Shown here in pieces: positions 1-32,000 of a stretch of DNA of 32,000 nucleotides (position 1 is the stretch's first letter; the number at the start of each line of letters is the position of its first letter). The notes beneath the pieces are model-generated. The model made no database searches. It was given only the letters and a program-made list of their open reading frames with translations, and was not told the DNA's origin. This stretch comes from Dubosiella newyorkensis. GTDB taxonomy: Bacteria > Bacillota_I > Bacilli_A > Erysipelotrichales > Erysipelotrichaceae. The stretch spans positions 1 through 32,000 of the forward strand of contig NZ_MPKA01000052.1 in assembly GCF_001945605.1 (NCBI RefSeq), written 5' to 3'. The translations under genes were made by a program, and so were the position numbers.

Positions 1-284
1 TGGACAACGGAAGTCTGCCGATGACCAATTCGCTTGCCGAAAGGACGATCCGAAATTTTGCGGTAGGAAGAAACAATTGGCTGTTTTCGGGAAGTCCTAG
101 AGGAGCCAAGGCTTGCGGAGTGCTCTATTCGATCGTAGAAAGCGCCAAAGCCAATGGGCTGATCCCTTACAAATACATCCTTCACCTTTTAAAAGAACTT
201 TCAAGACATGCTGGAAAGCTGACCAGCGAAATACTGGAGGAATGTATGCCTTGGAATCCAAATTTGATCAGCATATGCCAATAA
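1..284 (+). CDS. IS66-family transposase, C-terminal part (gene begins upstream of the window)
   Basis: The frame is open from base 3 (DNGSLPMTNSLAERTIRNFAVGRNNWLFSGSPRGAKA...VESAKANGLIPYKYILHLL). This NxxE(R)xIR...GRKNWLF...G block is the conserved C-terminus of IS66 transposases. Stop codon at 282-284. Confidence 0.8.
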   Translation, partial: DNGSLPMTNSLAERTIRNFAVGRNNWLFSGSPRGAKACGVLYSIVESAKANGLIPYKYILHLLKELSRHAGKLTSEILEECMPWNPNLISICQ

Positions 285-292
285 AAACAAAG

Positions 293-340
293 ACGCTCAT
301 CGCAGGCAGAGATATTGTCTCTGATTCGATGAGCGTTTTC
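293..340 (+). terminator. Hairpin downstream of the transposase stop
   Basis: A 10-bp stem, ACGCTCATCG (293-302) with CGATGAGCGT (327-336), contains an inner CAGAGA/TCTCTG stem and is followed by TTTTC. Confidence 0.45.
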
Positions 341-366
341 TATACGCTGTTTTATTTCCCGCTTAC

Positions 367-401
367 AAAAAAAGCGAAAACGGATTGGATCATCCATTTT
401 C
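367..401 (-). terminator. Rho-independent terminator of the surface-appendage operon
   Basis: The minus strand reads GAAAATGGATGATCCAATCCGTTTTC followed by GCTTTTTTT. It lies 10 nt after the stop of the 412-1386 gene, and its T-tract abuts the IS end at 366. Confidence 0.6.
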
Positions 402-411
402 ACTTTTATTC

Positions 412-1386
412 TTATTCTTGATCCTCTTTGTGAAGGCGTTTCAACACTTCGTCTTCCGCTTTCTTTTTACGATAGAAATAGTAGCCTCCTCCCGCAAGCG
501 CGATCAAGGCCAATACGATCAAACCGATCATCCAAGGATTGATGGATGATGATTTTGTTTGGTTGTTCGTCGCTGGCTTTGAATTCGGTCCGGCCAATGG
601 CACATCTTCTTCGTCTAGATCAATAAGATCTTGCGGTTGTTGAGGGGTCGTTGGCGTCGTTCCTTCCTCTGTTGGTGTTTGATCTTGTCCTGGCGTAGTC
701 GTTTGATCTTCTGCCGGCGTCGTTCCTTCCTCTGTTGGTGTTTGATTGTCTGGCGTTGTTGGCGCTGCCGGTGTTGTTGGTTGCGTAGGTGTGGTAGGCG
801 TGGTTGGTTGAGCCGGTGTCGCTGGAGTTGTCGTTTGCGGCTGTTCGATTGGCGCATACACGAACGTGAATTGGTTTTCGGCCGCGTTGGCGCTTAACGT
901 GCGAACAAGATTGTAGGCTTGAGGCAAATACCCTTCAAAGTATCGATAGGCCACGACAGGACGATCGCCTACGTTGCCATAAAACGTTTGTGGTTGCGCT
1001 AACGCATTGCCTGCCTGATCGACGTATTGGATCGTATACTGGGTGCCTTCGCCCTTGATTCCATACACGATCACAAAGTCAGCATCTTCTTTGGCGATGG
1101 CAGGAAGTGGCTGCGCCATCGTGTTATTGTCTTTTCCGCTTTCTTTGAAGCCTTTGACATAGTACTTGTCATTGTCGAGTTGCACGCGCTCTAAAGAAAA
1201 CAAGTCACTTATTGAAGCGCCTGGCTGCACGATCGTTTCGACCATTTCTTGTCCGTCGATCGTTCCTTGTTTTCCCGAATAGATCCGGATCGTATACGGA
1301 TACGAACTCTCTTCCGCGCGAATCGGTAAGAAAGAAAAACAAAAGAAGAAAACGCTCAGCAAAGAAAAGAGTAATTTTTTCTTCAT
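412..1386 (-). CDS. Secreted surface protein with a MucBP-like domain, a Pro/Thr-rich stalk and a C-terminal TM anchor
   Basis: Signal peptide MKKKLLFSLLSVFFFCFSFLPIRA. The block YTIQYVDQAGNALAQPQTFYGNVGDRPVVAYRYFEGYLPQAYN...FTFVY matches the MucBP pattern. A long P/T/Q/E-rich linker follows, then the TM helix WMIGLIVLALIALAGGGYYFY and a basic/acidic tail. There is no LPXTG. Only a 1-nt gap separates it from the upstream gene. Confidence 0.6.
   Translation of the reverse strand: MKKKLLFSLLSVFFFCFSFLPIRAEESSYPYTIRIYSGKQGTIDGQEMVETIVQPGASISDLFSLERVQLDNDKYYVKGFKESGKDNNTMAQPLPAIAKEDADFVIVYGIKGEGTQYTIQYVDQAGNALAQPQTFYGNVGDRPVVAYRYFEGYLPQAYNLVRTLSANAAENQFTFVYAPIEQPQTTTPATPAQPTTPTTPTQPTTPAAPTTPDNQTPTEEGTTPAEDQTTTPGQDQTPTEEGTTPTTPQQPQDLIDLDEEDVPLAGPNSKPATNNQTKSSSINPWMIGLIVLALIALAGGGYYFYRKKKAEDEVLKRLHKEDQE
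653..746. repeat. Perfect 31-bp direct repeat with a 63-bp period inside the PT-rich linker
   Basis: GGCGTCGTTCCTTCCTCTGTTGGTGTTTGAT occurs at 653-683 and again at 716-746. On the minus strand it encodes the repeated peptide (Q)TPTEEGTTP. Confidence 0.9.
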
Positions 1387-1387
1387 A

Positions 1388-2125
1388 TTATCGATTCTCC
1401 TTTCGCGCTTTGATCCCGATCAAGGCAAGAAGAAGCAGTACGATCCCGCTCAAAAAGCTCAATAGAGTCCATGGTGTTTGGTTGGTTTTGGTGGATGTAT
1501 TGACTGGTCGAGTGCTTTCTCCTGTGGATGTGTTTGGTCGATTGCTTCCTTCTTCGACTGCGAACTGCATTTGCAGATCGGCTAGCGTGGATTGATAATC
1601 GTTGCCTTGGGTTTCTCCGTCTAGAGATACGCGCAATTCGATCTTTCCTTCTTGGCTTTTTTGCAGCGTGTCTAGATAAAACCATTGTTCCATCGATTGA
1701 TCGACGCCATGTAAGCCTTCGTTGTTTTGCGTACGATCTTCACCACCGACAGATTCAGAATCAAAGAGAGTTTGGACTCGTCCATTCACGCCTGTATACG
1801 TGAGCTTGTAGGTATAGGCGCCTCCTTGAGCGACGTTGACCGAGTCTTCTAATGAGCTTAAGATTTTATGAGACATATACCATTCGGTGGATTTGTTGTT
1901 TTGATTGTCCAGCTTGATTTGGAGGATAGCTTCGTCGCCTGGCTGCATTTGATAGATCGTATCGTCGATCGAACCGGTCGTAAAATTGCTTTCCATCTTT
2001 TCGTTTTTTGTGAATGTCACTTTCCAATCGTTTCCTCCAGGAATCGTTTGGGCAAAGGCAGGTTGGAAAAGAGCGCTCAATCCAAGCAAGGAAGCTAAAG
2101 AATATTTTATGAGTGTTTTATGCAT
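1388..2125 (-). CDS. TasA/camelysin-like secreted protein with a C-terminal TM anchor
   Basis: Sec signal peptide ending AFA|Q. MQPGDEAILQIKLDNQNN resembles the TasA LKPGDKLTKDFQFENNG strand. GNDYQSTLADLQMQFAVEE resembles the TasA C-terminal QNKYQGNSIKLQFSFEATQ. The protein ends in TPW plus the TM helix LLSFLSGIVLLLLALIGI and KARKENR. The family assignment is from memory of TasA only. Confidence 0.5.
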   Translation of the reverse strand: MHKTLIKYSLASLLGLSALFQPAFAQTIPGGNDWKVTFTKNEKMESNFTTGSIDDTIYQMQPGDEAILQIKLDNQNNKSTEWYMSHKILSSLEDSVNVAQGGAYTYKLTYTGVNGRVQTLFDSESVGGEDRTQNNEGLHGVDQSMEQWFYLDTLQKSQEGKIELRVSLDGETQGNDYQSTLADLQMQFAVEEGSNRPNTSTGESTRPVNTSTKTNQTPWTLLSFLSGIVLLLLALIGIKARKENR

Positions 2126-2140
2126 CGTTTTCCTTCCTTT

Positions 2141-2911
2141 CTAATTGCGCGACAAGGTCGTTCCATTGACTGCGATTTGTTTTCCCCATGAAGAATGGAT
2201 CGCTTCGGCTGCGTTGTGTTCTTGGATCGCATCGACTTTGGCTTCGACACAAAACTTTAATTTATCGTAAGTATAGTAGGATGTTGTGACTTTTTTTCCG
2301 TCTTCGATGGTTTCAACGACTTTTTTGTGTTCTTGCAGCTTGCCGTCGATCTTGATCGAGTCGATGAGTGGTGTTGTTTTCTTTCCGACTTCAAGCAAGT
2401 TTTTGTAGTAATAGACGGCTCGTTCGGCTGTGTCTTCGTCGATTTGGAACCAATCGTCTTTATTGACATAGTTGAGTTCGATCAAGTCTGGATCGAGAGT
2501 CGTGACTTTTTGGTCGTTTTCATCGAGCCAATATTTTGTGATCGTGACGCGAACGAATTCTGGGATCTGTCCTGAATTTTGAACTTCGAGCACGGTTGGA
2601 TAGCGTTTTCCAAGTTTGATATTTTCTTCCACATCACTGAAAAGTAGGCCGGTGTTTTGAATATCGTTGGCGTTGTTGTTTTCGTTCCAGTTTCCTTCGG
2701 ATTGATAGTCGCGGCTCGAAATGACTTTATCGTTTTCTAACAAACTTACACCAATTTGAGTGAGTTGGAGTCTTGAGTTGTAGGTTGGCGAAAAGTATGT
2801 GAGCGCGGCTTTTGTTGTTCCGATGCCGGATTGGATGAGCAAGACGGCTGCCAATACAAGTAGTGTGATCGTCGTTGCGGGTTTGGATAGAAAATCTTTG
2901 ATGTGTTTCAT
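2141..2911 (-). CDS. TasA/camelysin-family protein with a SipW-type signal peptide
   Basis: The N-terminus MKHIKDFLSKPATTITLLVLAAVLLIQSGIGTTKAALTYFS carries the A-x-x-Y/F-F-S/T motif typical of TasA-type signal peptides. The C-terminus has a KLKFCVEAKVDAIQ strand like the F-x-F-x-A-x-Q ending of the family. It overlaps the upstream gene by 4 nt. Confidence 0.55.
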   Translation of the reverse strand: MKHIKDFLSKPATTITLLVLAAVLLIQSGIGTTKAALTYFSPTYNSRLQLTQIGVSLLENDKVISSRDYQSEGNWNENNNANDIQNTGLLFSDVEENIKLGKRYPTVLEVQNSGQIPEFVRVTITKYWLDENDQKVTTLDPDLIELNYVNKDDWFQIDEDTAERAVYYYKNLLEVGKKTTPLIDSIKIDGKLQEHKKVVETIEDGKKVTTSYYTYDKLKFCVEAKVDAIQEHNAAEAIHSSWGKQIAVNGTTLSRN

Positions 2912-3420
2912 GATCTTCCTCCTCTTTCGATTTGTATCGCTTTGCCCCAGTTTGGCGAAAGGGCGTTGCCGTCTTCGTCAAATTCTACGGGTACCGATTC
3001 TGAAAGCACGACGACGTTGAATTCGGTTGGCGTGTTTTCTTGATCGGGTTCGATCTTGATCAACAAAGGGTTTGTGGATGTGTTTTGTTCTGTTAAATAG
3101 GTGTTGTAATAGTAATATCCATCATTTCCTTGGCTCCAGCCTTGGGATGGTGTGTAGGTCAATGTCGTGTTTGTTGGCGCGATCGCTAGTACACGGACAT
3201 AGACGGGTTGGGAGCCTTCTTCTAGAGTGACTGTCACGCTTTTTTGGAGTGGTCCTGGAATCTCTTCTTCAATTTTGGTTTCATGGCTTAAGTTGATTTC
3301 TTTGACGCCTCTTCCTGCTACGTAGGTTGTAAAGTAGGCGTAGGCTTGTGGGAGCGTAAAGAAAAGGATGCCGCATAATGCGAGGCAGGATAGTATCAAA
3401 TTCCACGTTCTTTTCATCAT
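2908..3420 (-). CDS. Small secreted protein with a TasA-type signal peptide
   Basis: MMKRTWNLILSCLALCGILFFTLPQAYAYFTTY carries the AYAYFT motif. It is 170 aa and has 4-nt ATGA-type overlaps with both neighbours, which suggests translational coupling. Confidence 0.45.
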   Translation of the reverse strand: MMKRTWNLILSCLALCGILFFTLPQAYAYFTTYVAGRGVKEINLSHETKIEEEIPGPLQKSVTVTLEEGSQPVYVRVLAIAPTNTTLTYTPSQGWSQGNDGYYYYNTYLTEQNTSTNPLLIKIEPDQENTPTEFNVVVLSESVPVEFDEDGNALSPNWGKAIQIERGGRS

Positions 3421-4433
3421 TGTCCTCCTCGGTCTTGTTCTAAGTCGTTGCCGTTGTTGGTGTACTGGTTTTTGATCGAGCTTCCGTGATGGTCGGTATT
3501 GTTCGAGTCGTTTTTAAACGAGACGGCACTGATTTCATCTCCGATTTGGGCGATCGTTCCCGTTTGGAGTTTTTCTTCGGTTGGAATGTACGAGGCGCCC
3601 GAATAGATTTCTGTGACTTCTACGTACGATCCGACAGGAATGCAATCAAGGATTTCGATCGTGTCGTTTCCGGAAGCGTTCATTACGATCGTTTCTACGT
3701 TTGAGTAGACGAGTTCACTTTTGGTTTCATCGGTGTAGGCGTCGATTTTATAGACGAAGGTGGCGGGTCCGTTGCCGTCGTGTCGTTCGAGTGTTTTGTG
3801 GATGCGGAGTGATCCGTTTCGAAGTTCTTGTTCGACTTTGAGCGTGATGGTCGTATCGTATTTCCAGTCGGTTGGGTTGGCGGTCGAGATTACGTCATCC
3901 ACTTTTTCTTTGGTTGGCAAGGAAAAGAGGATGGGTGTGTATAAATATTCATACTTCCCGGATTGGGAGATGGTGATCGTTTCTCCGCGCATGTTCTTTT
4001 TGGAATACGTTTCTAGATCGCTTCCTCTTGGTACGGCTAGATAGAGTCCGGATTCGATCGTTTCTTTCTCGTTCAGTCGTGTTTGGGTGATTGGTTGGAT
4101 CGATTGTTCGAGAATGAGGTCGAGCGCGTCGGAGGCGATACGAGTGTATTTGGTTTCGTCAAGTGTTTCTAAGTTTTCAAACTCGGAGGCGAGTGGTGAA
4201 AATTCTTCGTTGATCGAGAAGGAGTAGGTGTCATAGTTTGGATCGGGCACGATACTTCCTATCTTGTATAGGTCGATCTGTAAAGATGAGTTTTTGATGT
4301 CTTCATCGCCGGCATGGACAAATTCTACTGAGCATGGCACGCCGGTGTCGATGGCGAGTGTTTTTTGATGAAAACTAAAGCCGGCTATGAGGATGGAAGC
4401 AACGGCTAGGATCCATAGCTTTTTCTTTTTCAT
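3417..4433 (-). CDS. Secreted pilin-like protein with a CnaB-like C-terminal domain and no cell-wall sorting signal
   Basis: The tracked ORF starts at a GTG (4451). The ATG at 4433 (MKKKKLWILAVASILIAGFSF...) lies 8 nt after GGAAAGGA and is the more likely start. It has a signal peptide. The C-terminal block GSLRIHKT...ATFVYKI...VGSYVEVTEIY...AVSFKND has the K/E/N pattern of isopeptide-bonded stalk domains. Only 4 nt separate it from the sortase stop. Confidence 0.5.
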   Translation of the reverse strand: MKKKKLWILAVASILIAGFSFHQKTLAIDTGVPCSVEFVHAGDEDIKNSSLQIDLYKIGSIVPDPNYDTYSFSINEEFSPLASEFENLETLDETKYTRIASDALDLILEQSIQPITQTRLNEKETIESGLYLAVPRGSDLETYSKKNMRGETITISQSGKYEYLYTPILFSLPTKEKVDDVISTANPTDWKYDTTITLKVEQELRNGSLRIHKTLERHDGNGPATFVYKIDAYTDETKSELVYSNVETIVMNASGNDTIEILDCIPVGSYVEVTEIYSGASYIPTEEKLQTGTIAQIGDEISAVSFKNDSNNTDHHGSSIKNQYTNNGNDLEQDRGGQ

Positions 4434-4455
4434 AATCTTTTTCCTTTCCACTTTT

Positions 4456-5277
4456 CTATTTCTTAAAACGATCTTTCAAGAAGATCCATCCAACGAGGAA
4501 GAAGAGGATCGTTCCTGCGATAACGATGGCTACAAGATTTCGGTCGAACAAGGAGGCGTCTTGGCTTCCATCCCCTTCGAGGGCGTTTGGAACCCGATGA
4601 CCTCGCACAAGCAAACGATGGGAATTGATTCCATAGGGTGTACAGGTCACGAGTGTCATTAAATCTTGGCCTGGAACGATTTCAAGGTCGGATGTTTCTT
4701 CCGGAAGCACAGTGCGGATCTGATCGACTTCATAGGTCAATGTTTTTCCTAATACGCGAACCGTAAATGTGTCGCCTTCGACGAGCTTGGTAATGTCGGT
4801 AAACAGGCGGGCACTTGGTAGTCCTCGATGTCCAGATATGACGGCATGGGTGCTTTCTCCTCCAACAGGAAGCGAGCTTCCTTCAATGTGGCCCACATTT
4901 TTTTGGAGCAGGTCTTCATCTGTTCCATGAAAAATAGGCAAATTGATATTCGCTTTTGGGATGTTGACCGATCCCATCAATCCATCGTCGTTCACGTTCA
5001 ATGTTTTTTCATAAAGTTCATGCATTTCTTCGGAAGGAAAGTAGCGATTCTTTTCTTCCAGAAGCAGTTGGTTGTATTTGACGGCGTCGGCATACATCAG
5101 TTCAAGATCTTCTTCTTGAAGCTTAGCGACCGCTTCGTCGTATGTCGCGACAGCACGGGCCGCATACATTTCATTCCACCAATTGGCGATTGTAGGATAC
5201 AACAGCAAGGACAGGCCTACCGTGAAAGCCACAATCAGCAGAATTGTCGTAAAATTCTTTTGTATGTATTTTTTCAT
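4456..5277 (-). CDS. srtC: Class C (pilus-polymerising) sortase
   Basis: It has an N-terminal TM helix, the block GSVNIPKANINLPIFHGT, HAVISGHRG, the catalytic motif TLVTCTPYGINSHRLLVRG, and a second C-terminal TM helix typical of class C sortases. Confidence 0.9.
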   Translation of the reverse strand: MKKYIQKNFTTILLIVAFTVGLSLLLYPTIANWWNEMYAARAVATYDEAVAKLQEEDLELMYADAVKYNQLLLEEKNRYFPSEEMHELYEKTLNVNDDGLMGSVNIPKANINLPIFHGTDEDLLQKNVGHIEGSSLPVGGESTHAVISGHRGLPSARLFTDITKLVEGDTFTVRVLGKTLTYEVDQIRTVLPEETSDLEIVPGQDLMTLVTCTPYGINSHRLLVRGHRVPNALEGDGSQDASLFDRNLVAIVIAGTILFFLVGWIFLKDRFKK

Positions 5278-5374
5278 GTAGGACTCTCCTTACCATTGCG
5301 GCAAGAGAAAGAGCAGTAAAAGCTCTTCTCTCTAACAATGGCTAATCAACTTTAAACAAAATCTTTTTAAGATC

Positions 5375-7036
5375 TTATCCTTCGTTGCTCATTCTTTTTT
5401 TCGTGATCAACAAGATCGCAGAACCTACTAGGAGCACTCCACCGATCACGTAGAGCATTGTGGTTCCCATGCCACCAGTTTCAGGGAGGGTAGTTCCTTT
5501 GGTGTTTAAGATGTTTCCGGTAACAACACCTGTATTTGTATCCCCGGTTCCACTTGTACCATCGACAGTCATAGTTAAATCAGTAACACTACTTCCATCA
5601 TGATCTGCAGTGATTTTTATTTCAAATGGATTTGCTGGAGTATTGTATCCAGTTGGTGCAACAACCTCATATAACTTATAATCACCAGCATCTAAACCAA
5701 TAATGCTAAATGTTCCATCTTTCGCAGACTTAATATTTCCTTCCTTTGGAAGACTCTCTTTTTTTCCATCCCATTTTGTCCACATAGTAATCTTGCCATT
5801 AGTTACTAAGGCATATTCATTATTGTTTCTAGTAATGATAAATTCAGCACCTTCTAATTTTTCGGTTGTTAAAGCTCCATCCACTTTAGTCCCATTTAAT
5901 GTAAAGTTATATACATAAACCGTTTTTTCTGTTGTTTCCCCATCTCCACCAGTATTTGGATTATTAGAATATTCTAGCTTTACTTTATTGTTTTCTTGGA
6001 AAGCAGCACTACTATTTAAAGTCGCTGTATATTCAATAACAATAAAATCACCTGCTGTAATATATCGTTTAGAGGAACCATATGGAGTAGTTTTTAAATC
6101 TGGTAAATTTACTGAAAAGCTTCCTCCGCCATTATCCAATGTTTCATCAGTTAAAGTATAATGGTTACTACCAATCAAATTGGTTTTTACCAACCCTTCC
6201 TCATCGTATGTTAAAACACCGTTAACTTCTTTTGCAGACACGCTATATACTTTTATATCATCATTAAATGATAATCCGTTAGATAAAGTATCTATAAAAT
6301 TAAACTTATATGTATCATAATGAGTCATATCTGGAACTTGAGCAGATAGTCTAAATGTAATGCTATCTCCAATACTATAGTCAGCTGAATTACCAAAACC
6401 TTGACTCTTTCCATTTTCTTTATCCTCGACTTCTTTGGTTACATCAACATCTTCTGTTTTAGGTTTAATCGTAATATCACCTACTACTTGAAGAACTGCT
6501 GGGTTTACAGAACCCGTAGTAGTCTCATCAACGATCAAGTAATATCCATCTTGAACAAGTGCAGAATATTCACCATTTTCGGGTTTCAACACTGTTTTAT
6601 CAACGTTATCAGGAATCTTTTTATCTTCAGCATCATTATCTGCTAATACATCATAGATAACCTTTGCTAACTTAATTCCTTGGTCATCGGTAAAACCATC
6701 AAGTGCTTTAGCAACTTCTTTTGCTTCTGATGTAGTTTTAAGTTTTTTAACAGCATCAACATCTGTGAAGTTATTTTTAAGACTATTAATCAATGTTGTT
6801 TCTGCCTGTGCACTTGTAATTGCGTCACCCCAAGTTACATCAGCTAAAACTTCATCAGGAGTATCTCCTGATTTTGTTCCTTTAAAAATTTGATAAGCAG
6901 TAAATGTACGCCCAGACAAATTAGTTTTTCCTGTTTCAGTTTCGACTGTAACCTTCGCTGCCGAAACAGAAGTCGTTAATGCAAAAGCCATCGCTAATGC
7001 AACAACACTTCCAAACAATTTTTTAATCATTTTCAT
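5375..7036 (-). CDS. LPXTG-anchored major (shaft) pilin
   Basis: It has a signal peptide and an E-box-like YKLYEVVAPTGYN. A candidate pilin-motif lysine sits in GDITIKPKTED. The sorting signal is LPETGG followed by a hydrophobic helix and KKRMSNEG. The gene lies between the adhesin and the class C sortase. Confidence 0.8.
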   Translation of the reverse strand: MKMIKKLFGSVVALAMAFALTTSVSAAKVTVETETGKTNLSGRTFTAYQIFKGTKSGDTPDEVLADVTWGDAITSAQAETTLINSLKNNFTDVDAVKKLKTTSEAKEVAKALDGFTDDQGIKLAKVIYDVLADNDAEDKKIPDNVDKTVLKPENGEYSALVQDGYYLIVDETTTGSVNPAVLQVVGDITIKPKTEDVDVTKEVEDKENGKSQGFGNSADYSIGDSITFRLSAQVPDMTHYDTYKFNFIDTLSNGLSFNDDIKVYSVSAKEVNGVLTYDEEGLVKTNLIGSNHYTLTDETLDNGGGSFSVNLPDLKTTPYGSSKRYITAGDFIVIEYTATLNSSAAFQENNKVKLEYSNNPNTGGDGETTEKTVYVYNFTLNGTKVDGALTTEKLEGAEFIITRNNNEYALVTNGKITMWTKWDGKKESLPKEGNIKSAKDGTFSIIGLDAGDYKLYEVVAPTGYNTPANPFEIKITADHDGSSVTDLTMTVDGTSGTGDTNTGVVTGNILNTKGTTLPETGGMGTTMLYVIGGVLLVGSAILLITKKRMSNEG

Positions 7037-7139
7037 GAATTTATTCCTTTCTTTAATTTCTCAAAAAACATGAGTTTATAACTTTCTTGTTATAATCCCT
7101 TTCATAAAGTTAAATAAATGAACTCTCTATTCTATTCCC

Positions 7140-10100
7140 TTATTTTTTCTTCTTGCTCCACCATCCCTTCTTTCGAAGTATTACCACATAGCCAGAAGTA
7201 GCGATCACGCTAATTCCACTGGCCATGATTGGTGGCTCAATGCCAATACCTCCCGTTTCTGGGAGCGCAAAATACTTGTTATTAAACACCTTTACATAAT
7301 GACTTAAACTCGAACCGCTTTTTATAGTACCAATAATTGTGTATGTACCATTTTCCGGTTTTTTTTCTGGTTCTTTTATGTCACAAGCACTACCTGTACT
7401 CAAACAAGATGAAACAAAAGTTAAGTCTTTCTCGTTTGAATTTATATTTTCAGTGATTTTATAATGAGAATTAATCGGCAAATATTTGATGATAGCATAC
7501 TGATTGTTCTTCAATAAAATTTTTCCTCTACTATGGAATGTAACATTTGAACGTTTCTCATCAATTATGTCATTTCCGTTTGAAGATTTAGTATAAACAG
7601 TCAAAGCATATTCATTTGCTAATTCATTGCCATTCTGATCACTCAACACTATTTCGAATTCATAATCTTTATCTGGATCAGGATCGTTTGACTGCTTTTC
7701 TAAACGAAGTTCTCCAGTTGCATTTTCAGGAGTTTTAGAAACTACATTTGGCAATGTATATTCCATATAACAAGAAGACCCCGCTTGACCACGTTCTAAA
7801 TAATAAACTGTTAAAGTATGCTTACCAGATGATAAATTGTCTCCTAATGCTTGTCGTATATCTACTTCAGCGCCAATTGATTGATGGACACCTCCAATGT
7901 CACAAATCAACTGATCATCTAAGAATACCCACATATCGTCATCTCCATAGAAGAAATAACGTAAAGGTCCTGTATAGTTTTCATCTAAGATAAAATCAAC
8001 TTGGTATTTCATACCAAATAAAGTGTTATGATCTTGATCATCATCACTTTTATAGGTTCCATTAAAACCATAAGTATTACCGTTATACTTTAATTGAGGT
8101 TGATTGTTTGGGGATCCATAATTTTTGGTCGTATCTAAATTATCTAAAGGCCAAAATCCATTATAATGAAATCTGTTTTTTTGTTGTCCTGCAGGGGTGT
8201 AAGCATCCTTTGTTAAAAATTGATTTAACGTGTCTTTATTGTAGTTATTTGGTCCTGAAACACCATAAAGTGAATAGGTGTCTCCGGTCCTATCGAATTT
8301 TAAAGAACCGTCTAATCTAACGGATTTCCCTATTGCTGTTCCTTCATCAAACAATTTAGGTGCATTTACTGCATATTGAAGATGTCCGTCAGAATCTAAA
8401 GCGCTATTTACTAATCCAAATATTGGGTGAGATCGAACAGCTCTGTGCACATCTATTGTTTTTGTATTGTTATTATTATCTTTTACAGTTTGAGTGGTAA
8501 TGAATTCTAAATTTCCTGCCGACTGATTAATACTCTTATCGTTCTTGTTTACATTTACTTGTGGATCATTGCTATAAAATTTTTCAGAAATATATTTATT
8601 TCCTAAAACTAAAGTTGGAGCATTTGTTGATGAATAATTTTTTTCATTATTAATCCCCACCCTACCATTATTATGGGTATAAATATTCAGATTAGTATCA
8701 TAAAAATCATAATCCCAAAAAGACGTCTTTTCTGTAGCTTTGGATTCGGTTTCATTAAATACCAACCGAATTTCTGTTCCTTCTGTTATCAGATAATATT
8801 TCCCTTCAAAATCATTAGGTTGTAGAGGATCATATAAATCTTTGTGTTGATCTGAATTTGTAAACCGAATATTTTTAGCTAAATCATTTGAATTGTAATT
8901 AAATTTAGACCAATTCGATTGTTCATTTGGTTTTATCCATATTTCTTTTAAACAATACGATTCTACACCATCCAATTTATTAAAATAATCTAAGCTAGGA
9001 GCTTGATGAAATTTATACTTAGTCGACGAATAAATTTCTTCTGGTTCCTTACCTAATTTTTTATTAAATTTTCCCTGAACATTTTTATAATCTTTATATT
9101 TAACAAATCCAGGGGCAAATTTCTCAGGAATTTTTGTCATATCTATAACTTGGAAAGTTGCATTTTGTCTTGCTGTTTTACCTTGATTCAAATCTTCATA
9201 AGTAGCTTCTTGGTTTTTATGGAGATATCCATAAATTTCTACTTCAAACTCAGGGTTAGGCGTTATTTGAATATTAAGAACCATAGGATCCGATGCATTT
9301 TGACTAAAAACTATAGGGGTATTAGTATAATTTTTGTTAATTAAAATACTATCATTAGCCGTTTCCGCATCAATCAAATCTGTTTCTACCGTTTTGTTGA
9401 TGTTCATTATAGAAACGCTAGCTCCTACTTCCGCCTCTGGCTTGACATCCTCCAGATCCTTCGTAGTATCATACTTCTCCACAAAAGCTTGAGTAGGTGT
9501 TAGCTCCGCATCAAACTTCTGATCCTCCAAATTGATCTCTTGGTCTTCCACAAAGAATCTAAGCTTGTAGAATGACAAATCAAGCAACTGTTCAGGATCC
9601 GTATCCTTTTCGCTTTGTTCTTTTAGCTTTTGGATTTCGAGTTGATCTTCTTCATTTTGTGTTGTTTCATCGATCTTCTCGATTTGAAGTGTAGGAATTG
9701 GTTTATTTTCCTCTTCCTCTTGTTCTTGTTTCGCTTCTTCTTGGATCTGTTCCAATTCATCTTCGGAACGATTGATTTCTTCATCGATCTTGTCTTGGAT
9801 GTTTTCTTCTGGTTCTAAGCTGAACTTTTTGATTTGGAGTTCGTTGTCTGTCGTTTTTTCTGTTTCTTCTTGTTCTTTGTTTTCTTCTTCTAGTTGTTTA
9901 TTTTCTTCTTTTTGTTCTTCTTCTTGCTCGCCAGGAATCGATCTAGGCTTTAGAGTGAGCGTGAAGTCTTCTGTTTCTACTTTGAACTCTTCTGGAAGGC
10001 GATATTCGATCTCTTCTTTTGTTTCTTCGTTTTTGTCTTCTTTTTCTTCTTCTGCTGGTTCTTCTTTTCCATCTTCTACTACTGGATCTTGTTCTGTCGG

Positions 10101-11120
10101 TTGTTTTTCATCCTCTACTTCTTGAACTTCTTGTTCTGGATGCACATAGGCCATCGTTTCATACTCTTTTTCTTGAAGAACGATTTCCTTTACTTGATCA
10201 TTCAAATCGCCCACGATGGCTTTATTCTTGTCTTGATTCACAAGAAAACCAACATAACTCTTAATTTCTTTGTCAGGAACATTTTCATCCTTTTGATCTT
10301 TGAAGAAGATCAAATCTCCATTTTGTGGTTCATATCCTTCTGGTTCAAACAACTCTTTCTTCGAAAGATCTTCGATCCATTCGTTCCAGTCGTGTCCATA
10401 TGGAATTTGTTCATTCTTGATTCCCGCATAATGAAGGACGAATGAAGCGAACATGATATTCCAGTCTTCGTATGGCTTTCCATACCATTCTCCATACCGC
10501 GTGTAATAGTGTTCTTTCCCATCAGAATCGAGTTCGAAGTTTTCTTTTACTTCCTTATAGTCTTTTTGACTCTTCGCAATCTGGACGATCTTTTCATCCA
10601 GCTTGTCGCTCAACGTTTCCGGAATCGAGTTTTCCCAATCTTCCTTCTTTTCTTTCAATTCTTTATTGGAAGTACATTCTTTCGAATGGGTGTGTTCTTC
10701 TTTTCCGCAAACAGGATCGACACTCAAATAACATTTTGGAGAATGTTCATGTCCTTCTACGCTTTCGCTCTCTTCTTTATCGCAAATCAATACTTGTTCT
10801 TGCTGGAAACACGACTCGTCATGAACATGCTCTTCACTTTCTTCCAAAGGACAAATGAGCGTTTGTTTGATTTCATAACACGAATCGTCGTGAACATGAC
10901 CTTCGATCGATTCTCCTTCTACTTTTCCGCAAAGCGGATCTTTAGAATGATAACAATCTTCTGTGTGCGTATGCTCTTCCTTATCGCAATAGAATTGCTG
11001 GGCTTCCGTTTCCAAAGTCAATGCCGGAAGGATCAGCGCATACGTTGTACAAAAGACGATCAAACAACTTAGCGCGTTCGTCACCCGTCTCCAAGAACGT
11101 TTTTTTCTCTTTCTATCCAT
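7140..11120 (-). CDS. 1326-aa LPXTG surface adhesin, probably the pilus tip protein
   Basis: In order it has a signal peptide, Cys/His knuckle repeats, a CHAP-like domain lacking the catalytic Cys and His, a roughly 190-aa Glu/Lys/Gln-rich linker, a large N/Y/K-rich body, a fibro-slime/PA14-like domain and a CnaB-like domain. The sorting signal is LPETGG plus a TM helix and RKKGWWSKKKK. Confidence 0.8.
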   Translation of the reverse strand: MDRKRKKRSWRRVTNALSCLIVFCTTYALILPALTLETEAQQFYCDKEEHTHTEDCYHSKDPLCGKVEGESIEGHVHDDSCYEIKQTLICPLEESEEHVHDESCFQQEQVLICDKEESESVEGHEHSPKCYLSVDPVCGKEEHTHSKECTSNKELKEKKEDWENSIPETLSDKLDEKIVQIAKSQKDYKEVKENFELDSDGKEHYYTRYGEWYGKPYEDWNIMFASFVLHYAGIKNEQIPYGHDWNEWIEDLSKKELFEPEGYEPQNGDLIFFKDQKDENVPDKEIKSYVGFLVNQDKNKAIVGDLNDQVKEIVLQEKEYETMAYVHPEQEVQEVEDEKQPTEQDPVVEDGKEEPAEEEKEDKNEETKEEIEYRLPEEFKVETEDFTLTLKPRSIPGEQEEEQKEENKQLEEENKEQEETEKTTDNELQIKKFSLEPEENIQDKIDEEINRSEDELEQIQEEAKQEQEEEENKPIPTLQIEKIDETTQNEEDQLEIQKLKEQSEKDTDPEQLLDLSFYKLRFFVEDQEINLEDQKFDAELTPTQAFVEKYDTTKDLEDVKPEAEVGASVSIMNINKTVETDLIDAETANDSILINKNYTNTPIVFSQNASDPMVLNIQITPNPEFEVEIYGYLHKNQEATYEDLNQGKTARQNATFQVIDMTKIPEKFAPGFVKYKDYKNVQGKFNKKLGKEPEEIYSSTKYKFHQAPSLDYFNKLDGVESYCLKEIWIKPNEQSNWSKFNYNSNDLAKNIRFTNSDQHKDLYDPLQPNDFEGKYYLITEGTEIRLVFNETESKATEKTSFWDYDFYDTNLNIYTHNNGRVGINNEKNYSSTNAPTLVLGNKYISEKFYSNDPQVNVNKNDKSINQSAGNLEFITTQTVKDNNNNTKTIDVHRAVRSHPIFGLVNSALDSDGHLQYAVNAPKLFDEGTAIGKSVRLDGSLKFDRTGDTYSLYGVSGPNNYNKDTLNQFLTKDAYTPAGQQKNRFHYNGFWPLDNLDTTKNYGSPNNQPQLKYNGNTYGFNGTYKSDDDQDHNTLFGMKYQVDFILDENYTGPLRYFFYGDDDMWVFLDDQLICDIGGVHQSIGAEVDIRQALGDNLSSGKHTLTVYYLERGQAGSSCYMEYTLPNVVSKTPENATGELRLEKQSNDPDPDKDYEFEIVLSDQNGNELANEYALTVYTKSSNGNDIIDEKRSNVTFHSRGKILLKNNQYAIIKYLPINSHYKITENINSNEKDLTFVSSCLSTGSACDIKEPEKKPENGTYTIIGTIKSGSSLSHYVKVFNNKYFALPETGGIGIEPPIMASGISVIATSGYVVILRKKGWWSKKKK
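7754..8159 (-). other. Fibro-slime / PA14-like carbohydrate-binding-type domain within the adhesin
   Basis: GFWPLD...HNTLFGMKYQVDFILDENYTGPLRYFFYGDDDMWVFLDDQLICDIGGVHQ matches the hallmark of the fibro-slime domain (TIGR02148-type): FxPLD...HNxxFT...FxFxGDDDxWVFINxxLxxDLGGxH. Confidence 0.65.
10640..11003 (-). other. Five tandem Cys...H-x-H-x3-C knuckle motifs at the adhesin N-terminus
   Basis: The copies are CDKEEHTHTEDCY, CGKVEGESIEGHVHDDSCY, CPLEESEEHVHDESCF, CDKEESESVEGHEHSPKCY and CGKEEHTHSKEC, read directly from the translation (aa 45-149). Confidence 0.75.
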
Positions 11121-11135
11121 AATTCCTTCGCCTTT

Positions 11136-11732
11136 CTAAATTCCGCTCAGCTTATTCAAAGGCCAGACTCGACCTACAAGCTTTCCTACGATCATTTCTT
11201 CTGCCACAGGACCGATTGCCTTTACACGAGAATCCATCGAAACGCTTCGATGATCTCCCATCACGAACCACCGATCTTCAGGCACTTGATACGGATATTC
11301 AATATCCGTCTGTCCGATCGACCTTTCACTCACATAGGGCTCTTCGATCTCTTCCCCATTCACATACACAACTCCATCATCATCGATGAACACCCAGTCG
11401 CCAGGACCCGCGATCACTCGCTTGACAAGAATCTTGTTGTTGTAGTAAAAGGCGATGATATCCCCCGTCTTATAATTGTTTCCTTTTACAGAAAGAACGA
11501 CATCGCCCGCCTTGAGCGTAGGTGACATACTATTTCCATAAATCTGTAAAACAGGGAGCCATAACGTAGCCACTAAAACCGCGATCGCAGCCACCACCAA
11601 TAAAGTCCCCACCGTACTTTTCAATGTCCTCACATACTGACTTTTGTGCCGAACTCGATTTCGTTCTTGAACGAGCTCATCCAGCGAGTACGAGACATCG
11701 ATCTTGTTTTCTTTGCTTGCTTTCTTTCTCAT
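11136..11732 (-). CDS. Type I signal peptidase (S26A, bacterial P-type), associated with the pilus locus
   Basis: It has a TM helix and then YGNSMSPTLKAGDVV (catalytic Ser box), ILVKRVIAGPGD (Lys box) and GDHRSVSMDSR (the GDNRxxSxDSR box). An RBS AGGGGA lies 5 nt before the ATG at 11732. Confidence 0.85.
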   Translation of the reverse strand: MRKKASKENKIDVSYSLDELVQERNRVRHKSQYVRTLKSTVGTLLVVAAIAVLVATLWLPVLQIYGNSMSPTLKAGDVVLSVKGNNYKTGDIIAFYYNNKILVKRVIAGPGDWVFIDDDGVVYVNGEEIEEPYVSERSIGQTDIEYPYQVPEDRWFVMGDHRSVSMDSRVKAIGPVAEEMIVGKLVGRVWPLNKLSGI

Positions 11733-12660
11733 TCATTCCCCTATATATAAATAGACCGTCACTTTCTTCATTTGAGAACTTCACTTCAAAATCATCAATA
11801 TTCGAACCCGAAACCACGATCTTGAACGGATGCTTTTCTTTATATTCCAGATCTTTGCGCGACCATTTGTCATACGCATCCACAAACGAATCATGCAGTA
11901 AATGTTCAGCCTGCTTCCGCACAAAGATCGCATCCTCCTTCTTTTCAAACGCCCCCAAAAAATACCGGACCTTCTGAAAAGAAATTTGAGCGATCCATTT
12001 ACCCTTCTGCTTTCTTACGCCCGTACAGCCACTCGTGTTGTCTTTACGAACTTCTTTGGAACGAAGTGACTCCACACACGTTTGCTCGACATAGTGAAGT
12101 GTTTCTTTTGGATCGTGTTCATGAACCAAACAACCACAACTTTTCACATTCCCAGACTTTAGCTGATTCAACGAAACCTCAATACGATTGCCGCAATCAC
12201 AAACACACTCCCAAACAACACTTCCCGCCAGTCGTTTTTCTGTCGGACAAATCGCCAGCAAACGACCAAACTTTTGATTCGAAATATCTTCAGACTTCTT
12301 CCCTTTCGAACAACCGCAACTCGACGTTGGATTGTTCCTTGTCAAATGCGAAGTAGGAACTTTGATTTCATTTCCACAATCACATCGGCATAGCCACAAA
12401 TAATTCGAACCCTTTTTTTCATTCAATTTACGAATGACCGTAAGCTTTCCGATCTTCTTTCCCGTCAAATCGATCGAAGAAGTTCTCGAACAACCGCAAC
12501 TATGAACAAGCTCACGCTCGATCTTGTAGCGCTCCAAAAGAATTTCATTTCCACAATCGCAACGACAAAGCCACAAAAAGCTGCCCTTTCTTTTTTGCTC
12601 GGTCTTTTTGAGCACAGTCAGCTTTCCAAAACGTTTACCACTCAAATCAACCGCTTTCAT
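11677..12660 (-). CDS. DNA-binding protein with three Cys-rich (zinc-ribbon-like) repeats and a C-terminal AP2-like domain; candidate locus regulator
   Basis: There are three repeats of about 55 aa: F/IG+LTV...W.C.CDCGN.I......L......SCGC (aa 5-57, 64-118, 125-177; nt 12130-12648). NTSGCTGVRKQKGKWIAQISFQKVRYFLGAFEKKEDAIFVRKQAE then matches the bacterial/phage AP2 pattern (nt about 11896-12048). An RBS GAAAGGG lies 6 nt before the ATG. Confidence 0.6.
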   Translation of the reverse strand: MKAVDLSGKRFGKLTVLKKTEQKRKGSFLWLCRCDCGNEILLERYKIERELVHSCGCSRTSSIDLTGKKIGKLTVIRKLNEKKGSNYLWLCRCDCGNEIKVPTSHLTRNNPTSSCGCSKGKKSEDISNQKFGRLLAICPTEKRLAGSVVWECVCDCGNRIEVSLNQLKSGNVKSCGCLVHEHDPKETLHYVEQTCVESLRSKEVRKDNTSGCTGVRKQKGKWIAQISFQKVRYFLGAFEKKEDAIFVRKQAEHLLHDSFVDAYDKWSRKDLEYKEKHPFKIVVSGSNIDDFEVKFSNEESDGLFIYRGMNEKESKQRKQDRCLVLAG

Positions 12661-12697
12661 TTCTTGCCCTTTCTAAATTGAAATCTTGAAGGTACAA

Positions 12698-12732
12698 AAA
12701 AATTCATAAAGTACCTTACTCTATGAATTTTT
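12698..12732. repeat. 11-bp inverted repeat in the leader or promoter region of the operon
   Basis: AAAAATTCATA (12698-12708) pairs with TATGAATTTTT (12722-12732). An alternative pairing is AAGGTAC (12689-12695) with GTACCTT (12711-12717). Confidence 0.7.
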
Positions 12733-12767
12733 GAATATAAATGTTATATAATGGTCGATTGTAAACT

Positions 12768-12793
12768 TGACGGCTTAAACTGACGGCTTATAT
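12768..12793 (+). repeat. Tandem direct repeat TGACGGCTTAAAC / TGACGGCTTATAT
   Basis: The two 13-mers are adjacent and share the core TGACGGCTTA. Together they also spell TTGACG-18 nt-TATAAT (12767-12796) on the plus strand. Confidence 0.85.
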
Positions 12794-12872
12794 AATAAAA
12801 TAAAAGAAAGAGAAAACTATAAAAAATCTTGTATCTATAGGCTTTTTCAGCCTAATGATCTGACCAGAATTT

Positions 12873-12885
12873 TGACGGCTTAAAC
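12873..12885 (+). repeat. Third copy of TGACGGCTTAAAC
   Basis: This is an exact copy of the 12768-12780 unit, about 105 bp away, and forms a GC-rich island in AT-rich DNA. Confidence 0.85.
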
Positions 12886-12906
12886 ATTCAAATGGAATCC
12901 TGATTT

Positions 12907-12928
12907 GTACTTTTTTCTCAAAAAGTAC
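12907..12928. repeat. 9-bp perfect palindrome, a candidate operator
   Basis: GTACTTTTT-tctc-AAAAAGTAC. It sits just downstream of a weak minus-strand promoter candidate (-35 TTGTGT at 12960-12965, 17-nt spacer, -10 TATAAG at 12937-12942). Confidence 0.6.
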
Positions 12929-13061
12929 TGTATATTCTTATAATTATTCTATAAATCTTACACAATTTAGTACATTTTGTTTAAAAGATGCTTTATTTTT
13001 TCAAATTAACTATGGTAAAATGGCTTCGTTTAGTAAGGTACTCTAGGAAAATTATACTTAT

Positions 13062-13094
13062 AAAAAACGCCTGTCCACGTAAGTATGAACAGGC
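13062..13094 (-). terminator. Rho-independent terminator of the HAD gene
   Basis: The minus strand reads GCCTGTtcatacttacgtggACAGGC followed by GTTTTTT, starting 7 nt after the stop at 13101. Confidence 0.7.
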
Positions 13095-13100
13095 ATTTTA

Positions 13101-13700
13101 TTATTCATCTTCTAAAAAATGACTTACTTTTTTCTTGAGCTGGCTTGGCTCTTTTAAATGGATCGTATGGAAGCCTAACGTATTGGCGGCTTCGATATTC
13201 TTTTCTAAATCATCGATAAATAAACATTCCATCGCGTCTAGCTCGTAGCGATCCAAAAGTGTTTTATACATTTCAAAGTCTGGCTTGATCTTCTTTTCTT
13301 GGTATGAATACACGCCTCCATCCACATGCTTGAACAATCCATTTTCTTTTAAATGCAAAAAACAATCTTGCGGAATGTTAGAAAGAATATATACCCCATA
13401 ACCTAAATCGTGGAGATGACGCATATACTCTACATTTTCTTGAATCAACTCCACATATTGCGTCCAGTCATCCATCAATACTTTGATCTCTTTTTTTAAT
13501 TCTGGCGCTTGAAGCTCACCGATCTCGATCATCTTTCCTTTCGTCAAAGTATTTTTGTCATACTGATCCCACAACGAAGCAAAATAGATCCCATTCAATT
13601 GCTCCTGGACGTGGTTGTCGCTAAAAAGTTGTTGAAGCATCCCTTCAGGATCAAATGTACAAAGTACATTCCCGATATCTAATACTATATTCTTGATCAT
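13101..13700 (-). CDS. HAD-superfamily hydrolase (subfamily IA-like)
   Basis: Motif I is VLDIGNVL (the DxGxVL variant) and the late motif is LFIDDLEKNIEAA (the DD motif). At 199 aa it is of typical size. Confidence 0.7.
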   Translation of the reverse strand: MIKNIVLDIGNVLCTFDPEGMLQQLFSDNHVQEQLNGIYFASLWDQYDKNTLTKGKMIEIGELQAPELKKEIKVLMDDWTQYVELIQENVEYMRHLHDLGYGVYILSNIPQDCFLHLKENGLFKHVDGGVYSYQEKKIKPDFEMYKTLLDRYELDAMECLFIDDLEKNIEAANTLGFHTIHLKEPSQLKKKVSHFLEDE

Positions 13701-13835
13701 AATCTCATTATGAAGTGTATTGAAAAAAAATCAATCCTTTCTTTCTAACGGTCAAACGACAAGGCTTCTTTTTTTTGAAGTGCTAAAATAAACGTACAAT
13801 AAGTAGTGCCAATTCAAATAAAGGAGGTATAAACA

Positions 13836-14321
13836 ATGTCAAAAAACAAACATGAAGCAAGTGAAAAAATGGACGAATCGTTTGGAACGGCTCCAGAGAC
13901 AAATGTAAAATCAGCCCCTTCGATTTCGCCAAATAGTGAAGATGATAAGGAAAGCGCTAAAAAAGTGGACCTTACTCTCGACAATGAACAACCTAGCACG
14001 AACGACGCGCCACAACAAAAAGTGGACGATAAAGTCAATCCAGCCGTTCAATTCGAATCTTTGAGAACTTTGAGTGATGAAAAGCTTGCTCAAGCGAAAC
14101 AAGATCTCGATGATATGGAAAAAGAAGTTCATCACTATGCCGAAAACATCGAAGACGAATACGAAGAACAAGGCGGAATCAAAGGAATCGCCAAAGAAAA
14201 AGCCGACGAACTAAAAGAAAACTTTGAAAACGATCCAGTCAACACACTCTGCGACCTAGGCAAAAAAGCTCTAATGGTCATTGGTGGCTTCGCTGTTTTA
14301 AAAGCAATCTTCAAAAAGTAG
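13836..14321 (+). CDS. Hypothetical acidic protein with a C-terminal hydrophobic helix
   Basis: A strong RBS AAAGGAGG lies 7 nt upstream. The N-terminal half is D/E/K-rich and disorder-like, followed by a coiled-coil-like segment and the C-terminal KKALMVIGGFAVLKAIFKK. A terminator follows. I recognise no family. Confidence 0.6.
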   Translation: MSKNKHEASEKMDESFGTAPETNVKSAPSISPNSEDDKESAKKVDLTLDNEQPSTNDAPQQKVDDKVNPAVQFESLRTLSDEKLAQAKQDLDDMEKEVHHYAENIEDEYEEQGGIKGIAKEKADELKENFENDPVNTLCDLGKKALMVIGGFAVLKAIFKK

Positions 14322-14330
14322 TCACGATCA

Positions 14331-14360
14331 AGACCTTCCAGTCGAAGGTCTCTTTTTTTT
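14331..14360 (+). terminator. Rho-independent terminator
   Basis: AGACCTTC-cagtc-GAAGGTCT is followed by CTTTTTTTT. Confidence 0.8.
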
Positions 14361-14382
14361 CTTTATTCTCTATTTCCATCAT

Positions 14383-14428
14383 CAATAAAAAAGAAAAGAG
14401 AAGTCGATCACATGATCCAACTTCTCTT
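14383..14428 (-). terminator. Rho-independent terminator of rpoC
   Basis: The minus strand reads AAGAGAAGT-tggatcatgtgatcg-ACTTCTCTT followed by TTCTTTTTTATT, 15 nt after the rpoC stop. Confidence 0.75.
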
Positions 14429-14442
14429 ACTTCTTTTAATTA

Positions 14443-17400
14443 TTATTCTTCAGAAAGAACTTCTAGAGATTGATTGAACAAATCTTCCGACGCTTGATCT
14501 TCCTCTACGATTGAAAGAGAATCATCCATTACCGGAAGGACTTGCTTCTCCATAGAAGAACCCTTCGCGATTTCATCAAACGCGTCGTCATGAACCTCAC
14601 GCATTCTCGAAAGACGCTTGTCACGAAGCTCCTTCGCCTTCGCTGCCACGATCAAGTTCTGAGGACGATCGCCCTTCACTCCCGTGCCAGCCGGAATTAG
14701 CTTACCAATAATGACATTCTCTTTCAAACCAACAAGATGATCCACTTTGCCTTTGATCGTCGCGTCCGTCAATACCTTTGTCGTTTCCTGGAACGAAGCG
14801 GCCGACAAGAACGAATCCGTCTCGACAGAAGCTTTCGAAATACCAAGAAGAACAGGCTTGAACGTCGCCGGCGTCTTCCCTTGTAATAACGCGTCGCGGT
14901 TGATCTTCGTAATGTTGTTCAAAGAAAGCTGAACACCCACATTCAAATCCGTATCGCCACTGTCGATCACGATGACCTTCTTCATCATCTGCTTGATCAT
15001 AACTTCCAAGTGCTTGTCAGAAATCTCGATACCTTGCGATTGATATACTTTCTTGACTTCTTTCAAAATATAATCTTGAACCTCGCGGACACCCGCAACA
15101 CTCAAAAGCTCTTTCGGATCCAAAGGACCCTCCGTGATCGCTTGACCAGCCTCGATCGTGGCGCCCACCGTGATCCAAGGACGAAGCGACTGGTTCGCAT
15201 TCAATTTATGTGCCACGCTCTCGTGCTCATTCGTGATGATGACCTCTTGACGCATCGTACCATCGATACGCTCGATCGAAGTGATCTCACCCGAAATTTG
15301 CGCGATGACCGCAACACCCTTCGGATGACGCGCCTCAAACAACTCCTCGACACGAGGAAGACCTTGCGTGATATCACCCGTACCAGAACCAGCCACACCA
15401 CCTGTATGGAACGTACGCATCGTCAACTGCGTACCTGGCTCACCGATCGATTGAGCCGCCATGATACCGACAGCCTCGCCGACCTCGACATCTTTACCAG
15501 TCGCCATGTTCTTGCCATAACACTTACGACAAATACCCATGCTCGACTTGCAAGTAAATGGAGAACGAATATACATACCCGTTATTCCGGCATCCACGAT
15601 ATCTTGCGCGATCTGATCCGTAATATATTCATCGCTCGCGATGATCAACTCACCCGTCTCAGGATTTACGACATCCTGCTTCGAATAACGACCAACCAAA
15701 CGATCCTTCAACTCTTCAATGACCGTGTTCGTCTTACGATCGATCAAAGTTTCGACCCAATATCCTTTATCCGTGCCACAATCGTCCTCTTTGATGATGA
15801 CATCTTGCGCCACATCGACTAGACGACGCGTCAAGTAACCAGACTCAGCCGTCTTCAGCGCCGTATCCGTCAAACCTTTACGCACACCATGCGTAGAAAT
15901 AAAGAATTCCGACACATTCAGACCTTCACGGAAACAAGAATAAATAGGGACCTCGATGATCGAAGGAACAAACTCCCCATAACGCGACTTACCATGCCCA
16001 GGACGAGCCATCAAACCACGCATACCCGCAAGCTGCGTAAAGTTCTGCTTGTTACCACGAGCACCCGACTCCGACATCATGAAGATTGGATTCTTACGAG
16101 GCATGTTCGCCATCAATTCATCCGCGATACCATCCTTGACATTATCCCACATCTTATTCAGACGCGACTCCCATTCAGGCAACGTCAACAAACCTTTTTG
16201 CTGCATCTTCTTCAGAGCTTCCGCCTTCTTACGACCTTCATCGACGTGCATCTCCTTATTTGGAGCGACCTCGATATCCGAAAGCGCAACCGTAATTCCA
16301 GCCGTCGTCGAATACTTAAATCCCAAAGACTTGATCTGGTCAAGGGTTTCAGCCGTTTCATCCACAGAATACCGTTTGAACACTTCCGCGATGATACTAC
16401 CAAGATCTTTCTTCTTGAAAGCAGGCGTGATCGGAAGCTCTTCAATAAACTTTTTGATATTTTGACCCGGCTTGATGAAATATTTATCCGGTGTATGCTT
16501 GAAGTTTTCGCTGCTCACCTCATTCAAATACGGAAAATCCGCTGGGAACATTCCATTGAAAATGATCTTACCAACCGTCGTCGCTAAATAATCATTCGCG
16601 TGTTCATCCCCAAATGAAGTCTTTTTGAATCCTTTTACAGGCACAGCGATCCGAGAATGCAAGTGCACTTGCCCAATTTGATAAGCCAACTTGACCTCTT
16701 CCTCATTGGCATACACGTTTCCTTCGTTTTCTGCGAACTTCTTCCAGTTTGCAGCCTCCAAAGGATTGTTCGTGCTCTCATAGCGCTTCGACTCTTCCAA
16801 AAGCTCTTCCTTCGTCTCTTCCATCGTCAAATAGAAGTTTCCCATGACCATGTCCTGCCCAGGCGTAACGATAGGTTTTCCATCTTTTGGACCCAAGATA
16901 TTGTGCGAACCCAGCATCATGATCAACGCTTCCGCTCGAGCCTCTTCTCCAAGAGGAACGTGGATCGCCATCTGATCACCATCAAAATCCGCATTGAACG
17001 CTGTACATACAAGCGGATGCAAACGCATCGCTCTACCCTCGACAAGCTTAGGCAAGAACGCTTGAATACCCAATCTATGCAATGTAGGCGCACGGTTCAT
17101 CAATACAGGATAGCCTTCAATGACCTTTTCTACCACATCCCAGATCCGAGGATCTCTTCGCTCGATGAGCTTTTCCGCATTCTTAGGATTGGCCGCCAAC
17201 CCTTGATTCACGATCTCGTTGATGATGAACGGATTGAATAAGTTGATCGCCATCTCACGCGGAATACCGCACTGATACATCTTCAGATCCGGTCCGACCG
17301 CAATAACGGAACGACCCGAAAAATCGACACGCTTCCCCAACAAATTCTGACGGAAACGACCTTGCTTTCCTTTCAAAGAGTGAGAAAGCGATTTTAGCGC

Positions 17401-18333
17401 GCGTCCGCCCGCGCCCGTGATCGGCTTAGAACGACGTCCATTGTCGATCAAAGCATCCACAGCCTCCTGAAGCATACGCTTCTCGTTTTGAACGATAATA
17501 TTCGGCGTACCCAACTCCAAAAGCTTATGAAGACGATTGTTTCGAGTAATGACACGACGATACAGATCATTCAGATCGCTCGTCGCAAAACGGCCTCCAT
17601 CCAATTGAAGCATAGGACGAAGATCAGGTGGTATTACTGGAATATTCGTCAAGATCATCCATTCCGGCTTATTATCCGAATGACGGAACGCATTGATCGT
17701 ATCCAAACGCTTGATGAGCTTTTTGCGCTTTTCTCCTTGCGCTTTCTCAAGAGCCGACTGCACTTCCTCGTACTCTTTTTCAAGATCTACATCTTTGAGT
17801 AGACGAAGGACCGCTTCCGCGCCCGTTTGCGCCGTAAAGCCATTTGGACCAAATTTCGCCAAGTTTTCCCGATATTCACGCTCCGAAAGGATCTGCTTGT
17901 AAGCAAGATCCGAATCCTTCGGATCTGTGACGATATAGCTGACAAAGTATACGACTTCTTCCAGCTGTTTTGGAGTGACATCTAAAAGAAGAGCCATCCG
18001 GCTAGGAATACCGCGCAAATACCAAATATGAGCGACAGGCGCTGCCAAATGGATATGACCCATTCTTTCGCGCCGTACGCTCGATTTTGTGATCTCTACA
18101 CCACAACGATCACAAACGACACCTTTAAAACGAACTTTCTTGTACTTTCCGCAAGCACATTCCCAGTCTTTTGTCGGTCCAAAGATCCGCTCGCAGAACA
18201 AACCGTCTTTTTCCGCTTTCTGAGAACGATAGTTGATCGTTTCAGGCTTCGTCACTTCTCCATGTGACCATTTCAAAATCGTTTCAGGACTCGCAAGCTG
18301 GACCTGAATTGAGGCAAAGTTATTGATACTCAT
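14443..18333 (-). CDS. rpoC: DNA-directed RNA polymerase beta' subunit
   Basis: It has the zinc-binding CECGKYKK...CDRCGVE, the catalytic NADFDGD, and conserved trigger-loop and bridge-helix blocks. It lies directly downstream of rpoB. Confidence 0.98.
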
Positions 18334-18340
18334 CTAGTGT

Positions 18341-21300
18341 TTAAGCCTCCTCTTCTACTGTTTCTGTTGCATCTATTTCTTCATCGACAGGATCGTCTTG
18401 AATGATCTGACCGTCGACTATATCTTCTTCTTCAATATGATCTTCTTTCGGCTCGATATCATTTTCAAGTCGCTCGTTTGCTGGCGCCTCGAACACCTCG
18501 TGCTCATGGCTGATATGCTCATCCTCTTCATTGGTGATGTCGACCTCGTTGCCATTCTCATCAAGAAGACGCACATCGATCGCAAGCCCTTGAAGCTCAT
18601 GCATCAACACGCGGAACGATTCAGGAATCCCTGGCTCAGGAATATCCTTTCCTTTAATGATCGCTTCATACGTTTTGATACGACCCTGGATATCATCCGA
18701 CTTGATCGTCAAGATCTCCTGCAAAGTATGGCTGGCGCCATAAGCTTCCAAAGCCCAGACCTCCATCTCACCAAATCTTTGACCACCATTTTGCGCTTTA
18801 CCACCAAGAGGCTGTTGGGTAACAAGCGAATATGGTCCCGTCGCGCGCGCGTGCAGCTTATCGTCAACCATGTGCGCCAGCTTGATCATATACATGACAC
18901 CAACGCTGATCCGCTCATCGAAAGGAAGACCCGTCTGACCATCACGAAGCACTTGTTTACCATCCTTCGTCATTTTCGCTTCTTCCATGATCGCGGCCAG
19001 CTCTTCATTGGAGACACCATCGAATACTGGAGTCGCGAACTTTTGATCAAGCTTCTTCGCCGCATAACCAAGATGGATCTCTAAGATTTGTCCGATATTC
19101 ATACGCGAAGGCACGCCAAATGGATTCAAGATGATATCGATCGCCGTTCCATCCTGCATGAATGGCATATCTTCCACAGGAAGGATCTTCGAAATGACAC
19201 CTTTATTTCCGTGACGACCAGACATCTTGTCACCCTCGGAAATCTTACGCTTTTGAACGATATACACTTTGATCCGCTCATTGACTCCAGGAGGAAGGTC
19301 AGCCCCTTCTCCGCGTTTGAATTTACGGATCGAATGCACGATTCCAGCACCACCATGCGGAACCTTCAAAGAATTATCGCGGACTTCACGCGACTTCTCG
19401 CCAAAGATCGCCAACAAGAGCTTTTCTTCTGGAGAAACTTCCGATTGTCCTTTTGGCGTTACTTTACCTACGAGAATATCGCCTTCTTTTACTTCCGCGC
19501 CGACCATGATGATACCATCTTTGTCCAACTTGCGAACCGCGTTTTCTCCAACGTTAGGAATGTCGCGCGTGATCTCTTCTGGACCAAGCTTCGTATCCCG
19601 GCAGTCGATATCATATTCTTCGATATGAATCGAAGTATATACATCATCCGAAACCATGCGCTCTGACATGATGATGGCATCCTCATAGTTATATCCATAC
19701 CAAGTCATGTAAGCGATCGTCACGTTTTGACCAAGCGCGAGCTCGCCATTTTCCATACTTGGACCATCCGCCAAAATGTCTCCCACTTTGACTTCTTCGC
19801 CCAGTTTAACGATCGGTTTTTGGTTGATCGATGTCGAAGCGTTGCTTCGAGCGAACTTACGAAGCTGATATGTATGCGCTTCGCCTTCCTTATCTGTCAC
19901 GACGATCCGCAACGAATCCACATACGAGATTACCCCGTCTTGCTTCGAAACGATACCAACACCAGAATCTTTCGCGATCTTATATTCGATTCCCGTTCCA
20001 ACATATGGAGAATGTGGCGTCAACAAAGGTACCGCTTGACGCTGCATGTTGGCACCCATCAAGGCACGAGAAGCATCATCGTTTTCAAGGAAAGGGACAC
20101 ACGCCGTGGCCACAGAGACGATCTGCTTTGGAGAGACGTCCGCCAATTCGACATCTTCGCGATTCGCGATGATCGTATCGCCATTTTTACGGGCGACCAC
20201 GCGTTCATTGATCAAACGTCCATCCCGGACCTCGTTGGCCTGGGCGATGACATAATCCGCCTCTTCATCCGCAGAAAGATAGATCGCCTTTTCCTGAACC
20301 GTGCCATCTTTGTTTACGATCCGATATGGCGTTTGGATAAAGCCATACTCATTGATCTTGGCATAAGTCGTCAAGTTGGAGATCAGCCCGATGTTCGGTC
20401 CTTCTGGCGTCTCGATCGGACAAATACGGCCATAGTGCGAAGAGTGAACGTCACGCACCTCGAATCCGGCACGTTCCCTAGAAAGTCCACCAGGCCCCAA
20501 TGCCGAAATACGACGCTTATTGGTCAACTCGGCCAATGGGTTTTGCTGGTCCATGAATTGAGAAAGCTGCGAAGAAGAGAAGAACTCTTTGATCGCCGCT
20601 GTCAACGGTCGAATGTTCGTCAATTTTCTTGGCGTTAGATTATCGAGTTCTTGGATCGACATTCTTTCTTTGACGACCCGCTCCATCCGGCTAAGACCGA
20701 TCCTAAACTGGTTTTGGATCAATTCGCCCACCGAACGGATCCGACGATTGCCAAGCATATCGATATCGTCTGTTTCGCCAATTCCATCCATGACATTCAA
20801 GTCATAGCCAAAGAATGCATAAATATCGGCGATCGTAACAGTATGCCGGTTAGCGAATGGATCATTGCCGACGATCTTGACGATCTGCTCATCTTTATCG
20901 ACGACCTTGACTTCTTGACAAGCCGCGCCAATGAGCCAAACATTCACTTCTTGTTCGCCAAGCTTTTGGTGAAGAGCGAGCTGGTTCGCGTCGTCGATGC
21001 GATCTGGACTTACCCCCACTTGATAGCGAGGAACGATCAATTCCATTTCATGATCGATCACATCTTGTCCATCCGCGTTCGTGATCCGACCCATCGCGAA
21101 CAAACGCTGTCCATAGTTCATCACCGCATTGAAGTTTTCTTCGTTGAGCGTAACTGGCTTAGCGACGATACCCGCATAGATCTTGACTTTTTCCACATGC
21201 TCTTTGAGCTTGTCGACATCTTGCTGGGTCAAGACAGTGCCTTCTTCGAACAATGTTCCGAACACATCGACATCTTTGGCAAGGACACGACCTACAAGAC

Positions 21301-22525
21301 CTGCATTATAGCTTGTCGGGATCGTCACGATATCCTTTTCATGGAACTCGGAACGGAAAGGATAAGGAACCATATATCCTCCTTTCGAGAGGATCTCCTT
21401 CAATTGGTTTCTCTCGTCCCGATGGATATGAAGGCCTTGCTCCATCACCACATTGCCATCAATATCCACGATATCCGTAGCCAACGTGTTGTTCATCATT
21501 CGAGCATACGCGTTGAGTTTTTTCTGCAGCTTATAACGTCCAGCCTTCGTGAGATCATAACGGCGATGATCGAAAAACTTCGCTTGCATCAAAGTGATCG
21601 AACCATCAAGCGTTGGGATCTCGTCGCTTCTTTGGTTTTCATAAAAAGAAAGAAGCGCTTCTTCTGTCGTTTTGACTTTATCGTTCAACAACGTGTTTTC
21701 AATTTCTTCGTATTTTCCAAAGAACGCGTTATACAACATCAAATACAAGTTCATGTATTCTCTGTTTTCCTCGTCTTCCGGCACATCTTGAAGCTGCCGG
21801 CCTAAAGCGTGAAGGAATGTTTCAAGATCTTTCGTATCGAAAGCATCCTCGTTCTTTTCCAAGCCAAAAGACATTCCTAAAGCTTTGAAGAAGATCGAGA
21901 AAAGGATCTTACGGCGGCGGTCGATCGAAACATTGATCGTTCTTCCGCTCATCGTTTTCTTTTGTTCAGTCATGAACTCAAGCCAAGTACCACGGCTTGG
22001 GATCAATTCACAGTTATAGTTCTGCTTTCCTGTTTTTTCGTCATACGCTTCCGAAAAGTAAGCTCCAGGAGAACGAACGATCTGAGAAACGATAACACGC
22101 TCCGCACCATTGATGATAAAAGTACCGGTGTCTGTCATCAAAGGGAAGTCGCCTAAGTAAACTTCTTCGCTTTTTGTACGCACTTCTCCGGTATCCGGAT
22201 CCGTGATCTCTAATTCCATTTCCGCATAGAGCGGAGCTGCATAGTTGCATTCTCTATACATTGATTCTTCGGCATTGTATTTCGGCTCGTCGAAATAAAA
22301 ACGCACGAAGTTTAATTTAATATTCTTACCGTAGTTTTCAATAGGATATATTTCTTCAAATACTTCCTGGATTCCATGTTTTGTGAACCATTCGAACGAA
22401 TCTGTCTGGATCTCGACAAGATTCGGTAATTCGAGGTTTCCACTTACTTTTGAGTAGTCTCGCCTGGAGGATTTGTTTCCGCAAGAAACTGTGCGATACG
22501 CTTTGTTGCTGTCCATGAACGCCAT
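18341..22525 (-). CDS. rpoB: DNA-directed RNA polymerase beta subunit
   Basis: Conserved blocks include [15 protein letters not shown], the rifampicin-cluster region [34 protein letters not shown], and [13 protein letters not shown]. The ATG at 22516 (MDSNK...) has better spacing to GAAAGGA than the first ATG at 22525. Confidence 0.98.
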
Positions 22526-22583
22526 CCTTTCGTGTGGTCTGCCTTCCTAGTCACTAAGAATACAGACTATTTTGCAATTTATT

Positions 22584-22612
22584 ATATTATCAATGAGATT
22601 CAAGTCTGTCAA
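22584..22612 (-). promoter_or_regulatory. Sigma-70-type promoter upstream of rpoB
   Basis: On the minus strand, TTGACA (22607-22612) is followed by a 17-nt spacer and TAATAT (22584-22589), about 60 nt upstream of the rpoB start. Confidence 0.6.
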
Positions 22613-22658
22613 CTCTGATTATTGATTTTTTTGAATGAATCGAGTATACTATCTCTTT

Positions 22659-22805
22659 TTAAAATGGATTCGCGATCGCGAGCATCAACATCAAGAACGA
22701 AAGACATAAAAACAGCACAGTAAGCTTCGTGTTTTTCATCGTGATGAAGTATAAGCTGACGATCGAAAATAAAATACATAATATAAAGAACAATAGAATT
22801 ACCAT
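22659..22805 (-). CDS. Possible 48-aa hydrophobic small protein (below the ORF-track size cutoff)
   Basis: My own translation is MVILLFFILCILFSIVSLYFITMKNTKLTVLFLCLSFLMLMLAIANPF, two predicted TM helices. The ATG is 7 nt after the stop of the GTPase-NYN gene. There is no convincing Shine-Dalgarno sequence. Confidence 0.25.
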   Translation of the reverse strand: MVILLFFILCILFSIVSLYFITMKNTKLTVLFLCLSFLMLMLAIANPF

Positions 22806-22812
22806 AATGATC

Positions 22813-25290
22813 TTATTTAAGATGAGAGAGCGCGATCGCGTTGACTCCCATCACTTTCCCTTCTAATTCTCTTGCGGAGATCCGATTGGCGCCACTTGCC
22901 AAGATCGAATTCTGGATCAGCCCATCCGAAGTCGCCACACTGATCGAATAATGACTCTTTAGATCATGGACTAGACGTTCAATATAAGAATCCGCATTTT
23001 CTCCATATCTCGTATAGATGATCTTCGTTTTATGACGCGTTTCGTTGCGTCCCTCCCCTTGTTTGCGACGATACGCATCAAAGACAAGATAGACATCGAT
23101 ATCCTTATATCCTTGATAATTGACGATTTGGTCGATCAAACGCTCCCTAGCGGCGTTATAATCCGCTTTAGCAAGATCTTTCAGCGAATTCCAGCTATAG
23201 ATCATATTATAGCCATCGATCACGAGAAGCTCTGGCTTTTTAGGCTGGATCTTGATTTCTTCATGATCCAGTTCTTGCTTGACTTTTGGTTTTTTCGCCT
23301 TTGGTTTCTCTTTCTTTTTTGAAAGCGTTCTTTCAAATGCGCGCTTCGCTTCCTCATCCGATACGTGATAACGCACTCTTTCATAAGAATGGCTCGACTC
23401 TGTATCGAGAGGATGAAGATGCATTTTTTCTTCGACCTCGTCGTAAGGAACATAATACCCGGCCCCTTGTTTGCAGAAAATCGAGCCAGTCGGATGCTTG
23501 AGATCCGCCTCAGGATCGTATTGGATCGTTTTCACGATCGATTCTGTATCTTGGCTTGGCGCATAAACGCTCTTGATGAACGCGATCTTTCCTCTTCCTT
23601 TGCTCAGGGCGGAAAGCTCCGATTGAAAGTTCATCAACAAACGAATGGCGCCGCTCCCTTGGATCGTGCTCATATCTTCTTCTGTCTCTAAGATCTCGAA
23701 GCTCGCATTTCTTTGTTCCAATTCATAGAGCACCTTAGAAAGGCTTTGAGATGGAACCTCGATCTTAAATGTGTAATAAGGTTCTAATAAGATCGATTTC
23801 CCTTTGCGCAAAGCTTGACGCACGGCGCGATGGGCGGCTTGACGAAAGTCGGCAGCCGACGTATGTTTCAAATTCCCTTGTCCTGCGATCAATGTGATCT
23901 GCACGTCCGTTAATTCCGATCCCGTCAACACCCCATATTGTCTTTGGTTCAAAGCGTTCATGATTTGTTGTTGCCAGCCTAAAGACAACGATTCGATGCG
24001 GTTTCCATTGCAGACAACGACGCCTGATCCTGCTGGCAAAGGATCAAGGAGAACATGCACTTCCGCATAATGACGGAGAGGTTCAAAATGTCCCACTCCA
24101 TATTCTTGTTTCCCGATCGTCTCTTTATAAACGACGCTTCCTTGCGAAAAACCGATCAAGATGCCTGTTTTTTCTAAGATCATCTTTTGCAGGACCTCTT
24201 TTTGAACATCGCCCCGCAATCGGAGGGTGATCTTTTTGCTCCTTTCATGATAGTCAAGCTGCAAGCTCGGATCTTCTTTTGCTAATTGCTGGCAATAAGG
24301 CCAGAGCTGCAAAGCATCGACTTCTTCAGGTAATAGCAGCTCATACGTCAAAAAGGAGGCCAGCAGACGTTCTTGTTGGGCTGTTTCATAACCGAGGCCA
24401 TCTCCGACTTTCCAATCGGTATCGGCTTTGAGGGCGACAATATCTCCCGCATTCGCTTCTTGTAGAAGCGTATACTTTTGTCCATTGAAGCTGCGGATCT
24501 GATCGATCTTGATTTCATTGACGATCTCTTTGGCTTTCAGCGTTCCGCCCGTGATCTTGGCTAGAGCGCTTCCATCTTCTTGGATCTTGAAAATACGGGC
24601 TCCAAATTCTTGGGAAAATTCTTTTTGCCCAACGAGGGCGCAAAGAGAGTCGAGCAGCGGATCGACGCCTTCATTTTTCAGGGCGCTCCCAAAAAAGGTC
24701 GGAAAAAAGCGTCGAGTCAAAAAGAGTCTTTGAATCGTTTCCGAGGACAAAGAGCCTTGTTGGAGGTATTCTTCGAGCGCTTTGTCCTCGCACATCGCGA
24801 TCATTTCTTCCCGATCCTTGTCGGCTTGATCGATACTGTTGGGATCGAGCTTGCTTACGACTTCCTCTAAGATCTCTTCTTTGTTTCGATAAGCGATATC
24901 CATCTTATTGACGAAGATCAATGTGGGGATCTCATATTCTTTCAAGCATTTCCAGATCGTTTCCGTATGCGATTGGATACCGTCCTGGGCGCTGATCAAA
25001 ACGATGGCGACATCAAGCACGCTAAGGACTTGTTCCATTGAGGCTGAAAAATCGACATGTCCTGGTGTATCGATCACGAAGATTTCATGATCTTTCCACT
25101 TGAATTTGGCTTGTTTCGCAAAGATCGTGATCCCTCTTTCCCTTTCTTGTGGATCATAGTCGAGGAAAGCGTCTTGATGGTCGACTCTTCCTTGTTTTTT
25201 GATTTGATGGCTTTCGTAGAGCATGCTTTCGATCAGTGTCGTTTTGCCTGCATCGACATGGGCCAATATTCCTAGTGTAATCTTTTCCAT
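22813..25290 (-). CDS. TetM/EF-G-like translational GTPase fused to a C-terminal Rae1/YacP-type NYN ribonuclease domain
   Basis: G1 is AHVDAGKTT, G3 is DTPGH and G4 is NKMD. The sequence is colinear with ribosomal-protection-type GTPases through domains IV-V (SAADFR...LLEPYYTFKIEVP). A Lys-rich linker KKKEKPKAKKPKVKQ follows, then the NYN domain, all in one uninterrupted frame. Confidence 0.85.
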   Translation of the reverse strand: MEKITLGILAHVDAGKTTLIESMLYESHQIKKQGRVDHQDAFLDYDPQERERGITIFAKQAKFKWKDHEIFVIDTPGHVDFSASMEQVLSVLDVAIVLISAQDGIQSHTETIWKCLKEYEIPTLIFVNKMDIAYRNKEEILEEVVSKLDPNSIDQADKDREEMIAMCEDKALEEYLQQGSLSSETIQRLFLTRRFFPTFFGSALKNEGVDPLLDSLCALVGQKEFSQEFGARIFKIQEDGSALAKITGGTLKAKEIVNEIKIDQIRSFNGQKYTLLQEANAGDIVALKADTDWKVGDGLGYETAQQERLLASFLTYELLLPEEVDALQLWPYCQQLAKEDPSLQLDYHERSKKITLRLRGDVQKEVLQKMILEKTGILIGFSQGSVVYKETIGKQEYGVGHFEPLRHYAEVHVLLDPLPAGSGVVVCNGNRIESLSLGWQQQIMNALNQRQYGVLTGSELTDVQITLIAGQGNLKHTSAADFRQAAHRAVRQALRKGKSILLEPYYTFKIEVPSQSLSKVLYELEQRNASFEILETEEDMSTIQGSGAIRLLMNFQSELSALSKGRGKIAFIKSVYAPSQDTESIVKTIQYDPEADLKHPTGSIFCKQGAGYYVPYDEVEEKMHLHPLDTESSHSYERVRYHVSDEEAKRAFERTLSKKKEKPKAKKPKVKQELDHEEIKIQPKKPELLVIDGYNMIYSWNSLKDLAKADYNAARERLIDQIVNYQGYKDIDVYLVFDAYRRKQGEGRNETRHKTKIIYTRYGENADSYIERLVHDLKSHYSISVATSDGLIQNSILASGANRISARELEGKVMGVNAIALSHLK
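22816..23229 (-). other. NYN (YacP/Rae1-like) nuclease domain, the last 138 aa of the fusion
   Basis: LLVIDGYNMIYSW...YLVFDAYRRK...IIYTRYGENADSYIERL...ISVATSDGLIQ...RISARELEGKV parallels B. subtilis YacP (LLVDGYNMIGAW...VVFDAH...VIFTKENETADERIEKL...VATSD...SARELL). The acidic residues of the PIN-like site are retained. Confidence 0.8.
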
Positions 25291-25310
25291 TTCTTTACCT
25301 TACCATAGAT

Positions 25311-25342
25311 ATAAAAAAACAGAAGCGGAGAATCACGCTTCT
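25311..25342 (-). terminator. Rho-independent terminator after the 25333-25872 gene
   Basis: The minus strand reads AGAAGCG-tgattctc-CGCTTCT followed by GTTTTTTTA. The stem includes the TGA stop. It lies only about 20 nt upstream of the RBS of the GTPase-NYN gene. Confidence 0.6.
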
Positions 25343-25872
25343 GGATAATGTTCAATTAACGCGATGGCGGTATCCAGCATTTTTTCAGGTACGTCGTTTT
25401 CTTCTAAGAGTTCATAACACATACTCATAAGATTGCGATACTTAGGATCTTGGGAAACTTTCACTAGATCCGGATTGGATACGAGAGAACGAAGCTTCTC
25501 GCGTTTTTGAAAATAAGAGGCTTCCGCTTCAATGTGGGAAATGAGTTCCTGCAAAGTCCATTCCAGATTGGTAGGCGTTGTTACAGCTTTGTGACGCACA
25601 AAGATGCCTTCTTCTTTTAAAGCGTTGTCGATCTTGGTGATCGTGTCGACTTTTTCATCGTAGAAATACATGAAAATTTGCGAATTTCCTTCTAAATCGA
25701 GCGCGTGTTCTTCTTTTTGAACGAGATCTTTGAGCTTTTTGCTCAAATCGTTTTGTCCTAGTTCAATATAGTTGACATGCATCCGATCAAGAACGGTGTT
25801 GATCTTTTCTTTTAACGCTGTATCTTTTCCATAATATATAAGTACCATTTGCTCGGTTCCTTTCTTTGACAT
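25333..25872 (-). CDS. Hypothetical cytoplasmic protein, possibly DUF3783-like at the N-terminus
   Basis: It is 179 aa with no signal peptide. An RBS AAGGAA lies 9 nt upstream. The N-terminal VLIYYGKDTALKEKINTVLDRMHVNYIEL resembles the DUF3783 pattern, but that recollection is weak. Confidence 0.5.
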   Translation of the reverse strand: MSKKGTEQMVLIYYGKDTALKEKINTVLDRMHVNYIELGQNDLSKKLKDLVQKEEHALDLEGNSQIFMYFYDEKVDTITKIDNALKEEGIFVRHKAVTTPTNLEWTLQELISHIEAEASYFQKREKLRSLVSNPDLVKVSQDPKYRNLMSMCYELLEENDVPEKMLDTAIALIEHYPEA

Positions 25873-25913
25873 CTGCCTATATTCCTTTTACAATGGCAAA
25901 AAAGGAGATTGCC

Positions 25914-26630
25914 ATGAAAAAGATTTCTGCTCTAATAGTATCATTGTTTCTGATTCTTGGGCTAACTGCTTGCTCAAAGAATGAAGACAAAAATGCTTCG
26001 ATACAATTTTTCAATGCGCTGCACAATACGATGGAGGAAAAAAGCGGACGGATCGCGGGCTCGATCTTGATGGATAGCGATGAGCCTTCTGAAATCACGC
26101 TCGATCTATATTACGATCAAACAAACGATCTTAAGCTCGCGATCACGACTGGACTGGAAGCGAATGGAAATACTCAACCCAACTTCTTAGATTTTTATAT
26201 CAAAGATGGCAAAACATATTTGAATTCGCTTGGCACGAAGACGAGCAGTTCGGTGGAAAAGATCGGATTGGCCAAAGATTCTAAGCTCGGAAGTATGGAT
26301 CCATTTCTAGATCTGAACGATACGCAAAAGAAAGAATGGCTGACGAACGCCAAAGTCGAAGGCGATACATATTCCTTCGATATCGATAAGACCCTTCTTT
26401 CGAATATGCTCGACTCCTATGGATCAGTATCGATCGAGCGCGCAAAGCTGAAAGCGAAGATCCAGGACGATCGGATCGATTCGCTGAGCATGGATATCAA
26501 GGCAAAACAGTCGATCAACAAACATCAAATCGATACATCGATCAAAGTCGAACTTCAAGCAAGCGAGTATGGCCAATTAAAAGAGGTTCCTTTCCCTACT
26601 GACCTAAATACATATAAAAACGAGGGTTGA
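25914..26630 (+). CDS. Lipoprotein of unknown function
   Basis: The start is placed at the internal ATG at 25914, which has an AAAGGAG RBS 6 nt upstream. MKKISALIVSLFLILGLTAC contains the lipobox L-T-A-C. The longer tracked ORF (25866) would overlap the divergent gene. Confidence 0.75.
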   Translation: MKKISALIVSLFLILGLTACSKNEDKNASIQFFNALHNTMEEKSGRIAGSILMDSDEPSEITLDLYYDQTNDLKLAITTGLEANGNTQPNFLDFYIKDGKTYLNSLGTKTSSSVEKIGLAKDSKLGSMDPFLDLNDTQKKEWLTNAKVEGDTYSFDIDKTLLSNMLDSYGSVSIERAKLKAKIQDDRIDSLSMDIKAKQSINKHQIDTSIKVELQASEYGQLKEVPFPTDLNTYKNEG

Positions 26631-26647
26631 TATTCCCTCGTTTTTTT
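26616..26647. terminator. Bidirectional rho-independent terminator shared by convergent genes
   Basis: The hairpin AAAAACGAGGG-ttgatatt-CCCTCGTTTTT has an A-tract on one side and a T-tract on the other. It overlaps both stop codons (26628-30 on the plus strand, 26646-48 on the minus strand). Confidence 0.8.
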
Positions 26648-27293
26648 AAGCGATATGAACGGCTTTCAATACATTGAATCCTGCGTCGTTCAACGCGTTG
26701 CGCATTTCATCGATATCTTGCGCGTCGCTGCGAATGACCATTCTTGCAATCCCATCTTTGGATTCATAGACTCCAATATTATAAATATTGATACGGTGAT
26801 TGGCGAAGATATTCGCGATCTTCTCGAGCATCCCAATTTCGTCTTTGGCTTCGAGCGTGATCCGCGATCCTTCTTTTTCCCATCCCAATACGTTGAGGAA
26901 GCTTTTGAAAATATCATTCTGGGTCAAGATGCCGACTACTTTTTTATTGGCATCGATCACTGGCAAGCATCCAATGTCGTTTTGAAGCATCTTTTGAGCG
27001 GCTTCTTCCATGAGCTGATCTTCTTCGATCGAGATCACATTTTTGATCATCAGCGTGCTGACTTGTGTCTTGGACAACAAGTAATTGAGTTCATAGATCG
27101 AAAGCGACGTCGCCGAATTATCCGCGCCCGCGATCATTCCTTCTGTAATGATACCAACGAGCTTGTGGTTTGCATCTACGACTGGAAGCCGATGAATATT
27201 CTTCGACTTCATCGCATCGATGATATAAGAAATCTTATCATCTGGCGCGCAAGTTATGACATCTTTGGTCATAAAATCTTTAACTTGAAACAT
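26646..27293 (-). CDS. CBS-pair plus ACT domain protein (AcuB-like)
   Basis: There are two CBS motifs (IHRLPVVDANHKLVGIITE and IGCLPVIDANKKVVGILTQ). An ACT-like C-terminus follows (RITLEAKDEIGMLEKIANIFANHRINIYNIGVY...ARMVIR). Only a 1-nt gap separates it from livF. Confidence 0.8.
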   Translation of the reverse strand: MFQVKDFMTKDVITCAPDDKISYIIDAMKSKNIHRLPVVDANHKLVGIITEGMIAGADNSATSLSIYELNYLLSKTQVSTLMIKNVISIEEDQLMEEAAQKMLQNDIGCLPVIDANKKVVGILTQNDIFKSFLNVLGWEKEGSRITLEAKDEIGMLEKIANIFANHRINIYNIGVYESKDGIARMVIRSDAQDIDEMRNALNDAGFNVLKAVHIA

Positions 27294-27294
27294 T

Positions 27295-28005
27295 CTATCC
27301 TCCTAAATATGCTTTTTGAATATCTTCTGATTCGATCAGATCTTTTCCAGTACCGCTCAAAACGACATTTCCGGTTTCTAAAACATAGGCATAGTCGGCA
27401 ATTGACAAAGCCATTTTGGCGTTTTGTTCGACAAGCAAGATCGTAGTTCCCGTTTTATTGATTTCTTGGATGATCGAAAATATTTCTTTGACTAAAATTG
27501 GCGCCAATCCCATGCTCGGCTCGTCTAGCAGAAGCAATTTAGGGCGCGCCATAAGAGCACGGCCCATCGCGAGCATCTGCTGTTCTCCGCCTGAAAGAGT
27601 CGAGGCGTCTTGGTTCTTTCTTTGTTCTAGGATCGGAAACTGCTGATAGACTTTTTGAAGATCTTCCTGGATCTCTTTTTTATCTTTCCTTAAATAGGCG
27701 CCTAAAATTAAATTTTCATACACGCTCATTCCCGCAAAGATACGTCTTCCTTCTGGAACTTGCGTCAGTCCATCAGCTACGATTTTTTGAGGCGACTCCT
27801 TATAAATATCTTTTCCGATAAAGTGAACGTCGCCGCTGCTTTTTTTAACGATTCCGCTGATCGACTGTAAAAGAGTTGTTTTCCCTGCCCCGTTCGCTCC
27901 GATCAAAGAGACGATCTGGCCTTCTTCAACTTGGAGAGAAACCCCTTTTAGGGCTTCGATCATCCCGTAATGAACATGCAGGTCTTTTACTTCAAGCATC
28001 GCCAT
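27295..28005 (-). CDS. livF: Branched-chain amino-acid ABC transporter, ATP-binding protein LivF
   Basis: Walker A is GANGAGKTT, the signature is LSGGEQQMLAMGRAL, and the C-terminal end is AYLGG. It is colinear with E. coli LivF. Confidence 0.85.
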   Translation of the reverse strand: MAMLEVKDLHVHYGMIEALKGVSLQVEEGQIVSLIGANGAGKTTLLQSISGIVKKSSGDVHFIGKDIYKESPQKIVADGLTQVPEGRRIFAGMSVYENLILGAYLRKDKKEIQEDLQKVYQQFPILEQRKNQDASTLSGGEQQMLAMGRALMARPKLLLLDEPSMGLAPILVKEIFSIIQEINKTGTTILLVEQNAKMALSIADYAYVLETGNVVLSGTGKDLIESEDIQKAYLGG

Positions 28006-28006
28006 A

Positions 28007-28786
28007 TTAGATCTCCTCTCCTAAGTACGCTTTAATGACGAACTCATTGTTTTTGATCTCTTCCGGATTCCCGTTCGCGATCATCTTTCCATAATCCAGC
28101 ACATAGATCCGTTCGCAAATATTCATGACAAGCGACATATCATGTTCGATCAAGATGATCGTTAAGTGGTATTTTTCACGAATTTCGTGGATCAGCTTTG
28201 TTAGATCGGCTGTTTCTTGCGGATTCATTCCTGCGGCAGGTTCATCTAAGTATAAGATCTTTGGCTGGATAGCGAGAGCTCGGGCGATCTCTAAGCGTCT
28301 TTGTTCTCCATAAGGAAGGTTGGTCGCCAATTCATTCCTCTTTTGATAGAGGCCAACATCTTTTAAATATTCGATCGCTTTCTCTTTGATCCAGCGCTCT
28401 TCGGAATAAAACTTAGGCAAACGAAGGATCGCGCTCATCGTTCCATATTGAATGTTTCTTTGCATCGCGACTTCGACATTTTCTAGAACCGTCATCGATT
28501 TGAATAGTCGAATATTTTGAAATGTACGCGCCACGCCAAGGTTGGTGATCTTATATGGCTTCATGCCTCCGATTTGTTTTGGCTTTCCATCGACTTGCAT
28601 TTCGATCAAGCCTTCGCTTGGTTCATAAACACCAGTCAATAAGTTGAACAAGGTTGTCTTGCCCGCCCCGTTTGGTCCGATCAAGCCGATGAGTTCTCCT
28701 GGCATGATCTGCATGGAGACATTCGAAACGGCCGCAAGCCCTCCAAAGTTTCTCGTGAGGTTTTTGACTTCAAGAATAGGTTCCAT
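28007..28786 (-). CDS. livG: Branched-chain amino-acid ABC transporter, ATP-binding protein LivG
   Basis: FGGLAAVSNVS, GPNGAGKTT, VARTFQNIRLF, YGEQRRLEIARAL, LIEHDMSLVM and the ending AYLGEE are all LivG hallmarks. Confidence 0.85.
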   Translation of the reverse strand: MEPILEVKNLTRNFGGLAAVSNVSMQIMPGELIGLIGPNGAGKTTLFNLLTGVYEPSEGLIEMQVDGKPKQIGGMKPYKITNLGVARTFQNIRLFKSMTVLENVEVAMQRNIQYGTMSAILRLPKFYSEERWIKEKAIEYLKDVGLYQKRNELATNLPYGEQRRLEIARALAIQPKILYLDEPAAGMNPQETADLTKLIHEIREKYHLTIILIEHDMSLVMNICERIYVLDYGKMIANGNPEEIKNNEFVIKAYLGEEI

Positions 28787-29748
28787 CAGTTTGCCTCCTT
28801 CTTCGCTTTTGCTTTATCAACGATCTTGGACAACGAGATTTCTCGATCGCCAAACAAACCTTGCGGTTTGAAGATCATCATGATCACTAAGATCGCCCCA
28901 TAGATGATCATACGAGCATCTGTGAAGTTTTGTAGCACCATATTCAATAGACCGATCGCGATCGCTGCAAGCACGGAGCTTGTCATGCTTCCCATACCGC
29001 CGAATACGACCATGACGAGGATGTCGATCGATTTATTGAAAGTAAACTGGGTCGGTTTGATCACATAGAAATTGCATGCGAACAAAGCGCCAGCTGCAGA
29101 GGCGAGAAGGGCGCCGATCACAAAGGCGATGACTTTATATTTTGTGGTGTTGATCCCCATCGCTTCCGCGGCGATCTCATCTTCTCGAACAGCGATACAA
29201 GCTCTTCCTGGAGCGGAACGCGTAAAATTGGAGCAGATGACGATCGTTAAAACAACGCCAAGCATCAAAAGAGGCCATGTCGTCAAAGCGGGGATCCCAC
29301 TCAGTCCAGCCGCACCATTCGTGATCTTCATATTTTGTACGAGGATACGGATGATTTCGGAAAATCCTAAAGTCGCGATCGCTAGATAATCGCCTTTTAA
29401 TCGAAGCGTTGGGATCGATACGATCAAAGCGGCGATCGTGGAGATGACAAAACCGACAAGGATCCCTAAGATCAGACCTGCGTAATTTGGCATCATCTTC
29501 GTGATGATTCCAGCGCTATAAGCACCAATACACATAAAGCCGGCATGTCCTAAAGAAAATTGTCCACAGATCCCGATTACAAGGTTTAATGAAACAGCGA
29601 GCATGATGTTGATGCACATGTTGAACAAAGTGATCTTGTAGTAGGAGTTTATGATTCCTGCTGCCATCATGTAAGACAATAAAAGATAGAGGACGACGAT
29701 GATCGCGACCCACATTAAATTGATTTTATTTAAGATCCCTTTAGTCAT
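28786..29748 (-). CDS. livM: Branched-chain amino-acid ABC transporter permease LivM
   Basis: It is a polytopic membrane protein with GQFSLGHAGFMCIGAY and RACIAVREDEIAAEAMGINT, the LivM-family signature blocks. Its stop overlaps the livG start. Confidence 0.8.
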   Translation of the reverse strand: MTKGILNKINLMWVAIIVVLYLLLSYMMAAGIINSYYKITLFNMCINIMLAVSLNLVIGICGQFSLGHAGFMCIGAYSAGIITKMMPNYAGLILGILVGFVISTIAALIVSIPTLRLKGDYLAIATLGFSEIIRILVQNMKITNGAAGLSGIPALTTWPLLMLGVVLTIVICSNFTRSAPGRACIAVREDEIAAEAMGINTTKYKVIAFVIGALLASAAGALFACNFYVIKPTQFTFNKSIDILVMVVFGGMGSMTSSVLAAIAIGLLNMVLQNFTDARMIIYGAILVIMMIFKPQGLFGDREISLSKIVDKAKAKKEAN

Positions 29749-29751
29749 ACG

Positions 29752-30630
29752 CTATACCTTTTCTCTTTCATTTTTTCCAAGCAGTCCAGTTGGCTTTACG
29801 ATCAAGACGATGATCAAGATCGCGTAAACGATCGCGTCTCGATATAACGAGCTTCCATAAGCGATAACCATCGTTTCAGCCATTCCGATAAACAGCCCAC
29901 CGATCATCGCTCCAGGAATGCTTCCGATCCCTCCGAATACGGCTGCGACGAAAGCTTTTAAGCCAGGAACCATTCCCATCAATGGATTGATCGAGTTGTA
30001 GTAGATCCCGACAAGAATACCTGCCGCCCCTGCAAGAGCGGAACCGATCAAAAATGTAAATGAGATCGTATTGTCAACATTGATTCCCATCAATTTAGCG
30101 GCGTTCTCATCTGTGCTTACCGCGCGCATCGCTCGACCCATCTTTGTTTTTTGAATGATGAACTGCAGTAGAAGCATCAAAACGATCGTGATCAGAAAAA
30201 TATAGATTTGTTGGGTAGAAATTTTGATAGGCCCTAATTGAAAAGAGGCATTGGATAGTAGTTGTGGATAGGTCCTCTTTTCGCTTCCCATAAAATATGC
30301 GGTCGTGTATTCGATCACATAAGAAACACCGATCGCGGTGATCAGCGCGGTGATCCTTGGTGAATGTCTTAAAGGACGGTACGCGATCCGTTCGATCAAG
30401 ACGCCTAAAAGTCCACAGACGACCATACAGGTGATCAAGGCTGGAAAAAAGCTAAATCCAAAATAGGTCGTTACGATAAAGGCGGTATAAGCACCGATCA
30501 TGTATACATCGCCATGGGCGAAGTTGATCAGCTTGATGATTCCATAAACCATCGTATAGCCTAGAGCGATCAGCGCGTAAATACTTCCTAATGAGAGGCC
30601 ATTGACGATTTGTTGTAGAAATTGACTCAT
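29752..30630 (-). CDS. livH: Branched-chain amino-acid ABC transporter permease LivH
   Basis: The start is placed at the ATG at 30630 (MSQFLQQIVNGLSLGSIYALIALGYTMVYG), which has an AAGGAGAG RBS 6-7 nt upstream. INFAHGD and RAVSTDENAAKLMGI are LivH blocks. Confidence 0.85.
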   Translation of the reverse strand: MSQFLQQIVNGLSLGSIYALIALGYTMVYGIIKLINFAHGDVYMIGAYTAFIVTTYFGFSFFPALITCMVVCGLLGVLIERIAYRPLRHSPRITALITAIGVSYVIEYTTAYFMGSEKRTYPQLLSNASFQLGPIKISTQQIYIFLITIVLMLLLQFIIQKTKMGRAMRAVSTDENAAKLMGINVDNTISFTFLIGSALAGAAGILVGIYYNSINPLMGMVPGLKAFVAAVFGGIGSIPGAMIGGLFIGMAETMVIAYGSSLYRDAIVYAILIIVLIVKPTGLLGKNEREKV

Positions 30631-30696
30631 TATTTTCTCTCCTTCTAATTTGAAAAAAGGGGAAATCACTTTCCCCTTGAACATTTCTCGGAAGTA

Positions 30697-31878
30697 TTAA
30701 TCGACTTTTACTTCTGTTGCTTCCGTTTGAACGCCATCCACTTGGTTAACGACCATTACGCTCTTAACCGGTGTATGTGTCTTTTCATCAAATGTGAAGC
30801 TTCCTGTGATTCCTTCGAAGTTTGCTTTCTTGATCGCTTCATTCAATTCTTCGCCTGTTGCTCCAGTTGCTTCGAGCTGATCGAGAACTAGATTTGTCGC
30901 GTCATACGCAAGAGCAGAGAACATATTTGGCGCTTGATCATACTTTTTCGTATATGCGTCGATGAATGCATTCAACTCATCGGAAGCATTTACTGTCGTA
31001 TACGCTGTCGTATACCAAACTTCATTCAAGTTTTCCTTGCCGGCAAGCTGTACGAGCTTTTCGGATTCAAATCCGTCCGCACCTACGATCGGGCAATCGA
31101 TTCCATCTTCGCGCGCTTGCTTGATGATCAAACCTGCTTCTGAATAGTATCCGGCGATGTATAGAACATCAAAACCAGAATCTTTGATCTTCGTAAGCAT
31201 AGAAGCGAAATCTGTATCGCCTGCATTATATTGCTCATGAGCTACGACTTCTCCGCCATGCTCTTTGAAAGTCGTTTCAAATTGGTTCGCGAGACCTTGT
31301 CCATAATCGCTTGTTTCGTTGATGATCGCCGCTTTTTTGCATTTGAGCGTATCCGCGGAATAGATTGCCATGGCAGCTCCTTGATAAGAGTCTTCGAAAC
31401 AAACTCTCCATGCGTATTCGTATGGGGTCTCGCCATTCATCATCGCATTGACTTGAGTAGCGCTAGGCGAAATAACTGGGGTGTTGTTTTGCGTAGCGAC
31501 TTCATAAGTCGCGATCGAGGCTCCTGATGTAGCAGGTCCCACGATGGCTGCCACACCGTCTTCTTCAATAAGTTTGATTGCTTGTGTCGTACTTTCGGCC
31601 GCGTCGCCTTTATCATCGACTTCGACACCTTCCGCTTTGAATTTCGTATCGCTTCTTTCATTATACTGTTCGATCGCAAGCTGAGCGGCGTTGCGTTCGG
31701 CTTGTCCATAACTCGATACGTCTCCGCTCAACTCAAAGTTGAGCCCGATCTTTACGGTATCTCCTTCATTCAACTTTTTTCCGGTTTCTTCTTTGCCTGT
31801 GCTCGAACTACTACATCCGGCCAACATCGTTAATGCCATAGTTCCAGCAGCAAGAACTTTCCACATGTTTCCTTTCAT
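30697..31878 (-). CDS. livJ: Branched-chain amino-acid ABC transporter substrate-binding lipoprotein (LivJ/BraC-like)
   Basis: The start is placed at the ATG at 31878, which has a GGGAGGAG RBS. MKGNMWKVLAAGTMALTMLAGC contains a lipobox. The type I periplasmic-binding-protein pattern (VKIGLNFELSG...GPATSG...) fits its position as the first gene of the liv operon. Confidence 0.8.
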   Translation of the reverse strand: MKGNMWKVLAAGTMALTMLAGCSSSSTGKEETGKKLNEGDTVKIGLNFELSGDVSSYGQAERNAAQLAIEQYNERSDTKFKAEGVEVDDKGDAAESTTQAIKLIEEDGVAAIVGPATSGASIATYEVATQNNTPVISPSATQVNAMMNGETPYEYAWRVCFEDSYQGAAMAIYSADTLKCKKAAIINETSDYGQGLANQFETTFKEHGGEVVAHEQYNAGDTDFASMLTKIKDSGFDVLYIAGYYSEAGLIIKQAREDGIDCPIVGADGFESEKLVQLAGKENLNEVWYTTAYTTVNASDELNAFIDAYTKKYDQAPNMFSALAYDATNLVLDQLEATGATGEELNEAIKKANFEGITGSFTFDEKTHTPVKSVMVVNQVDGVQTEATEVKVD

Positions 31879-31908
31879 ATGTGATTTCTCCTCCCATAAT
31901 ATGTCATA

Positions 31909-31937
31909 ATGATACCCAAAGAATTCCACAAATGCAA
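31909..31937 (-). promoter_or_regulatory. Candidate sigma-70 promoter of the liv operon
   Basis: On the minus strand, TTGCAT (31932-31937) is followed by a 17-nt spacer and TATCAT (31909-31914), about 30 nt upstream of the livJ start. It is flanked upstream by ATTTTCAT / ATGAAAAT repeats. Confidence 0.4.
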
Positions 31938-32000
31938 GGGAGATTTTCATTATTTTCATAGTCATGAAAATTCTTTTCAACTCCCGAACAATTTGTTTCT

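Follow-up and report, generated by a model that had tools for sequence, protein, structure and literature searches.

Genes for a sortase-assembled pilus and TasA-superfamily-like genes lie together in one operon of Dubosiella newyorkensis, and comparison with Erysipelotrichaceae, Lachnospiraceae and Eggerthellaceae (the families sampled) supports the view that they constitute one conserved unit and are not chance neighbours. The five genes that follow the pilus sortase (g06-g10, hereafter the module) would most likely build a TasA/BsaA-type fibre; the more specific reading, namely a BsaA-like fibre polymerised by donor strands, triggered by a signal peptidase, anchored by a sortase and co-inherited with the sortase pilus, has in our judgement an even chance of being right.

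Operon organization and boundaries

The window (the whole stretch of DNA analysed, 32,000 nt of contig NZ_MPKA01000052.1) contains ten tightly packed minus-strand ORFs (Table 1), with successive gaps from g01 to g10 of -56, 15, 103, 97, 4, -4, -4, 15 and 1 nt. These agree with the range of gaps (-56 to 103 nt) and the three overlaps (among nine junctions) given in the first-pass annotation. The same ten genes were recovered by independent gene callers in public contigs of the species; g06, if begun from the ATG at 4433, measures 338 aa. Dubosiella is a mouse-gut bacterium. A promoter and terminator scan of the operon performed no better than chance. On the minus strand, positions 285-415 have a fold energy z-score of -7.8, and a hairpin situated 6 nt past the g10 stop codon is probably the operon end. 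Beyond it, public contigs break at the end of the IS66-family transposase gene, and in another locus (L001) the same operon adjoins a full IS66 element.

Table 1. Features of the pilus and module operon in the window
Feature	Position	Strand	Length	Description
IS66-family transposase gene, 3' end	21..284	+		ORF; locus boundary
Hairpin	366..406	-		Intrinsic-terminator-like; 15-bp stem followed by a U tract
g10	412..1386	-	324 aa	Two small beta domains (second MucBP-like), C-terminal membrane anchor
g09	1388..2125	-	245 aa	Beta-sandwich surface protein; degenerate sortase sorting signal
g08	2141..2911	-	256 aa	BsaA-family relative; conserved motif A-A-L-T-Y-F-S
g07	2908..3420	-	170 aa	Small BsaA-family relative; SipW-type N-terminal motif A-Y-F-T-T
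g06	3417..4451	-	344 aa	Secreted two-domain pilin-like protein, no sorting signal
g05	4456..5277	-	273 aa	Class C (pilus-polymerising) sortase
g04	5375..7036	-	553 aa	Shaft (major) pilin, LPETG
g03	7140..11120	-	1326 aa	Tip adhesin, LPETG; fibro-slime (PA14-like) domain, DUF7601 stalk
g02	11136..11732	-	198 aa	Bacterial-type (P-type) signal peptidase I, catalytic site intact
g01	11677..12660	-	327 aa	Cys-rich zinc-ribbon repeats; C-terminal AP2-like segment

An ordinary sortase pilus

The pilus half of the operon (g02-g05) is ordinary, and here the earlier assignments were borne out. The call of g02 as a catalytically intact P-type signal peptidase I is backed by TIGR02227 (125.7 bits, cut-off 47; TIGR02228 reaches 36.2 bits, under its cut-off of 51.85) and by the retention among its relatives of Ser68 (29/29), Lys104 (28/29) and the GDHR..S.DSR box (28-29 of 29). 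The LPXTG adhesin g03 has the expected LPETG end together with DUF7601 and fibro-slime domains, and its C-terminal ~760 aa vary between strains. The major pilin g04 (only 33% identical between conspecific strains) likewise ends in LPETG and matches GramPos_pilinBB (66.8 bits), SpaA (51.7 bits) and TIGR04226 (65.2 bits), with NF033902 (SpaH/EbpB) at 84.2 bits, under its cut-off of 95; the class C sortase g05 exceeds the NF033745 cut-off (273.5 bits against 160). In such a pilus g05 would polymerise the g04 shaft, g03 would form the tip, and g02, encoded upstream, would be an active P-type signal peptidase.

For g01, described at first as an AP2-like DNA binder, we found no direct match in Pfam, NCBIfam or PDB, the AP2 likeness being carried by the sub-cut-off score of its homologue in locus L081 (26.6 bits, cut-off 33.3). 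Beyond this species its homologues occur in only three Acetatifactor-type loci, immediately 3' of a SipW gene; g01 lies outside the conserved core and is possibly a regulator.

A conserved module beside the pilus genes

All four core module genes (g06-g09) are carried by 89 loci, and in 88 of these the genes keep the same order beside a class C sortase and pilin genes, with g10 next in most. The TasA-like genes thus travel with class C sortase genes, the point that the first-pass annotation had wished to see compared, and their fixed order beside the sortase across three families speaks against the converse it had named (that the five downstream genes are an unrelated, variable neighbour). In every Lachnospiraceae and Erysipelotrichaceae locus that could be evaluated, the sortase abuts the module or lies at most ~1.1 kb away (distances corrected for ORF overlaps). 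Eggerthellaceae loci show a permuted order (module, SipW, SPase, tip, pilin, sortase) but retain the linkage, and homologues of only 31-34% identity are still found as a module together with sortases. All five module ORFs are intact in the Erysipelotrichaceae loci (38-58% identity between species), and g07-g10 show 100% identity even between conspecific strains that differ by a swap of their pilin genes; on these sequence grounds the module appears to be still functional in the Dubosiella lineage.

Module proteins

Judging by profile comparison, g07 and g08 are distant, below-cut-off relatives of the BsaA family (TIGR04090). The model matches 42/51 members of the g08 family (best E 3.7e-10) and 36/43 of the g07 family (best E 9.3e-9); in the window, g08 scores 27.5 bits (E 2.3e-6, cut-off 60) and g07 falls below detection. 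The two families align to each other in hhalign with 94.4% probability (E 9.4e-8), and the TasA/SipW-type motifs noted earlier (KAALTYFS in g08, AYAYFTT in g07) occupy near-invariant columns of the family alignments (g08 A35, A36, L37, S41 and Y44 kept at >=90%; g07 Y29, F30 and T32 invariant). Thus, of three proteins proposed as TasA/camelysin-like, g07 and g08 can be linked to BsaA, whereas g09 cannot by profile. None of the three reaches the Pfam Peptidase_M73 or TIGR04090 cut-off, their families give insignificant hhalign results against TasA (8AUR, <=1.6% probability), and TasA was not found in PDB profile searches. Foldseek with the AF2 model of g08 (pLDDT 82) returned generic beta sandwiches as best matches (E ~0.01), TasA being absent from the top 50. 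The sole disordered stretch of this model coincides with the conserved residues 31-47 (pLDDT <50), a hint of a donor strand.

The TasA-like strands read in g09 found no counterpart in profiles (no link to TasA, camelysin or BsaA), so that g09 is not detectably TasA-like, and the fold match of its model to TasA is weak; the model most resembles CUB-like and jelly-roll-like sandwiches, and the fold is not that of a CnaA/CnaB pilin. It is literally true that the five module proteins lack LPXTG in the window, but the g09 C-terminus resembles a sorting signal, PVNTS being followed by hydrophobic residues and a basic tail. The tails of its orthologues carry LPQTG or LPKTG in Eggerthellaceae, V-[KRQ]-TG or V-R-TS in Lachnospiraceae and V-[ND]-TS or PNTA in Dubosiella. 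NF053819 (a sortase-dependent surface protein family) matches 24/61 family members and TIGR01167 four; T210 is invariant. From its sequence, g09 looks like a sortase-sorted anchor, with a motif (PVNTS) that departs from every validated sortase motif.

The two remaining assignments held. g06, first in the module at every locus, shows its CnaB-like stalk through family matches to DUF5979 (40/41 members) and DUF7601 (32/41), with K213, E275 and N308 invariant in the C-terminal CnaB/SpaA-type domain. The MucBP-like character of g10 is seen across its family (35/40 members matched), the alignment of which also displays a Pro/Thr-rich linker and a DLDEEDVPLA motif.

Signal peptidase and proposed assembly

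In 59/62 Lachnospiraceae-type and 3/3 Eggerthellaceae loci that could be evaluated, the gene next to g10, and the last of the module, encodes a SipW-type peptidase (TIGR02228 at 82-92 bits, against a cut-off of 51.85); in a distant locus (L090) it is fused to a class B sortase (TIGR02228 92.9 bits, TIGR03064 169.5 bits), the fusion gene lying just downstream of the module with a single short gene in between. Genes of g02 type often co-occur with SipW, sited upstream of the tip pilin. The suggestion that g02 processes the TasA-type signal peptides therefore needs correction: a separate SipW ends the module in other families and was probably, rather than g02, the ancestral partner of these signal peptides, but since the Dubosiella locus is without SipW (neither gene nor remnant in the window and six Erysipelotrichaceae loci scanned), g02 may have taken over. 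Cleavage there would fall to g02 or to a peptidase encoded elsewhere; a P-type enzyme could cut g07 and g08, because both sites, as read, obey ordinary A-x-A rules.

We propose that a signal peptidase cuts just before A-L-T-Y-F-S (g08) or Y-F-T-T (g07), and that the freed N-terminal segment would enter the next subunit as a donor strand, with g08 as the putative major subunit, g07 as a minor or initiating one, g06 as a pilin-like terminal or adaptor subunit and g10 as a membrane-anchored partner spanning the wall. A sortase would cut g09 at its variant sorting signal and so fix the assembly to the wall.

Alternative explanations

The module proteins might instead be accessory machinery of the sortase pilus with no second fibre, an unlikely yet serious explanation in which g09 would serve as the basal pilin that anchors the pilus to the wall and g06 as an adaptor or terminal acceptor pilin, while g07, g08 and g10 would sit where the pilus is assembled, as a platform or chaperone that does not polymerise. 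The module is always beside a class C sortase and pilin genes, the locus has tip and shaft pilins only, g09 has, as basal pilins typically do, a sorting motif other than the LPETG or LPSTG of the pilins, its Lys43 is near-invariant, and g06 resembles a pilin in which the CnaB-type K/E/N triad is intact but a sorting signal is missing; furthermore BsaB, a BsaA paralogue, makes no long oligomers (PMC11580942). Such a role sits poorly, however, with the CUB-like and jelly-roll-like model of g09, with the module's own SipW-type peptidase in most lineages (a hallmark of TasA-type fibre loci) and with the conserved disordered N-terminus of g08, which fits a donor strand.

Loss of SipW and of the G of the g09 motif would leave the proteins secreted or membrane-bound and not assembled, and the Dubosiella module could then be a decaying or re-purposed remnant without an anchored fibre. 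The absence of any SipW gene or fragment from the window and six Erysipelotrichaceae loci, the g09 variants PVNTS, SVDTS or SPNTA in place of V-x-TG / LPxTG, the failure of TIGR04090 to detect g07 and the adjoining IS66 element point this way; we nonetheless consider it improbable in view of the intact ORFs in every Erysipelotrichaceae locus despite interspecies divergence, the identity of g07-g10 between pilin-swapped strains, the retained signal-peptide motifs, the A-x-A sites open to a P-type peptidase and a terminator right after g10 that suggests a settled operon end, not a fresh disruption. Unrelated, uncoupled gene sets that became neighbours by chance or because surface genes cluster in genomic islands would account for the 103-nt and 97-nt spacers flanking g04, the stable stem-loops within the g04-g05 spacer, the differing GC content of the pilin genes and their exchange between strains independently of the module. 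This is already disfavoured and highly improbable, given a linkage kept in ~89 loci of three families (one with permuted order), a SipW-sortase fusion protein, the sorting signal of g09, a g05-g06 gap of 4-22 nt and later junctions that overlap or span <=15 nt.

Relation to known systems

The statement that no system with this combination had been described is outdated, because two preprints (2024–2026) record TasA-family genes beside LPXTG, SpaA, signal-peptidase and sortase genes. Streptococcal pilus islands carry an S26-family gene among the pilin and pilus sortase genes or just upstream of them (SipA/LepA in the S. pyogenes FCT, SipA in S. pneumoniae PI-2), a position that g02-type genes hold in many related loci. 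Streptococcal SipA is described as being without catalytic residues, whereas g02 keeps the catalytic Ser, Lys and box E motif; to our knowledge these islands contain no BsaA-like module. With Bacillus subtilis tapA-sipW-tasA and B. cereus sipW-tasA-calY the module would share a dedicated peptidase freeing an N-terminal donor strand, an accessory protein for anchoring or initiation, and a small minor plus a major subunit; it differs in lacking significant sequence or fold matches to TasA or a Peptidase_M73 match, in being embedded in a pilus operon and in apparently being anchored by a sortase signal and not by TapA.

BsaA polymerises by donor-strand exchange, and BsaB, an LPXTG paralogue with srtB adjacent, is its proposed wall anchor (PMC11580942). 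The Dubosiella operon resembles that system in its several BsaA/TasA-superfamily paralogues with SipW-type N-terminal motifs, in its adjoining sortase gene, in a sorting signal as proposed wall anchor (borne there by a paralogue) and in the matches of g07 and g08 to TIGR04090. It departs from it in that the place of srtB is taken by the class C sortase of a pilus, together with tip and shaft pilins, a VWA protein (BsaC) is absent, the g08 alignment shows no conserved Lys to complete an N-E-K isopeptide triad, scores stay under the family cut-off, the window has no SipW and the sorted protein (g09) is not detectably BsaA-like. The TasA-superfamily loci AbpX and Tafi encode SPase I together with anchors of LPXTG or SLH type, bacterial examples being linked to LPXTG anchors and sortases; AbpX loci have a ten-helix SPase and calcium-dependent assembly, and LPXTG anchors are predicted to join the fibres via donor-strand complementation (bioRxiv 10.64898/2026.01.04.697558). 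Shared with our loci are a major and a minor subunit, a tip candidate, an anchor and a TIGR02228-type peptidase; the subfamily is different, our loci give no sign of calcium-dependent assembly, and no fixed coupling to a full class C sortase pilus is described there (bioRxiv 10.64898/2026.01.04.697558).

The pairing of a pilus with BsaA-like proteins, so far the subject of brief preprint mentions and no experimental study, occurs in many gut bacteria, in which such an operon would pass on two surface-fibre chemistries as one unit.

Organization of the locus and its pilus genes

The ten minus-strand ORFs of the operon (g01 to g10, numbered in the direction of transcription) are joined at intervals of -56, 15, 103, 97, 4, -4, -4, 15 and 1 nt, exactly the packing and gaps that the first-pass annotation had described, and the whole operon was found again on many mouse-gut assemblies. 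The 170-aa product of g07 shares 95% identity with a D. newyorkensis protein cluster. As a scan for consensus promoters and terminators returned sites no more numerous than in shuffled sequence, it is gene spacing alone that points to co-transcription of g01-g10. In the spacer between g04 and g05 a pair of stable stem-loops is predicted (-35.8 kcal/mol, z -4.5), with no clear U tract; this spacer could act as an attenuator or processing site setting the pilin-to-sortase ratio. Upstream of the operon, two very large ORFs look like rpoC and rpoB, which would place this surface locus in a core chromosomal context, with the IS66 fragment bounding its other side.

Positions of features in the window and of related genes in other loci (the latter prefixed by locus)
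Feature	Position	Strand	Remarks
IS66 transposase fragment	21-284	+	bounds the locus; public contigs break there
15-bp hairpin, then U tract	366-406	-	6 nt past the g10 stop codon
Operon g01-g10	412-12660	-	ten ORFs
g04-g05 spacer	5278-5374	-	97 nt
Strain-variable cassette	5489-9422		almost the whole of g04, plus the last ~760 aa of g03
Cassette flanks	228-5488, 9423-13104		96.5% identical to conspecific contig L002
Conserved N-terminal part of g03	9423-11120		~560 aa
HAD-family hydrolase gene	13101-13700	-	upstream of operon
Very large ORF	14443-18333	-	1296 aa; upstream of operon; rpoC-like or rpoB-like by sequence
Very large ORF	18341-22525	-	1394 aa; upstream of operon; rpoC-like or rpoB-like by sequence
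SipW-type peptidase/sortase fusion	L090:5264-6493		409 aa
g01 homolog	L024:13162-13914		Acetatifactor-type locus
g01 homolog	L060:6636-7337		Acetatifactor-type locus
g01 homolog	L081:13263-14126		Acetatifactor-type locus

The pilus half of the operon (g02-g05) is conventional, and the identities first read from it by eye (a P-type signal peptidase with an intact catalytic signature, an LPXTG adhesin, an LPXTG major pilin and a class C sortase) were borne out by profile matches and by the LPETG termini of both pilins. The product of g02 scores 125.7 bits on TIGR02227 (cut-off 47), the model of bacterial-type signal peptidase I, and falls below the cut-off of the SipW/ER-type model (TIGR02228, 36.2 bits, cut-off 51.85), which makes it P-type; its Ser68, Lys104 and box E are kept in 28-29 of 29 relatives. 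The tip adhesin (g03) combines a fibro-slime domain with a DUF7601 stalk, the shaft pilin (g04) matches GramPos_pilinBB (66.8 bits), SpaA (51.7) and TIGR04226 (65.2) and stays under the cut-off of the subfamily model NF033902 (84.2 bits, cut-off 95), and g05, with 273.5 bits on NF033745 (cut-off 160), is a sortase of class C. By eye, g04 also shows an E-box-like YKLYEVVAPTGYN, and IKPK in place of the YPKN pilin-motif lysine. In the conserved N-terminal part of g03, four Cys/His-rich repeats (C-x-K-E-E-H-x-H...C) are followed by a long Glu/Lys-rich low-complexity region, and neither of the two has a matching domain model.

The first gene, g01, gave no direct domain match and none in the PDB, and its C-terminal fragment none in Pfam; the AP2-like character assigned to it reaches it only through a homolog in locus L081 with a sub-threshold AP2 match (26.6 bits, cut-off 33.3), and is thus tentatively plausible. 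Homologs of g01 (E 1e-27 to 1e-53) lie directly after SipW in three Acetatifactor-type loci, most loci being without one, and it may be that this zinc-ribbon/AP2-like protein recurs as a regulator of such loci.

Between strains, the adhesive parts of the locus differ sharply. The cassette covering most of g04 and the C-terminal part of g03 has no DNA homology to the conspecific contig L002, and at the protein level identity to that contig is 33% for g04, 61% for g03 and 100% for g07-g10. GC content is 0.30-0.39 over positions ~5000-11000 (as compared to 0.44-0.47 over 1-5000), a low-GC stretch that spans the cassette and reaches beyond it. This looks like an allelic replacement of adhesive parts on a conserved chassis; with strains exchanging the pilin cassette and sharing an identical module, a variable adhesin carried by a conserved backbone, and possibly a pattern of antigenic variation, is suggested.

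g07 and g08 are related to the BsaA family

The first-pass annotation counted three TasA/camelysin-like proteins among the five products of the downstream module (g06-g10). For g07 and g08 a relationship to the BsaA family emerged, in place of TasA or camelysin; for g09 it did not, and none of the three matches the TasA/camelysin profile. The 256-aa g08 protein matches the BsaA model TIGR04090 with 27.5 bits (E 2.3e-6), and sub-threshold matches to the same model were obtained for 42 of the 51 members of its family (best E 3.7e-10) and for 36 of the 43 orthologs of g07 (best E 9.3e-9). The window copy of g07 (170 aa) has no match to it, and neither protein reaches the curated cut-off of 60 bits. 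The two family profiles align to each other in hhalign with 94.4% probability (E 9.4e-8). As the matches are consistent yet sub-threshold, g07 and g08 are, judging from these profiles, homologous but distant relatives of the BsaA family and not members of it.

In both family alignments the hydrophobic signal-peptide core is directly followed by a conserved segment (AALTYFSE in g08, AYFTTY in g07), with an A-x-F-[ST]-[DE]-like pattern that becomes the classical SipW-type motif (AYFTD or AYFSD) in distant copies. The TasA/SipW-type signal peptides noticed in two of the proteins are strongly conserved features of the g07 and g08 families, and the dedicated model TIGR04088 matches only 1 of 43 members. 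In an AF2 monomer model of g08 (pLDDT 82) the conserved residues 31-47 form the sole disordered stretch, which is compatible with what would be expected of a donor strand modeled in a monomer. The g08 alignment further contains an invariant E59 and N112 and no invariant or near-invariant Lys, so that the N-E-K triad by which a subset of the BsaA family forms intermolecular isopeptide bonds is absent.

Membership in the TasA or camelysin families is not demonstrable for g07 or g08. Even with E values as high as 0.1 allowed, none of g07, g08 and g09 matched Pfam Peptidase_M73, and hhalign of each family against TasA (8AUR) returned probabilities of at most 1.6% (a single sequence against a profile, and hence a weak test). 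PDB profile searches with the g08, g09 and g06 families yielded chance-level matches only and no TasA, and the Foldseek search of the g08 model against the PDB recovered generic beta-sandwich proteins, with TasA outside the top 50. A tblastn search of plasmids with g08 found no match.

A putative sortase-sorted anchor and its neighbors

The family of g09 (245 aa; 61 and 43 members) matches neither TIGR04090 nor Peptidase_M73, and its model (pLDDT 80) finds in the PDB weak jelly-roll and CUB-like matches, with TasA (5OF1) ranked 22nd (E 0.015, TM ~0.3). Its C-terminus is more informative: the window copy ends in PVNTS, 11 residues, a hydrophobic stretch and KARKENR, and the tails of its orthologs align at an invariant Thr within a motif (LPQTG or LPKTG in Eggerthellaceae, V-[KRQ]-TG-D in Lachnospiraceae, V-R-TS-D in Acetatifactor-type loci, V-[ND]-TS and PNTA in Dubosiella) that in each case has a hydrophobic stretch and then a basic tail behind it. 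Family members also match NF053819 (sortase-dependent surface protein; 24 of 61), TIGR01167 (LPXTG_anchor; 4) and srtB_target (1), the window copy itself matching no anchor model. Because of these aligned motifs and family matches, the preferred reading of g09 is that of a putative sortase substrate whose signal is a variant one; the pilins of the g09-bearing loci carry LPETG or LPSTG. The earlier statement that the five secreted proteins are devoid of LPXTG accordingly holds for the window, but not for the g09 orthologs that read LPQTG or LPKTG at the aligned tail position.

The pilin-like g06 has two domains, an N-terminal one and one of CnaB/SpaA type in which K213, E275 and N308 are invariant; it has no sorting signal, and belongs to a family in which 40 of 41 members match DUF5979. 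In g10, two small beta domains, the second of them MucBP-like in 35 of 40 family members, precede a Pro/Thr-rich linker, after which come the motif DLDEEDVPLA and a membrane anchor; the CnaB-like stalk protein and the MucBP-like protein first proposed here are thereby both upheld. An apparent homology between g09 and g10 (hhalign 97%) was set aside, since the match covers the signal peptides and some N-terminal sequence of loose similarity.

Distribution of the module and of SipW

A pattern scan of species-representative genomes for the g08 family recovered 444 relatives in gut Lachnospiraceae, Erysipelotrichaceae and Eggerthellaceae, of which the best 80 loci were fetched and examined. Among these and the same-species contigs, the set g06-g07-g08-g09 was complete and its order unchanged in 88 of 89 loci, followed in most by g10, and one or two class C sortases lay directly upstream of the module, preceded by shaft and tip pilins. 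For the loci examined, the question raised at first reading, i.e. whether the TasA-like genes always travel with srtC, is answered by a fixed module beside a class C sortase. Three Eggerthellaceae loci are arranged as module, SipW, signal peptidase, tip, pilin and sortase: the linkage survives rearrangement and crosses phyla. Homologs at only 31-34% identity still have the module together with sortases. Several genomes carry the whole pilus-plus-module locus twice (L010 with L011; L013 with L014); the copies are apparently identical and ~110 kb apart in Erysipelotrichaceae OPF54 and divergent in D. muris, and in L045 the second module is partial, inverted and accompanied by a SipW of its own.

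Directly after g10, a SipW-like archaeal/ER-type peptidase (82-92 bits on TIGR02228, cut-off 51.85) is encoded in 59 of 62 Lachnospiraceae-type and 3 of 3 Eggerthellaceae evaluable loci, and in none of the 7 evaluable Erysipelotrichaceae loci; a six-frame scan detected no SipW remnant in the window or in those Erysipelotrichaceae loci. Many of the SipW-bearing loci have, in addition, a g02-type peptidase encoded ahead of the tip pilin. Removal of SipW from the window by the IS66 insertion was considered and rejected, given that a terminator-like hairpin directly follows g10, that no SipW remnant is detectable and that four other Erysipelotrichaceae loci also are without SipW (in L009, the one of these four with gene calls, no IS66 is called beside the locus). 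In locus L090, just past a distant module copy and one short gene, a single protein carries a SipW-type peptidase in its N-terminal part (92.9 bits on TIGR02228) and a class B sortase in its C-terminal part (169.5 bits on TIGR03064), each scoring above its cut-off, a fusion that ties signal-peptide processing to sortase anchoring within the system.

Possible assembly and alternative readings

The g07/g08 homology, the motif conservation, the sorting signal of the g09 family and the sortase linkage are observed; polymerization, subunit roles and enzyme-substrate pairs are projected by analogy with BsaA (PMC11580942) and AbpX. The most likely reading, which we consider an evenly balanced proposition, is that the g06-g10 module builds a BsaA/TasA-type fiber. 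Signal peptidase cleavage would free the conserved N-terminal strand of g08 (the major subunit) and of g07 (minor or initiator), and the freed strand would enter donor-strand exchange; g09 would be fixed to the wall by sortase, g10 would span the wall from the membrane, and g06 would serve as terminal subunit or as adaptor. The g03-g04-g05 sortase pilus is co-inherited with the module and is perhaps co-assembled. Since the cleavage sites read from the sequence of g08 (after TKA, before A) and g07 (after AYA, before Y) both fit A-x-A rules, the P-type g02 could substitute for the SipW missing from the Dubosiella locus.

Other readings of the same locus are less favored. That the module serves the sortase pilus itself, with g09 as a basal pilin, strikes us as rather unlikely. 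Decay of the module in this Dubosiella lineage is a doubtful explanation, as its ORFs are intact and g07-g10 are 100% identical between strains, and mere chance adjacency of pilus genes and module is highly implausible against the conserved synteny and the fusion of SipW to a class B sortase. Beyond the fiber set out above, it is improbable, in our estimate, that the sortase and donor-strand chemistries are physically joined in a single composite appendage. A sortase would then attach either the LPETG pilus or g09's variant signal to a lysine in g09 or in the pilin-like g06, which has no sorting signal; that adaptor would be held in the g07/g08 donor-strand-exchange polymer, and a non-covalent TasA-type base or sheath would carry or anchor the covalent pilus; in Dubosiella the P-type signal peptidase would stand in SipW's place as the trigger.

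Relation to known systems and implications

Sortase pili and TasA-type fibers are usually presented as separate Gram-positive surface-filament strategies. The systems closest to the present one are the C. perfringens bsa operon with its adjacent srtB, B. subtilis tapA-sipW-tasA, streptococcal pilus islands with SipA, and the AbpX and Tafi loci with LPXTG anchors; a SipW-type (TIGR02228) peptidase in the same locus, as would be expected for the BsaA family, is absent from the window and from the Erysipelotrichaceae loci. The initial impression that no described system combines such elements has to be withdrawn, because the AbpX preprint (bioRxiv 10.64898/2026.01.04.697558) already notes bacterial loci with LPXTG anchors and sortases. 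In the literature we found no description of, or experiment on, the fixed architecture of P-type signal peptidase, tip, shaft, SrtC, pilin-like protein, two BsaA-like proteins, sorted anchor, stalk protein and SipW, nor a description of its SipW-less Dubosiella version.

The fixed module that travels with class C pilus genes is made up of BsaA-like subunits, an anchor putatively sorted by sortase and a stalk protein in the membrane, to which SipW belonged ancestrally. Its carriers are abundant, poorly characterized commensals, in which adhesion and biofilm structures affect host colonization, and it raises the question of how a non-covalent donor-strand fiber would be fixed to the wall and whether it cooperates with a covalent pilus. 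Dubosiella, with the dedicated SipW missing from its locus, represents a natural experiment that helps to ask what makes these signal peptides special.

Follow-up and report, generated by a model that had tools for sequence, protein, structure and literature searches.

Rae1 (YacP) of Bacillus subtilis (5MQ8/5MQ9) is the only characterised member of the Pfam family PF05991; it cleaves mRNA in a way that depends on translation, and it feeds tmRNA. It is a free protein of ~170 aa with the NYN fold, four active-site aspartates including D7 and D81, and a C-terminal tail of ~45 aa, and it binds ribosomes transiently by itself. The premise of cleavage in the ribosomal A site was withdrawn by the laboratory that had proposed it, and papers from 2025-2026 relocated the cut, formerly assigned to the A site, to the tail of ribosomes that have stalled or collided. 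Rae1 is required for collision-induced tmRNA tagging. Because its contact with the ribosome is transient only, there is no structure of ribosome-bound Rae1 (2025-2026 papers). SmrB of E. coli and Cue2/NONU-1 of eukaryotes are functional analogues only: these collision-dependent mRNA endonucleases are likewise drawn to ribosomes that have stalled or collided, and leave rescue substrates when they cut, but they have the unrelated SMR fold and owe their recruitment to ubiquitin or to recognising the disome interface directly, with no fused GTPase.

Fusions of the type "Tet/TetM-like + NYN_YacP" were listed for Clostridia by Atkinson in 2015 (BMC Genomics, PMC4342817, Additional file 8) and by Matelska et al. 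in 2017 (NAR, PMC5499597), both without experiments, and the architecture is therefore already known. Neither study tested the function or set the GTPase apart from true Tet proteins; tetracycline protection was suggested in the first and left as an open question in the second. No experiments on a GTPase-Rae1 fusion were found in the literature. Here we describe the fusion encoded in a window of 32,000 nucleotides from Dubosiella newyorkensis, this window being the whole stretch of DNA that was analysed. New are the separate clade of the GTPase, its signature motifs, the minimum length and motif of the tether, the loss of the Rae1 tail and the restriction of the rpoBC adjacency to one genus.

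Architecture of the gene product

The gene is a single ATG-to-stop open reading frame of 825 aa, without internal stops in the ORF list, whose start codon is backed by the aligned N-termini. NCBI holds an identical protein under the name 'NYN domain-containing protein [Dubosiella newyorkensis]'. The product begins with a translational GTPase body of five domains, continues with a tether that is disordered and ends in a NYN nuclease of the YacP/Rae1 kind (Table 1). The Pfam domains GTP_EFTU, EFG_IV, EFG_C and then NYN_YacP occur on one polypeptide in Dubosiella, in each of the 120 homologs listed and likewise in the long forms, and in the Dubosiella protein EF-G_D2 and EFG_III give weak matches. 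An earlier note on this DNA had described an in-frame fusion of a ribosome-dependent GTPase to a Rae1/YacP nuclease, and ORF, Pfam matches and homologs confirm this observation. All motifs that it quoted were located: AHVDAGKTT (10-18), DTPGH (74-78), NKMD (128-131), SAADFR (478-483), LLEPYYTFKIEVP (501-513) and the Lys-rich stretch (~657-688) in the GTPase and tether, and VIDGYNMI (690-697), VFDAY (736-740), ENADSYIE (764-771), VATSDG (785-790) and SARELEGKV (805-813) in the nuclease.

Table 1. Positions of the fusion gene, its parts and the adjoining signals in the window
Feature	Residues	Position in window (nt)	Strand	Basis or remark
Whole fusion gene	1-825	22813..25290	-	825 codons plus stop; ORF list and identical NCBI protein
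G domain	4-218	24637..25281	-	PF00009, E 1.9e-54
Domains II and III	~228-380	24151..24609	-	Weak EF-G_D2 and EFG_III Pfam matches
Domain IV	385-497	23800..24138	-	PF03764 (EFG_IV)
Domain IV tip	K475-H476-T477...D481-F-R483	23842-23868	-	Invariance in alignments
Domain V	501-581	23548..23790	-	PF00679 (EFG_C), E 7.9e-14
Family-specific C-terminal block (C-block)	582-625	23416..23547	-	Alignments and AF2
Tether	626-686	23233..23415	-	AF2 disorder, length survey and motif conservation
Short motif in tether	~643-664	23299-23364	-	Conserved in both classes
Predicted Rae1/YacP-type NYN endoribonuclease	687-825	22816..23232	-	PF05991, profile 1-128 of 166
Terminator-like hairpin and T-run		25320..25343	-	End of upstream DUF3783 gene, ~30 nt before fusion start
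Promoter-like site for rpoB (TTGACA-17-TAATAT with TG)		22584..22612	-	Consensus match; downstream of fusion

By domain content and motifs, the N-terminal 625 residues are shown to form a complete predicted translational GTPase with the GTP-binding and hydrolysis motifs intact (G1 AHVDAGKTT, G2 T55, G3 DTPGH78, G4 NKMD, G5 GSALK). Conservation was scored in 106 relatives with 47-62% identity, and in a second pass with eight long-form sequences added. G1, T55, D74/P76/G77/H78, N128/K129/D131 and G201 are invariant in the 106 sequences, and the invariance of G1-G5, the catalytic H78, the domain IV tip and the C-block holds in the second pass. In the AF2 model domains II and III appear as a beta-barrel followed by an alpha/beta domain, and the whole matches the folds of EF-G, EF-G2 and TetM; Foldseek aligns the body to EF-G and TetM across ~680 columns, with E-values of 1e-47 to 1e-41 for EF-G and EF-G2. 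Domain IV carries the signature GHFEPLRHYAEV at residues 399-410; the domain IV positions equivalent to this signature and to the tip read IHIEVPPNPFWASIG and YYSPVSTPADFR in TetM and SYHDVDSSETAFK in EF-G. The histidine of the EF-G domain IV tip has a counterpart at the same position in most members of the family.

Domain V is followed by the C-block, with the consensus YDPEADxxxPTGSxFCxxGxGxxVPxxEVxxxMH and, in the AF2 model, a helix, a beta-hairpin and a second helix (pLDDT ~84-90). All three alignments have Y591, D596, S603, F605 and G609 without exception, and P600, C606 and H624 are invariant or close to it. The block occurs in fused and unfused orthologs and is missing from TetM, Otr-like and EF-G-like proteins; a Pfam search returned no model covering residues 582-625.

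The tether is net-basic and disordered, with pLDDT below 50 at residues 630-643 and 655-681 of the AF2 model. Its short motif, written VSDEEAKRAFERTLSKKKEKPK in the Dubosiella protein, follows the consensus (V/I)S(E/D)(E/D)E(L/M)xx(I/V)F...GGxNxNEKK. The tether has 59-74 residues in the 106 close relatives, and in 32 Clostridia loci it has 64-198, so that 59 residues is the shortest across the two sets. By general ribosome geometry, a tether of at least 59 residues would span the distance required. AF2 places the two modules without confident mutual contact (pTM 0.55).

The C-terminal 139 residues are shown by profile match to be a predicted Rae1/YacP NYN nuclease with the four catalytic aspartates present, in line with the earlier note, which saw the acidic active-site residues retained. 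NYN_YacP matches residues 689-814 with E 6.7e-41 and 140.5 bits, against a gathering cutoff of 24.6, and this part aligns with residues 2-128 of 181 of B. subtilis Rae1 (E 1e-21). D692, D738, D767 and D789 align with Rae1 D7, D53, D81 and D104, and are invariant both in the 106 relatives and with the eight long forms added; D7N D81N is the published catalytic-dead mutant of Rae1. A catalytically intact nuclease is supported at the level of sequence. Both modules are under purifying selection in Erysipelotrichaceae and many Clostridia. Standalone Rae1 and the long-form fusions retain the C-terminal tail; the Dubosiella protein is not a full-length single-domain Rae1 (~170 aa plus tail), but is covalently tethered to the GTPase and stops ~11 residues past profile position 128, without the tail. 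This loss suggests that recruitment has been taken over by the GTPase in the short form. The nearest standalone Rae1 proteins come from Eubacteriaceae.

Family members and genomic context

More than 120 full-length homologs from independent assemblies, with 47-62% identity, share the architecture of the Dubosiella fusion, which is carried by Lachnospiraceae, Oscillospiraceae and Erysipelotrichaceae, all abundant gut Firmicutes. The published Clostridia fusions and the Dubosiella form are orthologs that fall in one clade of the NJ tree. They share the domain order, GHFEPLRHYAEV, the KHT tip, the PTGSxFC block, the EE..F..T motif of the tether and the DGYN/FDAY/TAD/TSD motifs of the nuclease. 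As an operational signature of the family we used GHFEPLRHYAEV, the KHT..DFR tip and the C-block, all of which the Dubosiella fusion has in common with the published members; they recur in sequences listed in Additional file 8, among them those from R. albus, E. rectale and C. thermocellum. The published long forms have ~860-960 aa, carry a G' insertion, are tethered by longer linkers and keep Rae1 complete, C-terminal tail included, whereas the Dubosiella/Erysipelotrichaceae form has ~825-870 aa and has lost the tail.

Unfused orthologs are found in Collinsella, Coriobacteriaceae, Bifidobacterium, Neobacillus, Cohnella and Intestinibacter (L032-L036, L042-L046). They have the same signature motifs and C-block as the fused proteins and score 690-880 bits on the family profile, versus 380-390 for TetM, but end 2-23 residues past the C-block, without an NYN domain. 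No standalone Rae1/NYN gene was present within 6 kb of the unfused GTPases at 10 loci, no literature on the function of these proteins was found, and no curated model names them. C-block GTPases occur joined to Rae1 in Clostridia and Erysipelotrichia, and as free proteins in some Actinobacteria and Bacilli. Taken together with the distinct clade of the GTPase, the unfused orthologs point, by Rosetta-stone logic, to a pre-existing ribosome factor that was joined to Rae1. In the NJ tree the unfused groups interleave with the fused ones in an internal order without support, which leaves room for one fusion with later loss as well as for fusion on several independent occasions.

The fusion gene does lie upstream of rpoB-rpoC, as the earlier note stated from the sequence, at a distance of 287 nt, but no meaning attaches to this adjacency, which is limited to Dubosiella (D. 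muris carries the gene in the same synteny) and is missing in three other genera. Linkage to rpoBC, or to any other conserved operon partner, was rejected after inspection of Faecalicoccus and two further Erysipelotrichaceae loci, and equally of Clostridia and unfused loci, where the neighbours are unrelated. Throughout, the neighbourhoods consist of chromosomal housekeeping genes that differ among genera, without mobile or defence genes. Scans for promoters and terminators gave solely the upstream hairpin and the downstream promoter-like site of Table 1, the latter of which, as a consensus match, suggests that rpoBC has its own promoter. No RNA elements were found in the window with Rfam. A hydrophobic ORF of 48 codons (22659-22805) directly follows the stop codon of the fusion; it is not conserved in D. 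muris, was rejected as a gene and is probably due to chance.

Proposed function and alternative readings

The fusion most likely brings its nuclease to stalled ribosomes and does not confer tetracycline resistance. More specifically, and with a modest lean in its favour, we regard the gene as encoding a ribosome-docking, GTP-gated Rae1 endoribonuclease. Its binding to the ribosome, its GTPase and RNase activities and its substrate are predictions from homology. In its GTP form the GTPase body would bind the factor site of the 70S ribosome and insert domain IV into the 30S A site, as EF-G and TetM do. Such docking would require a ribosome with a free A site or one stuck before translocation, i.e. 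a stalled or collided one. By the same homology domain IV would fill the A site and exclude the nuclease from it, and the premise of an A-site nuclease, from which the earlier note started, is outdated now that Rae1 has been assigned to the tail of ribosomes that stall or collide. The nuclease would instead reach mRNA away from the decoding centre, and the likeliest stretch would be that at the entrance through which mRNA runs into the bound ribosome; in a collision, should a disome be bound at all, this stretch would be the gap that follows the leading ribosome, the place at which the B. subtilis enzyme is now known to cut. The factor would be let go upon GTP hydrolysis, and the cut would leave non-stop ribosomes to be rescued by tmRNA. 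Among the roles that had been proposed for the fusion, translation surveillance is the most reasonable. The idea of a phage-triggered shutoff found no backing: the fusion matches no anti-phage defence model in PADLOC, the neighbourhood lacks defence and mobile genes, and with no immunity-like gene adjoining, a defence or toxin function was rejected.

The GTPase may also serve a purpose other than stall sensing. It could itself be a stall-resolving or recycling factor, with the fusion merely ensuring co-expression or co-localisation with Rae1 and no GTP gating of cleavage. The free orthologs that end shortly after the C-block (2-23 residues) with no NYN gene within 6 kb are in line with this, as are the disordered tether and the lack of confident contact between the modules; that two Firmicutes classes retain the fusion, and conserve both the minimum length of the tether and a motif inside it, argues against it, as does the tail-less short form, which suggests reliance on the GTPase, and we consider such a loose partnership unlikely.

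Equally unlikely in our estimate is an RNase directed to the ribosome whose target is rRNA or tRNA and not mRNA, whether for maturation or quality control of rRNA, for inactivation or turnover of ribosomes under stress, or for toxin-like shutoff. The GTPase would then set the nuclease beside 16S/23S elements of the factor-binding site, and by its homology to EF-G and TetM this module would touch the decoding centre, h44 and the sarcin-ricin loop; early work on genomic context tied YacP to the rRNA/tRNA processing genes mrnC and yacO (PMC5499597), and RNA methyltransferase genes are neighbours in three of ~12 loci. Against this, the sole characterised PF05991 member cuts mRNA, no conserved immunity or antitoxin partner adjoins the gene, PADLOC gave no match, and the long tether argues for a target some way from the factor site.

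That the protein is a tetracycline ribosomal protection protein, perhaps with an RNase-assisted twist, is improbable, although several similarities lead in that direction. It shares with TetM and TetO (3J9Y, 4V6V) the five-domain EF-G-like body and all G motifs, as expected of such proteins; these two are its nearest solved relatives (E 1e-63 to 1e-60; 26% identity to TetM 3J9Y in the Foldseek alignment), and tet_protect (NF012153) is its top-scoring NCBIfam model. The score of 380 bits is, however, far below the cutoff of 775 bits, versus 870 bits for a TetM control. The scores for EF-G models are likewise too low (TIGR00484, 224 bits vs 659; NF009381, 272 bits vs 583), and the fusion GTPase reaches the cutoff of no curated model. 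In the NJ tree the family forms its own clade apart from the known ribosomal protection proteins (bootstrap 100/100), with a mean distance to TetM of 1.64 versus 0.84 within the family, and is as distant from TetM as from other translational GTPases. Loop III of TetM (L505-YYSPVS), the element that displaces the drug, has been called functionally most important, and some substitutions in it are tolerated as long as the loop retains its conformation. At this position the fusion reads QGNLKHT, with K-H-T invariant in the family, in agreement with the reading LKHTS of the earlier note. The short C-terminal helix (CTE) that follows domain V in TetM is absent, and the non-aligning, conserved C-block stands in its place. 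Antibiotic-resistance genes are usually patchy in distribution. The fusion has a core-genome distribution and, in four Erysipelotrichaceae genera, sits in varied core-genome settings free of mobile elements, and the Erysipelotrichaceae fusions are monophyletic (100/100), which fits vertical descent within this family. The earlier note put the GTPase in the TetM/EF-G class, but strictly it is not TetM and belongs to a separate subfamily with unfused orthologs. The mislabelling by pipelines that the earlier note expected has come true in two relatives (P0032, P0082), which are named 'TetM/TetW/TetO/TetS family tetracycline resistance ribosomal protection protein'. Both EF-G and EFGII are present in genomes that bear the fusion, which makes the latter an accessory factor.

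An artefact, in which a sequencing or assembly frameshift merged two neighbouring genes, is practically ruled out by the identical NCBI protein, the more than 120 homologs, the synteny in D. muris and the uninterrupted architecture and conserved linker in hundreds of independent assemblies and isolates, the relative of Ruminococcus sp. CAG:254 (L080), split into two ORFs, notwithstanding.

Possible significance for ribosome rescue

A broader reading, which we put forward tentatively and hold to be rather doubtful at present, is that these GTPases are an unrecognised ribosome-rescue family that would sense stalled or collided ribosomes through a specialised domain IV tip, with Rae1-type cleavage normally licensed by a translational GTPase and taking place outside the A site. 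How Rae1 finds ribosomes is an open question which the fusion addresses, and the fusion is independent evidence for a nuclease that works outside the A site. With Rae1 hard-wired to a trappable ribosomal GTPase, it also gives a handle for cryo-EM and biochemistry: since the GTPase could be locked on the ribosome (with GDPNP, or by H78A), it would, if the proposal is true, give the first structural view of Rae1 engaged with ribosomes. Copies labelled as tetracycline-resistance determinants would inflate resistome counts. The free GTPases of Bifidobacterium, Collinsella and some Bacilli may be unrecognised rescue factors.

Architecture and conservation of the fusion protein

The gene encoding a translational GTPase joined to a Rae1/YacP NYN nuclease is a single uninterrupted ORF of 825 codons with an ATG start. 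The in-frame fusion proposed in the earlier note is confirmed by Pfam, with GTP_EFTU, EFG_IV, EFG_C and NYN_YacP all located on this one polypeptide. Among solved sequences the GTPase body comes closest to TetO and TetM (E 1e-63 to 1e-60), with EF-G next, and Foldseek finds it similar to the EF-G, EF-G2 and TetM folds. The C-terminal portion aligns with residues 2-128 of the B. subtilis YacP/Rae1 crystal structure (E 1e-21). In an AlphaFold2 model based on 106 homologs (mean pLDDT 82.5) the GTPase and nuclease modules are both well folded, with disorder at residues 630-643 and 655-681. NCBI holds an identical Dubosiella newyorkensis protein, and the same architecture occurs in more than 120 full-length homologs with 47-62% identity. 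On these grounds the fusion is real; the uninterrupted ORF and the like architecture of the homologs exclude an artefact.

Coordinates of the features discussed, in the window and in the compared loci
Feature	Sequence	Position	Strand	Remarks
Pilus- or adhesin-like gene cluster	window	412-12660	minus	
Sortase	window	4456-5277	minus	
Gram-positive pilin backbone protein	window	5375-7036	minus	SpaA domain
Protein with DUF7601	window	7140-11120	minus	1326 aa
Signal peptidase S26	window	11136-11732	minus	
rpoB	window	18341-22525	minus	1394 aa
48-codon ORF	window	22659-22805	minus	MVILLFFILCILFSIVSLYFITMKNTKLTVLFLCLSFLMLMLAIANPF
Fusion gene	window	22813-25290	minus	825 codons
Codon of residue 659	window	23314-23316		
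Codon of residue 473	window	23872-23874		
DUF3783 gene	window	25333-25872	minus	directly upstream of fusion gene
GTP_EFTU	fusion protein	residues 4-218		Pfam, E 1.9e-54
EFG_IV	fusion protein	residues 385-497		Pfam, E 5.8e-12
EFG_C	fusion protein	residues 501-581		Pfam, E 7.9e-14
NYN_YacP	fusion protein	residues 689-814		Pfam, E 6.7e-41
DUF3783 gene	L001 (D. muris)	9361-9879		
rpoB	L001 (D. muris)	12775-16989		1401-1404 aa
Methyltransferase	L003	12489-13097		MTS/PrmA-like
Methyltransferase	L034	4203-5162		Methyltransf_4 (TrmB-like)
Methyltransferase	L036	4060-4824		PF04445 SAM_MT
Split fusion gene	L080 (Ruminococcus sp. CAG:254)	5977-8603		two overlapping ORFs

Conservation was read from alignments of 30 and 106 relatives and again after addition of long-form sequences. 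Invariant or nearly so are the GTPase motifs G1 (H11-T18), T55, D74-x-PGH78, N128-K129-x-D131 and G201; the domain IV loop motif at residues 398-411 (consensus GxGHFEPLRHYAEV); the domain IV tip K475-H476-T477...D481-F-R; and, after domain V, the family-specific C-block Y591...D596...P600..S603-x-F605-C606..G609...H624, which no Pfam model covers and which is predicted to fold as helix, beta-hairpin and helix. The same holds for nuclease residues D692-G-Y-N695, R715, D738, T760, D767, D789, Q793 and R803, the four aspartates corresponding to D7, D53, D81 and D104 of Rae1 in the alignment to the B. subtilis structure; the catalytic mutant published for Rae1 carries D7N D81N. Because these motifs are (nearly) invariant among relatives, both modules are under purifying selection.

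The tether, taken as the stretch between H624 and the NYN domain, measures 59-74 residues (median 63) in 106 close relatives and 64-198 residues (median 76) in 32 Clostridia loci, with 59 as the minimum over both sets. Its final 45 residues are net-basic on average, and both classes conserve the motif (V/I)S(E/D)(E/D)E(L/M)xx(I/V)F...GGxNxNEKK, part of which AlphaFold2 models with low confidence as a short helix. In the long forms of Lachnospiraceae and other Clostridia Rae1 is nearly complete; in P0130, a long-form protein, profile positions 1-165 of 166 are covered and the tail resembles that of standalone proteins. The Rae1 tail has been lost from the short form of Dubosiella and other Erysipelotrichaceae, whose match to the profile ends at position 128.

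Dubosiella newyorkensis itself carries K at residue 659 in the tether motif versus the family's N659 (99% conserved), and N473 at the domain IV tip, a position occupied by His in most of the family and in EF-G. In the Ruminococcus locus L080 the GTPase ORF stops at about profile position 480, with C-block and NYN on the second ORF; this split is a frameshift, which reflects a pseudogene or else an error of assembly. The 170-aa cluster P0515, annotated HTH_3 (PF01381) plus NYN_YacP, recalls the association of some YacP genes with HTH proteins remarked on by Matelska et al. (2017; PMC5499597).

The GTPase subfamily and its unfused members

The label "TetM class" of the earlier note proved imprecise. 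Against the curated tet_protect model (cutoff 775 bits) the window protein scores 380 bits and its unfused relatives 355-436 bits, while a genuine TetM from the same scan, serving as control, reaches 870 bits; with the Tet(M) model this control scores 1510 bits. The window protein also falls below the EF-G model cutoffs by similar margins. Scored against a family-body profile, the matches listed in a genome scan fell into three classes: fusions (750-1070 bits, C-block present, NYN fused), unfused proteins (690-880 bits, C-block present, no NYN within 6 kb), and TetM, Otr-like and EF-G-like proteins (165-455 bits, neither C-block nor NYN). Fusion hosts among these listed matches are Blautia, Acetatifactor, Merdimonas, Sellimonas, Pseudobutyrivibrio, Oscillospiraceae, Acutalibacteraceae, Ruminococcus, Lawsonibacter, Mogibacterium and Clostridiaceae; unfused hosts are Collinsella, Coriobacteriaceae, Bifidobacterium, Neobacillus, Cohnella and Intestinibacter. 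The unfused orthologs terminate 2-23 residues past the C-block.

Domain IV motifs split the family cleanly from TetM and EF-G. At the loop, compared between the family and TetM, fused and unfused members have the consensus GHFEPLRHYAEV and TetM has IHIEVPPNPFWASIG; at the tip the family consensus is AHxKHTEGGDFR, TetM having YYSPVSTPADFR and EF-G SYHDVDSSETAFK. In a neighbor-joining tree (590 columns, 89 sequences) the family forms one clade (bootstrap 100/100) at a distance of 1.64 from TetM versus 0.84 within the family, and TetM is no nearer than any other translational GTPase. The Erysipelotrichaceae fusions are monophyletic (100/100); unfused groups are interspersed among fused ones in a branch order without support. 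Judged by sequence, the GTPase is distinct from TetM, and scores, motifs, separate clade and unfused orthologs together indicate that a pre-existing, distinct ribosomal GTPase was joined through a tether to Rae1.

A further Tet-like group without C-block (L050, Cohnella; L052, Paenibacillus jilunlii) has the tip HHVWHTHPLDF and, among the matches listed, a family-profile score of about 450 bits; in Cohnella it occurs alongside an unfused C-block ortholog (L043). Full-length Clostridia-type fusions also lie on contigs binned to Bacteroidota (L017, Alloprevotella sp.; L055, Barnesiella intestinihominis), most likely through binning contamination and less likely through horizontal transfer.

Genomic context

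In the window the fusion gene is flanked by a DUF3783 gene and by rpoB-rpoC, and the D. muris locus is syntenic, with its DUF3783 gene likewise directly upstream. A terminator-like hairpin lies over the DUF3783 stop codon, only about 30 nt ahead of the fusion gene, and no promoter-like site was found in the interval; a promoter-like site for rpoB lies inside the 287-nt gap downstream of the fusion gene. Unrelated housekeeping genes surround the fusion in Faecalicoccus and in two further Erysipelotrichaceae lineages, and the same is true of the Clostridia and unfused loci compared. Since the neighbours at these loci are unrelated, the position directly upstream of rpoBC, pointed out in the earlier note, is incidental. 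PADLOC gave no match, Rfam no element, and nothing points to a mobile or defence element.

A very hydrophobic 48-codon ORF begins 7 nt past the fusion stop and upstream of the rpoB promoter-like site; because D. muris has no counterpart, it is probably a chance ORF. In three lineages unrelated to one another an RNA-type methyltransferase gene adjoins the GTPase gene, be it fused or unfused, which could be chance. The rpoB genes of both Dubosiella species are unusually long (B. subtilis RpoB has about 1190 aa), that of the window with about 60 residues of acidic extension at the C-terminus. The window also contains a gene cluster resembling a sortase-dependent pilus or adhesin cluster, in which several ORFs have no Pfam match; its GC content of 0.30-0.39 over 5-10 kb, versus about 0.45-0.50 in rpoBC, may reflect horizontal origin.

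Proposed mechanism and relation to earlier descriptions

The general idea of a GTPase delivering a nuclease to the ribosome is reasonable, but its A-site premise is outdated: the A site was the first modelled position of Rae1, and that model has been superseded. According to 2026 preprint work, tmRNA tagging after collisions depends on Rae1, and there is no ribosome-bound Rae1 structure, binding being transient. From homology and general ribosome geometry, the GTPase body would dock at the factor site as EF-G or TetM do, with the invariant domain IV tip reaching into the 30S A site. Because the tip would occupy it, the nuclease would be barred from the A site at the same moment and, on its tether of at least 59 residues, could get to mRNA lying outside the decoding centre. 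Most plausibly it would cut where the mRNA enters the bound ribosome, a stretch that in a disome would be the gap left behind the leading one. Hydrolysis of GTP would release the factor, and the cut mRNA would feed trans-translation.

Possibly the fusion merely co-localises GTPase and Rae1, without GTP gating. A nuclease directed at rRNA or tRNA is a less probable alternative; Atkinson (2015; PMC4342817) proposed that the fusion be tested for rRNA RNase ability. Tetracycline protection is unlikely: the tet_protect threshold is missed, loop III and the C-terminus differ, the clade is a separate one and the gene has a core-genome distribution, even though loop III of TetM tolerates some changes.

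The architecture is already in the literature. Additional file 8 of Atkinson (PMC4342817) includes R. albus, E. eligens, E. rectale, B. proteoclasticus, C. cellulolyticum, C. lentocellum, L. phytofermentans, C. thermocellum and D. hafniense; the nine complete sequences listed there all carry the family signatures. Genomes with the fusion also encode EF-G and EFGII according to the genome table of that study. Matelska et al. (2017; PMC5499597) noted 'TetM-NYN_YacP fusion proteins' without settling what they do. Literature searches turned up no experimental study of the fusion, and the recent Rae1 papers covered make no mention of it. Additions made here are the recognition of a distinct GTPase subfamily that also has unfused orthologs, the conservation of the tether in length, the motif inside the tether, and the tail-less short form. 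The loss of the Rae1 tail in this short form fits recruitment passing to the GTPase.
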